NCBI GenBank assembly: GCA_031360095.1
Contig: JANMAY010000055.1
Location: forward strand, 175 to 64,174
Source: Gemmatimonadaceae bacterium
GTDB taxonomy: Bacteria; Gemmatimonadota; Gemmatimonadetes; Gemmatimonadales; Gemmatimonadaceae
DNA: 64,000 nt
Direction of reading: 5' to 3'
In this document: positions 1 through 64,000 of the stretch, one piece after another
Numbering within the stretch: position 1 is the first letter of the stretch
Layout of the letters: each line of letters begins with the position of its first letter
Translations under genes and position numbers: made by a program
Notes under the pieces: generated by a model
Seen by the model: only the letters and a program-made list of their open reading frames with translations
What the model was told of the DNA's origin: nothing
Database searches by the model: none

Positions 1-614
1 CCGGCGAGTCGCGCCGCTTCCGCGTCGGATCCCACTGCATAGATCGCGCGGCCGATGCGGAGATGACGCAGCATCCAGCTCGCGGCCACGGTGACTGCGA
101 TGGACGTCAGCACGATGACCCAGTACGCAGACGATGGCGACAGGCCGAGCCATTGAAAGTCGGCGGGGAGGTTCTGCACCCACGCGCCTTCGGTCTGCCA
201 ACGCAGACCATCTCGCCAGGCGACGAGCATCGCAAGCGTGACGATGATCGAGGGGAGGCCGAGCACGCCGATGAGCAGACCGTTGAGCGCCCCCATCGCC
301 GCTCCGAGGGCGATCACGCACAGTGGGAGCAGCGATATCGGCACGCCTGCTTTGGCCAACATTCCGGCCGCTACGCTGCACACGGCGAACTGCGAGCCCA
401 CGGAGATGTCGATTTCGCCGATCAGGATGACCATTGTCATCCCGATCGCAACGATCAACACCGGCGCATTGTTCAGCGCCAGGTCGCGCAGGTTCGCGCC
501 GCTGAAGAAGCTCGGCGCGATGGTCGCGACGGCCAGCAGCAGCAGGATGAACGCGACGGCCGGTGGAAGGTCGCGCGTCCGCCGGCCAAGCTGCGCGATC
601 AGCGGCGTGGTCAT
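1..614 (-). CDS. Sugar ABC transporter permease (RbsC-type), N-terminal part only; the gene continues beyond the window start
   Basis: My own translation of the minus strand from the ATG at 612-614 gives MTTPLIAQLGRRTRDLPPAVAFILLLLAVATIAPSFFSGANLRDLALNNAPVLIVAIGMTMVILIGEIDISVGSQF... This is a typical ribose/monosaccharide-type permease N-terminus. The start overlaps the stop of the upstream ATPase gene (ATGA at 611-614). It is absent from the ORF track because it runs off the edge. Confidence 0.8.
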   Translation of the reverse strand, partial: MTTPLIAQLGRRTRDLPPAVAFILLLLAVATIAPSFFSGANLRDLALNNAPVLIVAIGMTMVILIGEIDISVGSQFAVCSVAAGMLAKAGVPISLLPLCVIALGAAMGALNGLLIGVLGLPSIIVTLAMLVAWRDGLRWQTEGAWVQNLPADFQWLGLSPSSAYWVIVLTSIAVTVAASWMLRHLRIGRAIYAVGSDAEAARLA

Positions 615-2140
615 GCGCCCACCGAGGGATTCGCCATGGCCGTGAACTCGCTGGTGCTTTGGCCGAGGGCGCGCGCGAGCAACCGTTCCTGCGTGGCATC
701 GGCGCGGTCGAGCACCTCGCTCACCGTGCCACCCTGCATCACGGCAATGCGATCGCTCATCCCGAGGATCTCGGGGAGCTCCGACGAGATCATGAGGATT
801 GCGACACCGCTCGCGACCAGCTCCATCATGAGCTCGTGCACCTCTGCCTTTGCACCAACGTCGATCCCCTGCGTGGGCTCGTCGAGAATGAGCATCGTGG
901 GGCGCGTGACGAGCCAGCGGCTCAGCGCCACCTTCTGCTGATTGCCTCCCGACAGGGCCGACACCAGCGTGCCGATGGACGGCGTTTTCACACCGAGGCG
1001 GCGCGTGTACTCGATTGCGACATCGCGCTCGCGCCGGAAGTCGAGCGCGCCAAAGCGCGTCATGGTCCCGAGCGCAGCGAGCGTGATGTTCTCGGACACC
1101 GGCATTTCCAGAACGACCCCGTGCCGACGCCGATCTTCGGGCACGTACGCGATTCCGTGCGCGATGGCGTCGGACGGCGAGTGGATCTGAACGCGCTTGC
1201 CGCGGACGAGGATCTCACCTGCGTCGATCGGCGTGAGGCCGAAGATCGTGCGCGCCAATTCGGTTCTTCCCGCCCCCACCAAACCGGACACGCCAACAAT
1301 TTCACCGGCGTGCACAGTCAAGCTGACATCGTGCACTCCGCTGGCCGAGCATCCAACGCGTTTCAACTCGAGCACTGGGTCGCCGATCGGCACCGTGCGT
1401 TTGGGAAACACCGCCGACAGCTCGCGGCCGACCATCATCTGAATGAGCTGTTCGCGATTCACCTCCCGCATATCGTAGGTGCCCAGCGTCCGTCCATCGC
1501 GCAACACCGTGACGCGGTCGGCAATCGCCGACAGCTCTTCCAAGCGGTGCGATATGTAGATCATCGCCACGCCGTGCGCGCGGAGCTGTCGAATCACGCG
1601 GAACAGGTTCTGCGCGTCGTCATCGGAGAGCGACGCGGTGGGCTCGTCGAGGATGAGCACCTTAGCGTCGGCGCCCAATGCGCGCGCGATCTCCACGAGC
1701 TGCTGCTCCGGCATGCTGAGATCGCCGGCTTCCGCATCCGGATCGATCCGCGCACCCACCCGCGAGAGCAGCTCCAGCGCGCGGCGCTTCCGCTCGGCCC
1801 AATCGACGCGACCGCCAAGCCCAGCGCGCTCCCAACCGATTGCGATGTTCTCGGCGACGCTGAGCTCGGGGAACAGTGCCGGTTGCTGATAGATCGCTGT
1901 AATTCCCATCGCGCGCGACGCACGCGGGGAGTGATCGCGCACGAGATGTCCCGCGACCTCTACCTCGCCTGCATCCGCGACGACCGCACCCGTCAGGATC
2001 TTGATGAACGTGGACTTCCCCGCACCGTTCTCACCAATGAGCGCATGGACTTCCCCCGCGCGCAGCTCGAGCGAGGCGCCCGCGAGTGCCTGAACTCCCG
2101 CGTATGCCTTCGTGACACCCGACGCGCGGAGAGCGAGCAT
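611..2140 (-). CDS. Sugar ABC transporter ATP-binding protein with two fused ABC cassettes (RbsA/MglA-like)
   Basis: 509-aa ORF. Walker A GENGAGKST lies near the N-terminus and the second cassette carries the LSGGNQQK signature. There is an 11-nt gap to the upstream rhaEW gene and a 4-nt overlap with the downstream permease. Confidence 0.9.
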   Translation of the reverse strand: MLALRASGVTKAYAGVQALAGASLELRAGEVHALIGENGAGKSTFIKILTGAVVADAGEVEVAGHLVRDHSPRASRAMGITAIYQQPALFPELSVAENIAIGWERAGLGGRVDWAERKRRALELLSRVGARIDPDAEAGDLSMPEQQLVEIARALGADAKVLILDEPTASLSDDDAQNLFRVIRQLRAHGVAMIYISHRLEELSAIADRVTVLRDGRTLGTYDMREVNREQLIQMMVGRELSAVFPKRTVPIGDPVLELKRVGCSASGVHDVSLTVHAGEIVGVSGLVGAGRTELARTIFGLTPIDAGEILVRGKRVQIHSPSDAIAHGIAYVPEDRRRHGVVLEMPVSENITLAALGTMTRFGALDFRRERDVAIEYTRRLGVKTPSIGTLVSALSGGNQQKVALSRWLVTRPTMLILDEPTQGIDVGAKAEVHELMMELVASGVAILMISSELPEILGMSDRIAVMQGGTVSEVLDRADATQERLLARALGQSTSEFTAMANPSVGA

Positions 2141-2151
2141 CGCGATCGCCG

Positions 2152-4361
<2,210 letters not shown>

Positions 4362-4365
<4 letters not shown>

Positions 4366-5801
4366 TGTATTCGGGAATTGGCTGATCGAGGAATGAATTC
4401 GGTGACTCGTGTGCTCCGGCGCGCGGCCTCGCGAACGGACACCCCCGCTGGCAAGTCTCCCAGCGCGCGCGCCTGCACGAGCAGGTTGCCGAGCACCGTG
4501 GCTTCTTCCGGCCCGGCCAGCACCCGCCGGTCGCATGCATCCGCAGTGAGCTGATTGAGCAGCGTGTTGCGCGCACCGCCGCCCACGATGTGGACATCTG
4601 TGATCGGCGATGCGATGAGGCCTTCAAGTTCGCGCAGCGTCGATGCGCAACTCTCGGCAAGGCTGTCGAGGATCAGCCGCACCAACGCGCCGCGGCCTTC
4701 GCCGAGCGTGATCCCGTTCACGACGCACGCGGCGTGGATCTTCTCGGCCATGCCACCGCGCTCACCGAACTGGGGCGCGTCGAGATCGAGCGTCCCGTTG
4801 GACGTCGGGGCATCGGTCGCCTCGGCGAACAGCACGTCGTACGAGGGACGTTCGCCCTTCTCCGCCCACTCTCGACAGCACTCTTCGAGCACCCACATTC
4901 CCGTGCGATTCTTGAGGAAGCGAATCGTGCCGTCCAGACCGGACTCGTTCGTAAAACCTGCCTCACGAGCATGGTCGCTTGTGATCGGCGCATCGAGCTC
5001 CGCACCCACCAGCGACCACGTTCCGGAGCTCACGAACGCCCATCCGCTTTCCCCAGAAGCGGGCACCGCGGCAACGGCGGCCGCCGTGTCGTGCGCACAT
5101 GTCGCGATCACGAGCGGCGCGCTCGCATATCCATCCGGAAGCGCGCCAGGCACCGCCGCGCCAAGGGTCGTGCCGGCCGGTACGATGCGCGGCCAGCGCG
5201 ACGGATCGTCACCGATGGCGCATATCAGTGGCTCGGACCACTCGCCCGTGCGCACGTTCATGAGCTGCGTCGTGCTCGCCATGGTGCGCTCCGCCACCGC
5301 CTTTCCGCTGAGCAAAAACAGGAAGTATTCGGCGATGGTCAGCCGGGTCGCCGTTCGCGCGAGCAGCGCCGGCTCGTCTTCGACATCGGCCACGATCTGC
5401 GAGATCGTGTTCAGCTCGAGAAACTGAATGCCCGTTTGCCCATAGAGCGCCTTGGCGCCACCGGCGAGACGAGTGGCCGTGGCGAGTCGCCCCTGTGTCC
5501 GCGAATCGCGATAGGCATACGGGCGGCGCACCGCGACGCGCTGTTCGTCGAGCGGCACATAATCGACGGCCCACGAATCAACCGAGATCGAACGCAGCGA
5601 GGGCACGGTACTCAGCGCCTCGCTGACGCCGCGCCGGATCTCCGTCCACATCGTCGCGATGTCCCAGTACAGATGCCCCTTCTCCTCGAGGATTGGCGTC
5701 CGAAAGCGATGGACTTCCTGTGTGCGCATGCAGTCGCCATCCCATGTGCCAACGATCGCGCGCCCGCTCGATGCGCCGAGATCGATGGCCAGATAGCTCA
5801 T
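4362..5801 (-). CDS. rhaB: Rhamnulokinase (FGGY carbohydrate kinase family)
   Basis: 479 aa. N-terminal motif MSYLAIDLGASSGRAIVG and C-terminal FGGY motif HIVGGGARNTLLNQLTADA. It sits between the isomerase and aldolase genes with ATGA overlaps on both sides. Confidence 0.85.
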
Positions 5802-7060
5802 TCCGTGCGCTCACTTGCCTTGCGGGCGCGGTATCCCGATGCGCGAAAGGCGGCGATCGGATCGAGTGCTCCGCCGGCGCGGCGTCGCGCTTCGGCGACA
5901 AGCGGTCGCGCGTCGGCCTCGAACGCGTCCTTGAGCGTGCGCTCCGCCATCAGCACGTCACCCGCATCCTGATACTCCGCGAGCGCTCGGCGATCGACGA
6001 GCAGCGCCTTCGCGTACGCGAGCTGCAGCTGATCGACCGTCTGCAGCAACGCTTCGATTGGATCCTTGATGTTGTGGCTCTGGTCGATCATGTACGCCGG
6101 CCGAAATCCCGCGAGCTTCTCGCGCTCGGCGAGCACGAGCTCGTGGAATACGAGAAACAATCCGTATGGCTTGATGGATCCAGCCGTGAGATCGTCGTCG
6201 CCGTACTTCGAGTCGTTGAAGTGAAAGCCGCCGAGCTTTCCTGCGCCCAACAGCCGCGCCACGACGAGCTCGATGTTCGTGTTTGGCAGATGATGGCCGA
6301 GGTCCACGAGACACTGGGCGCGGTCGCCGAGCGACTGCGCGAGCAAGAGCGAGGAGCCCCAGTCCTGCACCACGGTGGCGTAGAAGGCCGGCTCGTACGG
6401 TTTGTGTTCAGTGAACAGTCGCCATGTGCTCGGCAGCGATGCATACACGTCGCGGAGACAGTTGAGCACGCGGTCGAAGCTTCCGCGCAGCGACATCTGG
6501 CCGGGATAATTCGAGCCGTCCGCCAGCCAGATGGAAATGGCGTCCGACCCCAGCGCCTGACCGATTTCGATCACATGCTGATGGTGTTCCACGGCTTGGC
6601 GACGCACGGCGGGATCGGGATGGCTGAACGATCCGAGCTTGTAGCTCAACGGCTGGCCCGGCTGATCCTGGAACGTGTTCGAGTTCACGGCATCGAACGC
6701 CAACCCGAGCAGGGCCGCCTGCTCGCGCAGCGCGGCGGCGTCTTCGGGCTCGTCCCACGGGATGTGCAGCGATACGCGCGGTGTCGCGCCGGTGAGCTGA
6801 TGGACGACCGCCGCATCTTCGAGCTTTTCGGCGATCGTGCGTGGCTCACCGGGACCGGCGAATCGGCCGAACCTGGTACCGCCGGTGGTGAAGGCCCACG
6901 AGGGCAGCGCCACCTCGAACTTTCGAACGGCGACGATGCACTCGTCCATCTGCACGCCCCGTCGCGCGAGCCGATCCGACAGCGCAGCGAGATCGTCCTC
7001 GTGCGCGTGAAGCGTCCGCGCGTCTGCGGTGGTCTCGATGGTCGGACGACTGAATGTCAT
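5798..7060 (-). CDS. rhaI: L-rhamnose isomerase (xylose-isomerase-like TIM barrel, RhaI type)
   Basis: ORF 5798-7102 trimmed to the ATG at 7058-7060 (MTFSRPTIETT...), giving 420 aa. It resembles the ~430-aa Pseudomonas stutzeri/actinobacterial-type rhamnose isomerases. It is the first gene of the rhaB-rhaEW-ABC operon. Confidence 0.75.
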   Translation of the reverse strand: MTFSRPTIETTADARTLHAHEDDLAALSDRLARRGVQMDECIVAVRKFEVALPSWAFTTGGTRFGRFAGPGEPRTIAEKLEDAAVVHQLTGATPRVSLHIPWDEPEDAAALREQAALLGLAFDAVNSNTFQDQPGQPLSYKLGSFSHPDPAVRRQAVEHHQHVIEIGQALGSDAISIWLADGSNYPGQMSLRGSFDRVLNCLRDVYASLPSTWRLFTEHKPYEPAFYATVVQDWGSSLLLAQSLGDRAQCLVDLGHHLPNTNIELVVARLLGAGKLGGFHFNDSKYGDDDLTAGSIKPYGLFLVFHELVLAEREKLAGFRPAYMIDQSHNIKDPIEALLQTVDQLQLAYAKALLVDRRALAEYQDAGDVLMAERTLKDAFEADARPLVAEARRRAGGALDPIAAFRASGYRARKASERTE

Positions 7061-7094
7061 GCCCCGAGGGATGGAGGGCTGGCGCCACGACGTA

Positions 7095-7110
7095 GTGCAC
7101 AAATGTGCAG
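7095..7110. promoter_or_regulatory. Putative operator: near-perfect 16-bp palindrome GTGCACAAATGTGCAG
   Basis: Read directly from the sequence. It lies 35-50 nt upstream of the rhaI start, in the 131-bp gap between rhaI and the TonB receptor gene. A perfect copy, GTGCACAAATGTGCAC, occurs at 11882-11897. Confidence 0.55.
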
Positions 7111-7191
7111 CAACTGTCGTTTGTTCAGCTCAACGTTACGCGCCCCGTGTCCCGGCCACAAGCACGACCGGCCATGTCGCCGGCCGCGCCG

Positions 7192-9330
7192 TCAGCGGTT
7201 CGACTCCAGTCCCACGCTCAGGACGCGGCCCGCCGCCGGGTAGTAGTAGATGAGCGGGCTGCCAGCGGGATCGGGGAAACCCGTCGAGTTGTACTGTGTT
7301 CCGAACAGGTTGCGGACGTCGAGCGTGAGCCTCGTGCGGCCAACCGCGTGCGAGACCCGCGCGTCGAGCTGCGTATGGCCAGCCAACGTGAGCGTATTCT
7401 GGTCGTTCAGGAACGAGTCCCCAATGCTGGTCACGCTGAGCGATGCCGAGAGACCCGTGAGCGACGAGCGAGTGATGCCACTGGCGATCACGCGACGCGG
7501 AATCGCCTTCAGCTGCCGCCCACTGTCGGCAAGATCGCGAGACGTCACACGTTGGAGCGTGAGGTTGGCGAACGCGCTGAGGGACTTCGGTCCGTCGAGC
7601 GTGAGTCCCGTTTCCACACCGCGGTGCCGGCTCGACCCAAGATTCACGTAGCGGAACTTCTTGAGATCGAAATCCAGCTCGTTGCGCATGTCGGTCTGAT
7701 AGGCCGAGACACTCACGCGCGCATCGAGCTCGCTGGGCACAACTTGGACGCGATGGTACGCCCCAATCTCCACGTTCTTGCCGTACTGCGCCTCGAGCGC
7801 GGGGTTGGACGTCGAGATGGCAAAGGGAGGAAAGGGCACGGGCGTACGGCGCTGGTCGAACAGCTGATCCATCGTTGGCGCCTTGAACGACTGGCCGACC
7901 GTCACGTAGGCGCGACCCGTCTGACGCTCGGATTCGAAATAGCGAAGGTTGATTCCCGCCTTGGGGCTGAAGGCCGATCGAAAGACATTGGTTGAAGTCC
8001 CCGTGCTGGGGGTCTGCGGCTCGTACCGATCGGTGATCCAGTCCATTCGCCCACCCAGCGAGAGGCGAAGCGCGTCGGAGAACGATCCTTCCCAGTGCGC
8101 GAAGGCCGCTGCCATCGAGCGGTGTCCTTCGCCCTTGGAGTCGAGCGCGCCCGTGGTGCCGGGCGACGACGCGTACGCGCCCGCCGGCCCAGTCACCACC
8201 TTGAAGTACTCGGACGTGAGGCGGCCCGCACCGGCATCCGTGCCGACGACAATGCTGTTGTGCAGTGCCCCGGTCGTTCCCGAGAGCTCTGTCTGCAGTG
8301 AGCCAACGATGCGATCGGATTGCAACTGCCGGTCCTTCGTGTCAGCGAACGCGGGCGAGAGAGGCAGCGTGCGCACCGCGCTCGTTCGCGACTGTTCGCC
8401 TGTGAGGTAGCCCGACACTCTGGCATGCGCGCTCACGGTGGTCGCGCCGTCCAGCGCGAGACGGTGGACGCGCTGATGGGTGTTGTCGAACCGGAAGAAC
8501 GGAGTCGCCGCGCGTGTCGACCGTCTCACGCTCGAGTCAGCGAGCGGACCTGGTTCGTCGAACGAGCGCCAATGGTTCAACGTCGACAACGTCAGGGAAT
8601 GCGCTACGCTGTTCGTGAGCGCGATCGAGCCTCCAACGCTCGCCCCTTCGCGGCGCTCGTGCGCGCGAAAGCCCGACGAGCGGCGCAGATCGCCGAATAA
8701 GCGCGCCTGATGTCCGCCAATGGGACCGCCGAGCGCGACGTTGCCCTGCGCCTGGCCAAATTCGCCGCCGGCAATGCGCCAACGCGCCAACGTGCCGTCA
8801 CGGCGCGTAATCAGGTTGATCACGCCCCCGACCGCGGCATCGCCATACAGCGGAGACGCGCCGCCACGCACGACTTCGATGGACTCGATCGCCTGAAGCG
8901 GAACGAGATCCCAGTTCACCTGTCCCGTGGCGAGCTCGGTTGACGGAACGCCGTCGATGAGCACCGTGGCGTAGTCGGTCTCGCCTCCGCCATAAAATCC
9001 GCGAACAATCAGACGCGGTGCGAGGCCGAGTCCGTCGCCCTGGAGCACGATGACACCGGGCACGTACTGCATTGCGTCGGCGACTGTAGTTGCCGGCAGC
9101 CGCCGAAGCGCTTCGCCAGATAGACGCGTCACCGCAGCGGAGGACGTGGTGAGCGGCGCATCGACGCGGCCCGCGGTGACGACGATCGCATCGAGCGTCT
9201 GCGAGCGCGTGCTGTCGCGGATGCCCGTCGAGTCGCTCGTGCGCCGCGGCGACTGCGCGCCCGTCGCGAACGCCGGCAACATGATCAAAGTCAGCGCGAC
9301 TGCGCCGAGCGAGCGAGAACGCGCCGTCAT
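7192..9330 (-). CDS. TonB-dependent outer-membrane receptor
   Basis: ORF 7192-9360 trimmed to the ATG at 9330 (MTARSRSLGAVALTLIMLPAFATGAQS signal). A plug region (LDAIVVTAGR..., VADAMQYVPGVIVLQ, RGFYGGGETDYATVLIDGVP) is followed by a long beta-barrel region. The start overlaps the GH31 stop (ATGA at 9327-9330). Confidence 0.85.
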   Translation of the reverse strand: MTARSRSLGAVALTLIMLPAFATGAQSPRRTSDSTGIRDSTRSQTLDAIVVTAGRVDAPLTTSSAAVTRLSGEALRRLPATTVADAMQYVPGVIVLQGDGLGLAPRLIVRGFYGGGETDYATVLIDGVPSTELATGQVNWDLVPLQAIESIEVVRGGASPLYGDAAVGGVINLITRRDGTLARWRIAGGEFGQAQGNVALGGPIGGHQARLFGDLRRSSGFRAHERREGASVGGSIALTNSVAHSLTLSTLNHWRSFDEPGPLADSSVRRSTRAATPFFRFDNTHQRVHRLALDGATTVSAHARVSGYLTGEQSRTSAVRTLPLSPAFADTKDRQLQSDRIVGSLQTELSGTTGALHNSIVVGTDAGAGRLTSEYFKVVTGPAGAYASSPGTTGALDSKGEGHRSMAAAFAHWEGSFSDALRLSLGGRMDWITDRYEPQTPSTGTSTNVFRSAFSPKAGINLRYFESERQTGRAYVTVGQSFKAPTMDQLFDQRRTPVPFPPFAISTSNPALEAQYGKNVEIGAYHRVQVVPSELDARVSVSAYQTDMRNELDFDLKKFRYVNLGSSRHRGVETGLTLDGPKSLSAFANLTLQRVTSRDLADSGRQLKAIPRRVIASGITRSSLTGLSASLSVTSIGDSFLNDQNTLTLAGHTQLDARVSHAVGRTRLTLDVRNLFGTQYNSTGFPDPAGSPLIYYYPAAGRVLSVGLESNR

Positions 9331-11741
9331 GGCGCGAGGGGTTGTCGGGTTACACGCCAACGCACTGTACCATTGAAAGGGTCACCCACGACGCGACCAT
9401 TCGCGACGCGCACTGTCCGAACGTCCCCGGTGTCACCGGATGTCACCTCGCCAGAGGACGTCGTACTATCCGTGGAGAATACACGAAGCTCGAGCTGATT
9501 CCAATTGATCGAACCCGTACTTTGCGCGAGCCCAGCGTGGGCGATCGCCGCATGGTTCCGCACGAGGAGGACGATCGGGATCTGCCCTGCCTCGATCTCG
9601 TGCCACCGAGCGCCTTCGTAGGTGCGGCCCGACTGGTAATCAATCCAGGTGCCGGGCGGAGCGTACACGCGGCGCCGCGAGATGCTGTCGGCGAACAGCG
9701 GCGCCACGAGCAGATCGGTTCCGAACAAGTACTCGTCTTCGATCGTCCACGAGGTTGGATCGTGCGGGAAGTCGAAAAAGAGCGCCCGGAGCATGGGATG
9801 TCCGAGCGCCGCGCTTCGCTTCGCCTGAGCAAGGATGTACGGCATCAGCGTGTACTTGAGCTCGATCGCCCGCCGGAAGTCCGCCATGAACGCCTCGTCG
9901 TATTCCCACGGCTCGCGCGGCGGCGCACCATGCGTGCGCGTGTGCGACGTCAGCGCACCGAACGGCGTCCATCGCCGATACAAGTCGCGCGGCGCACGAT
10001 TGACGAATCCGCCGATGTCATGACTCCAGAAGCTGAAGCCCGACAGTCCCATGGAGAGACCGGACCGGAGCGTCGCCGCCATGGCACTGTTGGTGTTTTC
10101 GGCGTCACCGCCCCAGTGCAGCGGATACCGCTGGCTGCCGGCCCAGGCGCTGCGCGCCCAGATGATCCCCTCGCGCGCGCCGTTCGCCTCGCGCGTCACG
10201 TCGTACACGGCCTGATTGTATCGCACGGGATACAGATTGTGCTCGTACCATCCCGAGCGCCCTGAATGGTAGATGCCCGTTGCCGGCGCATTCTCACCAA
10301 AGTCCGCCTTGATGGCGGAGACGCCCATCCTCAGCAGCTCGGCAAGCTTGCCGCGATACCAGCGTACCGCCGCGGGATTGCTGAAGTCGAGCACAGCATC
10401 CTCGGCCGGCAGACGACCGCCCTCGTTGCGCACGTGGTACCCATTGTCCACCACCTCGCGCCAAATCGTGTTCTTCGGCGTGAAGTACGTGTACTGCCAC
10501 AGGCTCACGCGAAAGCCCAGCGCGCGGAGATCGCTGAGCATGCCGCGCGGATTGGGAAAACGACTGGCAGAAAACTGAAAGTCGCCTCGCCAGTCAGTTT
10601 CGAACCAGCCCGTGTCGAGATGAAGGACATCGGCGGGAATGCGATGCTGGCGCATGAGTCGCGCGACCTCACGCGCCTCCGCCTCCGTCTTGTAGGTGAT
10701 GCGACTCATCCACAGGCCGAACGACCATAGCGGCGGCACGGGACTGCGCCCGGTAATCGCGGTGTACTCGGAAACGACATCCTTCGGTTCGCCGAGGAAG
10801 ACGAAGAGATCGAGCTGCTCATCGCCGGAGTAGATCGCGTGGTGGGAGTCGAACTCGGCACCGACGTCAAAGGTCACGGGAGCGCTCGTGTGCACGAACA
10901 TCCCGTAGCCGCGGCTGCTCAGGAAAAATGGAACGGCTTTGTACTGCAGCTTGCTCTGTGCACCCATCGCGTCACGCAGATACGCCACGATGCGCTGACC
11001 GCGCTTGTCGAGCCGCGTGAAGGATTCTCCCATGCCGAATATCTTCTCGTCTGGCGCCAGCTCGAATACCGCGGCGGTGCTGCGTCCCAGGTCCCGCGCG
11101 CGCCGCACGAACGAGAACGGGACGTATGGTGTGAACGAGTTCGGCTGACCGAGCCGCTGTGTGCGCGTGAGCAGGCGACCGGACGAGTCGTAGAGCTCGA
11201 GCGACCACGGATTCTTCACGAGGCGCACTCGGCCGTAGTCGCTCGTCCAGGTGATCGTGCTGTCGCGTGTTTCGGCGCGCCAGGCGCTGCTGGTTGGCAC
11301 CGGTCCAGCGAGCATGATGGAAGCGCTGTCCGCATCGAATGGCATGTTGCGCGTCGACATCCGGATGCGCAGCGATCGGGCGCTCACGAAGTCGATGCGG
11401 AACGGGAGCACGGGATCGCGGTCGTACTCCGAGCCGGGAAATTCCGTGGCGTTCCCACGCGTGAACCCGCGGTCGACTTTGTTGAAATTCAGCCCCGGCT
11501 GCCTGACGTACCGGTCCCACTGCAGCGTGCCTCGGCCGGTGTTCGCGTCGAACTGCGCGACACGGTTGGCCATGAAAAACGTCTGCTCGGGCGCGAGGAA
11601 GTCTTGACCCACGTCGATCGGATCACCGGCGACCTGCGCCAGCGCCGATGAGGCGAGTGGAAGTGCGCACGCGAGCGCGAGCAGCGTCGCGCCGGCGACC
11701 CGCCACAGCCGGCGTGTGGAGAAAGTGTCAGTGAGCGTCAT
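9327..11741 (-). CDS. Glycoside hydrolase family 31 (YicI-like alpha-xylosidase/alpha-glucosidase), secreted
   Basis: ORF 9327-11768; the ATG at 11741 gives MTLTDTFSTRRLWRVAGATLLALACALPLASSALAQ. GH31 hallmarks are present: HLDTGWF, LWQYTYF, the IKADFGE nucleophile region, and WGGD. Confidence 0.85.
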   Translation of the reverse strand: MTLTDTFSTRRLWRVAGATLLALACALPLASSALAQVAGDPIDVGQDFLAPEQTFFMANRVAQFDANTGRGTLQWDRYVRQPGLNFNKVDRGFTRGNATEFPGSEYDRDPVLPFRIDFVSARSLRIRMSTRNMPFDADSASIMLAGPVPTSSAWRAETRDSTITWTSDYGRVRLVKNPWSLELYDSSGRLLTRTQRLGQPNSFTPYVPFSFVRRARDLGRSTAAVFELAPDEKIFGMGESFTRLDKRGQRIVAYLRDAMGAQSKLQYKAVPFFLSSRGYGMFVHTSAPVTFDVGAEFDSHHAIYSGDEQLDLFVFLGEPKDVVSEYTAITGRSPVPPLWSFGLWMSRITYKTEAEAREVARLMRQHRIPADVLHLDTGWFETDWRGDFQFSASRFPNPRGMLSDLRALGFRVSLWQYTYFTPKNTIWREVVDNGYHVRNEGGRLPAEDAVLDFSNPAAVRWYRGKLAELLRMGVSAIKADFGENAPATGIYHSGRSGWYEHNLYPVRYNQAVYDVTREANGAREGIIWARSAWAGSQRYPLHWGGDAENTNSAMAATLRSGLSMGLSGFSFWSHDIGGFVNRAPRDLYRRWTPFGALTSHTRTHGAPPREPWEYDEAFMADFRRAIELKYTLMPYILAQAKRSAALGHPMLRALFFDFPHDPTSWTIEDEYLFGTDLLVAPLFADSISRRRVYAPPGTWIDYQSGRTYEGARWHEIEAGQIPIVLLVRNHAAIAHAGLAQSTGSINWNQLELRVFSTDSTTSSGEVTSGDTGDVRTVRVANGRVVGDPFNGTVRWRVTRQPLAP

Positions 11742-11855
11742 GGGCGGCGACGGAGGACAAATGAGCACGCACAGCTCGAATGTGTGCCCGGTGCGCTCTA
11801 TTGACTACCCCGCTGACTCTCGCGCGCGTGGAGTGGAGCGAGTAGTCTGGGTGCT

Positions 11856-14348
11856 ATGCGCCATCATCACGCGACGATATCGTGCACAAATGTGCACCCA
11901 CGTACCATTGCTACAATTGCCCTCGCCATCTCGGCAATGTGGCCGGCTTCACTGGCGGCGCAGCAAGCAACCAGCGTCCACGTCCAGTGCTCCGCGAGCC
12001 CGCCGGCGGGCACTCTCGCCATCGGTCCCAGCCTCCTCTACAACGCCGAACGCGGTTACGGATTCCGTGCTCCGCTCGCCGGCGCTTCGGCAACCGAGTG
12101 TGAGAGCGACCGGCCATTCGTGTTGGACGTCGCCCTGCCGGAAGGCGACTACGACGTCACAGTCACTTTTGGCGCTGCCGAGCGCGCGTCGAATACGACA
12201 GTGCGCGCTGAGTCGCGACGATTGATGCTCGAGGCGGTGGGGACGCGCGCCGGTGAGGTCGCGACCCGCACGTTCACGGTCAACGTGCGCACGCCCGCCA
12301 TTCCAGGCGGTGACTCCGTGCGGCTCAAATCACGCGAGATCGGCTCGGCCACGTGGGACGACCGCCTCAGCCTCGAGTTCACTGGGGAGCATCCCGCCCT
12401 GCGCGAGGTATGCATCGCTCCGGCACGCCGTCCGGTCACGATCTTTCTCGCCGGCAACTCCACCGTGGTGGATCAAGCGGCTGAGCCATGGGCGGCGTGG
12501 GGACAGATGATACCGCGATTCTTTCGCCCTGGAGCCATTGTCGTGGCCAATCACGCCGAGTCGGGCGAGACGCTGAAGGCATTCATTGGAGAGCGTCGGT
12601 TGGCCAAAGTGCTGAGCACGATGAAGAAGGGCGACTACCTCTTCATCGAGTTCGCGCACAACGATCAGAAGCCCGGGTCGTCCTACCTGGACCCATTCAC
12701 GACGTACAAGCAGCACCTCAAGCAGTTCATTTCGGAGGCGCGCTCGCGCGGGGCGAACCCCGTGCTGGTTACGTCGATGCATCGACGGCGATTCGACTCC
12801 ACCGGTGTGATCATCAACACGCTCGGCGACTATCCGGAGGCCGTGCGGCAGACTGCTGCTGAAGAGCGCGTGCCGCTCATCGATCTCAACGCCATGAGCA
12901 AGCAGTTTTACGAAGCGCTCGGACCCATCACGTCCATGAAGGCGTTCGTGCACTATCCCGCGGGTACGTATCCCAATCAGACCGCGGAGCTCAAGGACGA
13001 TACGCATTTCAGCAACTACGGGGCATACGAGCTGGCACGGATGGTCGTCGAGGGAATCAAGACGGCGGATGCGAGGCTCGCGCGTCACCTGCTGCCGAAC
13101 TTGCCGCGGTTCGATCCAGCGCATCCCGATGACGTCGATCGGTTCGCGCTTCCTCCGAGCCCGGTCGCCTGGCCCGCGACGGTCGCAGCGAGTCCACCGG
13201 TACTCGAAACCGGCGCTGGCCCGATGCCGCTGGAGTGGATCGATCAGGCAACGGGCCATCGTGTGATGCGACTCTCGCGGCGCGAGGGAGCCAACACGAG
13301 CTTCTACTTCCACAACAATCCGTTCCTGCCGTCGGCAGACGACTCCGGATCGACGATGGTGTTCTCCGGCACCACGGCTATCGGACGCCAGCTCTTCGCG
13401 GTCGATCTTCGCACATTCGCCATCCGGCAGCTCACCGAGCGCACCGGCGGCGTCTCGGGCGAGATCATCGCGCCTCGCCATCGCGAGGTGGTGTATCAGC
13501 GGCGCGACAGCGTGTTCGCGACCCACGTCGACACGCGCGCGACGCGTCTCGTTCACGTGCTGCCGCCCGAGCTGCACGGCAGCATCTCCACGTTGAATGC
13601 GGACGAAACCTTGCTCGCCGGCGTGAGCGCGGGACAGGAAGCGCGGGACATCCTCGCGAAGTACCCGGCAAAGTCCGAGTTCTTCAACCGCATCTTCGAC
13701 GCGCACGTGCCGCATGCGCTGTTCACCGTCGATCTGCGAACGGGCGTGGTCCGCACCGTCCACCAGGAGAAGACCTGGCTTGGCCACGTGCAGTTCTCTC
13801 CGACCGATCCTGCGCTGCTCATGTTTTGCCACGAAGGACCGTGGCATCTGCTCGATCGCATCTGGACCATCGATGTCCGCGATTCCACCGTGCGGCAGAT
13901 CCATCATCGCACGATGGAGCGCGAGATCGCGGGTCATGAGTTCTGGAGCCCCGACGGCCGCACGATCTGGTACGACCTGCAGCTGCCACGCGGAGTGACG
14001 TTTTTTCTTCAGGGTGCCGACGTCACGACTGGTCGCACCGTGCGCTATCAGATGTCACCAGACGAATGGTCGATTCACTTCAACGTGACGGCGGACCAGC
14101 GGCTGTTCGCCGGCGACGGCGGAGATTCGACGCAGGTCGCGCGGGCAAAGAATGGGCGCTGGCTCTACCTGTTCCGTCCGGAGGGTGAGCGCCTCCTGTC
14201 CGAGCGGTTGGTCGACATGCGGCGTCACAACTATCGGCTCGAGCCGAACGTGCACTTCACACCGGATGGGAAGTGGGTAGTGTTTCGCGGCAACTTCGAG
14301 GGGGAGGCGCAGGTGTACGCCGTGGAAGTCGTACGCGCGATGCAATAA
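11856..14348 (+). CDS. Secreted fusion protein: N-terminal beta-rich module + SGNH/GDSL rhamnogalacturonan acetylesterase-like domain + oligogalacturonide lyase (PL22)-like beta-propeller
   Basis: 830-aa ORF. The SGNH block I motif is IFLAGNSTV, with FIEFAHNDQK as the later block. The C-terminal ~400 aa resemble oligogalacturonate lyase (EWIDQATGHRVMRLSRREGANTSFYFHNNPF..., HEFWSPDGRTIWYD). The start is uncertain: ATG at 11856 or in-frame GTG at 11892. Confidence 0.7.
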   Translation: MRHHHATISCTNVHPRTIATIALAISAMWPASLAAQQATSVHVQCSASPPAGTLAIGPSLLYNAERGYGFRAPLAGASATECESDRPFVLDVALPEGDYDVTVTFGAAERASNTTVRAESRRLMLEAVGTRAGEVATRTFTVNVRTPAIPGGDSVRLKSREIGSATWDDRLSLEFTGEHPALREVCIAPARRPVTIFLAGNSTVVDQAAEPWAAWGQMIPRFFRPGAIVVANHAESGETLKAFIGERRLAKVLSTMKKGDYLFIEFAHNDQKPGSSYLDPFTTYKQHLKQFISEARSRGANPVLVTSMHRRRFDSTGVIINTLGDYPEAVRQTAAEERVPLIDLNAMSKQFYEALGPITSMKAFVHYPAGTYPNQTAELKDDTHFSNYGAYELARMVVEGIKTADARLARHLLPNLPRFDPAHPDDVDRFALPPSPVAWPATVAASPPVLETGAGPMPLEWIDQATGHRVMRLSRREGANTSFYFHNNPFLPSADDSGSTMVFSGTTAIGRQLFAVDLRTFAIRQLTERTGGVSGEIIAPRHREVVYQRRDSVFATHVDTRATRLVHVLPPELHGSISTLNADETLLAGVSAGQEARDILAKYPAKSEFFNRIFDAHVPHALFTVDLRTGVVRTVHQEKTWLGHVQFSPTDPALLMFCHEGPWHLLDRIWTIDVRDSTVRQIHHRTMEREIAGHEFWSPDGRTIWYDLQLPRGVTFFLQGADVTTGRTVRYQMSPDEWSIHFNVTADQRLFAGDGGDSTQVARAKNGRWLYLFRPEGERLLSERLVDMRRHNYRLEPNVHFTPDGKWVVFRGNFEGEAQVYAVEVVRAMQ
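11882..11897. promoter_or_regulatory. Putative operator: perfect 16-bp palindrome GTGCACAAATGTGCAC
   Basis: Read directly from the sequence. It lies in the divergent region between the GH31/TonB operon (start 11741, minus strand) and the esterase-lyase gene (plus strand). It matches the site at 7095-7110 in 15 of 16 positions. Confidence 0.55.
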
Positions 14349-14389
14349 TCACTCACTCACACGCCGAGCTGAAGTCCGAGGGCATGGTT

Positions 14390-17149
14390 CTACCGACCGC
14401 GCACTTTCGCCGCGAGCGCTGACGCGAGGTACGTGAACGTGTAATCCCCCGATCCGACCTCGAGATCAACGACGTCGTCCGATTGCTTCGCGCCGGTGAC
14501 TGCGGCTCCGCGCTCCCGCACCTGCTCGAGCCGCGCACCCGGCAAATGAATCGACGCCCGCGCATTCGCCGGCACGCGCACGGTCACCTGCATGGTGTCG
14601 CCAGCGAGCGTCCATCCGGATGCCGCTTCGCCGTAGGGGGTGACGAGCGATGCACGCGCGAAGGTGAATGCACCGCCCGGCTGCGGCCGGATCACGAGAT
14701 GCCGGTAGCCCGGCTGCGCGGGATCCATGTCGAGGCCGGCGACAACGCGATACAGCCAATCGCCGACCGCGCCGTATGCGTAGTGGTTGAACGAATTCAT
14801 CCCCTTGTCCTGAAAGCTGCCGTCGGGCTTCTGGCCGTCCCAGCGCTCCCAGATCGTCGTCGCACCCTGCTTCACCGGATACAGCCATGAGGGATACCGC
14901 TCGTTGAGCAGCAGGCGATACGCTTCGTCCAGATGCCCCGTCTCGCTCAGCGTGCGGGTCAGCGCCGGTGTGCCGAGAAAGCCAGTGGTGAGGTGGCGCA
15001 TCGAGGTGACGTCCGCGGCGAGGCGGCGCGCGGCTTCCATGCGCATCGCATCGGACACCAGTCCGAAATCCAATGCGAGCACGTATGCCGTCTGCGTGTT
15101 CGACGTCATGCGGCCGCTCGAGCTGATGTACTCGCGCTGGAACGCCGTCCGGATCTCGTCGAAGAGCGTGCGATACGTGCGAGCGTCGTCGGTCTTGCCC
15201 AGCGCGACGGCACTGCGGGCCAGAATATCCGTCGAATGCGCGAAGTACGCGGTGGCGATGAGATCTTTGTCCGTGGTCGCGCCCGGGTAGTCAGCACGAG
15301 TGGTAGAGAACGCGAGCCAGTCGCCGAAATGCTGGCCGTTCGTCCAGAGATGACTTGCACCAGCTTTCGTATTCATGTATTCGACCCACGCGCGCATGCT
15401 CGGATACTGCCGCTCCAGTACACGCGTGTCGCCGTACACCTGATACATCGTCCACGGCACGATCACGCTGGCGTCGGCCCAACCCGCGCTCGTGCCCGCG
15501 GCCGGCGCGGTGCGCGACAGGACATCGGGGATCACCCACGGCACGCCCCCGTCCGGTTTTTGGTCCGCGGCCAAGTCACCGAGCCACTTCGCGAAGAACC
15601 CGCTGACGTCCATGTTGAACGCCGCAGTACGCGCGAACACCTGCGCATCTCCGGTCCACCCGAGCCGTTCGTCTCGCTGCGGACAGTCTGTGGGAATGTC
15701 GAGAAAGTTGCCGCGCTCACCCCACACGATGTTGTTCTGGAGCTGATTGACAAGCGAATTCGAGCTCTCGAACCGTCCGGTCGTCGCCATGTCCGAATGG
15801 ATCACGATCCCCGTGATCGCATCGAGCGTGGGCGTGCCGGGATAGCCCTCGACGGCGACGTAGCGGAATCCCTGGAAGGTGAAGTGCGGCTCGTACGTCT
15901 CGACGCCACCGCCCTTGAGGGTGTACTGCACTGTCTCCTGTGCGCCGCGCAGGTTCTCCGTGTAGAAGTTGCCCGCCTTGTCGAGCACCTCCGCGTGACG
16001 GAGACGAACGCTCGTGCCCGCGGGGCCGCTCACGCGCAGCCGTACCCATCCCACCATGTTCTGCCCGAGGTCGAACACGGTTTGCCCCGAGGGCGTCTGG
16101 AGAAGCTTGACCGGCTTGAGCTCCTGCATGCGACGAACGGGTGGACCCTGCGGCGCGATCAGCGTAGCGGTGATCCCGTCGAGCGTGCGCACGCCGCGCC
16201 AGCTGCGATCGTCATACTGCGGGCGACTCCATCCCTCGCGCTCGAGTCGGGCGTCGTACGTCTCGCCATCGTAGATGTCGGAGACGATGATCGGACCGGT
16301 TGCGGCCTTCCAGCTGGTATCCGTACTGATGATTTGCGAGCGGCCGTCGGCATACTGGACAACGAGCTGCGCGAGCAACGCCACACGCGTACCGTAGTTG
16401 TTCCGCTTGCCGCTGAATCCCATGTGGCCGCGATACCATCCGTCGCCGAGTGTCGCGCCGAGTGTGTTGGCTCCGGATTGGAGGAGCGACGTGACGTCGT
16501 AGGTCTCATACTGAATGCGCTTGTCGTAGCTCGTCCATCCTGGCGAGAAGAGATGATCGCCGACGCGGCGTCCATTGAGCTCCATCGCATTGAGTCCCAG
16601 GCTCGTCACGTAGAGGCGCGCCGACGCGATGCGTCCGCTGAGCGCGAATTCGCGACGGAGCATGGGGCTCGGGTTCGAGCGCGTCGTGTCTTCGGGGAGA
16701 TCGGGGGTGACCCAGCGCGCCTGCCAGTCGGACGTGTTCAGCAATCCCATTTCGAAGTACGCCGGCATGCTCCACGGCGAAGCGCGTCCGGCATCGTCCC
16801 AAGCCCGCACTTGCCAGTAATAGCGCTTCCCCGATTGCAGCGCCGGCCCGCCGTACAAACGGAAGATGGATTCGTCGCTCGCCACCCGCCCGGAATCCCA
16901 GATCAGGGTTCGTCCGAACGCCGTGGAATCAGGCGCGACCCGAATCTGATACGCGCTCTGCATCGTGCTGCGACGAGTAGCGTGGAGACGCCAGCTCAAT
17001 CTCGGCGAGCGGACATCGGTGCCGATGGGATTCTGATGGTACTCGGTTCGCAGATTCTCGAGGTGGAACTCCTGTGCGGAGATGGCCGCCGGGAACGCAC
17101 TCAGCGCGAAAAGAGCGATACGAAGTGCTGCGCGTGCAGTCATGGTCAT
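14390..17149 (-). CDS. Alpha-L-rhamnosidase, glycoside hydrolase family 78
   Basis: ORF 14390-18232 trimmed to the ATG at 17149 (MTMTARAALRIALFALSAFPAAISAQ signal). GH78 hallmarks are LENLRTEYHQNPIGTDVRSPRLSW and DCPQRDERLGWTGDAQVF. The upstream 1083 nt of the ORF lies antisense to the GH16 gene and has no signal peptide or recognisable domain. Confidence 0.9.
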   Translation of the reverse strand: MTMTARAALRIALFALSAFPAAISAQEFHLENLRTEYHQNPIGTDVRSPRLSWRLHATRRSTMQSAYQIRVAPDSTAFGRTLIWDSGRVASDESIFRLYGGPALQSGKRYYWQVRAWDDAGRASPWSMPAYFEMGLLNTSDWQARWVTPDLPEDTTRSNPSPMLRREFALSGRIASARLYVTSLGLNAMELNGRRVGDHLFSPGWTSYDKRIQYETYDVTSLLQSGANTLGATLGDGWYRGHMGFSGKRNNYGTRVALLAQLVVQYADGRSQIISTDTSWKAATGPIIVSDIYDGETYDARLEREGWSRPQYDDRSWRGVRTLDGITATLIAPQGPPVRRMQELKPVKLLQTPSGQTVFDLGQNMVGWVRLRVSGPAGTSVRLRHAEVLDKAGNFYTENLRGAQETVQYTLKGGGVETYEPHFTFQGFRYVAVEGYPGTPTLDAITGIVIHSDMATTGRFESSNSLVNQLQNNIVWGERGNFLDIPTDCPQRDERLGWTGDAQVFARTAAFNMDVSGFFAKWLGDLAADQKPDGGVPWVIPDVLSRTAPAAGTSAGWADASVIVPWTMYQVYGDTRVLERQYPSMRAWVEYMNTKAGASHLWTNGQHFGDWLAFSTTRADYPGATTDKDLIATAYFAHSTDILARSAVALGKTDDARTYRTLFDEIRTAFQREYISSSGRMTSNTQTAYVLALDFGLVSDAMRMEAARRLAADVTSMRHLTTGFLGTPALTRTLSETGHLDEAYRLLLNERYPSWLYPVKQGATTIWERWDGQKPDGSFQDKGMNSFNHYAYGAVGDWLYRVVAGLDMDPAQPGYRHLVIRPQPGGAFTFARASLVTPYGEAASGWTLAGDTMQVTVRVPANARASIHLPGARLEQVRERGAAVTGAKQSDDVVDLEVGSGDYTFTYLASALAAKVRGR

Positions 17150-17398
17150 AGAGGATGAGGGCGGAACAGCGGTTTTTCTACCGCAGAGGCGCAGGGACCG
17201 CAGAGGACGGCAACAGCAGGCCTCACGCGCACCTTGGACTTGCTTTCGGTTTGGTCGAAGCGCAAGTACGGGTGGCGCGTCGTAGGAACAGTCCGCCCGT
17301 TCCAGCCCTTTCCGACTCTTCCCCAAATTCAGTTGCGATTCGTCCCTGCCATCTCTCGTGAGCCGTTGCAGTTTCCGGGTCGATCCCGGTATTCCCGG

Positions 17399-18226
17399 AT
17401 GATCGTTTTTGCATTCTCCGTCGCACTGGCCGCACCTGCGGAGTCGCAGCGAACCGCCGTTCCCGGATATCGACTCGTGTGGTCCGACGAATTCGATCGC
17501 GACGGTTGGCCCGATCCGAGAAAGTGGACCTACGAGCGCGGCTTCGCACGCAATCAGGAGCTGCAGTGGTATCAAGCCGACAATGCGCGCGTGCAGAATG
17601 GGATGCTGATCATCGAAGCGCGCCGGGAGCAGAAGCCGAATCCGCTGTTCGTGCCGGACAGCACTGACTGGAGGCGGAAGCGGCCGAACATCGAGTACAC
17701 ATCGTCGAGTTTGACGACACGGGGGCTGCACAGCTGGCGCTACGGCCGCTTCGAGATGCGGGCGCGCATCGACGTGCGGCCGGGAATGTGGCCGGCGTTC
17801 TGGACCGTGGGCGACGGCGGACGCTGGCCCGCCGGTGGCGAGATCGACATCATGGAGTACTACGCCGGCATGCTCCTGGCCAACGTTGCGTGGGCGGACT
17901 CGGCAGGGCGCGCGGTGTGGGACGACACGCGCACACCGCTTGCCGAGCTCGGAGGCCCGGAATGGTCTCGGCACTTTCACTCGTGGCGCATGGAGTGGGA
18001 CGAGGACGCAATTCGACTGTCCGTCGATGGAAGGCTTCTCAACACCACCGATCTCCGCGAAACCTTCAATCGAAGCGGTTCGAACGTCAATCCGCTGCGG
18101 CAGCCGCATCACATCATCTTGAATCTCGCCGTCGGCGGCACGCAGGGCGGCGATCCTTCGGCGACGCGCTTTCCGGCGCGCTTTGAGGTGGATTACGTGC
18201 GAGTCTACCAGCGCACTCCGCGCTGA
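17399..18226 (+). CDS. Glycoside hydrolase family 16 (beta-glucanase/laminarinase-like)
   Basis: ORF 17234-18226 trimmed to the ATG at 17399 (MIVFAFSVALAAPAESQ). GH16 catalytic motif GGEIDIME (E-x-D-x-x-E) and the typical YRLVWSDEFD N-terminal strand are present. Confidence 0.85.
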   Translation: MIVFAFSVALAAPAESQRTAVPGYRLVWSDEFDRDGWPDPRKWTYERGFARNQELQWYQADNARVQNGMLIIEARREQKPNPLFVPDSTDWRRKRPNIEYTSSSLTTRGLHSWRYGRFEMRARIDVRPGMWPAFWTVGDGGRWPAGGEIDIMEYYAGMLLANVAWADSAGRAVWDDTRTPLAELGGPEWSRHFHSWRMEWDEDAIRLSVDGRLLNTTDLRETFNRSGSNVNPLRQPHHIILNLAVGGTQGGDPSATRFPARFEVDYVRVYQRTPR

Positions 18227-18286
18227 TCGCACGTGCCAACATCGCGTCGGCCGCGAGCGTACTGCTTAATCGACCCCCATCACACC

Positions 18287-21200
18287 ATGACCGTGTCTTC
18301 TCAGCGTCTGGCAATCACGTGCGCCCTCGTTCTCGCGTCGGCGTCCTCTCTCCGCGCGCAGAACCCCGCGCAGAATCCCGCTCCGGCGCCCACGCCAATT
18401 CCCTCGAGCGGTCCGCTGCCGCGCAACGCCGCGCGTGAACAGGATTTGCTCCGGCAGACGAAAGCGCCCGACGGCTTCACCGTCACGGTCTTCGCCGGCG
18501 CGCCGGTGGCGGAGTATCCCACCTGCCTGGCGAATTCGCCCGACGGCGCACTCTTCGTCTGCGTCGACCCGAATCTTTCTCTCTCGGTCCACAAGGGCAT
18601 CGGCCGCATCGTCCGGCTCGTGGATGACGATCGCGACGGACGCGCCGACCGCTACACCGTGTTCGCGCAGATGGACAGCCCGCGCGGGGCGTTCTTCGAT
18701 GGGTCGACGCTGTATGTCATGCACCCGCCTTTTCTCACCGCGTATCGTGATACCAACGGCGACGGGATCGCCGATGAATCCGATGACCTCGTGAAGGGAC
18801 TGGGGTTCGACCTCGACTTTCGCGGCGCCGACCACACGACCAACCAGATCACGATGGGGATCGATGGCTGGATCTACGTCGCGGTCGGGGACTACGGCTA
18901 TCAAAAGGCCGTCGGCAAGGACGGCGCGACGATCGGCAACCGCGGCGGCAGTGTGGTGCGCGTGCGACCGGATGGCACGGGCCTCGAGATCTACGCCGTG
19001 GGCACCCGCAATATCTACGATGTGGCGCTCGATCCCTTTCTGCACGTGTTCACGCGCGACAACACCAATGACGGCGACGGCTGGGACACGCGGCTGCACT
19101 ACATCCCGGCGTTGGCGCACATGGGCTATCCCATGTACTACAAGAACTTCGCTGGCGAACACATGCCGTCGCTGCACGACTACGGCGCCGGCGCAGGAAC
19201 GGGCGCGGTGTGGGTGCAGGATCCCGGATTTCCCGCCGGCTACGACAACGTTCTGTATACCGGCGACTGGACCATGAACAAGGTCTTTCGCAACGCGACG
19301 ACGTCCAAGGGCGCGAGCTTCGACGTGCAGCAGGACCAGTTTCTTTCGATACCGCGTCCATCGGACATGGTCATGGATGCGAACTCGAACATGTACGTTG
19401 CAACGCTCATTGGCGGCACGTTCACCTACGTCGGCGATACGGTGGGCGGCGTGGTGCGCGTGAGCTATCCCGCCACATCGGGCGCAGCCGCGCCGCTGTT
19501 GTCTGCACTCGGCAACAGTGAGCTGATGGACGCGCTCGTTGGCCCGTACGCGGAACGCAGGCTTCAAGCGCAGCGCGAGCTGCTGCGTCGCGCGCGGCCG
19601 GGCAGACTTCGCGCCTGGTGGACCCGACGGTCCATCGTCGGCCGGCTTTCCGAGCTCACGCTCGACGCGAGGCGCCCCGACTATGCGCGCGTCGCCGCCA
19701 TGTTCACGCTGAAGCAGATTGCCGGGGTTTCCTCGCACGACGTGCTGTTGCGCGTTGCCGACGATCCAGCGATGCGCGCCCTGGCGCTGCATGCACTCGC
19801 CGACGACACTCGGCAGCTTGCCGGGGTGAGTACGAGCGTGTTCGTGCGTGCGCTGTCCGACCGCGATCCACGCGTACAGCTTCAGGCAATCGAAGGGCTC
19901 GTCCGACTCGGCGCTCATGATGCGGCAGCGTCAATCGTTCCGCTGACGGGAAGCGCGGATGCGGCAATCGCGCACGTCGCGGTGAAGGCCCTCGTCGCTC
20001 TCGATGCCGGTGCGGCGGCGCTCGCCGTCCTGGATACCGCGACACCCGACGTGCGCCGCGGCGCATTGCGTGTACTCGAGCAGATGCACAATGGAGCGTC
20101 CGTCAGCGGATTGATCGCGCGCTTTCGCACGACGAATGACGCGTCGGCTCGGCGTGATGTGCTCGCGGCGCTCGCGCGTCTGTACAACCGCGAAGCGGCG
20201 TGGAAGGGCGAGTGGTGGACGACGCGCCCCTCGTTCCTCGGCCCGTACTTCGCGCCCACACCGTGGGAGGAGAGCGCCACGATCCGTCCCGTGCTGCGCG
20301 ACGCGCTCCTCGCGGCGAACGGCGCCGACCTTGAAACGCTCGCGACTGAGCTCGCGCGCAACCGTGTGTTGCCGCAGGGAGCGAAGTCGATTGTCATCGC
20401 CCTGGCAGCACCGAATGATCAATCGCGCACCGAGGTGATCGACGCGCTCGTCGGCACATCGCATCTCGAGACCGCGGCGATCGCCATGCTTCCGTCGCTC
20501 GACAAGCGGAGTCCGGTGCTGCATTCCGCCGTCGCGCAGTTGCTCGCCGGTGAGACCTCAGTCGGCGAGCAGCTGCTCCCCCTGGTCAGAACCGGCGCGC
20601 TCGACTCCACCCTCGACGCCGAAATTCGCGGACGGCTCCTCAACTCCGTCGCACAGATGTCCGATTCGTCGGCGCGCGCCACATCGACTGAGCTGTTCGT
20701 CCGCACCGTGCCCGGTCCGGCAACACCAGCGCCGGTCGAGGCGGCATGGCGTCGGTACGTCGGCGACAGACGTCGCGGAGCGGAGCTCGACCAGTGGGTT
20801 CGTCTGGCACAAACGGGCGACCCGGCGCAGCGCACGCTCGCATTCTCCGTGCTCGCGCAGGGAATTCGCGGACAGCGCGTTCCGCCCGCGATTCGCAACA
20901 GAGTCGTACCGGTGATCGACGCGGCGTGGTTCGATGCAGCAGCGACGCCGAGTCTCGTGCAGGCGATCCGCGTGATGAAGCTGGAGAGTCAGTACGCCAA
21001 CCATCTGACGGCGTACGACCAGGCGCTCGTCGCGCAGGAGAATGCGCGAAAGGGAATCGTCGTGGTGAACGCACTCAAAGCCCATCCCAAGGAATGGATT
21101 CAGCTCTGGAACGGGCGCGATCTTCAGAATTGGGACATCAAGTTCAAGGGGCGCCCGGTCAACGAGAATTACAACGATACGTTCCGCGCCGAGAGCGGAT

Positions 21201-22312
21201 TGTTGAAGGTGCGATACGACAAGTGGAACGGCTTCAAGGGAGAATTTGGGCACATCTTCACCCGGCGTCCGTTCTCGAATTACATCGTCGCGGCGGAGTA
21301 TCGCTTCGTCGGCAACCAGGTCGCGGGCGCCGGCCCGCAGTACGCCTGGGCACTCCGCAACAACGGCATCATGATCCAGTCGCAGTCCGCGGCGAGTATG
21401 GGGATCGATCAGGATTTTCCCATCTCGCTCGAGGTGCAGCTGCTCGGCGGACTCGGCACCGGTCCGCGCTCGACGGCCAACCTGTGCACTCCGGGCACGA
21501 ACGTGCACTTTGGCGATTCACTGATCACGCAGCACTGCATCAACTCGATTTCGAGGACCTACGACGGCGATCAATGGGTCCGCGTCGAAGCCCTGGTGCT
21601 CGGCGACTCGATCATCAAGCACATCGTGAATGGCGACACGGTGATGACGTACCGCAAGCCGGAAATGGGCGGCGGCAGCGCGAACAACACGGCGCCGGGT
21701 GTGCTCGTTCCCGGCAAGCCTCTCACCGAGGGCTACATCACTCTACAGGCTGAGACGGCGGAGATCGATTTCCGGAAGGTTGAGCTCCTCGAGCTCAAGG
21801 GTTGCATGAATCCGAAGGCAAAGGAGTACAGACGTCACTTCATCGTGTCGGATCCGAGTGCGTGCAGCAGCGCTGCCGGCGAGCAGACCAAGGCCGTAGC
21901 CGAAACGGCTCCGTCGCCGGGGGCAGCAGCGCCACGCTCCGATGCCGAAGGACGACGTGTGTACTCGACGACATGCGTCGCGTGCCATCAGGTGAGCGCG
22001 CTGGGACTGCCTCCGCAGTATCCGCCGCTCGCGGGAAGCGAGTGGGTTACGGGCGACGAGCGCCGGTTGCTGCGCCTCATCCTGCACGGGCTCGTCGGGG
22101 AGGTGAGCGTCGCCGGCGAGACGTTCAACGGGGCAATGCCTGGCTGGGGACCGATGTTGAAGGACGCGGAGATCGCCGCCGTCGCGACGTACATTCGCGG
22201 CAACTTTGGAAACAAGGCCGCGCCGGTGAGCGCGGCGGCAGTTGCGCGCGTGCGCAAGGATTTTGCAACGCGCACGACGCCATGGACTGCCGCAGAACTG
22301 ACAAGACCTTGA
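18287..22312 (+). CDS. Multidomain secreted protein: PVC-type 'membrane-bound dehydrogenase' beta-propeller + HEAT repeats + DUF1080 (3-keto-disaccharide hydrolase-like) + C-terminal c-type cytochrome
   Basis: ORF 18233-22312; the ATG at 18287 gives MTVSSQRLAITCALVLASASSLRAQ. The N-terminal propeller resembles glucose/sorbosone dehydrogenase-like proteins of Planctomycetes/Verrucomicrobia. A HEAT-like region is rich in leucine and alanine. The DUF1080 block runs WIQLWNGRDLQNWDIKF...GYITLQAETAEIDFRKVEL. The heme site CVACH is encoded at 21974-21988. Confidence 0.75.
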   Translation: MTVSSQRLAITCALVLASASSLRAQNPAQNPAPAPTPIPSSGPLPRNAAREQDLLRQTKAPDGFTVTVFAGAPVAEYPTCLANSPDGALFVCVDPNLSLSVHKGIGRIVRLVDDDRDGRADRYTVFAQMDSPRGAFFDGSTLYVMHPPFLTAYRDTNGDGIADESDDLVKGLGFDLDFRGADHTTNQITMGIDGWIYVAVGDYGYQKAVGKDGATIGNRGGSVVRVRPDGTGLEIYAVGTRNIYDVALDPFLHVFTRDNTNDGDGWDTRLHYIPALAHMGYPMYYKNFAGEHMPSLHDYGAGAGTGAVWVQDPGFPAGYDNVLYTGDWTMNKVFRNATTSKGASFDVQQDQFLSIPRPSDMVMDANSNMYVATLIGGTFTYVGDTVGGVVRVSYPATSGAAAPLLSALGNSELMDALVGPYAERRLQAQRELLRRARPGRLRAWWTRRSIVGRLSELTLDARRPDYARVAAMFTLKQIAGVSSHDVLLRVADDPAMRALALHALADDTRQLAGVSTSVFVRALSDRDPRVQLQAIEGLVRLGAHDAAASIVPLTGSADAAIAHVAVKALVALDAGAAALAVLDTATPDVRRGALRVLEQMHNGASVSGLIARFRTTNDASARRDVLAALARLYNREAAWKGEWWTTRPSFLGPYFAPTPWEESATIRPVLRDALLAANGADLETLATELARNRVLPQGAKSIVIALAAPNDQSRTEVIDALVGTSHLETAAIAMLPSLDKRSPVLHSAVAQLLAGETSVGEQLLPLVRTGALDSTLDAEIRGRLLNSVAQMSDSSARATSTELFVRTVPGPATPAPVEAAWRRYVGDRRRGAELDQWVRLAQTGDPAQRTLAFSVLAQGIRGQRVPPAIRNRVVPVIDAAWFDAAATPSLVQAIRVMKLESQYANHLTAYDQALVAQENARKGIVVVNALKAHPKEWIQLWNGRDLQNWDIKFKGRPVNENYNDTFRAESGLLKVRYDKWNGFKGEFGHIFTRRPFSNYIVAAEYRFVGNQVAGAGPQYAWALRNNGIMIQSQSAASMGIDQDFPISLEVQLLGGLGTGPRSTANLCTPGTNVHFGDSLITQHCINSISRTYDGDQWVRVEALVLGDSIIKHIVNGDTVMTYRKPEMGGGSANNTAPGVLVPGKPLTEGYITLQAETAEIDFRKVELLELKGCMNPKAKEYRRHFIVSDPSACSSAAGEQTKAVAETAPSPGAAAPRSDAEGRRVYSTTCVACHQVSALGLPPQYPPLAGSEWVTGDERRLLRLILHGLVGEVSVAGETFNGAMPGWGPMLKDAEIAAVATYIRGNFGNKAAPVSAAAVARVRKDFATRTTPWTAAELTRP

Positions 22313-23037
22313 TGGTGAGGGCGGTCGCGCTCGCCATGGCTCTCGCACCCGCCGCTGCGGGAGCGCAGATCCTCCCGACGACCCTGTCCACTACCGCGCG
22401 GCATTCGGCCGGAGCGGCAGGGGTCTATGCGCAGCCACTCGGCGAGTTCGGCCAGAACGTGAAGCGTGGGTTCGGCCTCGATGGCGCGGCAACCTACGGT
22501 GTCGACTCGCGTGGCATCTTCGGTCTGCGCGCCGAGCTCGGGTATCTGAGCTACAACACCAAGCGCGAGCCCTTCTACGCCAACACCGGCTTCGGCGTCG
22601 TGGAGCTCGAGTCGGAGACCAAGAGCGGCGTCCTCACACTCGGCGTGGGTCCGCAGCTCTCCGTGCCGGCGGGTCCCGTGCGTCCATATGTCGCCGGCAC
22701 GTTTGGGTTCGCGCGGTTCGCCACCGAGACGGCGATCAACGTCCCGGCGCGAAACTCGAGGACCGGTACCACGGAGACGCTCGACAAGCAGACCGTGTCG
22801 AGCGACTTCGTCCGTTCGCTCGCCGCGTCGGCGGGAATCGCGATGGAGTTTTCCATGGTGGGTCGGGGGATTCTCATCGACATCGGCGCGCGCTATCACA
22901 AGAACGGGCAGGCGCGGTACGTTTCGTCCGAGGGCGTGAAGTACACGAGTGGATCTCCGACGCCCACGGTCACGGCGACGGAGAGCCAGGCCGATTTCGT
23001 CGTGTATCGTCTCGGAGCAATCTTCCCCATTCGGTGA
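22312..23037 (+). CDS. Small outer-membrane beta-barrel protein (OmpW/porin-like, family uncertain)
   Basis: ORF 21802-23037 trimmed to the ATG at 22312 (MVRAVALAMALAPAAAGAQ signal), which overlaps the stop of the preceding gene (TGATG). 241 aa with alternating hydrophobic beta-strand periodicity and an aromatic residue near the C-terminus (RLGAIFPIR). Confidence 0.55.
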   Translation: MVRAVALAMALAPAAAGAQILPTTLSTTARHSAGAAGVYAQPLGEFGQNVKRGFGLDGAATYGVDSRGIFGLRAELGYLSYNTKREPFYANTGFGVVELESETKSGVLTLGVGPQLSVPAGPVRPYVAGTFGFARFATETAINVPARNSRTGTTETLDKQTVSSDFVRSLAASAGIAMEFSMVGRGILIDIGARYHKNGQARYVSSEGVKYTSGSPTPTVTATESQADFVVYRLGAIFPIR

Positions 23038-23047
23038 CGCCGCACGC

Positions 23048-25201
23048 TTACGGCATCGGGCGCAATTTCTCCCACTGCACGTTCCAACCACGCGCTGGAA
23101 ATCCCGGCGCGTGCGTCGTTGGTGCTCCGTCCCATCCGGCGGCCATCATCGCGATCGCGCTGAGCAGCGCACCGTTGCCGGGGAGATAAATGCTCAATCC
23201 GGTGCGCTGATAGTTGTGACCGTTCGGCAGGAAGCGGTTCTTCGGCATGTCCATCATCAGCGCATCGATGGCGATCTCCGGCTCGCCGAGCCGCGCCGCC
23301 GTCATCGCGACCATCGGATAGTCCCAGCCCCACGTGTCGTCCCACTGCCAGGTCTCCATCACGCGATGCAGTGTGCGGCGCATCGCGTCGCGATCGATGC
23401 GAGGCGACGGAATGAAGCCGAACGCGGCGAGCAGTGTCGGATGATCGCGTCGCTGATCGGCGTTCGTGAAAGTGTCGGGCGCTGATTCCGCGTTGACGTA
23501 GAGCCCGTCGCGCATCGGCATGGCTGACAGACGCTGTATCACGCGGTCCCACGTCGGCTCGCGCGCGAGTCCCAAACGTTCGCGCCACGTCTGCGCCGTG
23601 CTCAATCCGAATGCCCAGTAGGAGAGCTCGAAGGCGGGATTGAATGTCGCCGCTGGCGGGTGGCTCTCCTGCGCGGGGATGAGCGGCGGACCTAGGACGT
23701 AGCGTTTAGTCGCTTCATCCCAGAAGGGATAGGACGCCATGAACGACGCGCTTTCGTGCACAATGACGCGATACCGATCCAACACGCCGCGGGTGGGTCG
23801 CGCGCGATACACGAGCTCCGCCATGTAGATCGGATGCGGCTGCTGCCAGATCAGAAATGCCCCCACACCCGACGGGCTCTCGCGCCCATCGGGTCCGATC
23901 ATCTTTGGCCAGCGCACGCCGTCGTACCCTTGTCTGCGGGCCGTCTCGCGGGCGCGCGGCAGAATCCGCGAGTAGAACGGCAGGCTCTTCTCGAGCATTG
24001 CCGTGCGATTCCAGAGCGCGAAGTGCGCCGCGTGCCACCAGTGCATCTCGAGATGGAACTTGCCGAACCAGCTGTTGAACGTCTCGCCGGTCTCCTGCGG
24101 CGGGAGCGAACCGGCGCATTGAATGGCGGTGAGGTACTCCGACAGCACGATGCGGCGTTCGAGCTCCTTCGCGCGAGGATCGCGACTCCCAGAGAGATCG
24201 ACCACGCCACCCCGCGTCCAGAATTGCTCCCAGTGTCGCGCGCTGGCGGCGATGACGTCATCGACCGATGGCAGCGCACTCGACTGCTCGGTCGGCGAGA
24301 ACTCGATGACGACGTCGAATCGCGCACTGCCCCGCGCCGGTGCCAGACGATACGCGTGCTCGCTTACCTGCTCGAGCGTGCCGCCGCGCGACCAGCCCGC
24401 TCGCGCGCGATAGCTGTCGGCATCGAGGGTACGTTGCCAGTCGGCTGTTGTCCGGTCGCGCCGCGTGATCGACGTCTGGTGACGCTCGGCGTGTGCCCAG
24501 TCAGACGGGCTCCCCGTATGAAGTGCTCCACCATAAGGAAATGCAATGTCGATCGCGAGCCAGCGCGCGTCGAGATCATACGACTCGATTCGCACGGCAA
24601 TCGCATCGCGCGTCGGGTGCGACCAGGTGTGCACGCGCACGATGCGATCGTCGATCGTGAACCGGCTGTCGAGGGTGCCGCTCCAGAGATCGAGACGCTG
24701 TCGCATGTCCTGCACGTCGGCGGGCCGCGCGCCGTCGCCGTCGCGTCGATGCAGCGCGAAGCCCACGCGCGCCAGCGACAACCGATGTGGATTCTCGCGC
24801 AGCCACTTGCCCGCGTCGCTGTTTTGCGCGCTCGCATACGGCACCTGACGTCCATGCGCATCGTAGGACACAAGCGCCTGCTCCAACCGATGCCCCTGCG
24901 GATTTGGAAAGGTGTGCCAGCCCCACTCGGCCTGCGTTGCGAGTGGGATCTGCGTGTACACGTCGCTGAAAGTCTGAAGTCCTGTCGCATCCGCCGTGAA
25001 GGCGAACGCGCCGTTGCCAACGCTGAGTGGCGCGAGCGGGTCCAACGAGCGCACTACCGGGGAATGCCGCGCCACGCGCGCGCGGCGGTCGATCGCTGCG
25101 CGCGGCGTGAGCTCCGCGAGTCGACGGCCGACCAATGGGCCGTGGAGCGACATCACGGCAAGCCGCTCCGTGAGTGATTGCAGAAAATCCCGACGATGCA
25201 C
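23048..25201 (-). CDS. Tat-signal secreted protein, putative glycoside hydrolase with sandwich + (alpha/alpha)6-like architecture; family not recognised
   Basis: 717-aa ORF with a GTG start at 25201. The twin-arginine motif is MHRRDFLQS. The N-terminal LSVGNGAFAFTADATGLQTF and RQRLDLWSGTLDSRF resemble the N-domains of GH65/GH95-type enzymes. The central FGKFHLEMHWWHAAHFALWNR is a tryptophan/histidine-rich helical region. It is the last gene of the GH106-like/GH95 operon. Confidence 0.5.
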   Translation of the reverse strand: MHRRDFLQSLTERLAVMSLHGPLVGRRLAELTPRAAIDRRARVARHSPVVRSLDPLAPLSVGNGAFAFTADATGLQTFSDVYTQIPLATQAEWGWHTFPNPQGHRLEQALVSYDAHGRQVPYASAQNSDAGKWLRENPHRLSLARVGFALHRRDGDGARPADVQDMRQRLDLWSGTLDSRFTIDDRIVRVHTWSHPTRDAIAVRIESYDLDARWLAIDIAFPYGGALHTGSPSDWAHAERHQTSITRRDRTTADWQRTLDADSYRARAGWSRGGTLEQVSEHAYRLAPARGSARFDVVIEFSPTEQSSALPSVDDVIAASARHWEQFWTRGGVVDLSGSRDPRAKELERRIVLSEYLTAIQCAGSLPPQETGETFNSWFGKFHLEMHWWHAAHFALWNRTAMLEKSLPFYSRILPRARETARRQGYDGVRWPKMIGPDGRESPSGVGAFLIWQQPHPIYMAELVYRARPTRGVLDRYRVIVHESASFMASYPFWDEATKRYVLGPPLIPAQESHPPAATFNPAFELSYWAFGLSTAQTWRERLGLAREPTWDRVIQRLSAMPMRDGLYVNAESAPDTFTNADQRRDHPTLLAAFGFIPSPRIDRDAMRRTLHRVMETWQWDDTWGWDYPMVAMTAARLGEPEIAIDALMMDMPKNRFLPNGHNYQRTGLSIYLPGNGALLSAIAMMAAGWDGAPTTHAPGFPARGWNVQWEKLRPMP

Positions 25202-25322
25202 TGATGCTCCAGGTATTGACCGGGCGAGCAGAATGGCGTCGCACGATTGGTCTACCTACATCGCGTCGCGATAGATGTCATCTGGAGCGAGCGCAGCGCG
25301 TCGAGAAACCCTCACCTTCGGT

Positions 25323-25346
25323 TCTCTTGCCAAATTTGGCAAGAGA
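25323..25346. promoter_or_regulatory. Perfect 24-bp palindrome TCTCTTGCCAAATTTGGCAAGAGA (operator or RNA hairpin)
   Basis: Read directly; all 12 base pairs around the centre at 25334/25335 are complementary. It lies in the 175-bp gap between the GH95 stop (25377) and the start of the unassigned glycosidase (25201). It has an AT-rich core in a GC-rich genome and no U-tract on either side. Confidence 0.5.
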
Positions 25347-25376
25347 CCATGTCAGCCCGGGTGCGCGAACCCGTGC

Positions 25377-27815
25377 TCACGGCTCGAATGTGATGCGCTC
25401 CCCAACCCTCGTTCGATAGTCTCGAACTGCCTTACGATATCGCAGCCGTACCGCTCTCCCCAGCCGCGATGTCAGTACAGCGCGAATGAGCCGACCACCC
25501 CCCCACTCCATCTCCACCTCGAACCCCCCGCGCGCCCGCAGCCCACGCACCGATCCGTCCGGCCACGCCGACGGCAGCGCCGGCAACAGATGAATCTCTC
25601 CCGCGTGCGACTGCACCAGCATCTCGGCAACACCAGCCGTCGCGCCGAAATTGCCATCGATTTGAAACGGCGGATGCGCATCGAACAGATTCGAGTACAC
25701 GCCGCCAATCTGACCGGGCGCTGATCCCAACGGTCGCAGCAAATTCGACAGCAATGCAAAGGCGCGATCGCCGTCGCGCATGCGCGCCCAGAAGTTGATC
25801 TTCCATCCCATCGACCACCCCGTCGCCTCGTCGCCGCGCAGCTCCATCGACCTACGCGCCGCCGCGAACAACTCCGGCGTCCGCTCCGGTGTGATCTCGC
25901 GGCCCGGATACACGCCGAACAGATGTGAGAAGTGCCGGTGATGCGGATCCTCCTCGGGCCAATCCCGCGCCCACTCCTGTAGCTGGCCGCGACTTCCGAT
26001 CTGATAGGGAATCAGTCGTCCCCGCGCCTCGCTCACCCGCCGCCGAAACGCCGCGTCGACTCCCAATGCCTCTGACGCCGCGATCACGTTCGTGAACAGG
26101 TCCCACACCAGCGCGCGATCCATCGTCGAGCCAGCGCTCATCGAAGCGGAGCGTCCATCAGCCAGCTTGAACTTCAATTCCGGCGACGCGGACGGCGAGG
26201 TCACGAGATGTCCATTCGCGTCCGCCACCAGGAAGTCCAGATAGAACGCAGCGGCCCCTTTCATCAACGGGTACGCGCGGCCGCGGAGATACGCCGTGTC
26301 GCCACCAAAGGCGTAATGCTCCCACAGATGCTGCGACAGCCACGCCGATGCGGTCGACCAGTTCGCCCACACCGGATCGCCTTTCCCGTAGTCACCCACT
26401 GGGGCGGACTGCGCCCAGATGTCGCTGTTGTGATGCGCCACCCAACCGCGCGCCCCGTAATTCACCTCCGCCGTCTTGCGACCGTTCACGGCCAGATGCT
26501 CCACGAAGTCGAGCAGCGGCTCGTGCAGCTCGGCGAGATTGGTGCTCTCCGCCGGCCAGTAGTTCATCTCCGTGTTGATGTTGATGGTGTAGTTGGAGCT
26601 CCAGGGTGCACGCACCTGGTCGTTCCAGATTCCCTGCAGATTCGCCGGCTGTGTCCCGCGCCGTGACGAGGCGATGAGCAGATAGCGCCCGTACTGGAAG
26701 AAGAGCTGACTGAGGTACGAATCCTTGGCACCGAGCGACGCGAGACGCTGATCGGTCGACGCATCGGCTGGCGCCGGTGATGTTCCTAGCTGCAGTGCCA
26801 CCCGGTTGAACAGTGCGCGATGGTCGGCGACGTGTGCATCGCGCAGTGCCGCGAAGCGTCGAGCCGCCGCCGACTGCACATCTCGCGCGGCGATGGGCCC
26901 AGGCAATCGGCCCTCGCGCGCCGGTGACCGGTCGAAGCCATTGAAGCTTGTCGCCGCGCTGAGCAGCAGAACGACATCGTCGGCGCCCTCGACGTGCACA
27001 CCATCATGATCGACCCAGCTTCGGCCGCCCACAGTTCTGGACGTGAGATGCGCCTCGAAGCGCATCCCTTCACGCTCGTCGTACCGCACCGGCGTCGAAC
27101 TCTCGTAGTAATTAGGATCGACGTGCGCCGGTGCTCGGCCCAGCAACTTCAACACGGTTCGATCGACAACCGTGGAGTGCCGCAGCCGGCTCGTTAGTTT
27201 CGCGACGAACGTGATTGCGCCGGGTGCATCAGCCGACAACCGAAGGACGATGACCTGATCGGGATGCGACGCAAACACCTCGCGCGCGTACGTTACGCTG
27301 CCGACTTTGTACTTCGTGGTCACGACGCCCGTTCCCAGATCCAACTCCCGCCGATAGCCGCCGCGCGCCGTGTCCCCGTGCTCGAAAGCGATGTCGAGGT
27401 CGCCGAGCGGCAGATACGTCTGCGTGTAGGGTCCCTGCATTTGCCGCGTGGCGCGATCTGCCTCGACGTACTTCTCCTCCGCGATCAAGCGGCGGACTTC
27501 CAGCAGTGCCTCGCGCGCTTTGGGATTGTTCCAGTCCTTCGGACCGCCCGACCACAGGGAATCATCGTTGAGCTGCAGCCGCTCGCGCTCGATTCCACCG
27601 AAAACCATGGCGCCGAGGCGGCCATTGCCAATGGGCAGCGCGTCGACCCACTGTGCCGCGGGACGACGGTACCACAGAACGAGCGCGTCGCTCGCCTGGG
27701 AGCGATTCGGCCAAACCGCACTGCCTCCACCCGCGCGGATGAATGCACCGCCCGCCAGAGCGGCGCTGTGCAGAATGAAATCGCGGCGCGTCAAATGGTC
27801 GAAGGGAGTCGTCAC
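25377..27815 (-). CDS. Glycoside hydrolase family 95 (alpha-L-fucosidase/alpha-L-galactosidase type), Tat-secreted
   Basis: 812 aa with a GTG start at 27815. The Tat motif is [16 protein letters not shown]. The GH95 N-terminal hallmark is [28 protein letters not shown]...[13 protein letters not shown]. The start lies 1 nt after the stop of the upstream gene. Confidence 0.85.
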
Positions 27816-27816
27816 G

Positions 27817-30480
27817 CTACATCGGTGTAATCGGCGTGAGCGTCACAGGCCCCACCAGTCCCGATACCCGTACCGGCCACGTCGACGCGTCGAACGGCCG
27901 ATAGTCGAACCCGACATAATTGATGTCGTGAAACGTCTTCCACGAGACGCCGCGCACGTCGAGATCGCGCACACGATTTGCCGAGAGGTTCGTCACCTCG
28001 ATCTCGAGCAGGTTGTTCTTCGCGCGCAGCAAACCTGTCGCGACGCGGAACGGTCGCGCGATCAGTGTGCCGAGGTCGCGTCCGTTCAGCCGGATGCGCG
28101 CGCTCTCCGCCACTCGCCCGAGATCGAGGGAATGGTTCCGCGCGGATGACGGCGCGTCGAAGCGGAGTGCGTATCGGGCCGTGCCGGCGAAGCGGTCCGC
28201 GTCGGCGTCTCCGCGGCCCGTCCATGGAGTGAGTGAGTCGGCAGCGAACGAGGCGGGAAGTGCCGGGCCACCGCTCGTGAAGGTTACCGACCACGTGCCG
28301 CGAAGCGTGATAGGTGCGCCTGTCACACTGTCGTATGCCCAGCGCGGCGCATCGATGCGCCTGTCGAAAGTGCGCAGGATGAGCGAGGAGCCCGGATCGA
28401 GATGCACGCGGACATCGACTCCGCCCTCTTTGCCAGGACGCATATCGGCGAGTCCAGTGCGACCCGTCATCGGATCCATGATCGCGACATGTGCCGCTGT
28501 CGTCGCGAGCGACACCCAGCCGTGCACGGGTTCCGTGCCCGCGTGGCCGATGAAATACTGGCGACCGCTCACCAAGCGCTGCCGAATGAATCGCACACCC
28601 GGTCGGTCCACCATCGTCTCTCGGTGAATGCCGGACGCCGCCAGCAGCGGCTCGAGCTGTTCCCCAACGAGCAACCTGCCCGATCCGACGCGCGCCGCGC
28701 GTACTCCCGCCGCGTCTGCATCCCCGAACCGCACCTGCTGCTTCGCTGTCGCGAGGAGTGCACGACGAGCTTCGAGCTCGAACAGTCCGGGAACATCGGA
28801 CGGCAGAGATCCGAGGAAGACGACGGTCGCCCCGCTTCGCGCCAGCTCGACGAGACGCTGGAACGTTTCGAGTGGCATGTGCTGCGCGCGAGGCACCACC
28901 ATCGCCGCGTATTCCGCGTTGCCCGCGCGCAGGCGATTGCCCGATGTGTTGACGCTCGTCGCCAGCAATCGGTCGGAGACATAGTCGAACCCGTGTCCAG
29001 TCTTCCAAAGCTCCGTGGCGACCGTGCCGACCGGCTTGTCGAACAACCATCTGGCGTTGCGCACCGCGAAATCCACCCGCAGGCGCGTCGTGTCGTGCCA
29101 GTTGTCCCATACGGGCCAGTAGAGCAAGACGTCGTTGTCCGCGCGACCCGCCTGCATCACCGATTGCACACGCGCCACGTACCGATTCAGCACAGGGAGA
29201 TCGCGCCAGAATGCGTTCCGCGGGTTGAACTCCGCCGACGCATAGAACTCCCAGCCCGGCCACGCGACATTTGCCGGCGAATACGCCGTGCCATGATAGA
29301 TCAGATGATTGATGCCGCCGAGAAAAAAGGCGTCAGCCGCCTGCTTCACGTCGTCGAGCGTCGCCGAGAAGTGCTCGCCGAGCCAGGTGAACGCTTCGGC
29401 GGAGGCAAGTGGCAGACCTGCAACGTGCGCGGCGGACGACGCAAACTTGGCCACGAGAATGTCTTCGTCGTTGCTGCTCGGCCGCCCGAATATTTCGGTC
29501 TCCGGCACATCCGACGCGGCATAGAGATCGAGCAGGTTGCCCGGTGAGCCGTGCGCCTGGTTGCGGCTCTTGCTGGCGCGCGCATGCGACCACTCGCGCA
29601 ACGGAAGGAGAAAGTTCGCGAGCAGCATTTCGTCCAGCGTCTGCCGATAGTCCGACTTCACGCGCGCAATGCGCTCCGGATCGCCCTGCCCCGCGAGTGC
29701 CGCGAGCTCGCGCCTGAGGTCGTACTTGCGAGCCCCCAGAAAAAAGTCGAACAGCTCCGATGAGCCGGTTCCCGTATACTCGAAGGAATCGTGGAAGTAC
29801 GCGCCGACCAATCCCCGTTGCATGGGGCCAAGGCGCTCCGCATAGGTGCGCAGAAAATTGTCGGTCGCGGCGCGGGAGAAGACGTCGATCGCAAACCCTT
29901 CCCCCCCCGGCCCCGGACGCTTCACGTTGTCGCCGGAGAAGCGCATCTCGGCGACATGTGTACCCTTCGCCGAGTCGAAGGTGATGCGCAGCGATTTGTT
30001 GGCGTCCGTCGGCGTGACCGTCGCCCCACCGGTTCGCCATCCTGCACCCGGCGGCATGTCGAGTCCCATGCCGAGCCGGTGCGCCTGAGTCGCGGCGTGC
30101 GCGAGCAGTGCGTTCCATCGTGGCGTCAGATACGGAACGAACTGCGACTCCGCACCCTTGGCGCCGTAGATCGCCGTGACTTCGACGCCGCCGAATCCCG
30201 CACCGGCGAGTTGCGTGAGCTCTCTGGTGAGATTGGCCGAATCGACGGCGCTTCCCATCCACCACCAGCGCGTCCACGGTTTGGCGTCGCGGGTGATGGC
30301 CGGCCAGGCGAGAGGAGTGCCATCGCCGCGAGGGCGCTGTGCGAACGCTCCGCGCGACGACAGGAATGCAACTGCAACGACAATGAGCCTGGTGACGCGC
30401 AACGAGGTGCTAGTGTAGATACTGCGCGACAAACGACAGCACGTCGCTCTTGTCCATGCGGAACACACCGCCGGTTCCAC
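27817..30480 (-). CDS. Secreted glycoside hydrolase, GH106-like (alpha-L-rhamnosidase type)
   Basis: 887-aa ORF. The N-terminal motif [15 protein letters not shown] followed by [11 protein letters not shown] is what I recall from BT0986-type GH106 enzymes. The family call is from memory only. The longest ORF start (30480) overlaps the upstream protease gene by 71 nt. An in-frame TTG at 30402 (…[21 protein letters not shown] signal) lies 7 nt after the protease stop and is the more likely start. Confidence 0.55.
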
Positions 30481-31243
30481 CGCACGTGCCGTTGATGCCG
30501 AACGAGGTCACGGCTGCAACCACACTGCTCGTGCCGAGGAAGTTCGGTCCGCCGGAATCGCCGAAGCAGGTGCCGCCGGTCGAGGCGTTGTTCGACAGCA
30601 GGAGCGAGCCAGATCCTGTGAAGCCCGTGTTGATCTGGAGCAGATGCGGCTGCGCATACATGCGAATCTTCTGGGCCGTGATCTTCGCCGGGTTGATCTG
30701 CTGCAACCCATAGCCCACGGCGGTGAAGATCGTGCTGCTTCTCGGCTTCAACGCGTCCAGTTCTCCAACGCTCGGCAGACGTCCGTATGCGGACGCGGGT
30801 AGGTTGATTGCACTCGAGAGCTCGATCACGCCCACGTCGTGCAGATAGAACGCCGCTTCCGTGAACTGCGGATGTGAATGCCACGCGGTGGCCTCGACCG
30901 TGTTCGGGCCGGCGTACGGGTAGTTGTTGTTCCCGTTCTGCACATCGGATTCGGTGAACACACGCATTCCGCTGAATTCGCCCGGTTCACCGGTGCAATG
31001 GCCGGCGGTCAGCACGACTTTCGGCGAGAGGAGCGTCCCCGAGCAGCGGTACGCCGGACTTCCGCCGACGTCCATGATGATGAGAATGACGCCGGGATGC
31101 GCGGCGCCGTCGACGGTGCCGTTCGTGATCCGCGAGGCCTCCGCGGGTGGAGCGAACGGAGCAGACACCGACTGTTCACAGGCGGAAAGGAGCAGCAGCA
31201 AACCGGCCGCGGCAGCGGTTGGGAGCAGGGCGCGCGTTCTCAT
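30410..31243 (-). CDS. Trypsin-like serine protease (S1 family) lipoprotein
   Basis: 277 aa. The lipobox signal is MRTRALLPTAAAAGLLLLLSAC. The catalytic His motif is LTAGHC and the Ser motif is CFGDSGGP. A GGAGGG Shine-Dalgarno lies 5 nt upstream of the ATG. Confidence 0.85.
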   Translation of the reverse strand: MRTRALLPTAAAAGLLLLLSACEQSVSAPFAPPAEASRITNGTVDGAAHPGVILIIMDVGGSPAYRCSGTLLSPKVVLTAGHCTGEPGEFSGMRVFTESDVQNGNNNYPYAGPNTVEATAWHSHPQFTEAAFYLHDVGVIELSSAINLPASAYGRLPSVGELDALKPRSSTIFTAVGYGLQQINPAKITAQKIRMYAQPHLLQINTGFTGSGSLLLSNNASTGGTCFGDSGGPNFLGTSSVVAAVTSFGINGTCGGTGGVFRMDKSDVLSFVAQYLH

Positions 31244-31359
31244 GAATCCCTCCAGATTGTCGAATGCGCGCCGACAACGCCGTCACTGTGAGGGCAACTG
31301 GGTGCGCCAGCGATAATACGAGCGGCAGCGGCGATGAGCTAGTGGAGCCATGCTCGACC

Positions 31360-32400
31360 TCAGATCGCCCCCCTCCGTATGCCCAGCGCGACGATGGTCT
31401 CGATCAACTTTTCATACTTCATCCCCGCTTTCAGCGCCGATTGGGCAAACTCTTCCTTCTTGGCAATCTCCGGATTCGGATTCGCCTCGATGAAGTACGC
31501 CACCCCATCCGCCCGCAGGCGAAAGTCCAGCCGCGCGTACCCGTCCAGCGACAAGTTGCGATAGATCCGCCGCGCGACGGCCACGAGCTTCGCGCGAACG
31601 GTAGGATCCAGCTCTGCCACCCCCTCGGAAATACCGTGCTTCGACTGATAGTCCAGATTGTGCTTCACCCGCTGCGTCGCGATTGCCACCGCGCCCGGCG
31701 CGGTGTTCTCGAAGAACAATTCCCACGGCGGAAGAACGGTCAGCCGCTTGTTGCCAAACACTCCGACGTAAATCTCCCGCCCATCGATGAATTCCTCGAT
31801 CAGCGCGTCGCCAGTGACGCTCTCGTGGATGAACTTCACCCGTGTCTCGAGCTCCTCGTCGTTCCACACAACCGAGGCCTGCGCGATGCCAACCGACGAT
31901 TCCTCGGTCAGACTCTTCACGATCAGCGGAAAGGTGAGCGCTTTCGGCCGGCGAACGCGCCGTCCGGAATGCACGACATCGAACTTGGGGACGTGAATCC
32001 GGTGATACGTCAGGATCTTCTTCGCGAGTGACTTGTCGCGCGCGAGCACGAGACCGCGCGGATTGCATCCGGTGTAGGGCACGCGCAGCAGCTCGAGATA
32101 GCTCACGACGTGCTGGTCGAACTCCCGGAGGTCGAAGAACGCTTCCAGCATGTTGAACACGACGTGCGGCTTCCACTCCTCGACTTCGCGCCGAATGGGA
32201 GCCAGCTCCTCATGAATTTCGAGCGGACGCGCTTCGTGGCCGAGTGCGCGGAGGGTGGTGAGGACGTCGTTCTCGGTCTTGAAGGCATGGCGCTCCTGAT
32301 CGCTCAGACTCTTCAGATCATCGGGCGGCGTCATACCCGGCTCGATGAGCACGAGCACGCGGAGCGGCTTACGGCTGGTGCGGCGTCGAGTTGGGCTCAT
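31360..32400 (-). CDS. ATP-grasp enzyme of the D-alanine--D-alanine ligase-like family
   Basis: Long ORF 31360-33420 trimmed to the ATG at 32400 (MSPTRRRTSRKPLRVLVLIEPG...), which overlaps the stop of the upstream peptidase gene (ATGA). Ddl-like C-terminal motifs are EEFIDGREIYVGVFG and YARLDFRLRADGVAYFIEANPNPEI. Confidence 0.8.
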   Translation of the reverse strand: MSPTRRRTSRKPLRVLVLIEPGMTPPDDLKSLSDQERHAFKTENDVLTTLRALGHEARPLEIHEELAPIRREVEEWKPHVVFNMLEAFFDLREFDQHVVSYLELLRVPYTGCNPRGLVLARDKSLAKKILTYHRIHVPKFDVVHSGRRVRRPKALTFPLIVKSLTEESSVGIAQASVVWNDEELETRVKFIHESVTGDALIEEFIDGREIYVGVFGNKRLTVLPPWELFFENTAPGAVAIATQRVKHNLDYQSKHGISEGVAELDPTVRAKLVAVARRIYRNLSLDGYARLDFRLRADGVAYFIEANPNPEIAKKEEFAQSALKAGMKYEKLIETIVALGIRRGAI

Positions 32401-33404
32401 AAGGGAATCGAGACGCGTCGTCTGTACAGAAAGTGCACCGAGCGCACGGCCAACATGCCCGCGAAATCCATTAGCACCTTCTTGTCCGGGCCTGGCACGC
32501 GCAACTTCAACGCTCGGCTTCGTCCAACCATGTCTCGCAGCAACTGATCGATCGTGAACTCGGACTCGCCCGTCCAGCGAGCCACCAGCAGGCGGATTTC
32601 CTTGAGGTGCCGCTTGATGAAACGGGAGGCCAGCTCCCGGTGCGCATGTCGTGGCGCCTTTGAGAACACTCGACAGAGCTCGTTGTCGTACGTGCTCGGA
32701 TAGTCGACGGCGTAAAACGCGCGCTTCGCGTCGTAGTACTCGCGCAGGGTCGCCGACAGCTGGGATATGGGCGCGACACGCATGCGTGTATTCACCGGAG
32801 GTCGCTTCCCGTCGAGATCTTCGATCAGCGCGTCGACGTACTCCAACTTTCTGAGCGCTCCCCACCCTTCGTACCGCGTTCGCCACCGCGCGCGTGGCTG
32901 CATCCACACGGCGAAGGACTCGGCAAAATCCTCGTCCGGGTGCGCCTGCGCGTAGTACGCCCGAAGGTGCTGCACGTAGTTGCGGCTCGCGGGCTTGGGA
33001 CGATAGAACGTGGGATACTTCGTCGAGGACATGCCGAACAGCCGTTGATAGCTCGGGCGACGATGCAGCCGGTAGCCATGCTGCATCGCATGCCCTGCCT
33101 CGTGTCGCAGAATGCGCATGCATTCGGCCCTCGACGCGCCTTCGGCTTCGAGCATCATGCTCCGCTCGAGCCGAATCAGCCGTGGATGGACGAGGTAGAA
33201 CGGGATGCCGATGCCCGGCACATTGGTCGGAGAGAACCATTCGTCGGAGAGCCAGCAGTGCGGGCGGAGCGCGATGTCGCGCTTCTCGAGCTCCGCGTAC
33301 AACTGTTGGATGCACGACTCCACCCACGTACCATCGAGCGTGAGCCCGAGATCCTTGATCCGCACATCGAGCAACTCCTGCAGCGGCCACCGGTCCCATT
33401 TCAT
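32397..33404 (-). CDS. Putative zinc metallopeptidase (HExxH; Peptidase_Mx-like)
   Basis: 335-aa ORF with an HEAGH zinc-binding motif (ILRHEAGHAMQHGYRLH) and no signal peptide. It is translationally coupled to the ATP-grasp gene. Confidence 0.6.
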   Translation of the reverse strand: MKWDRWPLQELLDVRIKDLGLTLDGTWVESCIQQLYAELEKRDIALRPHCWLSDEWFSPTNVPGIGIPFYLVHPRLIRLERSMMLEAEGASRAECMRILRHEAGHAMQHGYRLHRRPSYQRLFGMSSTKYPTFYRPKPASRNYVQHLRAYYAQAHPDEDFAESFAVWMQPRARWRTRYEGWGALRKLEYVDALIEDLDGKRPPVNTRMRVAPISQLSATLREYYDAKRAFYAVDYPSTYDNELCRVFSKAPRHAHRELASRFIKRHLKEIRLLVARWTGESEFTIDQLLRDMVGRSRALKLRVPGPDKKVLMDFAGMLAVRSVHFLYRRRVSIPL

Positions 33405-33523
33405 TCAGGCAAGCTCGCATGGGAGAGTGCCAGCGGCAACGTGATGGGGGTGAAGGACGACGGACCCGACCTGCACCCCACCCGACTCTGGCGCCCTATC
33501 CCGAGCAGTCCTACCTTCGCGAC

Positions 33524-36157
33524 GTGAGCTCCACCGAGATCCCCGACCACCTTCAGCAAGCGCTCGGCACCGCGTACACGATTGAGCGCGAGCTCGGTGG
33601 CGGCGGCATGAGCCGCGTCTTCCTGGCCGATGAAGCCGCCCTTGGCCGAAAGGTCGTCGTGAAGGTGCTGCGCCCCGAGCTCGCCGGCGATCTGTCCGCC
33701 GAGCGGTTCAAGCGCGAGGTGCGCCTTGCTGCGCGGTTGCAGCACCCGCACATCGTACCCCTTCTCGCTGCGGGCTCGCTCGACAGCGGGCTGCTCTACT
33801 ATACGATGCCGCTGGTCGAGGGCTCCACACTGCGCGGTCGACTCGAGCACGAAGGCGCACTGCCGATCGCCGATGTGGTACGCATCGTGTCCGACGTCGC
33901 CAGCGCGCTCGCGTACGCGCACCGCGCCGGTGTCGCCCATCGCGACATCAAGCCCGAGAATATTCTGTTGTCCGACGGTGGCGCCGTCGTCACCGACTTC
34001 GGCATCGCGAAGGCGATCAGCGCCGCGCGGACCACGTTGAGCGATAGCGACGCGCGAAGCAGCGCAACACTCACCGCCGCGGGCACGTCGCTCGGCACTC
34101 CCGCGTACATGGCGCCAGAGCAGGTGGCCGGCGACGCAACGGATCATCGTGCCGATCTCTATGCCATCGGCGTCATCGCGTACGAAATGCTCTGTGGCCA
34201 TGCGCCGTTCGAAGGACGAAACGCGCAGCAGCTCATGGCCGCGCACGCGACGCAGTCCCCCGAGCCGCTCGTGAAGCGACGCGCCAGCGTTCCGCCTGCA
34301 CTCGCGGCGCTCGTCATGCGGCTGCTCGAGAAGAATCCGGCCGATCGGCCGCAGTCCGCCGACGAGGTGCGCCAGGCCCTCGATGAGACTGCGGCGCCAC
34401 CGCGTATGCTCGTGCCGTGGACCGGAGAGCGGCACGTCGCCGTCAAGCGAAAGCCGTGGTGGATGGTGCCGTGGGCACTGCTCGCGGCAACGCTGGTGTT
34501 CGCGGCGATGTACCGGGCCAACGTCCCGCGCAGCGACCGCGCGATCGTCGTATCCTTTACCGCTCCTCCCGGCCAGGAACTCCGCCCCGCGAACAACGCC
34601 GCGTTCTCGCCGGACGGTACCCGGCTCGCGTTCGTCGCGACGGACGCGCAGGGACGATCATCCATCTGGGTGCGCTCGCTCGACAGCACCCAGGCAGTGC
34701 GCATCGACCATACCGACGGCGCGACGTGGCCCACGTGGTCCCCGGACGGTTTGACGCTCGGATTCTTCGCTGACGCGCAGCTCAAGATCATCGATTTGCG
34801 CGGCGGCGCGGCGCGCTCGTTGTGTCCGTCCGCGTTCGTCGTGGGTGCGACATTTACCAGCGACGATGTCATCGTGTACGCACCATCGGTGTTTGGTTCG
34901 CTCTACAAAGCCTCGGTCAAGCATGGCGACTGCAAGCCGCTGACCAAGCTCCGACTTGGCGACGGCGATCACCGCCGTCCGTCCGCCCTTCCCGATGGCC
35001 GAGTGCTCTTCAGCAGCGTCGTCACGAATACGGCGCTCGCAGCGAATCTTGCTTCCGGAGCGATCGTCGAGATCCGACGTCCGGGGCGCGATGCGCAGTT
35101 CGTCGCTCCCGACTGGATGCTCTACTATGACACCGACAACGGCCCGCTGTACGCGCAACGACTCGATCTCGCAACCCTGAAACCACGCGGGGAGCCGCAA
35201 ATTGTCGCCGAGCACGTTTCGACGGTGAACGGACGGTTCGCGCGATTCGCGGCCTCGCCATCGGCGCTTCTCTTCGAGCAAACGTCAGCGTCCGCGACAA
35301 AGCTCCATTGGGTCGATCGCCAGTCGCTGCTCCGCGATTCGGTCTTGGCGCCGGCGGATGCGCAATCGTTCGCCGTATCGCACGACGGACGCCGTATCGT
35401 CTTTGGTGGGCTCGGACTTTCGCTGTACGACCGCGATCGGAATGTGACGACGCGTCTCGCGTCGCAAACGGTGCGAAATCAGCTCTCGTCCGATCCGGCC
35501 TGGGATCCGGGTGACACGCTGATCGCGTACCGCACGTCGTTCGAGGGAACGCCTACACTCAATATCATCAACGTCGCCACCGGCAAAGTCGATTCACTCA
35601 TCGCGCTGCCTCGCCGCATTCCCTTCCGGCCGAGCTGGTCTCCCGACGGACGACACCTGGCGATCACGTTTCGCCCTGGAGATCTCGGAGCGTACGAAGA
35701 GTTGTGGATCTATTCGTTCGCCACGCACACAGCCACACGCGCGTTCGATCCGAAGGGCAATCTCGCCTCGCCGGCATGGTCTCCCGACGGGGGGTGGCTT
35801 GCCTACGAGTCGGACGAGAGCGGAGCGTCCGAGGTCTATGTTCGCCCCGTGACCGGTCAGAGCGCACCCATCCGAGTGTCGAACGCAGGCGGCCAGTTTC
35901 CACACTGGCGTGGCGACGGAAAATCAGTGTACTACCGTGCGCCAGACGGATCGATCATGGAAGTCGCGGTCACGCGAGGACGCTCGCTCGGACTGTCGAC
36001 ACCCGCCCTCGCGGTCGCACGCGCGCCGTTTTCATTTTCCGCCGCAAACAGGGCCTTCGCGGTCACACCGAACGGCGAGCAATACATCGCCTTCGCGCGC
36101 GGCGACGCGCCTGTATTCACACTCATGCTCAACTGGCAAGCGCGCCTGCACCGATAA
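33524..36157 (+). CDS. Ser/Thr protein kinase with single transmembrane segment and C-terminal TolB-like beta-propeller
   Basis: ORF 33419-36157. Kinase motifs are GGGGMSRVF, HRDIKPENILL, DFGIAK and YMAPE. A transmembrane helix (WWMVPWALLAATLVFAAMY) is followed by repeated FSPDG/WSPDG propeller blades. A GTG at 33524 is preferred over the ATG at 33419, because the latter leaves only 14 nt to the divergent peptidase gene. Confidence 0.85.
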   Translation: MSSTEIPDHLQQALGTAYTIERELGGGGMSRVFLADEAALGRKVVVKVLRPELAGDLSAERFKREVRLAARLQHPHIVPLLAAGSLDSGLLYYTMPLVEGSTLRGRLEHEGALPIADVVRIVSDVASALAYAHRAGVAHRDIKPENILLSDGGAVVTDFGIAKAISAARTTLSDSDARSSATLTAAGTSLGTPAYMAPEQVAGDATDHRADLYAIGVIAYEMLCGHAPFEGRNAQQLMAAHATQSPEPLVKRRASVPPALAALVMRLLEKNPADRPQSADEVRQALDETAAPPRMLVPWTGERHVAVKRKPWWMVPWALLAATLVFAAMYRANVPRSDRAIVVSFTAPPGQELRPANNAAFSPDGTRLAFVATDAQGRSSIWVRSLDSTQAVRIDHTDGATWPTWSPDGLTLGFFADAQLKIIDLRGGAARSLCPSAFVVGATFTSDDVIVYAPSVFGSLYKASVKHGDCKPLTKLRLGDGDHRRPSALPDGRVLFSSVVTNTALAANLASGAIVEIRRPGRDAQFVAPDWMLYYDTDNGPLYAQRLDLATLKPRGEPQIVAEHVSTVNGRFARFAASPSALLFEQTSASATKLHWVDRQSLLRDSVLAPADAQSFAVSHDGRRIVFGGLGLSLYDRDRNVTTRLASQTVRNQLSSDPAWDPGDTLIAYRTSFEGTPTLNIINVATGKVDSLIALPRRIPFRPSWSPDGRHLAITFRPGDLGAYEELWIYSFATHTATRAFDPKGNLASPAWSPDGGWLAYESDESGASEVYVRPVTGQSAPIRVSNAGGQFPHWRGDGKSVYYRAPDGSIMEVAVTRGRSLGLSTPALAVARAPFSFSAANRAFAVTPNGEQYIAFARGDAPVFTLMLNWQARLHR

Positions 36158-36221
36158 ATGTATTGCCCTTCCTCGCCGACCTCATTAGCGTTGTGGCGCC
36201 CACCCAAGGAGCCCCGCGCGC

Positions 36222-37610
36222 ATGCTGTTCCCCCACCGCGCCGCAAGCCTCGTATTGCTCTGTTGTTGTACCGTCGGCGCGATCTCCTACTCGCGTGAGC
36301 GGCGCGTACCGGTCGTCCCGGTCGCGCCGCGTCTCGTTGAGACGACGCTCATCGCGGCACCCACTCGGCTGTCCCTGCTCCCGGGCGTGCAAACGGACGC
36401 CGACGCCTACAATGGACAGGTGCCCGGGCCGACGCTCGAATTTCGCGAAGGGGATCACGTCGTCATCCACTTTCGCAACGCGCTCCCAGAGTCGACGACC
36501 GTGCACTGGCATGGTCTGCACATTCCCGTGAGCTCGGATGGAAGCCCCTTTCAACCCGTGCCCCCAGGCGGATCACGCGACTACGTCTTCGACGTTCCCA
36601 CCGGCAGCGCGGGAACGTACTGGTATCATCCGCATCCGCATCATCGCACCGCCTATCAGGTCGCGAGAGGTCTCTACGGCGCGATCATCATTCGCGCTCC
36701 CGATGATCCGCTCCCGGCGTCGATGACCGAGCGGTTGATCCTGCTCTCCGACAATCGCTTTCGCGAGGATGGCTCGATCGATTTGCCCACGGATCATCAT
36801 GCCGGCGCGCGACTCGACGCGGAAAATGGTCGCGAAGGCGACGTGCTCTTCGTCAATGGGCAGATCAAGCCAACACTCACGATCAGAAGCGGCGAGGTGC
36901 AGCGCTGGCGCATTGTGAATGCCTCGGGCGCCCGCATCTACAAGCTCGCTCTGCCCGAGCAGACGCTGCTCCAGATAGGCACAGATGGCGGACTGTTCGA
37001 GCGTCCCGTCGAACAGTCGTCGATCCTGCTTGCGCCCGGCGAGCGCGCGGAGGTGCTCGTGCGCGGAACCGCAGCGCCAGGCACGCACACCGTGCTCCTG
37101 ACACTTCCCTACGATCGCTACATCCCGCAGACGAAGCCGGGCAACTGGAATCTGTCGCGCGAGCTATTGTCGTTGGACTACACGGATGAGGCGCCCGTTG
37201 CACCCATCGCGATCCCGCAGCGGCTGCGCGTCGTTCCCGCCCTCGACACATCGAAAGCCACCGCGCACAGAGTGATGGCGCTGAGCCAGCACATGATCAA
37301 CGGCCGCAAAATGAAACTGCGGCGGTCCGATGTGCGGACGCGCCTTGGAACGACGGAGATCTGGGAGGTGGAGAATCTCGTCGGCATGGATCACCCGTTC
37401 CACTTGCACGGCTTCCAATTCCAGGTGCTCGACCGCAACGGAGTGCCGGAGCCGTATCGCAGTTGGAAAGACGTCGTGAACGTGCCGAAGCACGAGCGAG
37501 TGCGCTTCATCGTGCGCTTTCTCGACCACCCGGGGAAGTGGATGTTTCACTGCCACATCCTCGACCACGAGGATCATGGCATGATGGGCGTGCTCGAAGT
37601 TCAACCCTGA
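36222..37610 (+). CDS. Multicopper oxidase
   Basis: 462 aa. Copper-binding motifs are HWHGLH, HPFHLHG and HCHILDHEDHGMM. Confidence 0.85.
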   Translation: MLFPHRAASLVLLCCCTVGAISYSRERRVPVVPVAPRLVETTLIAAPTRLSLLPGVQTDADAYNGQVPGPTLEFREGDHVVIHFRNALPESTTVHWHGLHIPVSSDGSPFQPVPPGGSRDYVFDVPTGSAGTYWYHPHPHHRTAYQVARGLYGAIIIRAPDDPLPASMTERLILLSDNRFREDGSIDLPTDHHAGARLDAENGREGDVLFVNGQIKPTLTIRSGEVQRWRIVNASGARIYKLALPEQTLLQIGTDGGLFERPVEQSSILLAPGERAEVLVRGTAAPGTHTVLLTLPYDRYIPQTKPGNWNLSRELLSLDYTDEAPVAPIAIPQRLRVVPALDTSKATAHRVMALSQHMINGRKMKLRRSDVRTRLGTTEIWEVENLVGMDHPFHLHGFQFQVLDRNGVPEPYRSWKDVVNVPKHERVRFIVRFLDHPGKWMFHCHILDHEDHGMMGVLEVQP

Positions 37611-37628
37611 CAAACACAGGAGGCCAGC

Positions 37629-38267
37629 GTGCTACGTTCGTTCAGCAGGTCCTTTCGGTACGCCGGATTGCTGGTTCCGGTCATCCTACTCGTCGCATGG
37701 GTTCCTCGTGCGCGAACTAGCGGCGAGGGTGACGCCGCCCACAACAAGCAAATTTTGCGTGGACGGCAAATGGTGCTCGAGCACGGATGCGCCGATTGTC
37801 ATGGCGGCGGGCCAAATCCGGCGGCTGATGGATATCTGTCCGGCATGCGCACCCCGGACCAGGAATTTCCCATCGGGCCGTTCAAAACGCGGCCGCGCAA
37901 CATCACGCCGGATAACACCACCGGAATTGGCCGCTTTACGGATCGGCAGATCTTCAACGCCATTCGGTTCGGCCTGCGACCGGGGGAGACGCCCGACGTG
38001 ACGATCACCTCCACCACCCCCGGCAAGGGGAATTTTCCGGAGAACCCGAAATACCTGGCGCCGCCGATGCCATGGCCAGCGTTCCGCCACATGTCGGACG
38101 CGGACATTCGGGCCATGGTGGCGTACTTGAAACGCGGCGTGAAGCCGGTCAGCAATCGCGTCGCGGACAGCGAAGGCCCGCCGGACTTCTGGGCAAGTGC
38201 GTATACGCCCGAGAAGATTGGCCCATACCCCGCGGTACCGTTTCCGTCGAAAGCGGAGCAGCCCTGA
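37629..38267 (+). CDS. Membrane-anchored c-type cytochrome
   Basis: 212 aa with a GTG start 18 nt after the multicopper oxidase stop. It has an N-terminal hydrophobic anchor and the single heme motif CADCH. Confidence 0.75.
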   Translation: MLRSFSRSFRYAGLLVPVILLVAWVPRARTSGEGDAAHNKQILRGRQMVLEHGCADCHGGGPNPAADGYLSGMRTPDQEFPIGPFKTRPRNITPDNTTGIGRFTDRQIFNAIRFGLRPGETPDVTITSTTPGKGNFPENPKYLAPPMPWPAFRHMSDADIRAMVAYLKRGVKPVSNRVADSEGPPDFWASAYTPEKIGPYPAVPFPSKAEQP

Positions 38268-38284
38268 CGTTGGTGGCTGGCGGG

Positions 38285-38315
38285 AGACCTGCTCTCCGAT
38301 AGCGAGAGCAGGTCT
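38285..38315. terminator. Hairpin between convergent genes (possible bidirectional terminator)
   Basis: A perfect 12-bp stem, AGACCTGCTCTC / GAGAGCAGGTCT, with a 7-nt loop. It lies between the cytochrome c stop (38267) and the DUF4440-like gene stop (38337). There is no strong T-tract. Confidence 0.4.
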
Positions 38316-38336
38316 TACGTCTGTGTCGGGAGCGCT

Positions 38337-38846
38337 CTACTGCGGCACGTCCGACAGATGCTCCTGGATGATCACCCACTTCCCCGCACGGCGCTGAAAC
38401 ACCGCCGTCCACGCTCCCGCAATCACGTGAGGCACGCCGCGCGGAGTGAGATGCGGAACGCGATACGTCGTCGTCACGACCGCCGCGTCGCGAGCCAACA
38501 CGTCGACATGCATCGCGCCCCACGTCCACTTCGGGTCACGCATGTTCTTGCCGACATTGTCCCAAAAGGCGCGCACCCCCGCCTCGAGCGAATCGCGCGA
38601 CACGGATACCTGCCCTCCACTCGCCGAGACGATGGTGCCGGTGGACGGGTACAGGCTCATCAATCGAGCGACGGCGTCACCGGGTTTGGTCAGGTCGTAC
38701 GCCGCTGCGATCTCTCTCCGAAGCGTGTCGGCGATCGCGTCGCGCTCTGCCCCAGTGAAAGCGCGCTCGTCGGACCGAGCGCACCCGGTCAGCGATACCA
38801 TCGCCAGCACGAGTGCGACAACCATTCTGTGTTGTTTTGACGACAT
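38337..38846 (-). CDS. SnoaL/DUF4440-like (NTF2 fold) lipoprotein
   Basis: 169 aa. The lipobox is ALVLAMVSLTGC. The C-terminal AGAWTAVFQRRAGKWVIIQEHLS is typical of DUF4440/NTF2-like domains. Confidence 0.55.
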   Translation of the reverse strand: MSSKQHRMVVALVLAMVSLTGCARSDERAFTGAERDAIADTLRREIAAAYDLTKPGDAVARLMSLYPSTGTIVSASGGQVSVSRDSLEAGVRAFWDNVGKNMRDPKWTWGAMHVDVLARDAAVVTTTYRVPHLTPRGVPHVIAGAWTAVFQRRAGKWVIIQEHLSDVPQ

Positions 38847-38983
38847 GATGTCCCCGCTTGCGGACAGTGATGGGCACCCTCACGGGCAACGGCATTTGGC
38901 GCAAGGAATGCAGCGTTGCGGACGCGCGCGACGCACACAACATTGTACACCGCAAGCATCGCGTCACCCCGAGGACCTTCAAA

Positions 38984-39634
38984 ATGCGGACGCATCGGAC
39001 AGTCGCCACGCTCTCGCTCGCCCTTCTTGTCGGCGCATGCGACAAGCGGCAGGAGCCCACCGCCGAACTCCCCAGCGATCTGCAGCGCGACCTCGCCGCA
39101 GCCTCGGCATCGGGAAGCGAGCTGGCATCGGCGCCGCGCAGCTATCAGCGCGCACGATTCGTCTCCGACGTCGAGCGATGGAAATCGAGCGCGCCAGTCA
39201 AGCGGACGGTCACGGTTCACCATCACGCCGCTCAGCCTGCTGTCAGCGAACAGCCCGCGGCCGAGTCGACAACCGATGTCGCGCCTGAACCGGTCGTGAC
39301 CGCATCGGCGAGTCCCGCTCCAGTCGCAACCGAGGCAGCGCCGGTGCTCGATGCCGCCGTTGGCGACGCGCCACCTCCATACCATGGTCCCTCCAGCGCG
39401 CCGTCGGGTTCCACGTCCGAGGGCCCGATCATCGAGCGCGGCAACGGCGGTGGCGGCTTGGGCGGAATGCTCGGCGGCATCATCGGCGCGGTGGTCATCC
39501 GCGGTGGTCACGGCGGCATCGACAAATGCGATCCGCGCACCGATGGACGCCGGCCCACACTCACCGGGCGCCCCGACTTCCGCGATCCCATGCCGCTCAC
39601 GCCACCCATGTTCCCCGGTCGGCGCGGCCTGTAG
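38984..39634 (+). CDS. Hypothetical lipoprotein with proline/alanine-rich middle and glycine-rich C-terminal segment
   Basis: ORF 38858-39634 trimmed to the ATG at 38984 (MRTHRTVATLSLALLVGAC lipobox). The glycine-rich hydrophobic stretch is GNGGGGLGGMLGGIIGAVVIRGGHGG. I recognise no family. Confidence 0.45.
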   Translation: MRTHRTVATLSLALLVGACDKRQEPTAELPSDLQRDLAAASASGSELASAPRSYQRARFVSDVERWKSSAPVKRTVTVHHHAAQPAVSEQPAAESTTDVAPEPVVTASASPAPVATEAAPVLDAAVGDAPPPYHGPSSAPSGSTSEGPIIERGNGGGGLGGMLGGIIGAVVIRGGHGGIDKCDPRTDGRRPTLTGRPDFRDPMPLTPPMFPGRRGL

Positions 39635-39659
39635 CCGTCAGGGCACGACGGGTGACCGC

Positions 39660-39980
39660 CTAGTCAACATGGAACACCTCTCGCAGCGCCACGCTGCGAG
39701 GGCTGTCGTCCGGATTGGTCGGCATGAGATCGCGCATGTGCGACCACCACCGTTTGCACACGTCGGTGCGCGCGATGGCGTCCCACCGCGCTTCGTCCTC
39801 GACCTCCACGTAGCCGAACAAACTACCGTCGCTCTCGTCGAGGAAGATGGAATAGCGGTGCGCACCGTGCGCGCGCAGCACGTCCTCCAGCTCGGCCCAG
39901 ATGGGATTGTGCCGACGTGCGTATTCCTCGCGGCTGCCGGCGTAGACGGCCATCCGGAAAGCCTTTCGCATCGGGGTCAT
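39660..39980 (-). CDS. rhaM: L-rhamnose mutarotase
   Basis: ORF 39660-40100 trimmed to the ATG at 39980, giving 106 aa. The sequence [49 protein letters not shown]...[10 protein letters not shown] matches the RhaM/YiiL family pattern and size. Confidence 0.85.
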
Positions 39981-39996
39981 CAGTTCAGGCTCTGAG

Positions 39997-41103
39997 CTAC
40001 TGCCGCCCGATGCCGAACTGATCACCCGCCTGCACCGGACGGCCGTCGTCGAACACGATCTCGAGTAGCTTCTCGCTCTGCACCGGCTTCCCGTTCTCAT
40101 CCGCCAACGTGGTCACGACGCGCTTGCGCCTGACGTCGATGATCTCACCAGACGACGGAATGGCAAACCGTCCGTCGATGGTGAACGTGACCCAGCCCGG
40201 TTGGTCGCGCACCACGAAGCTGTGGATCAATCGCGGCGGCATCATGGTGTTGTCGAACACGTGCACTCGGCTATTGGCACCATCACACACCCACACCTCG
40301 CGCTCGTCCGGGGTGAGGCCAACACCATGACTGGGACAGCCGTGGCGCTTCACCGGTCCCTTCTCGAACCCCGGTACCTCAACGCGATGCAGCACCGCGC
40401 CCGTGCGCAGATCGCCGATCTCGAAGCCGAGCAGCTCGTTGACGTTCACGTAGCACCGGCCGCGTACACCAACGGTGAACGGTCGAATGACGTTGCCGAA
40501 TGGGCCGATCTCACGCACTATCTCGCGTGTGCTCGTGTCGACCACGCGCAGTAGCGGCGACCGGAGACCTGCAAGGTAGGCATACCTCCCGTCAGCGGAA
40601 CACAGAGTGTTGTGTGCACCGGAGTTCGGCACGATGCGCGACGTGACGTCGCCCGTGGCAGCGTCCACCACGTTCCAGTGCGGCCCTTCGAGCGAGGGGA
40701 GATAGATGGTGCGTCCATCTGGCGTCAACGCCATACGATCGCATCCGCCGTCGTACTCACGATTCCACAGCACCGCGTCCGTCACGAGATCCAGACACAC
40801 CATCCGCTTGATGGTCGTCACGTACACTCGGCCCGTAGCTGCGCTTGCGCAGATGCCCTTGACGTTCTCCGGCGGTGCGCCAACAGGCGCATTCGGCGTC
40901 GGGATTCGGCGCACAAAGCGAAAGTTGTCGTCGATGTCGTAGACGAGAATGCCGATGCCGCCCCACTCTACGTAATTCCGTATTCCCGGCTCGGCGACGT
41001 AGAGCAGACGTCGCTGCGCGAGACGCGGACGCAGCGCATGCACGCCGAACAATGCGACGCTAGTGCGCGCAACGAAGGTTCGGCGGGAGATTGGTTCCGT
41101 CAT
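39997..41103 (-). CDS. Secreted beta-propeller protein (YncE/YVTN/lactonase-like)
   Basis: ORF 39997-41595 trimmed to the ATG at 41103 ([20 protein letters not shown], Tat-like), giving 368 aa. It has repeated propeller-blade patterns ([32 protein letters not shown]). It sits 26 nt after the upstream gene and 16 nt before rhaM. Confidence 0.55.
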
Positions 41104-41129
41104 GAAGGAGCCTCTGCGTGCTGACACGT

Positions 41130-43835
41130 TTACCGCTGCGGTCCACGAATGGCGTACAACTGAATTTGCTGCATGGCCCATGGCGGTCCGTTCTCCACGC
41201 TCGCCGTCTGCGTGATGCGGACGAGCTTCGCCGACACCGGTCGGAACGCAATCACCATCGACTGACCCGTTCCCTGCCCTTCGGCGACGGGGTCGCTCCA
41301 GGTGGTTCCATCCAGAGAAACTTGTATGCGGTATCCGCGCGGAAAACGCGCCGGCACCGGTGGAGTCGTGGGCCGCCCACCGGCCGCGGACTGGAATTGG
41401 ATCTCCGACAGCATCACCGGTTCGGGGAGCTCGAACTGAAACCACATCCCCGCTAGCTGCGACACAACGGTCGACCACCCCGCAGTGCCAAATGCTCGAA
41501 CCGCACTCTCGGTGTTGTGGCTTGCGCTCGCCTTCCATGAGGATTGGACGTGCATCAACATCGGTACTGATGAGGACAGCTCCTGATACGTCCACGGTGT
41601 CGTGCGAGCACGCGTGGCCGTGCGGATGGCCGTCACCTGCTCCGATGATACGAACGAGGCCTGATTCGTCATCGAGTTGCGCACGTAGGACGCAACAGCG
41701 GAGATCCAGTCGTCGGACTGCTGGGCTTGGGACACCATGATCTGCCCCGCATACGTCTTTCCATCGATCGGGCCTGTGAGGCCCTGCAACAGCGTCCTCA
41801 CGATGTAGTCCGGATGCCCCGTCACCCGAGGAGAGCCTGCGAGCGCCGGCGCGATCGTCTGACCCGGACCGGCCGGCGTACCCAGCCCCGTCTCACCATG
41901 ACACTGCGAGCACATCTCCTTGTAGACCGTCGCTCCGCGGTCCAGCATCGCGCGTTGCGCAGCGGTGAGGTTGCGGCCGCCCGCGCCTGGGGGCGGCGTG
42001 AGTATCTGCGTGCCAACGAGCTGCACGCCGCGCGCATTGTTCGCAGCGACCGCCGCACGCACCGTGGTCGTCGCATCGCGGACCCTGAGCGTGTTCATCG
42101 TCAGCAGCGCCTGGATGACGACGTCCGCGTCGGGATCGCGAGTCAGGCGGCGATAATCGGCTGCCAGCGACGTGTCGCCACTCTTATAGAGCGTCTCGCT
42201 CGCGCGCATCGCGTGCATCCGCATGCGGGGGTTCGCATCGCTCATCTGCTCGCGTACGAATGCAGCGTCCAGCACACCGAGCCCCTCGAGTGTCCACAGT
42301 GCATGCATGCGAGCGACGGGAATCGTGTCCCGACGCGCGATGGCCTGGAGCGCCGGAACCACGGACCGATCCTGTCGCAGCACCAACAACTGCTGCGCCA
42401 TGTCGCGCCACCAGCCATTGGGGTGCGACAGGTGCCGAACGAGCTCCAAAGGAGTTTCGTCGAGCATCCGCGGCCGCGTGGTGTCGCGCGGGTTGGCGTC
42501 ATGCGTCAACCGCCAGATCCGGCCGAGTCCCACGATTCGGTCGAGCTTGTACTGCTCGACTTTGGCGCGGAGATACGAACCCTTCGGCGTCCACTGGCTC
42601 TCTTGGATGATGCCGTGATACATGTCGACGACGTACATCGAGCCGTCCGGCGCCGTCTTGATCTCTACCGGCCGGAAGAGCGGATCCGCCGAGCGGATGA
42701 ACTCGGACTTGTCGGGCTGGTAGACGTTCCGGATCTGCGTGATCCCGTCCGTTTTCACAGGCCGCACGCGGCGAACCACTCGGCCCACGACCTCGCCGTA
42801 GAAGTAGTCGCCGAGCAGGTCCGCGGGCAGTCGGCCGCCCCGGTAGACGTTGGAGCCGGATCCTGCGGTGGCACGACTGAGCGACCCATCGGGCATGCGA
42901 ACGACCGTCATACCGCCCTGCATGTCCGCGATGCGCATGGGCGCACCGAAGATTTCGTCGAAGCCGGGCGCGTATTGATCGGGGATCGCGAAGTTGCCGT
43001 ACGCGATGGGAAATTGGAAATACGACGGCACACCGCTCGCGCCGCCCTGGAACCAGACCTTGCCGTCGTCATCCTGCGACGCGCCCCATTGCGCGCCGTT
43101 GAAGCCGGTCGCTTCGCGAATCACCCCCGTCGGCGTCGCACGCACGCGGAATGCATTCACGGTGCTGTACAGCCAATTGTCCATCGCCCAGAAGAGCGAC
43201 GACTGCAGATGCTCCACGTTCGCCAGGCGGCCAAAGTTGGTGGTGAACAACTCCTTCGTGTCCGCGGTGCCGTCGCCATTCGTGTCGGTGAACTTCCAGA
43301 CGTCGTTGCTGTTCGACTCCATCGTGAGAATCGCGTTCGCGCCGTATGGTGTAGCAAATCGCGGAAACACGAGGCTGTCGACGAACACCGAGTGGCTCTC
43401 GTACATGCCGTCGTTGTCCCGATCCTCCCATCGTGAAATGCGACTCACCGGTGCGAGTTGATCGCGCGCGTCCGCGTCGAGCATGTAGGTGCGAAGCTCG
43501 AGCACGAACATCCGGCCGTTGCCGTCGAACGAGATCGTTGCCGGCTGCTGAATTGCCGGCTCGGTGAGGATGGGTTCCATCCGGTAGCCAGCCGGCAGGA
43601 TGAACCGGCTCTGCTCGTCGGTGGGCGAGCGCGGTTCAACGGGCGGCTTGGGTGAGAGGTCGGCGCCTTCGAATGGATCGCGCGGCGCCGGTGCCGGCGC
43701 GGCAGTCTGCGTCGACGTCGTGGGCTGTGGAGGTACAGAGCGCCCTGTCGAGCAGCCGCCACCGCCGATCAGCGCGAGCCCGGCCAGCGCGAGCTGAGCC
43801 CGGTGTGCGAGAGCTGAGGGAAATGGAAGTTCCAT
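41130..43835 (-). CDS. Lipoprotein: PVC-type dehydrogenase-like beta-propeller + HEAT repeats + c-type cytochrome + C-terminal F5/8 type C (discoidin) domain
   Basis: ORF 41130-43907 trimmed to the ATG at 43835 (MELPFPSALAHRAQLALAGLALIGGGGC lipobox). It is paralogous in architecture to 18287-22312. The heme motif CSQCH is encoded at 41898-41912. The discoidin-like tail runs GMWFQFELPEPVMLSEIQF...YRIQVSLDGTTWSDP. Confidence 0.75.
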   Translation of the reverse strand: MELPFPSALAHRAQLALAGLALIGGGGCSTGRSVPPQPTTSTQTAAPAPAPRDPFEGADLSPKPPVEPRSPTDEQSRFILPAGYRMEPILTEPAIQQPATISFDGNGRMFVLELRTYMLDADARDQLAPVSRISRWEDRDNDGMYESHSVFVDSLVFPRFATPYGANAILTMESNSNDVWKFTDTNGDGTADTKELFTTNFGRLANVEHLQSSLFWAMDNWLYSTVNAFRVRATPTGVIREATGFNGAQWGASQDDDGKVWFQGGASGVPSYFQFPIAYGNFAIPDQYAPGFDEIFGAPMRIADMQGGMTVVRMPDGSLSRATAGSGSNVYRGGRLPADLLGDYFYGEVVGRVVRRVRPVKTDGITQIRNVYQPDKSEFIRSADPLFRPVEIKTAPDGSMYVVDMYHGIIQESQWTPKGSYLRAKVEQYKLDRIVGLGRIWRLTHDANPRDTTRPRMLDETPLELVRHLSHPNGWWRDMAQQLLVLRQDRSVVPALQAIARRDTIPVARMHALWTLEGLGVLDAAFVREQMSDANPRMRMHAMRASETLYKSGDTSLAADYRRLTRDPDADVVIQALLTMNTLRVRDATTTVRAAVAANNARGVQLVGTQILTPPPGAGGRNLTAAQRAMLDRGATVYKEMCSQCHGETGLGTPAGPGQTIAPALAGSPRVTGHPDYIVRTLLQGLTGPIDGKTYAGQIMVSQAQQSDDWISAVASYVRNSMTNQASFVSSEQVTAIRTATRARTTPWTYQELSSSVPMLMHVQSSWKASASHNTESAVRAFGTAGWSTVVSQLAGMWFQFELPEPVMLSEIQFQSAAGGRPTTPPVPARFPRGYRIQVSLDGTTWSDPVAEGQGTGQSMVIAFRPVSAKLVRITQTASVENGPPWAMQQIQLYAIRGPQR

Positions 43836-43940
43836 CGCGACGAATATGCTTCGCTCTCGCCGCCGCGATAGGCCGAACCGGGCGTGTCTCTTGCACTCGG
43901 CTAGCACATTCGCGACTCATCACCTCTGGCCGGAGGCATC

Positions 43941-44258
43941 ATGTCACGCGTTGCATATGGAAGCACGTTCGTGCTCGTCGCATCACTCATTCTCGCGCGC
44001 CCACTCACTGCGCAAAACAAGATGCCGGACAAGTCCACTGGTTTGTGTGGAGACGGCACCTGGACGATGGCCGCGTCTCAGCGCGGCGCGTGCTCAGCGC
44101 ATCAGGGCGTGAAAAAATGGATCGGCAAGAGACCGCGCGGAGCCAAGGCCCGGTGCAACGACGGCGAGTACTGGGTGAACGCCGCCGCGCAGGGCGCGTG
44201 CTCGGGCCACGACGGCGTGCTCATGTGGTACAAGAAGCCCGCTGGCGGAAAGAAGTAG
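43941..44258 (+). CDS. Secreted DUF3761-type protein with two tandem repeats
   Basis: 105 aa with a signal peptide ending ARPLTAQ. It has two copies of the C-x-DG-x-(W/Y)...GACS-x-H-x-GV...W motif (CGDGTWTMAASQRGACSAHQGVKKW and CNDGEYWVNAAAQGACSGHDGVLMW). Confidence 0.65.
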   Translation: MSRVAYGSTFVLVASLILARPLTAQNKMPDKSTGLCGDGTWTMAASQRGACSAHQGVKKWIGKRPRGAKARCNDGEYWVNAAAQGACSGHDGVLMWYKKPAGGKK

Positions 44259-44278
44259 GAGCGAGTCGCCGAAAGGCA

Positions 44279-44314
44279 GCGCCGGGCCGACGATGAGTCG
44301 GCCCGGCGCTTTTT
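44279..44314. terminator. Rho-independent terminator, usable in both directions
   Basis: A perfect 13-bp GC-rich stem (GCGCCGGGCCGAC / GTCGGCCCGGCGC) with a 5-nt loop, followed by TTTTT on the plus strand. It lies between the convergent DUF3761 gene and pilC, and the T-run abuts the pilC stop codon. Confidence 0.75.
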
Positions 44315-44315
44315 C

Positions 44316-45515
44316 TTACTGCACCGCGTTGATCATGTCGAAGATCGGCAGATACATGGCCACGACCATGCCGCCCACCACCACGCCAAGAAACACGATC
44401 ATGATCGGCTCCATGAGGCTCAGCAAGCCAGACACAGCGGCGTCGACCTCTTCATCGTAGAAGTCGGCGATTTTCGAAAGCATCTCGTCCAGACCACCGG
44501 TCTGCTCGCCCACCGCGATCATCGAGATCACCATCGGCGGAAACACCGCGGACTTCTGCAGCGGTGCGGAGATCGTTTCACCACCGGCGATCGACGTCCG
44601 CGACTCCATGATTGCGTCGGAGATGACGCGGTTGCCCGCCGTCTTCGCCGTGATCTCGAGGCCATCGAGAATCGACACGCCCGAGCCGATCAGCGTACCG
44701 AGCGTCCGCGTGAAGCGCGACACCGCCGACTTTCTGAGCACGTCGCCAAGCACCGGCATTTTCAGCATCAGTTTGTCGATCGCGAGCTTCCCGCTGCTCG
44801 TGGCGTAATACTTTTTGACGAAGAAGACGAACGCGAAAATCGCGGCGAGCACGATGTACCAGAAACTCGTCAGGAACTTCGACATGCCGATGACGACGCG
44901 CGTCGGGAACGGCAGCGCCATGCCGACGCTCGCGAACATCTTCTCGAACACCGGAATCACGAAGATCAGCAGCACGATGATCGCGATGGCCGCCACGCTC
45001 GAGATGACGGCCGGATAGATCATCGCGCCCTTCACCTTGCGCACGAGCGCATCGTTCTTTTCCATGAACGTCGCGAGCCGCATGAGGATGGTGTCGAGAA
45101 TACCGCCCGCTTCACCGGCGGCGACCATGTTCACATACAGCTCGCTGAACGCCTTGGGATGTTTGCGCAGCGCGTCCGCCACGGTGTGACCGCTCTCGAC
45201 GTCGAACACGACGGCGTGCGTCACGTCCTTGAGCGCCTTGTTCTAGCTCTGCTTCGCGAGGATGTCGAGGGCCTCCACCAGCGGCAGGACGGCGTTGATC
45301 ATGGTCGAGAACTGCCGCGTGAAGATCACGATGTCGCGCATCGAGATACGGCCGCCGCTCTTTTTCTTCTTCGCGGTGGCGGTTTCGTCGATCTTCACGA
45401 CGTTCAGGCGCTGCTTTCTCAGCTGCGCGACGACGTCGTCCCGGCTCGGCGCGTCGATCGTTGCGGTGCGAAGGTCGCCGTTGAGGGCGCGGGCCGTATA
45501 GGTAAATGCTGGCAT
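44316..45515 (-). pseudogene. pilC: Type IV pilus platform protein PilC (GspF family) interrupted by one in-frame TAG
   Basis: ORFs 45243-45515 (90 aa, PilC N-terminus) and 44316-45224 (302 aa, remainder) are in the same frame. They are separated only by a TAG at 45243-45245. The continuous reading is ...LDILAKQS*NKALKDVTHAVVFDVESGHTVADALRKHPKAF..., totalling 400 codons including the terminal stop, the normal PilC length. Confidence 0.8.
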
Positions 45516-45537
45516 GGAGTGTCTCCTCGGTTTGATC

Positions 45538-45656
45538 GTAGGACGGTAGGACGGTAGGACGGTAGGACGGCCAGCCTCGGGACGTCCCTACAGTCGTTTC
45601 CGTTCTACTGTCCTACCGTCCTACTGTCCTACCGTCCTACCGTCCTACCGTCCTAC
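45538..45656. repeat. Inverted arrays of a tandem 8-bp unit: (GTAGGACG)x4 at 45538-45569 and (YGTCCTAC)x7 at 45601-45656
   Basis: Counted directly. The two arms are reverse complements of each other. The spacer contains the 10-bp palindrome GGGACGTCCC at 45579-45588. The array fills the pilT-pilC intergenic region, and the pilT stop codon (45653-45655) lies inside the last unit. Confidence 0.9.
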
Positions 45657-46801
45657 CTCTTTCCCGCCATCGCCCCACCCGACGCGCCGGGCTTCTTCGC
45701 GCCGTCGTCCTCGGGTGACTGGCCGATCATGCGCAGGAATTCGTTCGCGTCGTGTGTCGCACGAAGGCAATCGTCCAGCGCGACTTCCCGGCTCATGTAC
45801 AAGCCGTACAGCGCGTCGTTCATGGTCTGCATACCATACTTCTTTCCGGACTGCATGGTGCTGTAAATCTGGTGGATCTTGTCGTCGCGGATCAGCGCAC
45901 GCACCGCCGGCGTGACGACGAGAATCTCCGCGGCCATCGCGCGGCCGCGGCCCTTCGCCTTGGGCAGCAGCGTCTGCGTGATGATGCCCTCGAGCACGAA
46001 CGCGAGTTGCGCGCGCACCTGGCTCTGCTGGTGAGCCGGAAAGACATCGATGATGCGATTGATCGCCTCGGCCGCGCTGTTGGTGTGCAGCGTGGCGAAG
46101 GCAAGGTGGCCTGTTTCGGAGATCGTGAGTGCCGCCTGGATCGTATCCAGGTCGCGCATCTCACCGATCAGAATGACATCGGGATCCTGACGCAGCGCGT
46201 ACTTGAGCGATGCCTGGAAGCTCTTCGTGTCCGTTCCCACCTCGCGCTGGTTGACGATGCAGCCCTGGTGGCGGTGAATGAACTCGATGGGATCTTCGAC
46301 CGTGATGATGTGACCCTTCCGCTCCTTGTTGATCTTGTCGATCATCGCGGCGAGCGTCGTGCTCTTGCCCGACCCCGTAGGGCCCGTCACGAGCACCAGA
46401 CCGCGCGGCCGTTCCGCCATCTTGCGGATCACGTCGGGGAGCTTGAGCTCGTCGAAGGTCTTGATCGAAAACGGAATCTGCCGGATCACCATCGAGACAC
46501 AGCCGCGCTGCTTGAAGCAGTTGCCGCGAAAGCGCGCAAGGTTCTGGATGCCGAACGAGAAATCCAGCTCGTCCTCCATCTCGAACCGCTTCTTCTGATT
46601 TTCGGTGAGCACGCTGTAGGCGAGTTGCAGCGTATCCTTTGGCGACATCACGAACTCGAGATTCGAGTTCTGGATCTCGCCGTCGATGCGCATCTTGGGG
46701 CGCTCGCCGGCAGTCACGTGCAAGTCGGACGCGTCGCGCTCGATCATCTCCTCGAGCAGCACGCGGAGATTGACGCCTTGGGCTGATGCGGGTGCGGTCA
46801 T
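45653..46801 (-). CDS. pilT: Type IV pilus retraction ATPase PilT
   Basis: ORF 45653-46831, whose first codon is a TTG; the ATG at 46801 is preferred. Walker A is GPTGSGKSTT, and the PilT-type motifs TLHTNSAAEAINRIID and PAVRALIRDDKIHQI are present. Confidence 0.9.
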   Translation of the reverse strand: MTAPASAQGVNLRVLLEEMIERDASDLHVTAGERPKMRIDGEIQNSNLEFVMSPKDTLQLAYSVLTENQKKRFEMEDELDFSFGIQNLARFRGNCFKQRGCVSMVIRQIPFSIKTFDELKLPDVIRKMAERPRGLVLVTGPTGSGKSTTLAAMIDKINKERKGHIITVEDPIEFIHRHQGCIVNQREVGTDTKSFQASLKYALRQDPDVILIGEMRDLDTIQAALTISETGHLAFATLHTNSAAEAINRIIDVFPAHQQSQVRAQLAFVLEGIITQTLLPKAKGRGRAMAAEILVVTPAVRALIRDDKIHQIYSTMQSGKKYGMQTMNDALYGLYMSREVALDDCLRATHDANEFLRMIGQSPEDDGAKKPGASGGAMAGKR

Positions 46802-47078
46802 TGTGTGTGAAACGAGGATCGGGCCATCCAACGGACGGCAGCCATGTCGCGGTCTCGCGGCATGGGCGTCCTACAGCAGGACGATTGAGGCCGGTGGAGC
46901 GGAACAGACGCGTCACTCAGCAGACACCGGAGAAAGCTACTTTCAGCGGCGCCCCGCCACAGCCTCCGCAGCGCTGGAGACCCCGTTACCTGCCCGCTGG
47001 CGTGTGGCTAGCCTCTTGCCATTCTTCCCGGGGCGCTTTAGGCGCCTTGGATCCTCACTCCTTTCGACGCTCATCCGC

Positions 47079-47990
47079 ATGCCCGGCACGCACTTCACCC
47101 CCGCCAGCTCCACGGACGCCGTATCGGCCATAGCGTTCGGTGCCTTGCAGGGCCGGGTGGAGCAGGTTCTCAACGCCATTGACGACGGCGTCTTCTGCCT
47201 CGATGCTGAAGGTCGCGTGATTTTCATCAACGAGGCAGCCGTTCGACTGCTCGGATTCACGACTCGCGAGGTGATCGGACAGTCGATGCACGCGCTGTCA
47301 CATCACCACTATGCAGACGGCTCGGTATTTCCCGCGGAATCGTGCCCGATCCTCTCGTCAGTGACCGATGCAGTCCAACAGCGCGTTGGCGGCGACACGT
47401 TCTGGACGAAAGCCAAATCGCCGCTGCCCGTGGATTACACGAGTATCCCGATCAAGGACGGGCGGATCGTGGTAGGAGTGGTCGTCACGTTCCGGGACAT
47501 CAGCGAGCAGCAGCGGTCGGAAGAACAGGCGGCCCGGCTCAAGGGAGAGCGGGCTGCACGTGCCGAGGCGGAAGCGGCGCGAGAAGCCTTGCGAGTCAGC
47601 GAAGCGCGCTACCGGTTCCTCGCCGAGGCGATCCCGGTGCTGATCTGGACGGCTCGGCCAGACGGTGGGTTGGACTACGTGACACAACGCGTTGCCGACT
47701 ACTTCGGAACGTCCGTCGAGCAACTGCTCGCCGATGGGTGGAAAAACGTCGTTCACCCCGACGATCTCCCTGGCGTCGCGGAGCAGTGGGGCCATTCACT
47801 CAACACCGGGGAACCGTACAAAGTCGAGTTCCGACTCCGGGCGGCCGACGGTACGTTCCGCTGGCATCTCGCCCGTGCGCTCCCCCAGCGCGACGCCGCA
47901 GGCAAAGTCGTTCACTGGTTCGGAACCAATACCGAAATTGAGGATCAGAAACAGCAGTTGCTGCAGCAGACGTCACGGATGATCGTGTAG
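47079..47990 (+). CDS. Stand-alone tandem PAS/PAC domain protein (no output domain)
   Basis: ORF 46686-47990 trimmed to the ATG at 47079, giving 303 aa. Two PAS-like modules (DGVFCLDAEGRVIFINEAAVRLLGF... and IPVLIWTARPDGGLDYVTQRVADYFG...HWFGTNTEIEDQK) are joined by a charged coiled segment. The upstream part of the ORF overlaps pilT antisense. Confidence 0.7.
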   Translation: MPGTHFTPASSTDAVSAIAFGALQGRVEQVLNAIDDGVFCLDAEGRVIFINEAAVRLLGFTTREVIGQSMHALSHHHYADGSVFPAESCPILSSVTDAVQQRVGGDTFWTKAKSPLPVDYTSIPIKDGRIVVGVVVTFRDISEQQRSEEQAARLKGERAARAEAEAAREALRVSEARYRFLAEAIPVLIWTARPDGGLDYVTQRVADYFGTSVEQLLADGWKNVVHPDDLPGVAEQWGHSLNTGEPYKVEFRLRAADGTFRWHLARALPQRDAAGKVVHWFGTNTEIEDQKQQLLQQTSRMIV

Positions 47991-48035
47991 CACGCCTTCG
48001 AATTGTCGGGCTGATGGTCGCTCACCAACAGCTCC

Positions 48036-50081
48036 TCAGGCGCCGCGCATCAGCTCCTCGTATTGCTGCTTCATCCGCGAGAGCATTCGGCCGAATTCGG
48101 GATCGCCACGGATTCGGTCCAGCGAAGGATCCGACGCGAACAGCAGATAGCAGGGAAAGCCGTCGTCGGCGGCCTTTCGGAGCCACGGAACGGCATCGCG
48201 CGCGCTGCCGAGCATCGCGTACGCACTCCCGACATTGTACTCCGAGTGATGGAAGTGGCCGAACCCGCTACCCAGCCGGCTCGCCAGCGCGGCGTCACGA
48301 TCGACAGCGGTCCGGTCGCCGCGCCTCGCATCCAGCATGGCCCGCGTACTCCCGACGAGCCCGCCGCGGTCGATCGCCCGAGAACGCGCAAACGCGTCGA
48401 GCGTCTCCCGTGCGCCACTGGTGTCGCTCATTTGCAGCTGCGACCACGCCACGTGATACGCCCACAGCGAAGGGTTGAAGGTGGGCGGAATCTTTCGATA
48501 AACCTCGAGTGCGCCGGCGAAGTCGAGCCGGTACGCCTTGCCCACCCCAACACGGAACTGCGCGAGCCGATTTGCAGGATTGAGCTCGAGTGCCAGCCCA
48601 ATCTGATGCGCCGCCGAGTCCAGCATTCCCACATGGAGATAGACCAGGCCGAGCTGGTGGTGCGCCTCATCGTAGCGAGGGTCGAGCGCGATGGCGCGCC
48701 GAAATCCCTTGATGATCTGCGCGTGGGGAAAGTGACTTCGCGGCGACCACAGCAAAAACGCGCGGGCGTAGTGCGCCTCGGCAAGATTAGGGTCGAGTTG
48801 GAGCGCATGCTCGGCGGCCACATCACCCTTCTCGGCGTCCACTGAGTCATTTGGCGCGAAATAAAACACGTGGGTCGCGTAGGCGTTCGCCAGCGCCGCG
48901 AGCGCAGCCGGAAAGTTGGGATCCCGCTGCACGGCAGCTTCCAGCACCGCGATCGCCTGCGAGATGTCCTCACCATTCTCCTTCCGCAAATGCACCTTCC
49001 CGCGGAGGTACAGCTCGTTCGCAACCACGTCGGAACTCGGGCGCGCCTGCGGGCTTGCCGGCATCGCGCGCACCTCGCTCTCCAAGGTCGACGTGGATCC
49101 CGGACCAGCAATCGCAATGCTGGATACAGGAGGGCGCAACATGCGAAGAGCCATCGTGACACCCACCACACCAATCGCTACGACAGATGCGATCACCAGC
49201 CGCCGCGTAGTCATTCCTGACATTCGGCCAGAGCCACCGCTTAGAATCCGCTGCTCGCCGCGCAGCGCCGCGACGAACTCCGCGGCAGTGGCGTAGCGCT
49301 CCGCTGGCACCTTGGCCAGCGCGAGCATGACGGCCTGTTCGACTGCACGCGGAATCTCCGGACGGATAGTGCGAAGGGAGGGCGGCACGTCCACCGCGTG
49401 TCGCGCGAGGATGGCCTGCGCGGTGGCGCCGGTAAAGGGCGGCGTCCCCGCCAGCATCTCGTAGGTAAGGCAGCCGAGCGCGTAGATATCACCGCGCGCG
49501 TCGGGCTCGCGCGCGCCATCGATCTGCTCCGGGCTCATGTAATGGGGCGTGCCCACGAGCATGCCAGTCGACGTGATCCGCTCGCCATCCGCGACAAGCC
49601 TGCGCGCGATGCCAAAGTCGGTGAGCACCGCGTGTCCATCGATCAGCATCACGTTCTCGGGCTTCACGTCGCGGTGGATGACGCCACGGCGATGCGCGTG
49701 CTCGAGCGCCTCGCCGATTTCGCCTGCGAAGCGCACGGCGTCGGCAGTTGAGAGCTGGCGCTCGCGCTGCAGCAACCCGCGCAGCGATTCCCCGTCCACC
49801 ACCGGCATCGCAAAGTAGAGGTGCTCTCCGGTTCGTCCGGAATGCAACAGCGGGAGCACTCCGGGATGGGCGAGTGAGCCCACGGCGCGCACCTCGCGGA
49901 GGAATCGTTCCGCGACGGAGGGATCGGTCTGGTCTGCGGCGATCACCTTCAGGGCCACTGCGCGCTGCTCGACCCTGTCGTCAGCGAGATACACGGTGGC
50001 CATCCCGCCGCGCCCGAGCACGCGGCGGAGCGTGTAGCGGCCGTCGAACTCGCTGGGAAAGTCGGCGGGAAGGGGGGGCAT
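48036..50081 (-). CDS. Ser/Thr protein kinase with transmembrane segment and C-terminal TPR repeats
   Basis: ORF 48036-50114 trimmed to the ATG at 50081, 10 nt after the pilB stop. Kinase motifs are GRGGMATVY, HRDVKPENVML, DFGIAR and YMSPE. A transmembrane helix (LVIASVVAIGVVGVTMAL) is followed by TPR-like repeats. Confidence 0.85.
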   Translation of the reverse strand: MPPLPADFPSEFDGRYTLRRVLGRGGMATVYLADDRVEQRAVALKVIAADQTDPSVAERFLREVRAVGSLAHPGVLPLLHSGRTGEHLYFAMPVVDGESLRGLLQRERQLSTADAVRFAGEIGEALEHAHRRGVIHRDVKPENVMLIDGHAVLTDFGIARRLVADGERITSTGMLVGTPHYMSPEQIDGAREPDARGDIYALGCLTYEMLAGTPPFTGATAQAILARHAVDVPPSLRTIRPEIPRAVEQAVMLALAKVPAERYATAAEFVAALRGEQRILSGGSGRMSGMTTRRLVIASVVAIGVVGVTMALRMLRPPVSSIAIAGPGSTSTLESEVRAMPASPQARPSSDVVANELYLRGKVHLRKENGEDISQAIAVLEAAVQRDPNFPAALAALANAYATHVFYFAPNDSVDAEKGDVAAEHALQLDPNLAEAHYARAFLLWSPRSHFPHAQIIKGFRRAIALDPRYDEAHHQLGLVYLHVGMLDSAAHQIGLALELNPANRLAQFRVGVGKAYRLDFAGALEVYRKIPPTFNPSLWAYHVAWSQLQMSDTSGARETLDAFARSRAIDRGGLVGSTRAMLDARRGDRTAVDRDAALASRLGSGFGHFHHSEYNVGSAYAMLGSARDAVPWLRKAADDGFPCYLLFASDPSLDRIRGDPEFGRMLSRMKQQYEELMRGA

Positions 50082-50091
50082 CGCCGGCGGG

Positions 50092-51921
<1,830 letters not shown>

Positions 51922-52035
51922 AAACGGACGGGGAGCGGCGAAGGGGAGCCACGAACAGCGGTCGCGAGGCGCCGCGAGTCCGGACAAAGGACGGACGCTG
52001 AAGCTCGCCCCCTACGTCGTGCCTGTCAAGAATTT

Positions 52036-52677
52036 CTAATGTCCGGTGCGGGCAGGCGTCGCGCCGGAGAAAGTAACCAGATCACTGAGCTTTTGAAGGG
52101 TAGCGGCTCCAAGACCCTTGACTCGACCTAGTCCGTCAAGGGATTTGAACGCGCCAAAGGAGTCGCGATTGGCGACGATTCGCCTTGCCGTCGCCGCGCC
52201 AACGCGGGGGAGCTTGTCGATTTCGGCCGCACTGGCAACGTCGAGGTCGATGCGCGACCGCTCACCTTTATATATGGTAGCGCGCGGGAGCGGCGCTGGA
52301 GTCCGATAGTCGACATCGATTCGAGGTCCGGGCGGCGGAAAGCCGGATCTGGACGAGACGGACCCGTACGGGGCGTGAGAAAATGGGTCGTCTGGCCTGG
52401 CAAAGTTCTGTGGGACGGAGGCGACACCAGCGACTATTTTGGCGACAGTATCGCGACTGCTAGGCGTCATTTTATGCTGTCTAGCTCCTTTGCTGCGCTT
52501 TGTTTTCGTGGCCTCCGCGGCGGCTTGATCTGCTGCCGTTGCTTGACCTGCGAGGGCCTGCTGCTCCGATTCAGTCGGACCCGCTGCGGAGCCGGCGCGA
52601 ACGACCCGGACGGCGCCGCCGAGCAGGATGATGATGGCGACGAAGGCGAGGGCCTTTTGTTCTGAGGGTGTTGGCAT
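52036..52677 (-). CDS. comEA: ComEA-like helix-hairpin-helix DNA-binding protein
   Basis: ORF 52036-52728 trimmed to the ATG at 52677 (MPTPSEQKALAFVAIIILLGGAV membrane anchor). The C-terminal tandem HhH region is IDLDVASAAEIDKLPRVGAATARRIVANRDSFGAFKSLDGLGRVKGLGAATLQKL. Confidence 0.75.
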   Translation of the reverse strand: MPTPSEQKALAFVAIIILLGGAVRVVRAGSAAGPTESEQQALAGQATAADQAAAEATKTKRSKGARQHKMTPSSRDTVAKIVAGVASVPQNFARPDDPFSHAPYGSVSSRSGFPPPGPRIDVDYRTPAPLPRATIYKGERSRIDLDVASAAEIDKLPRVGAATARRIVANRDSFGAFKSLDGLGRVKGLGAATLQKLSDLVTFSGATPARTGH

Positions 52678-52834
52678 GGGGCGGAAGATGCCGAGTGTGG
52701 CCACCTGTCCATCACCGAATCCGTGCATGTACGATCAAAACACCCGACGTGTCGCGGAGAACTTTCAAAGCGCTTGCTCAGAAGTCCTCCGCGACAACCA
52801 AACTTCGCAGTGGATTTGCCTTGTTGCGGCGGTG

Positions 52835-53317
52835 TTACGCCGCCTTTCTGGTCGAGATGGGGAGCGGAACCAACTCCGCCGCACGGACCCGACCAAAGAC
52901 TCGCCGCTCAACGATCGCATCGACTGAGAATGCGCCCGCGCCCGTCACGCCAAGAGCTGTGGCCATGGCGAGGAGTGCGAGGGGGAACTCGAATCCGCCG
53001 GGGTTGAAGAATCCCGCCTTGAGATGCACAGCCAGGATGGCTACGACCATGGTGCTGGAGAGTCCGAACGCGGCGAAGCGCGTCAGGAGGCCGAGGATGA
53101 TCGCGAGCCCGCCGAAGAGCTCGACGAGGGCGACGAAGGGTCCGAGCAGGCCTGGTATGGGCATGCCCATCTGCGCGAATGCGCCAGAGACGCCGGCGAA
53201 GCCATAGACGAACAACTTTTGCCCCCCGTGCATGACGAAGGTGGCGCCAAGGACGACGCGGAGGATTGTGAGGCCGATGGTGACTTGGCGCGCGGAGGGA
53301 GAACGGAAGATCGACAT
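52835..53317 (-). CDS. DoxX family membrane protein
   Basis: 160 aa with four predicted transmembrane helices. The characteristic DoxX stretch is LRVVLGATFVMHGGQKLF...VELFGGLAIILGLLTRFAAF. Confidence 0.8.
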   Translation of the reverse strand: MSIFRSPSARQVTIGLTILRVVLGATFVMHGGQKLFVYGFAGVSGAFAQMGMPIPGLLGPFVALVELFGGLAIILGLLTRFAAFGLSSTMVVAILAVHLKAGFFNPGGFEFPLALLAMATALGVTGAGAFSVDAIVERRVFGRVRAAELVPLPISTRKAA

Positions 53318-53361
53318 GAGAGGGTGCCTCGAGTGAGTGGTGATTCGGTGTCGCGATACTT

Positions 53362-53375
53362 GGTGTTATAACATC
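53362..53375. promoter_or_regulatory. Putative MarR operator GGTGTTATAACATC (contains the perfect palindrome TGTTATAACA)
   Basis: Read directly. It lies in the AT-rich 75-bp gap between the marR stop and the doxX start. It matches the site upstream of marR (53872-53885) in 13 of 14 positions. Confidence 0.5.
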
Positions 53376-53392
53376 TATTAGTTCAAAAAAAC

Positions 53393-53860
53393 CTAATCTT
53401 TGTCTCGCGCCTTGGTGAGCAAATCGATCAATGAGCGCAACTGAGCGTCGGTAAGGTGCCCGAGCTGCGCTTCGTGCAACTCGCTGACAGGCTGGTCGAG
53501 CTCGTCCAGCAGTCGAAGCGCCCTGGCGGTGATCCGGGTGGAAACGAGCCGCCGATCGTCGCTGTCTCTCGAGCGCAACACCAGCCCCGCCTCCTCCATC
53601 CGGTCGAGCAGGCGTGTCATGTCCGGCATGCGCGTAAGCATGCGGTCGCGCAGTGCGTTTCGACATAACCCGTCGGGTTCCGAGCCCCGAAGAATCCGGA
53701 GCACGTTGTACTGCGTGCCACTGATGCCATACGGCTTGAACAAATCTTCCATGGCATCCACGAGCGCCGTCGACGTCCGCAGCACATTCAGAAAGCACTC
53801 CTGGGAGAGGCTCGTGAACGGCTTGCTCTGGCGAAGATCACTGCGAAGCGTGGCGGGCAT
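53393..53860 (-). CDS. MarR family transcriptional regulator
   Basis: 155 aa with a winged-helix region (GISGTQYNVLRILRGSEPDGLCRNALRDRMLTRMPDMTRLLDRMEEAGLVLRSRDSDDRRLV) typical of the MarR/SlyA family. Confidence 0.85.
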   Translation of the reverse strand: MPATLRSDLRQSKPFTSLSQECFLNVLRTSTALVDAMEDLFKPYGISGTQYNVLRILRGSEPDGLCRNALRDRMLTRMPDMTRLLDRMEEAGLVLRSRDSDDRRLVSTRITARALRLLDELDQPVSELHEAQLGHLTDAQLRSLIDLLTKARDKD

Positions 53861-53871
53861 GAGTGAATGTA

Positions 53872-53885
53872 GGTGTTATGACATC
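53872..53885. promoter_or_regulatory. Putative MarR operator GGTGTTATGACATC
   Basis: Read directly. It lies 12-25 nt upstream of the marR start codon and matches the site at 53362-53375 in 13 of 14 positions. Confidence 0.5.
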
Positions 53886-54073
53886 GAGTGTCAAGACCTC
53901 GGATCGAAACGGCCGAGGTGGCATGGATTGGCGAACAACCACAATGGCGGACAGCCCAACCGCGGAACCGATATGGGAACCGCTCGAACATCCGGCGGAT
54001 CGCTCCTCGTTCAGTCGCGTAAAGATTCGTCCCAGCGACAGCTCATACGAGTAAAGGAACTCTCTTCGCTCGA

Positions 54074-55027
54074 TCATTGATCCATGATCAACGACAGCGC
54101 AACGTCTCCGACGATCTGTAGACTCTTCGCCGAGACATGCTCCATCGTATCCCCGAGCGTGTGATGGTAGTTCGGAGAGGAGTAGCCTGCCGGCCCGAGC
54201 GGACCGTAGTCGATGTCGAGCACGTCGATCACGCGATATCCCTTCTGGAGGAACGGCACGTGGTCGTCGGTGATCGCCGACGCATACGCGCGCGGGATGA
54301 AGTACTTGGCGTATCCCAGGTCCGCGGCCTTTTGCCACACTCTGCTCACGACCTCCGGCGCGCCGTTCATCGAGTTGGGCTCCTGAAGGATGTTGAGGTC
54401 TGCGTCGCCGATCATATCCCAGAGCACGCCGTAGATGGGCCGGTAGTCGGGTGACGGCGGATGCGCAACGAAGTACTGCGAGCCGAGGAGCACGTCGGTG
54501 TACGGTGGATCGAAGCTGGTGCCGTAGTCCTCACCATCCACGAGCAACAGGTCCACGCCGATGTTGGGCGGTGTCTTCTTCATCACGTCGGCAAGCGCAA
54601 TGAACAACCCGACGCCGGAGGCGCCGTCGTTGGCGCCGAGAATGGGCGTCGCGCGGTTGCCGAGCACTGGATCGCTGTCGGCCACAGGACGCGTATCCCA
54701 GTGCGTGATGTAGAGCACGCGCTGCGTGGCGTGCGGACGAAAGCGCGCGAAGATGTTTCGCAGCGCGATCGAGTCGCCCTTGAGCGTTTTGTGCTTCCAG
54801 CGCTGCTCGATGACGGTGTCCGCGCGCTGCTTCATCATCGTCACGATCCAATCCCCGGCCTTCTCGGCTCCGGCAGTGCCAGGCACGCGCGGACCGAAGG
54901 CGACCTGCTGTCGCACGTACGAAAGCGCCGAATCACCGTTGAAGGCGGTCTTCGGCCGGCTCGGCAGCTTATCGCAGGCGGTGAGGCTGATCGCAGCAGC
55001 GAGAATCATCAGCACGCGAATCGTCAT
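54074..55027 (-). CDS. M28-family lipoprotein, glutaminyl cyclase-like
   Basis: 317 aa. The lipobox is MILAAAISLTAC. The motifs ITHWDTRPVADSDP, GANDGASGVGLFIALADVM and LLLVDGEDYG are those I recall from bacterial type II glutaminyl-peptide cyclotransferases and related M28 peptidases. Confidence 0.65.
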   Translation of the reverse strand: MTIRVLMILAAAISLTACDKLPSRPKTAFNGDSALSYVRQQVAFGPRVPGTAGAEKAGDWIVTMMKQRADTVIEQRWKHKTLKGDSIALRNIFARFRPHATQRVLYITHWDTRPVADSDPVLGNRATPILGANDGASGVGLFIALADVMKKTPPNIGVDLLLVDGEDYGTSFDPPYTDVLLGSQYFVAHPPSPDYRPIYGVLWDMIGDADLNILQEPNSMNGAPEVVSRVWQKAADLGYAKYFIPRAYASAITDDHVPFLQKGYRVIDVLDIDYGPLGPAGYSSPNYHHTLGDTMEHVSAKSLQIVGDVALSLIMDQ

Positions 55028-55033
55028 TGATGG

Positions 55034-55149
55034 GTAGGACTGTAGGACGGTAGGCCGGTAGGACGGTAGGACGGTAGGACGGGAGAGAGCGGAGCGGGGG
55101 AGACCAGCGGGAGCGGATCGTGTTGCAGTTTGCGGTCCTACGGTCCTAC
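55034..55149. repeat. Second inverted array of the 8-bp unit: (GTAGGMYK)x6 at 55034-55081 and (GGTCCTAC)x2 at 55134-55149
   Basis: Counted directly. The left-arm units are GTAGGACT, GTAGGACG, GTAGGCCG, GTAGGACG, GTAGGACG, GTAGGACG. After a 52-bp spacer come two reverse-complement units. The element fills the gap between the sprA stop (55151) and the M28 gene start (55027). Confidence 0.9.
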
Positions 55150-55150
55150 G

Positions 55151-58100
55151 TCATTTCGGTTCCCCAAAGAACTGCACCTGCAGCACCGTCGACAGCACGA
55201 GCTGTGTCGCGCGACGGTTGAAGTTGTTGTCGTACGTGATCACACGCGAGCCCTGCAGCGTGAAGATTACAGTTTCGCTCAAGTCGGTGTCGGCATTGAT
55301 GCTCACCGCGCTGCGGCCGTTGTCGGCGAGGCGGCTCGTTCCCAGGCGCGCAAGATCGTTGATGTACGTGCTCGTGCGCGTCTGCTGCCACCCCACACGC
55401 GTGCGAATGTCGTTCTCGATGGTGAAGCCGAGGCTTTTCGGCAGCTTGAATGGACGGCCGATATCGAGGCTCACTTCCTCGGACCTTCCGTCGGCGACGC
55501 TGCCGGGAAGTGAATCGACGCGCGTCGTCAGTGTATAGCCGGCAGACGATGTGAGCCCGCGCCCGAAGCCCCACAGCACCGACGCATTGAGCGGGATGGT
55601 GCGCGTTCGTGAGCCGCGGAGCTCCGGTCGCTCACGGTTTACATCGCCGGGCAAAAGGGTGGACGCAAGGGAGCGCGCGTAGCCGGCGTTGGCGCCGACG
55701 GAGGCGAGAAATGGCAGCACCATTGCGGGCGGCTTCCAGTTCCAGCGAACGCTGACGTCGGGGAACACGGTCTGTGCGCCGTCGGCGACAGACTGCGCGT
55801 CGTCGGAGCGACGCGTCCAACTGCGCGTCGTGGTGCGGCGGTAGCGATTTACGAAGGCGACGTTTCCGGGAAAGAGAAACGACTGGCTCGCAGCGAGCGC
55901 CTGGGTGAGGCCGGTGGTCGCAGCGAGTTGGCCATTCGCCTGTCGAAACGCATCGATGCCTCCCAGTCCGAACTGCAGGCCGAGGGGCGAACCGTTGCTG
56001 GCGGCGTCGAACGCGGAGAGCAAGCTGCGATTGACGGTGATGTCGAGTGGCGCAAACACTCTGGCAAGCCGCCGAGCGAGCGAGGAATCCGCGCCGTAGA
56101 TCGTGAGGGCGCGGCCGAGATCGATCGTCACGCCGCCGCCGAGGTTCTGCGACACCGTGATACGGCGCGGCAATGTCTCCGTCACGGTGTTGCCGAACGT
56201 GAGACCGGCGAGCGAGCCGGCGTTCGGATCGCGCAGCATGCCGTACTGCGTGCCGAAGTCCACGCGCGGCTTGAACCACTGCGAGCGCTGTGGCGCGAAT
56301 GCCATCGACGTGAGCAGAGAGCGTTCGCGCTCCATCCCGACATTGGCGCCGAACAGCTGCGCGCGACTATCGGTAGCCGCTCGGGCAGCGGCGGTCGTAT
56401 CCCCATAGTCGCGGAGGTCGCGCAATGAGATGAAGTCCCAGCGCGCGGTGAGTGCGTCGGTAGGGCGGAACTCGAGCGTGCTCGCGTTGCGCCACAGGTT
56501 TTGTTCGGCGCGCGAGACGCGAGCGGAATCGTCGAACGCGGCGGCGGGCTTGAGAAACGAAAACCGCTGATCGGTACCGCGCACCACGCCGCTGGAGAAG
56601 CGCAGCACCGTGGGATTCCAGCGAAACAGCGTGGGTTGATTGAGGGTGTCCGCGAAGCGAAAGAATCCAGGCATGAACCTCGACGGCGAGCCAAGCAGCC
56701 CGGGCACGCGCGTGCGCCGCGCTTCCGCCGCGACGCTGTAGTCGAGGCTCATCGCAAAGTTGTCACTCACGCCTCGCTGATATTCGTTGCGGCTGTCGCC
56801 CGTGGTGTAGGTCGAGGTCAACCCGAGATTGTCCACCAGCGCGCTGACGAGCGGATTGCCCACAGGCGCCGTACGACGCACCGTGAGCGCGTACGTCGTG
56901 ACCCCCTGGGACGGAGCGCGCAGATTCTGCACTCCCGCGCCGGGAACGTCGGTGCCACTCAGGAACAGTGGTGTACTCGCCGCAGACACGTGCGTGATGG
57001 TGAGCGGCACGGCGAACCCGAAGCTCACCGGCAACAGCTTTTCCAGATGCACGGTGCCAACGAGATCGAACACGCGATCGTTCACGAAGCTCGGCTGGTC
57101 GGTGAGCTGGCGAAAGTACGGATCCTTCTTCGTGAACCCCACGCGAATGTCAGCGATGCCCGCCGCGGATAGCGCAACGCTCATCTGGCCGGCATATCCG
57201 GGATGGTTGACGACCTGGCCGAGCCGGATGTCGTCGACCCAGAGTTCGAGTGAATCGGCAGGGCCGATCGTGCTCGGTGCACCGCCCGTCGCCGGAAGGC
57301 GGACGAAGCCAACGGCCATCTCCTGCACCGCCGCGAGATTGGGCGGTGCCGCTCCCGGCTCGACGGTGTACACCATGTAGCCGCCGTCGCACGCGGCGTA
57401 GCGCTGCTGGCCGGAGATCGCGGGAATCGGCGATGCGTTCACCAGGGCCGCATCGGCACCTGTGCACGAGAGCGTGTCGCCCTTGTTCTGCAGATACGCG
57501 TTCTGGATGCGCTGTCGCAACTGGAAGAAGCGGTCGAAGTCCACCCGGACTTCGGGATTCCATGCCTCCTGCCCCGGACCACTGTTGACCGGCGTGCGAT
57601 AGAGATAAAAGTTGTTCGCATCGCGTCCGATCTTCACGTACATCTGGAGCTCTCCGCGATCACCCCATCCGTTGCGGCGTCCGCGCGCCCAGAGCCTGAG
57701 CTGCTGGTACCCCATGAAGCTCTGCTGGCCATTGGGAAAGCGATAATACGCTTCGGCTCGGCCATACACCGGAAGGTTGCCCGCCTGTAGACGCAGCGAG
57801 CGCTCGTTGATCTGTGTCAGCCCCGTCGTGAACTGCGAGGTGCGCGTGTCGGCTTCGTCGATCACGCCGGGGGGCGGCTGGTAGTCGTCGCCGCTGACGG
57901 TGGACTTGTCCGCCGTTCCGATCAGCGACGTTTGCGTATATCCACCGGCTGGCCGCTCGCCAGCGATGCCCGACAGCGTTTGCTCGTTGCGCTTGATCCA
58001 CGGCGCTCCGGTGAGCTTGAGGCGCGCGAGGGGAATCTGAATGAACTCATCGTCGCGCGCACCTGCCCCGCTCACCATCGTCACGCGCAGCGCACGAACG

Positions 58101-61100
58101 CGGCGCAGGAGCACGTCGTTGAGCGTGTCGTCGGCGAGGCGGAAGGGCACCTTCACCTGCACCCACTGAAGCGCGCGAGGGGTGCCCGTGGCATCCAGGC
58201 GCTGGACGAACCGCTTTCCGAATCGCACCCAGCGTTTTTGATCGCTGAGGTCGACGACGAAGCGTGTGATGCGCTCGCGATCGCGCACGCTGCTCGGCAA
58301 GTTGAGGACGTTGTCGAGATCGATGTCTTCCTCGTCGAGCTTGTTGTTGTGCACCGTGCAATTAGCGCGCGTGTCGCCAAGTCGCGCGACGACGTTCAGC
58401 GTGCCGGAGCAGAGGGGAACGTTGAAGGCGCGTGTTGTCCCCGCGCCGGTGTCGACGAGCAGCGTATCCGCGATGTCGCCCGGCAGTCCGGTGTCGTTCG
58501 CATCGGCGTTGAATGCGCGGGAGATGGGATCGCGCTCCGAATCCAGACGGTCGAATCCCTGGAGCTTTTTGCCACGAAAGAGCGAGTCCGGCGTGGAACC
58601 GGGCCGGACGACGAGCGTTTCCGGCGCGAATGCGACGGTGTTCTCGGAGATCTCACCGAGATCGAAGACGAGTGTGGGATTGGACGCACGGCGCGCCGCG
58701 CTCGTGTCGACGAGCGTCCAAAACTCGAGGTCTTCGACGCGCGAGAGATCGGCACCGGACGGACTGAGCACGGTGCGCACGGACCGAAATCGGCGACCGG
58801 ATGGCGCGTTGGCGACCGACCAGGCATACGTGCGCGTCGCAGGATCGTACCGGCCGCCGATGCTCAAAGGATACAACGTGAGCCAGAGCACCGTCTCATT
58901 CGACGAGAAGAGGCCAGCGGTGAGCGCATTCTGATCGATGCTGTCACCGCGCACGAGGACGTTCACCCCATCGGCCGAGAGGCCGTTGTTCTGAAATGCG
59001 ATGGTGGAGGCTCGGCGAAGATCGAACGGATTGACGCCGTATTTCCGCGGCAGGAGGTGTCCGTCGGCGGGTTGACTTGCGAGCGCCCAGTTCTGGTCGG
59101 AGAGACCGACGGTAATCCCTGCCTCGCCCTCGAAGCTTTCGATGAACGCCTGGGCCTGTGTGTTCAGCTGCGGGCGGCTGGTGGCGAATTCGCCTTGCAC
59201 GCTGAGTCGTGACGGCGTCGTGCTCTTCACGAACGGCAAACGATTCATCAGCCGGGTGAGCGGCGCGACCTCCCATCCGATCTGCCCATTCACGCCGGCA
59301 AGAAGCGACGACACCGGCTCGAAGCCGAGCTGCGGGCGAGTGAAGTTGGTTTTCTGCGACTGCTGGACGGCGATGAAATTCAGCTCGCCATTCGGGAGTG
59401 GGAGTGTGCTCGTCATGCCGAACAGCGTCGTGGGTGTGACGGCGAACAGCGGATTCTCTTCGAATCGAACGCTCACCGCGCGCTGGCGTGTGAACAGCGT
59501 GTCTGGCCGCGCGAAGGTGAGCCGGCCGAGCTCGTAGTCGACGCGATAGTCGACGTCGCGCACGAGCGGCCTGCCATCGAGCACGACGCGCTCCGATCCC
59601 CTGCGCACCTGCACGCTGCCGAGCATGACGGCGCCGCCGGTGGATTCGGTGCTGGCATCGGTCTCGTAGCGCACCTTCAGGCGATAGACGTTCGCGGGAT
59701 GCTGCGGCGAATAGAGGTATTCGCCCGGGGTGACGTAGATCGCGTCGTTACTCGGGTTGCCCGGCACGACAAGCCCCGAGTCGCGGCGGGCGAACGGCTG
59801 AAGGGAGGGAAAGATCACGAAGTGGTCGCGAATGATCCGTCCGCCGCTCGCCGCGCTCGCGCTCGATGCGGCGCCAAGGGAGGCCGCACTCGCGAGTCCG
59901 GCAGTGCCGCCGGCTGCTGCGCTGTAGTTCGGATCGGAGGGTCGTGGCCACAGGCGGTTCTCGATGTCGAAGCTCGCGGGGTTGGTGGCTTGCGCGAGGC
60001 CGAGCATCTGGAGGAACGTTGCGTACGATCCTGCGGCGGGCTTTTCCTGCTCCCCTGCTCCGCTCACGATGCGAAGCGTGGTCGTGGCGCGCACCAGCTC
60101 CTCGCCACCCACGCGATACACCGAGCGGATCTCGCGCCGAAACGCCGGCGTGCCAGGAAGCACGTTGGGATCGGACACGAGGTTCGCCTGCTGATCGGCG
60201 CTGCTGAACTGCAGATCGGGAGTTCCGCCGGTGGCGGGGTAGACGGTGTCGACGCCATTGATGCGAACGGTGTACGCGACGACGAGGCGCTCGTTGGTCT
60301 GATTGAGGGGGCGCACCAGCGCGAACCAGAGCTGCGACGGATCGAGATAGTAGTCGACGCCTTCGCGAAGTACGTCGTACGTCTGCCGGCCGCCACCCGG
60401 ATCTCCGATCAGGCGAAAGCGCGGCCCGTTGGGATTTTGCGGTTGGGTGCCGAACTGCACGCGGTACAGGAGGACGCGTCGTGGGCGCAGGGTGTCGGGG
60501 AGTGACGCGGCGAGGGCCGTGAGTTGGCGGCGGTCGAGAATGTCGATGTTCGGATACGTTCCGGTGAACAGCGTGGGATCGACGGTGAAGAAGAAGCGCC
60601 TCGGCTCGATCTGATTGTCGAGGATTTCGTGCTCGGCGCTCTGGCGGGTGCGGTCGGCGATGAGATACGTGCGCTCCTGTGCGATGTTGCCTTTCTGCTG
60701 GGCGGCGATTGCCTGGAGACGAAAGCGCCCCAGGCGTCCGTTTGCCTGGAGCCCGTAGTTTCCGCTCGGCACGCCGCTGGAGAGGAATCGCGTGGAGGGC
60801 AGCGCGAAGGCGACGTTGCCCACCTCCACGCGCTGAAGGCGGTCGGTGGCTTTACCCTGGTAGTAGATGTTCAGTGCATTCGACGCGTCGAACTCGCGCT
60901 GGGTGTCGTAGTCGACGTTCACGTGCACACGATCCGCCACGGTGCCGGTGCTTTGCATCGTGAACTGGAACTTGAAGTCCGGGGTCAGGCCGGGCCGACA
61001 TTCCACGCCGGGGATGAACTGGCCGGTGTTGCATTTCTCGTCGAGCCGGCGTTCACCTTTGGCCTCGATGCGGGTGCGAACGTCGACATTGAGGTCCGTA

Positions 61101-61315
61101 TTCGGCCCAAAGAGGCCCGGCTTTTTGCCCGTGTCGGCGGCTGGGGCGCGCGGGAGCCTGGGCTTTCGGCTCGAGTCGGCGCCGGGCGGATGCAACGTGT
61201 CCACCCGCACGGAGTCCACGCGCGGCACCGGTGTGGACGGCGGCTGCTGCGCGCTCGCGGGCGAAGGCATGGCGAACACCGCAATTGCGGCGACGAGCCG
61301 GAGAACGCGCACCAA
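55151..61315 (-). CDS. sprA: SprA-like giant outer-membrane protein (type IX secretion translocon family)
   Basis: 2054-aa ORF with a signal peptide (VLRLVAAIAVFAMPSPASAQQ). The N-terminal block NIYYQGKATDRLQRVEVGNVAFALPSTRFLSSGVPSGNYGLQANGRLGRFRLQAIAAQQKGN parallels the conserved SprA block (...LEAGNVSMP...GxQxLFG...QFG...AQQxS). The rest has beta-rich composition throughout. The start codon is TTG (61315) or the adjacent GTG (61312). Confidence 0.7.
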   Translation of the reverse strand: MVRVLRLVAAIAVFAMPSPASAQQPPSTPVPRVDSVRVDTLHPPGADSSRKPRLPRAPAADTGKKPGLFGPNTDLNVDVRTRIEAKGERRLDEKCNTGQFIPGVECRPGLTPDFKFQFTMQSTGTVADRVHVNVDYDTQREFDASNALNIYYQGKATDRLQRVEVGNVAFALPSTRFLSSGVPSGNYGLQANGRLGRFRLQAIAAQQKGNIAQERTYLIADRTRQSAEHEILDNQIEPRRFFFTVDPTLFTGTYPNIDILDRRQLTALAASLPDTLRPRRVLLYRVQFGTQPQNPNGPRFRLIGDPGGGRQTYDVLREGVDYYLDPSQLWFALVRPLNQTNERLVVAYTVRINGVDTVYPATGGTPDLQFSSADQQANLVSDPNVLPGTPAFRREIRSVYRVGGEELVRATTTLRIVSGAGEQEKPAAGSYATFLQMLGLAQATNPASFDIENRLWPRPSDPNYSAAAGGTAGLASAASLGAASSASAASGGRIIRDHFVIFPSLQPFARRDSGLVVPGNPSNDAIYVTPGEYLYSPQHPANVYRLKVRYETDASTESTGGAVMLGSVQVRRGSERVVLDGRPLVRDVDYRVDYELGRLTFARPDTLFTRQRAVSVRFEENPLFAVTPTTLFGMTSTLPLPNGELNFIAVQQSQKTNFTRPQLGFEPVSSLLAGVNGQIGWEVAPLTRLMNRLPFVKSTTPSRLSVQGEFATSRPQLNTQAQAFIESFEGEAGITVGLSDQNWALASQPADGHLLPRKYGVNPFDLRRASTIAFQNNGLSADGVNVLVRGDSIDQNALTAGLFSSNETVLWLTLYPLSIGGRYDPATRTYAWSVANAPSGRRFRSVRTVLSPSGADLSRVEDLEFWTLVDTSAARRASNPTLVFDLGEISENTVAFAPETLVVRPGSTPDSLFRGKKLQGFDRLDSERDPISRAFNADANDTGLPGDIADTLLVDTGAGTTRAFNVPLCSGTLNVVARLGDTRANCTVHNNKLDEEDIDLDNVLNLPSSVRDRERITRFVVDLSDQKRWVRFGKRFVQRLDATGTPRALQWVQVKVPFRLADDTLNDVLLRRVRALRVTMVSGAGARDDEFIQIPLARLKLTGAPWIKRNEQTLSGIAGERPAGGYTQTSLIGTADKSTVSGDDYQPPPGVIDEADTRTSQFTTGLTQINERSLRLQAGNLPVYGRAEAYYRFPNGQQSFMGYQQLRLWARGRRNGWGDRGELQMYVKIGRDANNFYLYRTPVNSGPGQEAWNPEVRVDFDRFFQLRQRIQNAYLQNKGDTLSCTGADAALVNASPIPAISGQQRYAACDGGYMVYTVEPGAAPPNLAAVQEMAVGFVRLPATGGAPSTIGPADSLELWVDDIRLGQVVNHPGYAGQMSVALSAAGIADIRVGFTKKDPYFRQLTDQPSFVNDRVFDLVGTVHLEKLLPVSFGFAVPLTITHVSAASTPLFLSGTDVPGAGVQNLRAPSQGVTTYALTVRRTAPVGNPLVSALVDNLGLTSTYTTGDSRNEYQRGVSDNFAMSLDYSVAAEARRTRVPGLLGSPSRFMPGFFRFADTLNQPTLFRWNPTVLRFSSGVVRGTDQRFSFLKPAAAFDDSARVSRAEQNLWRNASTLEFRPTDALTARWDFISLRDLRDYGDTTAAARAATDSRAQLFGANVGMERERSLLTSMAFAPQRSQWFKPRVDFGTQYGMLRDPNAGSLAGLTFGNTVTETLPRRITVSQNLGGGVTIDLGRALTIYGADSSLARRLARVFAPLDITVNRSLLSAFDAASNGSPLGLQFGLGGIDAFRQANGQLAATTGLTQALAASQSFLFPGNVAFVNRYRRTTTRSWTRRSDDAQSVADGAQTVFPDVSVRWNWKPPAMVLPFLASVGANAGYARSLASTLLPGDVNRERPELRGSRTRTIPLNASVLWGFGRGLTSSAGYTLTTRVDSLPGSVADGRSEEVSLDIGRPFKLPKSLGFTIENDIRTRVGWQQTRTSTYINDLARLGTSRLADNGRSAVSINADTDLSETVIFTLQGSRVITYDNNFNRRATQLVLSTVLQVQFFGEPK

Positions 61316-61454
61316 TTCAGGGAGGCGGGGTATCGAACCGCCGGGTAGACTTGAAATCTGGCGGTGGCGGTGCGGAATTTACTGGCTGCGACGCACGCTA
61401 CAACCCTGTGCAACTCTTGAAGTTCCGCGCGCCTCACGCACCTCGGCCTACAGC

Positions 61455-63278
61455 GTGAAGATAATCACCCGTTACGTCCTCCGGGAACACGCTGGCCCAC
61501 TGGCGTTCGCGTTCACTGCGCTGACGTCGTTGATGCTGCTGAACTTCATCTCCCGGCAGTTCGGGGAGCTGGTGGGCAAGGGGCTGCCGTGGAGCGTGAT
61601 TGGCAAGTTTTTCCTCCTGTCCATTCCGTTCACGGTGGCACTCACGGTACCGATGTCCGTGCTCGTGGCAGTGCTGTTTGCGTATAGCCGGCTGGCGGCG
61701 GAGAACGAAGTAACGGCGCTCAAGGCCAATGGGGTGAGTCCGTGGCGCATGGTCACGCCGGCGATTCTGGCCGGGCTGGTGATGTCGGCGCTGCTGCTGG
61801 CCTTCAACGACCAGGTGCTGCCGCGTGCCAATCACGAGCTCAAGACGCTGCAAGAGGACATCTCGCAGACGCGACCCACGCTGCTGCTCAAGCCGCAGGT
61901 GATCAACGCCGTCTCGGAAGGAAAGTTGTACTTGAAGGCGGGATCGATCGACAATGGTGGCGGCCGGATGAAAGAGGTGGTGATCTACGATCTCAGCGAG
62001 TCGACGCGGCGGCGCACGATCTACGCGCAGCGCGGCGCGATTGCCTTCGCGCCCAATAAAGTCGACCTCGATCTCGATTTGTATGATGGCGAGATGCAGG
62101 AGGTGTCGACCGAAAAACCCACTCAGCTGAGCCGGATGTTTTTCAAGAAGGACCGCATTCGCGTTCGAAATGTCGGGCGGACCTTCTCGCAGAGCGCATC
62201 CGATTCGTCAAGCAAGGGCGATCGCGAGATGAGCATCTGCGAGATGCAGAAGCGTCTCTGGTCCGAGGAGACGCGCTACGACATGGCGAAGCGCGAATAC
62301 GCGCAGGTGCAGCGAGCGACGAATCGGTCGCTCGATCAACTGCCGCCGAGCTTCCGCCGCAAAATCGCGGAGCCACATGGCATCGGGTGGGTGTACTGCA
62401 CGCTGATGAACAAGGTGGGAGCGGTGCGCACCGCACACGCTGCCGACGTGGGCGCTGTGGTGTTGCACGCGTGGCAGGACACGGTGCCCCGGAAGCCGGT
62501 CGTGCAGCCGGCGATCGTGCGTGTGGAGTCGACGGCTGCCACGCCGCCGGTACGTCCGGAGACGAGCACCGCGGCCAAGCCGGTCATGATCACCCCACTG
62601 CAGGCACCAGCCACCGTCCCTGCGCCGGTACAGCAACCGGTGCAGCAACCGCTGCAGCAACCGCTGCAGCAGCCGGCGGTGGGAGTTGGCCAGCCCGTGT
62701 TGACGCCATTGCCCGCGGGCACTGTTCCCGGGGTCACTCCGGGTGTTCCAGGACCGGCGATGGATGCACAGGCCAGAATCGCCGCGCAAGCTGCGGCGGC
62801 GATGGCGACCGGGAACGTGTCCACTGAAATGACGATGCTGACTGCACGAAAGATGGAGGCGAAGGTGCGGTTGGACATGGCACAGCGTGCGCGCAATCGC
62901 TACGACATCGAGATTCACAAGAAGTTCTCGCTCGCGGCTGCATGTTTGATCTTTTGCATCGTGGCGCCGCCGATTGCGCTGCGCTTTCCGCGCGGCGGGG
63001 TGGGGCTGGTGCTCGTCGTGAGCCTGGTGGTGTTCGCGCTGTACTACGTGGGGCTGATCGGCGGCGAGTCATTGGCCAACAAGGGAATCGTGCCGCCATT
63101 TTGGGCGATGTGGGGCACAAACGTCATCATGACGCTGGTGGGGCTCGTGCTGCTGTTGCGCATGGGATACGAGAGCAACACCGGTCGCGGAGGCGGTGTG
63201 CGTGAATGGCTCGACAACATGCGGGCGCGGCGGGAGGATCGGCGAGCGGCGTCGCTTCGTGCGAAGGCCGCGGCATGA
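61455..63278 (+). CDS. LptF/LptG-family (YjgP/YjgQ) permease with a long Pro/Gln/Ala-rich insertion
   Basis: ORF 60942-63278 trimmed to the in-frame GTG at 61455 (VKIITRYVLREHAGPLAFAFTALTSLMLLNFI, the canonical family N-terminus). It has three N-terminal and three C-terminal transmembrane helices. At 607 aa it is much longer than the usual ~360-400 aa. The upstream part of the ORF overlaps sprA antisense. Confidence 0.8.
   Translation: MKIITRYVLREHAGPLAFAFTALTSLMLLNFISRQFGELVGKGLPWSVIGKFFLLSIPFTVALTVPMSVLVAVLFAYSRLAAENEVTALKANGVSPWRMVTPAILAGLVMSALLLAFNDQVLPRANHELKTLQEDISQTRPTLLLKPQVINAVSEGKLYLKAGSIDNGGGRMKEVVIYDLSESTRRRTIYAQRGAIAFAPNKVDLDLDLYDGEMQEVSTEKPTQLSRMFFKKDRIRVRNVGRTFSQSASDSSSKGDREMSICEMQKRLWSEETRYDMAKREYAQVQRATNRSLDQLPPSFRRKIAEPHGIGWVYCTLMNKVGAVRTAHAADVGAVVLHAWQDTVPRKPVVQPAIVRVESTAATPPVRPETSTAAKPVMITPLQAPATVPAPVQQPVQQPLQQPLQQPAVGVGQPVLTPLPAGTVPGVTPGVPGPAMDAQARIAAQAAAAMATGNVSTEMTMLTARKMEAKVRLDMAQRARNRYDIEIHKKFSLAAACLIFCIVAPPIALRFPRGGVGLVLVVSLVVFALYYVGLIGGESLANKGIVPPFWAMWGTNVIMTLVGLVLLLRMGYESNTGRGGGVREWLDNMRARREDRRAASLRAKAAA
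62625..62672 (+). repeat. Four tandem 12-nt units (CCGSTRCAGCAR) encoding PVQQ-PVQQ-PLQQ-PLQQ
   Basis: Counted directly. The repeat is in frame within the permease gene and lies inside its low-complexity insertion. Confidence 0.9.
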
Positions 63279-64000
63279 GAGTCGGGCATCCGCTGGACCG
63301 CTACGTCTTCGTGGAATGGACGAAGATCTTCCTCGCTACGGCTCTGGGCCTGCCGTTTCTGCTGGTGATCATCGATTTGACGGATCACTTGCAGGTATAC
63401 CTCGATCGAAGCATTCCGCGCGGCGACATCCTGCTGAGCTATCTCTACTGGATACCGCAGTCGATGTTTCTGGCCATGCCGGCCGCTGTGCTGTTCGCGA
63501 CGGTCTTCTCGATTGGCACGTTGACGCGGCACTCGGAGGTGACGGCGGCGAAGGCGTCGGGGATCAGCTTCTATCGGCTCGTCGCACCGATTCTGCTCGG
63601 GGCGTTGCTGGCGGCGGGCGCGGACCTCGTCATCGGGGAGTTGGTGCCCATTACCGACGCGAGGCGCAACGACCTGCTAGGGGAAAGCAAGATCGGATCG
63701 GGAACGCAGCGCGCGAATTTTGCCTTTGCCGGCGAGTACGGCCGCGTGTTCAAGGCGCAGCTACTCGATGTCACGCGGTCGTCGCTGGACGGTCTCCAGA
63801 TCGAACGCCGCGGGCGAGGGGCGGATTACCCAACCGTGGTGATATCCGCGGTGGGCGCGAAGTTCGTTCCCAACACCGGGTGGATCGTTCGAGAAGGAGA
63901 GATGCACGTCATTCGTGATACGACTCCCGCGATGAACCTGAGCTTTACCCAAATGCGGGACCGCCGGATGAATGAGGTGAAGCCGGCGGACATGATGGCC
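63275..64000 (+). CDS. Second LptF/LptG-family permease, N-terminal part; the gene continues beyond the window end
   Basis: My own translation from the ATG at 63275 gives MRVGHPLDRYVFVEWTKIFLATALGLPFLLVIIDLTDHLQVYLDRSIPRGDILLSYLYWIPQSMFLAMPAAVLFATVFSIGTLTRHSEVTAAKASGISFYRLVAPILLGALL... The start overlaps the upstream stop (ATGA at 63275-63278). It is not in the ORF track because it runs off the edge. Confidence 0.8.
   Translation, partial: MRVGHPLDRYVFVEWTKIFLATALGLPFLLVIIDLTDHLQVYLDRSIPRGDILLSYLYWIPQSMFLAMPAAVLFATVFSIGTLTRHSEVTAAKASGISFYRLVAPILLGALLAAGADLVIGELVPITDARRNDLLGESKIGSGTQRANFAFAGEYGRVFKAQLLDVTRSSLDGLQIERRGRGADYPTVVISAVGAKFVPNTGWIVREGEMHVIRDTTPAMNLSFTQMRDRRMNEVKPADMMA

Follow-up and report, generated by a model that had tools for sequence, protein, structure and literature searches.

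Architecture of the pilT-pilC junction

The minus strand of the window (the whole 64,000-nucleotide stretch analyzed here, from a soil Gemmatimonadota bacterium) encodes a pilT-like gene (45653-46801) followed by a pilC-like gene (44316-45515), and our analysis identified two inverted arrays of a tandemly repeated octamer between them. The pilT-like gene encodes a T2SSE ATPase (PF00437) and is named PilT in source records, and the pilC-like gene encodes a T2SSF protein (PF00482 in orthologues), starts at ATG 45513-45515 and harbors an in-frame TAG interruption at 45243-45245. In the direction of transcription, the array next to pilT (45600-45656, minus strand) consists of seven units of GTAGGAC(G/A), the innermost being degenerate (GTAGAACG), and corresponds to the 5' arm in the pilT-pilC mRNA; on the plus strand the units read CYGTCCTA, and the first of them is degenerate ('ccgttcta'). 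The array next to pilC (45538-45569) consists of four perfect units, which read GTAGGACG on the plus strand and CGTCCTAC on the minus strand, and corresponds to the 3' arm. Tandem Repeats Finder recovered both as period-8 repeats, one at 45538-45570 (4.1 copies, 100% match, GTAGGACG) and the other at 45600-45657 (7.2 copies, 90% match, CCGTCCTA). The arms are separated by a spacer of about 31-32 nt (45570-45601, with a loop delimited at 45570-45599 on the minus strand) that contains the palindrome GGGACGTCCC at 45579-45588, and the sense RNA of the whole element can be written as (GUAGGACR)6-GUAGAACG-loop-(CGUCCUAC)4.

The element lies between protein genes and reaches into the end of the upstream one: the pilT-like ORF ends in ...AMAGKR, and its stop codon (TAG, 45653-45655) belongs to the unit that comes first in the sense (minus-strand) direction. 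At the other side, the Shine-Dalgarno sequence of pilC (GAGGAG, 45523-45528) is located 9 nt past the array and 7 nt ahead of the ATG. The initial annotation had described four units facing seven inverted ones between the two genes, a pilT stop inside a unit, a 31-bp spacer, and a pilC Shine-Dalgarno sequence after the array, and each of these features is borne out. As it had also argued, the octamers are contiguous and lack spacers, so that a CRISPR array (23-50 nt repeats with unique spacers of comparable length, usually accompanied by cas genes) is ruled out. No unit of the GTAGGACG type is a palindrome in itself, the loop contains no ORF, and inverted ends are present, with no flanking direct repeat that could represent a target-site duplication. 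We counted 15 exact copies of the octamer GTAGGACG in the window, where 1.04 would be expected, and none of 100 shuffles reached this number.

Predicted RNA structure and transcription signals

Folding of the minus-strand RNA of the pilT-pilC element gave -99.9 kcal/mol (z = -8.88), and none of 200 shuffled sequences was as stable. The predicted stem is about 32 bp long and possible in several registers, in agreement with what had been proposed from the sequence. It should be noted that the A-linker variants of the sense-strand arm are mismatched (A.C) in the sense RNA, whereas in the antisense RNA they can pair as G.U, a pattern that does not favor selection on the sense transcript. Two-tier G-quadruplexes, which the initial annotation offered as a second possibility, are predicted to be negligible beside the hairpin. 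The unit holds only GG tracts, 2 nt apart, without runs of three or more G; modeling of four units gave -5.7 vs -3.0 kcal/mol, a marginal gain of about 3-4 kcal/mol, and this gain is lost in the paired element, where the hairpin is predicted to outcompete the quadruplex.

A consensus scan detected no terminator-like site (hairpin plus T run) in 45200-46000, which sets the element outside the class of intrinsic terminators, and there is no T/U run 3' of the stem. The element does share with intrinsic terminators a G+C-rich stem directly 3' of a stop codon, but it differs from them in lacking a U tract, in having a stem four to five times longer than usual, and in that a ribosome-binding site and then a gene in the same direction come immediately downstream. 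The consensus scan also returned no sigma-70-like promoter around the element. No known RNA family was assigned, as Rfam gave no match at the gathering threshold over the whole window, and a permissive search returned sub-threshold, generic miRNA-precursor-like hairpins alone, on both strands.

A second element in the window

Another element of the same kind is located at 55034-55149 on the minus strand, between a sprA-like gene encoding a 2054 amino acid protein and an M28 peptidase/glutaminyl cyclase lipoprotein gene (54074-55027). Its 5' arm in the mRNA (55135-55149) comprises two units of GTAGGACC, 2 nt past the TGA (55151-55153) of the sprA-like gene; a spacer of 54 nt (55081-55134) follows, and the 3' arm (55034-55080) comprises six units, two of them degenerate, ending 6 nt ahead of the ATG of the peptidase gene. 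The arms match poorly, and the predicted fold is no better than that of shuffled sequences (z = -1.2). We found no convincing target-site duplication here, as the sequence AATGACG occurs near both ends but 6 nt out of place. Like the pilT-pilC element, this one sits between co-directional, tightly spaced genes, and in both cases the scan gave no promoter-like site for the downstream gene.

Homologues of the M28 peptidase are 71-79% identical and labelled Gemmatimonadaceae or Gemmatimonadota, which places the window itself in Gemmatimonadota. The equivalent junction holds a solitary (GACGGTCT)8 array directly 3' of the TGA in a relative with an 89% identical M28 peptidase, and is without an array in a relative with an 81% identical one. 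A 12-mer array at 62625-62676 is unrelated and lies inside an ORF.

A dispersed family of arrays in Gemmatimonadota

A scan for three tandem units in one genome per species identified at least 115 loci; the number of copies in each genome and the share of each taxon are likewise minimum values. The loci listed come mostly from Gemmatimonadota MAGs of various studies, often with many loci per genome (at least 30 in the MAG Bin_109), and arrays are also present on Mb-scale contigs of MAGs. In addition, among the matches listed, several Bacteroidales MAGs carry long GTAGGACG arrays mixed with GTAAGACT and GTAGGAGG, and scattered arrays are found in Patescibacteria, Chloroflexota, Actinomycetota and others. 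Three tandem units are present in just two IMG/VR contigs, and this near absence speaks against a phage origin of the arrays. The pilT-pilC element is a member of a lineage-wide, dispersed family of intergenic 'tandem-repeat-armed hairpins' in Gemmatimonadota, and it is neither singular nor pilus-specific. The possibility that the arrays were assembly artefacts, raised in the initial annotation, is contradicted by the presence of the element in an independent ENA contig, of the unit in many MAGs, and of related arrays in a cultured strain whose genome is finished.

The usual layout of the family is a G-rich (GTAGGACG)n array with an inverted C-rich array 25-110 nt after it. Among the Gemmatimonadota loci listed, adjacent arrays occur in the order G-rich (GTAGGAC) then C-rich (GTCCTAC) in 19 cases and in the reverse order in none, an arrangement that is identical when read from either strand. 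Using a duplex of -30 kcal/mol or stronger as the partner criterion, 47 of the 97 arrays listed have a complementary partner within 160 nt downstream, compared with 0/97 for upstream control segments; about 40-45 of the 97 are solitary. Pairs are found between co-directional genes and also between convergent genes whose stop codons both abut the arms (L023, L038, L091 and L093). The genes that precede the arrays are of all kinds and not surface genes alone.

The position of the arrays relative to gene ends was calculated from a GC3 test on stop-to-stop ORFs rather than from a gene finder, and arrays tend to start at stop codons. In 49 of the 88 arrays listed, the G-rich strand carries a coding ORF whose stop lies in the interval from 16 nt ahead of the array to 27 nt within it, compared with just 2/88 for an ORF ending at the C-rich side. 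In 29 of these 49 cases the stop codon is a TAG of the array itself, in unit 1 (17 cases), unit 2 (6), unit 3 (4) or unit 4 (2), and the first in-frame TAG is used above expectation (17:6:4 for units 1, 2 and 3). An array is able to supply a stop because its period of 8 puts TAG in all three frames within three units; the C-rich strand of a GTAGGACG array has no stop codon in any frame.

Loops recur as well. The motif GTCCCGAGGCYGGCC in the loop of the pilT-pilC element was found again in the loops of two other loci (L199 and L009), and numerous loops of one MAG share the motif GGTGAACGGCGTT, two of them being identical and separated by 3 kb. We searched for a trans-acting partner in several ways. 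All-against-all clustering of nearby ORFs revealed no recurrent transposase beside the arrays, and tblastn with Escherichia coli RayT gave a best E value of 0.32 in 1.44 Mb of sequence and no match in the Gemmatirosa plasmids. A blastn comparison of the pilT-pilC element with plasmids also gave no match, possibly as an effect of the low-complexity filter. Arrays of the same organization are present on a finished Gemmatirosa plasmid, of which 150 kb were sampled: at least 12 inverted arrays of other 7-9-mers, all G-rich first.

Change and persistence between relatives

An ENA metagenome contig (L116) is 99.3% identical to window positions 44569-47668 (3.1 kb). Apart from six substitutions and one 1-nt indel, the difference is a deletion of exactly 16 nt in the pilT-proximal arm, which removes two units and leaves 5 instead of 7. 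The suspicion that copy number is prone to slippage is therefore upheld at this distance, and it is upheld again among three more distant, near-identical contigs (L202, L203 and L204) that differ from one another in unit number. Both gains and losses in the arms involve whole units, as expected from replication slippage, and these changes have no effect on any reading frame or promoter spacing.

To follow the junction further, we compared contigs from the 90%-identity PilT cluster of the window, using pilT nucleotide identity to the window as a measure of distance. As described above, the window itself carries (GTAGGACG)7..(CGTCCTAC)4. At 94-95% identity, the junction of L202, L203 and L204 consists of (GTGAACC)n..(GGTTCAC)n heptamers. 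At 86%, L199 has (GTACGAAC)4..(GTTCGTAC)6 with a loop related to that of the window (GACGYCCGAGGCWGGC), and L200 and L201 have another palindromic repeat, present once or twice. A plain 65-nt spacer is present in L205, L207 and L208 (84-86%), and in L206 (87%) the junction is reduced to TAA, 6 nt and ATG. The latter is a near-empty site, but at 87% identity it is too diverged to fix the boundaries of the element.

The array-bearing junctions (window, L199 and L202-L204) fold far better than shuffled sequences, with z from -4 to -9.6, and those of L200, L201 and L205 gave no significant fold. The array-bearing versions also have a common right-hand boundary (..TAC|GATC.. or ..TAC|GCGAC..), and the degenerate units at the inner end of the window array (GTAGAACGGAAACGAC) correspond to the units at the outer end of the L202 array (GTGAACCGGAAACCG). 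The unit has thus been replaced wholesale at a single site between 95%-identical genomes, and since both arms are complementary at each array-bearing junction, the structure has been kept while the sequence changed. The simplest reading of these alignments is that all array-bearing versions would descend from one ancestral composite element, in which unit types were expanded or contracted in each lineage, both arms in concert.

Elements also persist over larger distances. Two species that share 5.5 kb of synteny at 77-81% nucleotide identity both have an orthologous element between the same convergent genes, with 9 units and a decayed partner in one species and 4 + 5 units with a related loop in the other. 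The architecture and the gene-end position of the elements are conserved. More distant PilT relatives (58-83% amino acid identity) have mostly repeat-free pilT-pilC spacers of 15-40 nt, and a few have other short tandem repeats at the junction (L128, L146, L150 and L163). Given that the junctions of most relatives are repeat-free, the element is dispensable and no required part of pilus gene control.

Relation to known repeat systems

The tandem unit was in no paper found by our literature search, and a search with the octamer alone returned primer matches only. The initial annotation knew of no described element with this unit, and this holds for the unit but not for the kind of element, which has been described for other units (PMC4692102). 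GGGAATC arrays in Xanthomonas (about 186 sites) and GGGGA(C/T)T arrays in Nostoc, found at ~180 sites per genome, contain 2-26 units each and are biased to non-coding DNA (Rehm et al., 2015; PMC4692102). Their G-rich strand is the coding strand, 0-50 bp from or overlapping the stop codon, and each genome has 70-75 pairs, which are 'always' convergent (PMC4692102). Length and sequence differ between close species while the single or paired type is preserved, the arrays are not tied to surface genes or insertion sequences, and no function was found (PMC4692102).

The Gemmatimonadota family resembles these heptamers in all traits listed above apart from the GGG tracts, among them a short dispersed unit (6-9 nt), a stop-proximal G-rich strand and convergent pairs. 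In contrast, its unit is 8 nt long and occurs in a different phylum, carries a TAG that is often the gene's own stop, has been exchanged entirely at a single site among genomes that are 95% identical, and has GG instead of GGG tracts, which implies a weak G-quadruplex potential unlike that of the heptamers. The Nostoc and Anabaena GGGGA(C/T)T repeats were called STRR in older work, and cyanobacterial gene-end arrays have long been known. What is new is a large family of its own, with a new unit, in a third and poorly studied phylum; the kind is already known.

REP sequences are a further point of comparison. These are GTAG- or CGTC-tagged imperfect palindromes of 20-40 bp whose stem measures 6-13 bp (Di Nocera et al., 2013; PMC3733652), which occur as high-copy extragenic hairpins, mostly 3' of genes in gaps separating co-directional or convergent ORFs and often as inverted dimers, and are thought to be mRNA-stability elements (PMC3733652). 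The GTAGGACG elements share with REP/BIME/REPIN sequences the GTAG/CGTC tags, the location, and the inverted arrangement with GTAG outward, but differ in having arms of tandem 8-mers without an inner palindrome and in that no RAYT was found in 1.44 Mb of sequence or in the Gemmatirosa plasmids.

A possible link to 23S rRNA intervening sequences

Among the matches listed outside Gemmatimonadota, two Bacteroidales MAGs and one Patescibacteria MAG harbor a gene of the PF05635 family between GTAGGACG-type arrays. PF05635 is the family of 23S-rRNA-intervening-sequence proteins ('four helix bundle protein', S23p). In one of these three MAGs the upstream gene is glmS, which retains its native ...KSVTVE end and stops at the TAG of the first unit. 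Every PF05635 gene among the non-Gemmatimonadota loci listed has a purine-rich tandem array upstream and an inverted copy downstream, and other PF05635 copies are flanked by AATTGTTA or TAATGNN units. The same organization was observed in a sample of plasmids, as (GGGCAGGA)4 .. PF05635 gene .. (CTCCTGCC)4 in Gemmatirosa kalamazoonensis and (GTAGGGA)8 .. PF05635 gene .. (TCCCTAC)5 in Nostoc edaphicum, and also in Anabaena, Geminocystis, Stanieria, Picosynechococcus and Riemerella; three sampled PF05635 copies were weak or atypical. The PF05635 genes are embedded in operons, with cas6 and cas4, cas10 and cmr3, or ribonucleotide reductase subunit genes as their neighbors on either side.

In rRNA, the helix-45 intervening sequence of Azospirillum 23S rRNA has the same layout, with purine-rich quasi-tandem arms, and the Coxiella intervening sequence has a 28-bp terminal stem cleaved by RNase III, together with a varying number of tandem heptamers in its 5' part (PMC4990558). 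Our literature search on PF05635 proteins and tandem repeats returned nothing about flanking arrays. The window elements resemble the intervening sequences of 23S rRNA (helix 25/45, with or without a PF05635 ORF), whose stem of about 28 bp is cut by RNase III, in their terminal inverted sequences and in the tandem arrays found at PF05635 genes, but differ in that they lie in spacers of mRNA and not in rRNA, contain no ORF, and have a stem whose cleavage by RNase III is a prediction. No PF05635 gene is present in the window or near the GTAGGACG arrays of Gemmatimonadota in about 85 loci, so that the evidence for a link to intervening sequences comes from other phyla and from a single Gemmatirosa locus, which has another unit.

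As the 12 or more G-rich-first inverted arrays of the Gemmatirosa plasmid suggest, cassettes resembling intervening sequences may be related to the window elements, which would then be an ORF-less form or landing sites of such cassettes. Extended further, heptamers, intervening sequences and octamers could represent one phenomenon, a cross-phylum class of cassettes made of a purine-rich array of tandem 7-9-mers, an optional PF05635 gene and an inverted array, located at operon stop codons and in 23S rRNA helices, with stems that would be excised by RNase III. We consider this broader idea distinctly unlikely.

Possible role of the elements

The pilT-pilC element is probably a slippage-prone, REP-like intercistronic RNA stem that serves as an RNase III or stability element. 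For the family, we prefer a structural RNA role in which the elements separate the messages of neighboring genes, a reading that we hold tentatively and with slightly less than even confidence. Long, near-perfect RNA duplexes are cleaved by bacterial RNase III largely irrespective of sequence, stable stems at 3' ends obstruct exonucleases (e.g., REP elements in the mal operon), and REP stems near stop codons can interfere with termination. Once transcribed, the two pilT-pilC arms would form a near-perfect duplex of about 32 bp, sliding between registers, which would be a default substrate of RNase III and a barrier to 3'-5' exonucleases, and would thereby uncouple the pilT and pilC cistrons. 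The baseline for such an effect would be the relative with a 6-nt spacer (L206), in which pilT and pilC are presumed to be translationally coupled. The stem would set the 3' end and the stability of the pilT message, and pilC would be expressed from its own Shine-Dalgarno sequence, on a processed or a read-through transcript; by analogy, the mode of action may be like that of REP/BIME sequences and of the terminal stems of 23S rRNA intervening sequences. Surplus units in one arm would permit a shift of register, for example while the first units are occupied by a terminating ribosome. The G-rich-first polarity, in turn, would keep incoming ORFs closed, with TAG in all three frames, and would ensure that the C-rich, Rho-attracting RNA is never unpaired, as its partner would already have been made.

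This structural reading is supported by the dispersal of the family, the polarity of 19 vs 0 among the pairs listed, the placement of stop codons, the predicted fold (z = -8.9), the partner arms of 47 of the 97 arrays listed, the two-unit indel, the arms that stay complementary, the persistence of elements between species, the 6-nt spacer of L206 and the analogy to stems cut by RNase III, and opposed by the poor pairing of the second window element (z = -1.2) and by the dispensability of the element in relatives. In addition, since solitary arrays are common, the hairpin can account for only part of the family; no function is needed to explain the fixed polarity, and hairpin-templated repair could keep the arms complementary in the absence of selection. 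The main rival to a structural RNA role is functionless slippage DNA, which we consider rather unlikely. According to this explanation, the arrays are neutral or selfish simple-sequence DNA shaped by slippage and hairpin-templated (quasipalindrome) correction, and their position and polarity are leftovers of purifying selection that purged arrays extending ORFs or exposing Rho-loading C-rich RNA inside operons. It fits the differences in unit number, and even in unit sequence, between 94-99% identical genomes, the many relatives without an array at these junctions, the common solitary arrays, the failure to find a trans-acting gene by clustering of nearby ORFs or the RayT search, and the analogous heptamers for which Rehm et al. 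found no function (PMC4692102). However, it does not readily account for a GTAGGACG unit kept in hundreds of arrays across many genera where adjacent coding DNA is ~20% diverged, for two independent junctions that keep 'an array' despite a changed unit, or for the over-use of the first in-frame TAG.

The location directly 3' of stop codons and the very stable stem would also suit a role of the paired arrays as factor-independent or factor-assisted terminators or attenuators, bidirectional between convergent genes, several of which have both stops abutting a pair, and lowering read-through from pilT into pilC. We regard this as quite improbable, as the stem has no T/U run and the consensus scan was negative, the window elements lie between close co-directional genes whose downstream member has no promoter-like site, and solitary arrays are unable to form a stem. 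A mobile element of the REPIN or MITE type, with inverted GTAG-headed halves moved by a RAYT-type or other transposase and inserted at the TAG or TA of stop codons, is very improbable for different reasons: the unit is not palindromic, no target-site duplication is visible at either window element, no RAYT homologue was detected in 1.44 Mb of sequence or in the Gemmatirosa plasmids, no transposase recurs beside the arrays, and orthologous positions persist across species. These weigh against the fact that all units begin with GTAG and their complements with CGTC, the two tags of the REP superfamily (PMC3733652), that the GTAG heads point outward as in HH dimers, that the loop motif GGTGAACGGCGTT is multi-copy in one MAG with two identical loops 3 kb apart, and that arrays start in register with the stop codon, leaving the native GlmS C-terminus intact. 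Barely plausible, finally, is a role as G-quadruplex, as protein-binding site or as phase-variation switch of the pilus genes. GG tracts 2 nt apart, the formation of G-quadruplexes in vitro by the analogous GGG heptamers (PMC4692102), a unit sequence conserved across genera and a variable copy number would be in keeping with it, but the modeled gain of a two-tier quadruplex (~3-4 kcal/mol) is gone in the paired element, the unit is freely replaced at one site, arrays follow genes of all kinds rather than surface genes only, and unit changes leave reading frames and promoter spacing unaltered.

Any explanation is constrained by four facts, namely the register with the stop codon, the G-rich arm coming first, the concerted replacement of units, and the PF05635 genes nested between arrays. 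With these, a vaguely defined class of repeats is turned into testable hypotheses, including RNase III processing, cistron uncoupling and Rho avoidance. In practical terms, the arrays are a hazard for short-read assembly, and also for gene calling because of spurious ORFs of RPTVLPSY repeats on the C-rich strand, and they provide natural variable-number markers for strain typing.

Inverted arrays around PF05635 genes

In Bacteroidota, Patescibacteria, Gemmatimonadota, and Cyanobacteriota, genes for 23S rRNA intervening-sequence proteins (family PF05635; S23p, "four helix bundle protein") were found flanked on one side by a purine-rich tandem array of 7-9-mers and on the other by its inverted copy. 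Genes in this arrangement are present in the comparison loci L024 (461-1185), L088 (5624-6241), L052 (500-985), L081 (5095-5545), L076 (5290-5880), and L209 (1330-1880), and also in L216, L218, L212, L219, L220, L223, and L221. They are often intra-operonic, lying between cas6 and cas4, between cas10 and cmr3, between RNR subunits, or at the 3' end of glmS. A 23S rRNA intervening sequence of Azospirillum has the same layout of array, PF05635 gene, and inverted array.

In L081, from a Patescibacteria MAG, two repeats (5690-5790 and 5960-6050) also appear to sit within a lysyl-tRNA-synthetase-like (EpmA/GenX-like) frame and to leave it unbroken: a short G-rich/C-rich GTAGGACG mini-element and an AATTGTTA-type repeat.

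Other arrays and a second palindromic repeat

Many inverted arrays are crowded into one 100-kb stretch (960-1060 kb; L213-L214) of the Gemmatirosa kalamazoonensis plasmid NZ_CP007129.1, and a 50-kb stretch of the same plasmid (500-550 kb) contains none. The array units are GGGACTC, CGCAGAGGA, GAGCGTG, and ACAGGATGA; GGGACTC is one base apart from the Xanthomonas unit GGGAATC, and the CGCAGAGGA arrays carry a conserved loop, GAACCAA..TTGGTT.

At the pilT-pilC junction of some relatives we identified a dispersed palindromic repeat, GTCRTCCTGAGCG..GTCGAAGGAYC. It occurs in two contigs whose pilT is 86% identical to that of the window (L200, 4150-4215; L201, 4150-4250), in the locus L083 (2680-2720), and in L146 (about 4095-4200), which encodes a more distant PilT relative and where the arms of a (GTGAGTC)3..(GACTCAG)3 element enclose the repeat as their loop. 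Folding of the repeat alone was not significant.

Observations on genes of the window

Relative to L116, a metagenome contig 99.3% identical to this part of the window, pilC (45243-45289, minus strand) has an in-frame TAG in place of GAG (Glu91). Two further changes within 45 nt turn the conserved motif MINAGLPLVQ into MINAVLPLVE. Either pilC has recently become a pseudogene, or the assembly is of low quality over this patch. The pilT leader contains a 1-nt indel relative to L116 (46825, 24 nt upstream of the ATG) and a lone GTAGGACG copy (46867-46874). One member of the 90%-identity cluster of the window PilT was deposited as a Geodermatophilaceae (Actinomycetota) MAG; its neighbourhood is Gemmatimonadota-like, and the public record probably reflects an error in binning.

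Elsewhere in the window, a 2054-amino acid sprA-like gene (55151-61315) is followed by an M28/glutaminyl-cyclase-type lipoprotein gene (54074-55027) with no Shine-Dalgarno sequence visible before its ATG. The presence of these two genes side by side hints at a type IX secretion setting in this Gemmatimonadota genome.

Follow-up and report, generated by a model that had tools for sequence, protein, structure and literature searches.

A sprA homologue and a predicted lipoprotein glutaminyl cyclase form a conserved gene pair in Gemmatimonadota

The stretch of DNA analysed here (64 kb, referred to below as the window) carries a gene for a homologue of the type IX outer membrane translocon SprA/Sov, followed on the same strand by a gene for an M28-fold lipoprotein that resembles glutaminyl cyclases (QCs). 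The closest homologues of both proteins come from Gemmatimonadaceae/Gemmatimonadota MAGs, which agrees with the impression in an earlier note on this DNA that it does not look like a Bacteroidota genome. The genome is that of a member of the Gemmatimonadaceae, soil-type Gemmatimonadota, and lies outside Bacteroidota. The pair and its surroundings are composed of the following features:

63206..64000 (+): another permease of the lptF/lptG type, truncated at the window end (Pfam LptF_LptG, 120 bits)
61470..63278 (+): LPS export permease of the lptF/lptG type, divergent from sprA (Pfam LptF_LptG, 279.9 bits from ORF residue 177); the start is approximate, as the ORF in the list starts at 60942 and thus overlaps with sprA
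55151..61315 (-): sprA, 2054-aa homologue of the type IX outer membrane translocon SprA/Sov (TIGR04189, 6h3i, homologues)
61250..61315 (-): SprA signal peptide, 22 codons, ending in A-S-A (read from the translation)
61244-61249 (-): predicted mature N-terminus of SprA, Gln-Gln codons directly after the signal peptide (translation)
55028..55150 (-): sprA-QC spacer, 123 bp, with inverted arrays of the octamer GTCCTACC (sequence and RNA fold)
54074..55027 (-): homologue of type II (bacteroidal/animal-like, M28-fold) glutaminyl cyclases, 317-aa lipoprotein, ATG start (PDB phmmer, AF2/Foldseek, residues)
54974-54976 (-): lipobox Cys18 of the QC homologue, L-T-A-C18-D (translation)
53894-53866: sigma-70-like promoter, by the marR/doxX insertion
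52835..53860 (-): marR (53393-53860) and doxX (52835-53317), inserted between QC and comEA (Pfam)
52036..52728 (-): comEA-like helix-hairpin-helix protein with an N-terminal membrane anchor (Pfam HHH_3)
50092..51987 (-): pilB, type IV pilus assembly ATPase (Pfam T2SSE, 471 bits, and MshEN)

Both reading frames of the pair were confirmed at the coordinates given for them before, and that of sprA starts with TTG. This start, together with the sequence L-V-R-x-L-R-L, is common to many sprA orthologues. Judged by its sequence, the product is a SprA/Sov homologue: TIGR04189 ('T9SS outer membrane translocon Sov/SprA'), an equivalog model of NCBIfam, matched it with 666.9 bits (E 7e-200), exceeding the curated cut-off of 200 more than threefold. 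The earlier note was thus right that a type IX translocon homologue is encoded here. It had recognized the 2054-aa protein by a conserved N-terminal SprA block, and this ground was not borne out, as the Pfam SprA_N match stayed below the gathering score (21.6 vs 27 bits) and lay at residues 1042-1450; it is the full-length TIGR04189 model that identifies the protein. A precomputed PF14349 match is present in many of the close SprA homologues, which share 48-97% identity and are often labelled 'cell surface protein SprA' in Gemmatimonadaceae MAGs. As compared with SprA/Sov of F. johnsoniae and P. gingivalis, the protein matches the same full-length family model (667 bits), is of the same order of size (2054 vs 2403 aa), and likewise has a signal peptide and a mature N-terminal Gln, both predicted here. 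The pairwise phmmer match to F. johnsoniae SprA (6h3i) is, in contrast, weak (E 1.8e-32), with its best stretch at residues 559-1441. SprA of Bacteroidota is a giant outer membrane beta-barrel of 36 strands, and it is through the sequence similarity to 6h3i that such a barrel may be predicted here. At the SprA cleavage position, 37 of the 40 orthologues with a recognisable signal peptide have Gln after a small residue, nearly always as A/Q (the slash marks the cleavage position), and this site is kept although the flanking sequence varies.

The product of the second gene gave 100.6 bits with Pfam Peptidase_M28. Among proteins of known structure, its best phmmer matches were QCs (3tc8, 4.7e-62; TfQC 6qro, 3.7e-59; PgQC 6qql, 1.2e-54; BtQC 4fuu, 2.6e-52), whereas the best true aminopeptidase, YwaD, gave 1e-9. 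Its AF2 model (pLDDT 87.6) was searched with Foldseek, and the top 50 PDB matches were all QCs, with TM values of 0.82-0.90. By sequence and by modelled fold, the lipoprotein therefore groups with bacteroidal type II QCs and not with aminopeptidases, its cyclase activity being predicted; the suggestion that it is cyclase-like held up in both comparisons. It shares with PgQC (PG_2157), TfQC, PiQC, BtQC and PdQC the M28 alpha/beta fold, the N-terminal lipobox, and the single-site Zn ligands Asp, Asp and His (D134, D167 and H289). The Asp-Gly pair after the first ligand (D134-G135) and the catalytic Glu (E166) are present as well, as are D204 and the conserved D254/D255, so that Asp149/Asp183/His299, Asp149-Gly150, Glu182 and Asp248 (Pg numbering) all have equivalents and the Asp248/Asp305 equivalents are kept. 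D134-G135, E166-D167, H289 and D204 did not vary in an alignment of 28 Gemmatimonad homologues, all of which have the lipobox Cys except one N-terminally truncated entry. The hallmarks of bacteroidal QCs (set out in PMC7948796) fall on invariant residues: D134-G135, E166-D167, in which Asp is the third Zn ligand, H289, Q75, R103, D159 and Y195. Unlike the bacteroidal enzymes, to which it is about 35-40% identical, the protein belongs to a different phylum. PgQC, moreover, heads an unrelated three-gene operon, PG_2157-2159, and is not located beside sov (PMC10653852), whereas the Gemmatimonadota gene directly follows sprA.

The physical linkage between sprA and the cyclase gene, to which the earlier note had drawn attention, proved to be conserved well beyond the window. 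In 160 related loci the block is arranged as lptFG, divergent, and then sprA-QC-comEA-pilB. Among 80 QC-anchored genome loci, sprA lies immediately upstream of QC on the same strand in 47, is adjacent to an inverted QC in 3 more, and is absent in 28, where QC stands beside lptFG. Chromosome OY969695.1 is one example of a genome with no sprA at the locus. Conversely, QC is immediately downstream of sprA on the same strand in 69 of 76 informative sprA-anchored metagenome loci, found with a 7-sequence SprA alignment (a 16-sequence alignment was too divergent for the scan), and is missing from 3. In nearly all loci with upstream coverage, a divergent lptF/lptG lies upstream of sprA and, at loci without that gene, upstream of QC. 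All 80 sprA loci with such coverage share this context, which speaks against further copies of sprA elsewhere in the genomes that lack it here; comEA follows QC in most of the loci, and pilB is likewise a conserved downstream member. The median gap between sprA and QC is 49 bp, and the stop and start codons overlap by 4 or 1 nt in 24 of 108 pairs. Adjacency is kept even where the SprA proteins have diverged to about 28-34% identity. Clearly, sprA and QC form a genuine pair that is conserved across Gemmatimonadota and often translationally coupled, the stop codon of one gene overlapping the start codon of the next.

In the window the two genes are separated by 123 bp, which hold six units of GTCCTACC at 55033-55080 and two reverse-complement units at 55135-55150. 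The RNA of this spacer folds with -37.6 kcal/mol (z -3.4). The octamer hairpin was considered as a terminator and rejected, as it is without a U-tract, and no terminator-like site was found between sprA and QC in this spacer. A 2.5-kb insert between sprA and QC in one related locus (L085) was likewise considered as a type IX gene and turned out to encode an unrelated TonB-dependent receptor; inserts are also present in L086, L090 and L091, and the rejection is based on the L085 insert.

The presence of SprA raises the question whether the type IX system is complete. Pfam matched no other type IX family among the proteins of the window, as the earlier note had stated, and neither the window nor 10 secreted proteins that were sampled yielded cargo with a type IX C-terminal domain. 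In contrast to known SprA/Sov systems, PorV, Plug and PPI as partners, PorLM/GldLM as motor and the cargo were not found alongside the homologue within these 64 kb, and the flanks sampled at related loci showed no other type IX gene either. A further difference is that sprA of Gemmatimonadota is polymorphic, being present or absent among close relatives; its distribution on the QC tree requires at least 11 changes if sprA is ancestral. These observations would fit a SprA homologue that is an orphan giant outer membrane barrel with another role in envelope biogenesis, in a lineage with no working type IX system. Such a role would explain why sprA is sited with lptFG and easily lost, and TXSScan found complete type IX systems in Bacteroidetes only (PMC4793230). 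However, type IX genes are normally scattered in genomes, so that their absence from one window says little, and the margin by which the TIGR04189 equivalog cut-off is exceeded argues against a changed function. The literature on type IX secretion or on the Q-rule discussed below in Gemmatimonadota yielded one review sentence, with no report of the Q-rule; the review names Gemmatimonadetes among the phyla that may have a type IX system (PMC11285876). On balance, we regard the orphan barrel as unlikely.

As QCs act on N-terminal Gln, the predicted mature N-termini of other exported proteins bear on the function of the pair. Gln was found at position +1 in seven or eight of the eight predicted Sec substrates of the window, among them a TonB-dependent receptor, five glycosidases/lyases and SprA itself; apart from SprA, the proteins with +1 Gln are listed here:

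7192..9360 (-): TonB-dependent receptor, predicted signal peptidase I (SPI) substrate, +1 Gln (..PAFATGA/QSPRR)
9327..11768 (-): GH31 glycosidase, +1 Gln (..ASSALA/QVAGD)
11856..14348 (+): oligogalacturonate lyase/GDSL protein, +1 Gln (..PASLAA/QQATS)
14390..17149 (-): GH78 rhamnosidase, +1 Gln (..FPAAISA/QEFHL)
18233..22312 (+): DUF7133/cytochrome c protein, +1 Gln (..ASASSLRA/QNPAQ)
27817..30480 (-): GH106 rhamnosidase, +1 Gln (..SSRGAFA/QRPRG)

None of the +1 Gln proteins of the window has a type IX C-terminal domain, and the same is true of a periplasmic M13 peptidase and a DUF481 outer membrane protein that also have Gln at +1. Over 2.15 Mb, a site obeying the (-3,-1) rule was followed by Gln in 59.6% of 30 uncurated SPI-like families as compared with 9.5% of control windows, which were taken as an internal control from the mature parts of proteins; the sites of cleavage were set with a home-made heuristic based on the (-3,-1) rule and by eye, and the independent families are few, about 25. 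The enrichment of Gln after such sites was 6.3-fold, the highest of all 20 residues, with Asn at 0.2-fold and Glu at 0.7-fold. In this small sample, and with a heuristic predictor, Gln stands at +1 in the majority of SPI substrates, and at loci without sprA the A/Q site is still found in about 7 of 8 proteins. A prevalence of Gln as the first residue of SPI substrates, predicted here, is likewise typical of genomes with bacteroidal type II QCs: in Bacteroidetes, Bochtler et al. (2018) found a mean of 71% of SPI substrates with +1 Gln (PMC5837995). This pattern is known as the Q-rule, and the predicted N-termini of the window follow it.

In our view, the locus most probably combines sprA with a lipid-anchored type II QC that serves as a general enzyme of Q-rule maturation: its substrates would be exported proteins at large, with SprA and any type IX cargo among them, and it would not be an accessory reserved for type IX secretion. 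The two genes would then be neighbours because envelope-biogenesis genes are co-expressed and the block has been inherited vertically. Judged by its homology to PgQC, the enzyme would be held by the lipid on Cys18 at the inner membrane, on the periplasmic side, where it would cyclise to pyroglutamate the new N-terminal Gln that SPI exposes on an exported protein. The pyroglutamate N-terminus would protect the protein from aminopeptidases, in keeping with the stabilisation of exported proteins by pyroglutamate (PMC10653852). SprA itself, with its predicted ASA/QQ site kept in orthologues, is a candidate substrate. We read QC as a general enzyme because +1 Gln occurs on proteins without a type IX C-terminal domain, because QC is kept at loci without sprA and sprA occurs at loci without QC, and because the Q-rule of the literature covers most SPI substrates and not type IX cargo specifically (PMC5837995, PMC10653852). 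For these reasons we do not follow the earlier note in taking the linkage as genomic support for a functional coupling of the cyclase to type IX cargo.

Still, the coupling of sprA and QC is tighter and wider than a purely general housekeeping enzyme needs, which leaves room for a special relationship. One form that it might take, which we consider a rather long shot, is that the Q-rule and the lipoprotein cyclase go back to the ancestor of a wider FCB-group lineage and first arose in the envelope module of the SprA translocon, that the translationally coupled sprA-QC operon of Gemmatimonadota keeps the original arrangement, and that SprA biogenesis or type IX function depends specifically on QC.

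A stricter version, in which QC is dedicated to the type IX pathway and pyroglutamylates SprA-borne cargo, so that the operon reflects this coupling, appears improbable to us. In its favour, the adjacency persists in distant SprA relatives, and stop and start codons overlap in many pairs. Type IX systems and high Q-values show a 'striking phylogenetic coincidence' according to Bochtler et al. (PMC5837995), and in P. gingivalis Gln is the first residue of 86% of type IX components and cargo (PMC10653852). However, the TonB receptor, the M13 peptidase and the DUF481 protein have +1 Gln without a type IX C-terminal domain, no C-terminal-domain cargo was seen in the window or in the 10 sampled secreted proteins, and the Q-rule persists at the 28 loci that have QC but not sprA. 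Moreover, experiments in P. gingivalis argue against a role of pyroglutamate or the Q-rule in type IX targeting (PMC5837995), and the place of PgQC away from sov does not fit such a dedication.

Least probable of all is that the M28 lipoprotein is no cyclase but acts in the periplasm as an aminopeptidase or has an altered specificity, with the +1 Gln served by another enzyme or left unmodified: two Trp residues that shape the active site of PgQC and human QC are replaced by residues invariant in the Gemmatimonad family (W193 by V179, W298 by H288), NCBI labels the homologues 'M28 family peptidase' and NCBIfam gives weak aminopeptidase matches, but all metal and catalytic residues fit bacteroidal QC, among them the Asp ligand specific to QCs and the Asp-Gly pair, the nearest structures by sequence and fold are all QCs, with aminopeptidases weaker by about 50 orders of magnitude in E-value, JGI labels many homologues glutaminyl-peptide cyclotransferase, and a QC is to be expected in these genomes, given their strong Q-rule. 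As PgQC F294 also corresponds to Y282, in a variable column, three active-site aromatics are changed, so that substrate handling may differ from that of PgQC.

The protein is thus best read as a general Q-rule enzyme, here outside Bacteroidota, and neither gene family is itself new. The QCs of Fimbriiglobus ruber (7d1b) and an Acidobacteriales bacterium (7d18) have the same fold (TM 0.76-0.85) and are more distant than the bacteroidal ones (phmmer E 3e-34 and 2e-32 vs 1e-52 to 1e-62); the enzyme family is therefore already known outside Bacteroidota. We know of no link of QC to sprA or to the Q-rule in these two organisms. The literature casts the Q-rule and its cyclase as specific to Bacteroidetes, and this is the ground on which QC is being pursued as a narrow-spectrum drug target. 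Should the Q-rule also operate in Gemmatimonadota, which are a major phylum of soils, the trait would be older or more mobile than thought, and signal-peptide predictors and N-terminal proteomics of Gemmatimonadota should expect pyroglutamate. The co-occurrence of type IX systems and the Q-rule, noted long ago, would then gain a testable genetic link in the conserved sprA-QC operon, of which variants without sprA and variants without QC occur in nature.

One departure of the window from the common arrangement lies downstream of the pair. The marR and doxX genes between QC and comEA had no tblastn match in any of the 160 related loci, and this insertion is specific to the lineage of the window.

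The translocon gene and the cyclase homologue (QC) next to it were read as follows.

55151..61315, minus strand: sprA, 2054 aa, TTG start
54074..55027, minus strand: QC, 317 aa

The larger product matched NCBIfam TIGR04189, 'T9SS outer membrane translocon Sov/SprA', with 666.9 bits (E 7e-200; curated cut-off 200) and the Flavobacterium johnsoniae SprA structure 6h3i at E 1.8e-32, which bears out the SprA homologue proposed in the earlier note. The conserved N-terminal block by which the note had recognized it is not the real evidence for SprA, since Pfam SprA_N gave only a sub-threshold match in the middle of the protein. The host (window G+C 62-66%) does lie outside Bacteroidota, as had been supposed: the closest homologues of both SprA and QC (70-97% identity) came from Gemmatimonadaceae/Gemmatimonadota MAGs. 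This location is not new in itself, as SprA homologues already carry the NCBI name 'cell surface protein SprA' and a review counts Gemmatimonadetes among the FCB phyla in which type IX secretion may exist (PMC11285876).

The smaller protein has an M28 fold (Pfam, 100.6 bits) and a lipoprotein signal (…SLTAC18DK), and many of its homologues are labelled 'glutaminyl-peptide cyclotransferase' by JGI. Its nearest solved relatives by sequence were the cyclases of Parabacteroides (PdQC 3tc8, 4.7e-62), Tannerella (TfQC 6qro, 3.7e-59), Porphyromonas (PgQC 6qql, 1.2e-54) and Bacteroides (BtQC 4fuu/7d1d, 2.6e-52), versus 1e-9 for the top genuine aminopeptidase, YwaD. The best 50 PDB matches of its AlphaFold2 model (pLDDT 87.6) were glutaminyl cyclases only, the bacteroidal enzymes scoring TM 0.82-0.90. 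E-values of 1e-52 to 1e-62 against 1e-9, together with the predicted fold, support the note's view of a glutaminyl-cyclase-like rather than aminopeptidase-like protein. With the hallmark list of Taudte et al. (PMC7948796) and residues placed via the 7cje alignment, we could assign putative zinc ligands (D134, D167, which is the bacteroidal-specific Asp, and H289), the predicted catalytic residue E166, the D134-G135 pair, D204 as the equivalent of human D248, and Q75, R103, D159 and Y195. All mapped hallmarks were invariant in 28 Gemmatimonad homologues. Three aromatics lining the active site are altered: PgW193 to V179 and PgW298 to H288 (PgQC numbering first), both invariant in Gemmatimonad homologues, and PgF294, whose position is variable among them. 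We take the protein, as far as its sequence goes, for a homologue of the cyclases in which the substrate pocket is modified.

With QC as the anchor and one genome per species, a scan returned 80 loci, all of them from Gemmatimonadota; their gene content was determined by tblastn with the window proteins. The common block was lptF/lptG (divergent), sprA, QC, comEA, pilB. The sprA gene directly preceded QC, both on one strand, in 47/80 loci and lay beside an inverted QC in 3/80 (one clade); it was missing, with lptFG adjoining QC directly, in 28/80, including several of the window's nearest relatives and a complete chromosome, and 2/80 were unclear. The sprA-less loci, in our numbering of related loci, were L002-L004, L008, L010-L012, L014, L018-L020, L045, L047-L049, L051-L053, L057, L060, L062, L067, L070, L072, L073, L075, L076 and L078. 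They were scattered across the neighbour-joining QC tree, sprA was cleanly missing between lptFG and QC, and parsimony placed sprA at the root with at least 11 changes, suggesting that the translocon gene was lost repeatedly in Gemmatimonadota.

A scan of metagenomes with the SprA C-terminus as the anchor added 80 loci (SprA identity 77% to 27%), of which 76 were informative. QC lay directly 3' of sprA on the same strand in 69/76 and was inverted in 1/76; an insert of 2.5-3.9 kb separated the two genes in 4/76, and in 3/76 there was no QC and sprA was followed directly by comEA-pilB. In the one insert-bearing locus examined (L085), the insert was a TonB-dependent receptor. The QC-less loci (L134, L135 and L137) form a divergent clade, 33-34% identical to the SprA C-terminal query, whose genomes may carry QC elsewhere or have lost it. 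Single-gene loss from the block can go either way. In every sprA locus with upstream coverage lptFG lay 5' of sprA, and among the loci scanned no other setting of sprA was seen; true gene loss therefore probably accounts for the sprA-less loci.

The median gap between the sprA stop and the QC start was 49 bp, with a 4- or 1-nt overlap in 24/108 co-oriented pairs, which makes co-transcription likely in this lineage. It is not universal, as in L024, L027, L035 and L126 QC is inverted in place, convergent with sprA, with the rest of the block order kept. The physical linkage pointed out in the note is kept across genomes and metagenomes, and sprA-QC is a real, conserved operon.

For the note, such linkage would be a sign of pyroglutamylation tied to type IX cargo. 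Under the Q-rule, Gln stands at +1 of most signal-peptidase-I (SPI) substrates (Bacteroidetes mean 71%) and is not particular to type IX cargo, and experiments spoke against a part in type IX targeting (PMC5837995); later work found that exported proteins are stabilised under it (PMC10653852). Both papers termed the rule Bacteroidetes-specific, and Gemmatimonadetes were outside their analyses. We examined the N-terminus of every window protein, keeping apart two Tat substrates and several lipoproteins, and found Gln at +1 in 7 clear and 1 ambiguous of 8 Sec/SPI substrates.

Predicted cleavage sites of the window's Sec/SPI substrates
TonB-dependent receptor: TGA|Q
GH31: ALA|Q
PL22/GDSL: LAA|QQ
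GH78: ISA|Q
DUF7133: LRA|Q
GH106: AFA|Q
SprA: ASA|QQ
GH16: AES|Q or APA|E, ambiguous

Among SprA orthologues whose signal peptide could be recognised, the majority keep a small residue followed by Gln (A|Q in nearly all) at its end, the peptides being otherwise divergent. An uncurated statistic over 30 SPI-like families from the window and 160 loci (2.15 Mb) set the c-region against equal-length windows from the same proteins' mature parts. In 59.6% of families, versus 9.5% in the control, Gln came right after a (-3,-1)-rule site, the true value being higher because inner-membrane false positives remain in the set; by eye, about 20/25 families had Gln. Gln was enriched 6.3-fold, the most of all residues (Asn 0.2-fold, Asp 0.6-fold, Glu 0.7-fold). 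Proteins with Gln at +1 included an M13 peptidase, a DUF481 outer-membrane protein and TonB-type receptors, and in no protein of this group was a Pfam type IX C-terminal domain found. Moreover, A|Q persisted in about 7/8 SPI-like proteins of sprA-less loci. These two observations speak against the tie to type IX cargo, and the linkage itself does not demonstrate such a tie. The cyclase is best explained, judging from these N-termini, as a general Q-rule enzyme of Gemmatimonadaceae, with SprA as one of many putative substrates. The tight coupling leaves some room for a special relationship, e.g., dependence of SprA biogenesis on QC.

No other type IX genes were found within the 64-kb window, in agreement with the note; such genes are normally scattered in genomes. 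In TXSScan 2016, complete type IX systems were found only in Bacteroidetes (PMC4793230). SprA in Gemmatimonadota, the Q-rule itself and type II QCs outside Bacteroidota (7d1b, 7d18) are already known or annotated. As far as the literature was searched, two points are new: the Q-rule, which appears to hold in Gemmatimonadota, and QC within a conserved sprA operon of this phylum, with natural single-gene-loss variants.

In the window, the sprA-QC spacer is 123 bp, and no terminator-like site was found in it. Between QC and comEA lie marR and doxX, specific to the window's lineage and with their own promoter-like site. In two intergenic gaps of one gene string the octamer GTCCTACC is tandemly repeated; the arrays form inverted pairs with a spacer of ~35-55 nt between them.

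55033-55080 and 55135-55150: GTCCTACC arrays, sprA-QC spacer
45537-45568 and 45602-45657: GTCCTACC arrays, pilT-pilC spacer

The array 16-mer had 15 matches versus 0.01 expected, and the first array (fold -37.6 kcal/mol, z -3.4) stops 5 nt short of the QC start codon. Exact copies were found in none of the 80 genome loci. The arrays may represent a REP-like hairpin specific to this lineage, or a protein-binding array. The longest lptF/G ORF starts at 60942, overlapping the sprA 5' end by ~370 bp on the opposite strand; since its Pfam domain begins only at residue 177, translation probably starts near 61470, and the divergent promoter region would then span ~150 bp.

The type IV pilus string pilB, pilT, pilC (44316-51987) is broken by a Ser/Thr kinase-TPR gene (48036-50114) and an opposite-strand PAS-domain ORF (46686-47990). 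Its pilC is seemingly split into a 90-aa N-terminal ORF (45243-45515) and a 302-aa ORF (44316-45224), which could be a frameshift or start-codon issue. A large region for utilisation of plant cell-wall/rhamnogalacturonan-type sugars (2152-31243) encodes GH31, PL22/GDSL, GH78, GH16, GH95 and GH106 enzymes, rhamnose mutarotase, FGGY kinase, an aldolase/short-chain dehydrogenase fusion, a TonB-dependent receptor and an ABC sugar transporter; the signals of two of its proteins (23048-25201 and GH95, 25377-27815) are of the Tat type (RRDF), not Sec/Gln. Two large DUF7133 + HEAT + cytochrome c proteins (18233-22312 and 41130-43907, the second a lipoprotein), one with an added 3-keto-disaccharide hydrolase domain and the other with an F5/8 type C domain, resemble membrane-bound dehydrogenase-like proteins common in Planctomycetes/Verrucomicrobia.

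Follow-up and report, generated by a model that had tools for sequence, protein, structure and literature searches.

An octamer-array palindrome between sprA and an M28 peptidase gene of a Gemmatimonadaceae bacterium as a putative copy of a dispersed repeat family

Introduction

What fills the gap between two neighbouring genes when that gap consists almost entirely of tandem octamers, and is it there to serve the genes or only itself? The question is raised by a 116-bp octamer-array element in a Gemmatimonadaceae bacterium, which occupies positions 55034-55149 of the window (the whole stretch of 64,000 nucleotides that was analysed) and extends from the stop codon of sprA to 6 nt before the start of an M28 peptidase gene. 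Short dispersed repeats, including REP sequences, STRRs and HOOF-print octamers, have been catalogued for decades; to our knowledge, REPs are the only ones amongst them with a known mobilising enzyme. A first-pass annotation of the window had seen the element as one of two copies of a recurring REP-like family. With moderate confidence, we favour the reading that Gemmatimonadota harbour a dispersed family of palindromic repeats and that these 116 bp represent a partly decayed member without an ORF. The family would be REPIN- or MITE-like, selfish or neutral, with arms that vary in the manner of VNTRs.

The element behind sprA

The units were re-read on the plus strand, and the coordinates, unit counts and distances of the first-pass annotation were all correct. 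The parts of the element and the adjoining codons are as follows.

Long arm, 55034..55081, minus strand: six GTAGGACN units as read on the plus strand, units 1 and 3 being variants
Spacer (loop), 55082..55133, minus strand: 52 nt
Short arm, 55134..55149, minus strand: two GGTCCTAC units as read on the plus strand, at 55134-55141 and 55142-55149
sprA stop codon, 55151..55153, minus strand: TGA, 1 nt from the array
M28 start codon, 55025..55027, minus strand: ATG, 6 nt from the array, a start conserved in orthologues

The sprA gene (55151-61315) is a 2054-aa ORF encoding the SprA/Sov translocon of the T9SS (TIGR04189, 667 bits with a cut-off of 200). The M28 peptidase gene (54074-55027) encodes 317 aa with a lipoprotein signal peptide, begins MTIRVLMILAAAISLTAC... 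and matches Peptidase_M28 at E = 1e-28. On the plus strand, the long arm is composed of GTAGGACT at 55034, GTAGGACG at 55042, GTAGGCCG at 55050, and GTAGGACG at 55058, 55066 and 55074, two of the six units thus carrying one substitution each. On the sprA/M28 transcript, the short arm becomes the 5′ arm, with two GUAGGACC units that begin 1 nt past the sprA stop codon, while the long arm becomes the 3′ arm, with six (C/A)GUCCUAC units that are open in three frames and end 6 nt before the M28 start. The end of the spacer beside the short arm (..GATCGTGTTGCAGTTTGCG on the plus strand) coincides with the loop core of other copies (..GAACGGCGTTG..GTTTGCC). The remainder of the 52-nt spacer, some 30 extra G-rich bases, is without counterpart in those copies.

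A point missed by the first-pass annotation is that the two arms are of different types. The short arm is GTAGGACC-type and the long arm GTAGGACG-type, and the RNA stem that they form therefore has C.C mismatches between 7-bp blocks. Only two of the six long-arm units can pair with the short arm. Because of this difference between the arms, the predicted RNA fold is a weak stem of ~17 bp with single mismatches (-37.6 kcal/mol, z = -3.4).

Several familiar categories do not describe the element. An intrinsic (Rho-independent) terminator was rejected, as there is no U-run and the 3′ arm is followed by CCAUCAAUG; a promoter and terminator scan found no promoter and no terminator-like site inside the element. 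A CRISPR array was likewise rejected, since its repeats are 23-50 nt long with unique spacers and the units here are 8 nt and contiguous. Readings of the unit as a CsrA (GGA) site or an anti-Shine-Dalgarno sequence fail on the many array variants that have no GGA or AGGA. An Rfam search in E-value mode over 44-56.5 kb of the window returned nothing on the sprA copy, and only sub-threshold matches to miRNA-like or generic hairpins on a second copy in the pil genes.

A second copy in the pil genes

TRF detects both arrays of the sprA copy, and there are only two such places in the window: this copy and a sister element at 45538-45657, which lies between a gene for a PilT-family ATPase (488 bits) and a pilC-like ORF.

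Arm, 45538..45569, minus strand: four GTAGGACG units as read on the plus strand
Loop, 45570..45601, minus strand: 32 nt, containing the palindrome GGGACGTCCC
Arm, 45602..45657, minus strand: seven complementary units

Within the outermost unit of the last of these arms lies the TAG that ends the PilT-family gene (45653-45655), and at the other end the arm 45538..45569 is followed by a GGAG motif and then by the start of the pilC-like ORF (45515). The coding-strand RNA of the pil copy folds into a perfect stem of 31 bp (-86 kcal/mol, z = -9.5). The first-pass annotation drew attention to the matching orientation of the two copies. This carries no information, since with this polarity GTAGGAC comes first whichever strand of the inverted repeat is read. 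In arm size, the two mRNAs are actually opposites (seven then four units in the pil copy, two then six in the sprA copy).

That the two copies are coincidental microsatellites or an assembly artefact is favoured by nothing more than the general ability of short tandem repeats to arise de novo. This explanation can be set aside with near certainty. The window contains 15 occurrences of GTAGGACG against 1.04 expected, a count that 0 of 100 shuffles reached, and the unit, its polarity and the loop core recur in many independent assemblies, on contigs of up to 1.8 Mb. Together with the size of the family, the excess over chance, the polarity and the loop core refute coincidence.

A dispersed family of octamer arrays

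A scan of species-representative genomes, in which three consecutive near-perfect units were required, found more than 109 array loci in public genomes. Among the matches listed, about 60 of these loci came from Gemmatimonadota MAGs, with at least 20 contigs in JBJKPA01, at least seven loci in CAVSOM01 and at least five in CAVSKV01; homologues of the window's M28 peptidase also carry Gemmatimonadota names. In each copy, tandem GTAGGACN octamers make up an outer arm, and complementary octamers form the other arm across a short core. Arms range from 2 to 17 tandem octamers across copies, and the core of 16-60 nt resembles a small palindrome. Spacers from different copies and genomes can be aligned on a core of approximately GGTGAACGGCGTTG..CAGTCATCC or ..GTTTGCC, which is often palindromic. 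Two copies on the L082 contig have an identical 32-nt loop with different flanks and arm lengths. Where two arms lie within 150 nt of each other, GTAGGAC comes before GTCCTAC in 22 cases and after it in one (p = 6e-6), leaving GTAG on the outside. By these comparisons, the octamer arrays are apparently a dispersed repeat that is being copied. The proposal of a recurring REP-like family is thus borne out by the number of loci, the many copies per Gemmatimonadaceae genome, the fixed polarity, the common loop core and the GTAGG head of the unit.

Variant units, such as GGTAAGAC, GGTCGGAC, GGTCAGAC and GGTAGGGC, occur in blocks within the arrays. Arm lengths differ between the two arms of a copy and between orthologous sites in different species, and units have turned over at orthologous arrays (L049 and L062; L123 and L124). 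The differences in arm length and the block-wise spread of variants indicate that the arms evolve like VNTRs. We found no evident target-site duplication in other copies; at the sprA copy, the flanks share only an imperfect GTCATT that does not abut the element on one side.

Octamer-array hairpins are also found in other phyla, with AGTAGGAC/AGTGAGAC units in Caldilineales, CGTAGGAC/CGTGGGAC units in Kiritimatiellae, and TGTAGGAC/TGTAAGAC units in Bacteroidales and Saprospiraceae, where up to 17 units occur. A further 14 matches on viral contigs were not counted as members. They consist of three GTCCTAC units, an AT-rich stretch and then GTAGGAC, are Bacteroidota-like and have no four-helix-bundle gene of the kind discussed below; they are probably unrelated operator or iteron sites.

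The family resembles the REP/BIME and REPIN-RAYT systems of gamma-proteobacteria, which are likewise dispersed intergenic palindromes in many copies, often behind genes and inside operons. REP sequences have a conserved 5′ GTAG/GTGG head; they start GTAGG, and the E. coli consensus starts GTAGGacg (PMC2817692). The unit of the element has the same GTAGG start, and all eight of its bases are those of the E. coli K-12 REP head, as is visible beside rayT in L217. REPINs are inverted pairs of REPs with their heads outward and are mobilised by RAYTs (PMC3116915), and the element has the same polarity. The copies could potentially be true REPINs, with an octamer that is a multiplied REP head (GTAG+G) and is copied by a single-copy RAYT (a Y1 tyrosine transposase) elsewhere in the genome; that the copies are intergenic and numerous would fit. 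We consider this rather unlikely, however. REPs are single imperfect palindromes of 20-40 nt, whereas each arm here repeats an 8-nt unit in tandem and in variable copy number, and many array variants (GTAAGAC, GTCAGAC, GTCGGAC, GTGAGAC) have no GTAG/GTGG head. A phmmer search of the window and ~215 fetched loci with E. coli RayT at E<=10 yielded no RAYT-like ORF; this is a single-sequence, cross-phylum query and hence a weak test. Nor was there a recurrent transposase family near the arrays, which is also a weak test. The phylum differs as well, and the gene that does recur with the element encodes a four-helix-bundle protein.

Another likeness is to the HOOF-Print typing repeats of Brucella, which are tandem AGGGCAGT octamers at eight or more loci with hypervariable unit numbers (PMC7589603, PMC1183211). 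Their unit is a cyclic permutation of GTAGGGCA, which is one substitution away from GTAGGACA (GTAGGACN). In L017, from the alphaproteobacterium Aquamicrobium, which belongs to the same order as Brucella, the Brucella unit CTGCCCTA lies directly beside CTGTCCTA (GTAGGACA-type) units. The Brucella and window octamers differ by one base, a likeness of sequence that may or may not reflect common descent. The two HOOF-Print papers describe these repeats as typing markers only, and inverted arms, a position at stop codons and an associated gene are undocumented in them. In the open-access papers, we found nothing relevant on the unit sequence or on octamer repeats in Gemmatimonadetes.

Position of the arrays at stop codons

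Among 47 classifiable copies in Gemmatimonadota, 32 lie between co-directional genes, ten between convergent and five between divergent genes. The most consistent feature of the sites is that an array has its outward GTAG end at a stop codon, which it abuts or supplies. A long ORF with high GC3 ends between -30 and +60 nt of the 5′ end of the array in 35 of 45 cases, compared with 6% of random positions, although gene calling in this census was crude and the 35 ORFs include some spurious antisense frames. The stop codon lies inside the array in 22 of these 35 ORFs, and TAG (29) is used more than TGA (6). Both copies in the window also sit on stop codons, with the PilT stop inside the first unit and the SprA stop 1 nt before it. 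Owing to the period of 8, three units of GTAGGACG are enough to place its TAG in each reading frame, while the complementary strand of GTAGGACG arrays has no stop in any frame. Several of the array-terminated ORFs end in ..VGR*, which is encoded by the array.

Ten of the array-terminated genes match Pfam models to the last C-terminal position. They encode an OYE oxidoreductase, DnaJ, two aminotransferases, a sigma-70 factor, a gamma-glutamyltranspeptidase, an FMN dehydrogenase, SucA, BipA and a zinc dehydrogenase. Envelope and secretion genes are therefore not enriched amongst the neighbours of arrays. The first-pass annotation had raised the possibility of such a link from the two copies in the window, and the functional diversity of the upstream genes does not support it.

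The arrangement could also be explained by a post-transcriptional device selected by the host, in which the hairpin behind the stop stabilises the upstream mRNA, serves as an RNase III site, or tunes the translation of the flanking cistrons. Pointing in this direction are the preponderance of copies between co-directional genes, the tight position at the stop codon, the 31-bp perfect stem of the pil copy, and the retention of one array at the same place in two genomes (L049/L062). A similar role has been suggested for REPs and for the cyanobacterial STRR heptamers, which form hairpins between hupS and hupL and for which transcript stability or translational coupling was proposed but is unproven (PMC2670836). 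STRRs are comparable in that tandem short units form hairpins between genes of one operon; they differ in their period (7 instead of 8), their sequences and their phylum, and no gene association has been reported for them. Nevertheless, we regard a host-selected device as unlikely. Many copies are single arrays with no hairpin possible, the arms are unequal and variable in length, there is neither a U-tract nor a terminator-like site, and the neighbouring genes share no function. Comparison of the sprA-M28 junction between relatives, given next, also argues against it.

The sprA-M28 junction in relatives

Homologues of the M28 peptidase with 70-89% identity were plentiful, and eight junctions were read; a look-up of the window's exact M28 protein found no recorded entry. 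The closest relative, L110 (89% identity in M28 protein and 86.8% in DNA), is collinear with the window across the junction. Directly behind its SprA stop come six GACGGTCT units and two GACGGTCC units, after which degenerate units continue as far as the ATG. The total is 8-9 units of GTCTGAC type, which have the orientation of the long arm in the window but a different unit; as both the short arm and the spacer are missing, no hairpin can form. In L120 (86%), degenerate units are present and the contig breaks 53 nt upstream of the ATG. The spacer of L121 (83%) is occupied by two copies of an unrelated repeat (TGTCATCCTGAGCGAGCG.AGCGAGTCGAAGGATC), eight contigs with 81% identity (L111-L118) have a plain spacer of 43 nt, and L119 (79%) has a spacer of 420 nt with other sequence. 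Thus, where M28 is at most 83% identical, the octamer element is absent from the junction or replaced by other repeats.

Judging from these sequences, the junction is a landing place for several repeat families, and the octamer array arose in the lineage of the window and L110/L120, with turnover of its arms since then. L110 is difficult to square with a function that depends on a hairpin at this junction. For a host-selected device it is unfavourable that the closest relative has no second arm and that other relatives have no array. The first-pass annotation had suggested a role in differential mRNA stability or translation within the operon; as a selected role, this is doubtful, given that the hairpin is not conserved at the orthologous junction. 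The tightness at stop codons and the retention of the array in L049 and L062 could still reflect a selected function as an alternative to a selfish or neutral repeat.

The junctions also bear on the start of the M28 gene. The first-pass annotation noted that the element leaves no room for a Shine-Dalgarno sequence, which is true, but the element is not the cause. In the junctions read, a Shine-Dalgarno sequence is absent before the conserved M28 start, including in orthologues without any array, and in the window GGAG or GAGG motifs occur at 7 of 34 crude gene starts compared with 11% of random 17-mers. Since array-free orthologues also have no such sequence and the motifs precede only a minority of gene starts in the window, the missing Shine-Dalgarno sequence is ancestral and ordinary for this organism.

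Association with four-helix-bundle protein genes

The only non-trivial recurrent ORF family within 2 kb of the arrays was a 120-150 aa 'four helix bundle protein' (4HB) of TIGR02436; the other recurrent ORFs near arrays were ABC ATPases only, which are common genes. The proteins match TIGR02436 in NCBIfam at E = 1e-27 to 1e-38, with weaker matches to the DGR accessory protein Avd. A 4HB gene lies between inverted octamer arms at four loci from four phyla, namely L045 (Bacteroidales), L023 (Caldilineales), L086 (Patescibacteria) and L101 (Gemmatimonadaceae). At L123 and L124, which are orthologous sites and the closest to L101, GTAGGACG units are found upstream of the gene and CGTCCTAC-type units downstream, which means that the gene has the arms of the window element on its two sides.

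When metagenomes were scanned with the L101 protein, 80 loci of 43-74% identity were obtained, such that the whole 4HB sample originates from one query. A tandem array of at least three units lies within 300 nt of the 4HB gene at 51 of the 80 loci (60 period-7 and 16 period-8 arrays), and the density of arrays is 1.83/kb near the gene compared with 0.19/kb in the rest of the same loci, or 9.6 times as high. When only genes with both 150-nt flanks are considered, 41 of 63 have a 7- or 8-nt array, 17 of them on both sides; in 12 of these 17, the units on the two sides are reverse complements within one mismatch, for which the chance is ~0.009 per pair. The genes of the window served as the control, as the set of ORFs within the same loci was too small for that purpose (n = 9), and three of 32 window genes lie near such arrays (Fisher p = 2e-7). 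Most of the arrays that flank 4HB genes are heptamers, which hints at a link to the STRRs. A rule that the arrays flanking 4HB genes have outward-facing stop codons was dropped, as the pairs were mixed when judged by eye (~7 outward and 8 inward). We found no report in the open-access literature of TIGR02436 genes flanked by tandem 7-8-nt arrays.

ORF-less and ORF-bearing copies occur side by side in CAVSOM01, which holds L002, L035, L039, L062, L072 and L094 without an ORF, and L101 with one. As TIGR02436 genes are found between the same arms within the Gemmatimonadaceae, the ORF-less copies are probably non-autonomous relatives of, or substrates for, the 4HB cassette. The window itself has no 4HB ORF by hmmsearch, and its two spacers measure only 52 and 32 nt. 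A derivation of ORF-less copies from the cassette by internal deletion found no support in the sequences, as both window spacers matched three cassette interiors no better than shuffles did in local alignment (p = 0.17-0.97). In the array-rich MAG JBJKPA01, a single 4HB gene was seen (L077), and the repeats that flank it are different. If the copies were true REPINs, the 4HB link would be incidental, for instance through small selfish genes landing in the same sites.

A tentative extension, which may well prove wrong, is that inverted 7- or 8-mer arrays and a TIGR02436 gene together form a widespread unrecognised mobile or self-maintaining cassette, of which the ORF-less hairpins are non-autonomous derivatives or trans substrates of the 4HB protein. 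It is possible, at a similarly tentative level, that this cassette is present in Gemmatimonadota, Bacteroidota, Chloroflexota, Patescibacteria and others, and the STRR, HOOF-print and Geobacter arrays might be the same kind of element. If this reading is true, the TIGR02436 family would gain its first function.

The arrays could alternatively be binding sites on DNA or RNA, either for a nucleoid protein (along the lines of IHF/HU) or for the pentameric 4HB protein, with ORF-less arrays as sites in trans. In Geobacter metallireducens, pairs of three to five tandem octa- or heptanucleotides on opposite strands and at variable distance occur in intergenic regions, including within operons (nifD-nifK, fliP-fliQ-fliR; PMC2700814 and its supplement 5). 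These arrays were read as IHF/HU or global-regulator sites, and the IS110-family element ISGme8 often inserts into them (PMC2700814). Their architecture matches that of the window element, although their units (GTTGCTYN, TCTCCGTS, MTYCTGA) are unrelated in sequence, which makes it a likeness of kind from which homology does not follow. That 4HB genes lie between their own arrays would agree with binding, as would a 7-mer with irregular spacing of 3-4 nt in a cyanobacterium (L021), Bacteroidales (L066) and phage-like contigs, where it looks like a recognition word more than a product of slippage alone. The unit sequence, however, varies freely inside arrays (GTAGGAC to GTAAGAC, GTCTGAC and others), a period of 8 bp does not keep step with the turns of the DNA helix, and the window has no 4HB gene. 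We therefore consider a binding array improbable.

Comparison with other transcribed palindromes

The stem of a 23S rRNA intervening sequence (IVS) is removed by RNase III. Genes of the TIGR02436/23S_rRNA_IVP type are known from rRNA intervening sequences (PMC11270868) and as insertions between operon genes, such as cmr3-cmr2 (PMC3936711). In an IVS, a TIGR02436 ORF lies within inverted repeats that pair into a stem in transcribed DNA, and the arms of the window element also pair; the window copy differs by having no ORF and lying outside rRNA, and in the literature found, tandem 7- or 8-nt arms are not described for IVSs.

MITEs offer a further parallel, as the inverted octamer arms correspond to terminal inverted repeats. 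The Correia/NEMIS elements of Neisseria are small, palindromic, non-autonomous MITEs that are co-transcribed with genes, and RNase III cuts their hairpin and changes the stability of the mRNA. Their terminal inverted repeats are 26 bp long, their target duplication is TA, and tandem octamers are not known from them. By analogy, they are the best model for how the element may work. The octamer element differs from a MITE in having no target-site duplication. Its longer partners L101, L123 and L124 have the same arms; the TIGR02436 protein that they encode is not a known transposase, and their interiors are not significantly similar to the window spacers. No insertion mechanism, target-site duplication or transposase was identified for the element.

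A possible history of the element

On the reading that we favour, the element would have been inserted as selfish or neutral DNA into a sprA-M28 spacer originally of ~40 nt. It may have been tolerated because translation ended at once and because an unstructured leader without a Shine-Dalgarno sequence was kept, like the ancestral one. Slipped-strand mispairing would then have remodelled the arms. On the mRNA, the two GUAGGACC units behind the sprA stop would pair with two of the six downstream units, over ~17 bp with C.C mismatches, and the resulting hairpin could hinder 3′-exonucleases or be cut by RNase III, which would uncouple the mRNA levels of sprA and M28. As the hairpin is not conserved at the junction, such an effect on the mRNA is probably a by-product and not the reason for the element's existence.

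Significance

A repeat family made of REP-headed octamer arrays is abundant in Gemmatimonadota, a major soil phylum. Its elements sit on stop codons even within operons for surface machinery, and they turn over fast enough to matter for assembly and strain typing. The statistical link of inverted 7-8-nt arrays to TIGR02436/Avd-like genes is the unexpected part. If this link is not causal, the element is an ordinary selfish repeat, and annotators should be careful not to label it as regulatory for sprA or the peptidase gene. If the link is causal, it would provide a testable hypothesis for the origin of the repeats and for the role of the protein family.

Genes and repeats around the sprA-M28 junction and the pil copy

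On eight contigs from different samples (L111-L118), in which M28 is 81% identical to that of the window, sprA is gone apart from a 95-aa C-terminal remnant (about 1170-1457, against 55155-61315 in the window). The remnant directly adjoins a divergent LptF/LptG gene, which in the window flanks the start of sprA, and the arrangement looks like a 6-kb deletion of this T9SS translocon gene. In another relative (L121, 790-905), the sprA-M28 spacer is filled by two tandem copies of a repeat from a further family, unrelated to the octamer arrays (TGTCATCCTGAGCGAGCG.AGCGAGTCGAAGGATC). Fragments of this repeat can be found at other Gemmatimonadota loci (L119, about 1095-1115; L046, about 3445-3468).

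In the window, about 1.3 kb (52740-54058) separates the M28 gene (54074-55027) from a ComEA-like HHH_3 gene (52036-52728). This stretch is missing from L110, L119, L121, and L122, where the M28 and HHH_3 genes are adjacent. It contains a 296-aa ORF, for which searches of Pfam and NCBIfam returned no match.

Additional features of the window
52908-53798, minus strand: 296-aa ORF inside the 1.3-kb stretch
44316-45515, minus strand: split pilC (T2SSF) gene, in-frame TAG at 45243-45245 (..LAKQS*NKALKD..)
62625-62676: 12-nt tandem repeat CCGGTGCAGCAA, 4.3 copies (TRF)
50149-50199: 27-nt tandem repeat, 1.9 copies (TRF)

The pilC gene, which lies downstream of the pil copy (the sister element at 45538-45657), is interrupted by the TAG codon, and its two halves share one reading frame and each match T2SSF. 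The interruption could be a nonsense mutation, making pilC a pseudogene, or a sequencing error. The 12-nt and 27-nt tandem repeats are probably coding repeats.

Arrays around four-helix-bundle genes and other possible cargo

In several metagenome cassettes (L142, L144, L185, and L200), the stop codon of the TIGR02436 four-helix-bundle (4HB) gene lies inside the downstream array, which begins 3-11 nt ahead of the end of the ORF. These 4HB genes mirror the host genes that end in arrays. In the octamer-rich genome of the Gemmatimonadaceae MAG JBJKPA01 (L077, 540-1190), a TIGR02436 gene is located between the two halves of a different inverted repeat, CAACTGAAGGCAGAG...GCCTTCAGTTG, which shows GCTGACGG/CAGTCAGC-like periodicity; several arm types are therefore possible within one genome. 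Arms of sixteen and fifteen octamer units enclose about 300 nt in the Bacteroidales MAG KA21 (L032, 770-1072). No ORF was found between these arms, and the interior contains five short perfect palindromes (e.g., GAACCCCGTAGGGGTTC and CCGACGGGTAAACCCGTCGG); it may represent a structured RNA or some other type of cargo.

The 7-mer in viral and cyanobacterial sequences

In L066 and in Bacteroidota-like IMG/VR contigs (L203, L204, L207, L213, L215, and L216), the same 7-mer occurs in a layout unlike that of the octamer arrays. In the viral contigs, three GTCCTAC copies are followed by about 90 nt of AT-rich DNA and then by scattered, irregularly spaced GTAGGAC copies, an arrangement that looks like operator or iteron sites rather than slippage arrays. 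At a cyanobacterial locus (L021), GTCCTAC recurs at an irregular spacing of 3-4 nt.

Paired arrays and IS110-family elements

Clustering of the ORFs around the arrays studied here revealed no IS110-like cluster near them. In Geobacter metallireducens, copies of the IS110-family element ISGme8 very often adjoin the class 1 paired octanucleotide arrays (PMC2700814, supplement 5). Given this frequent adjacency, such paired arrays may be insertion targets for IS110-type elements.
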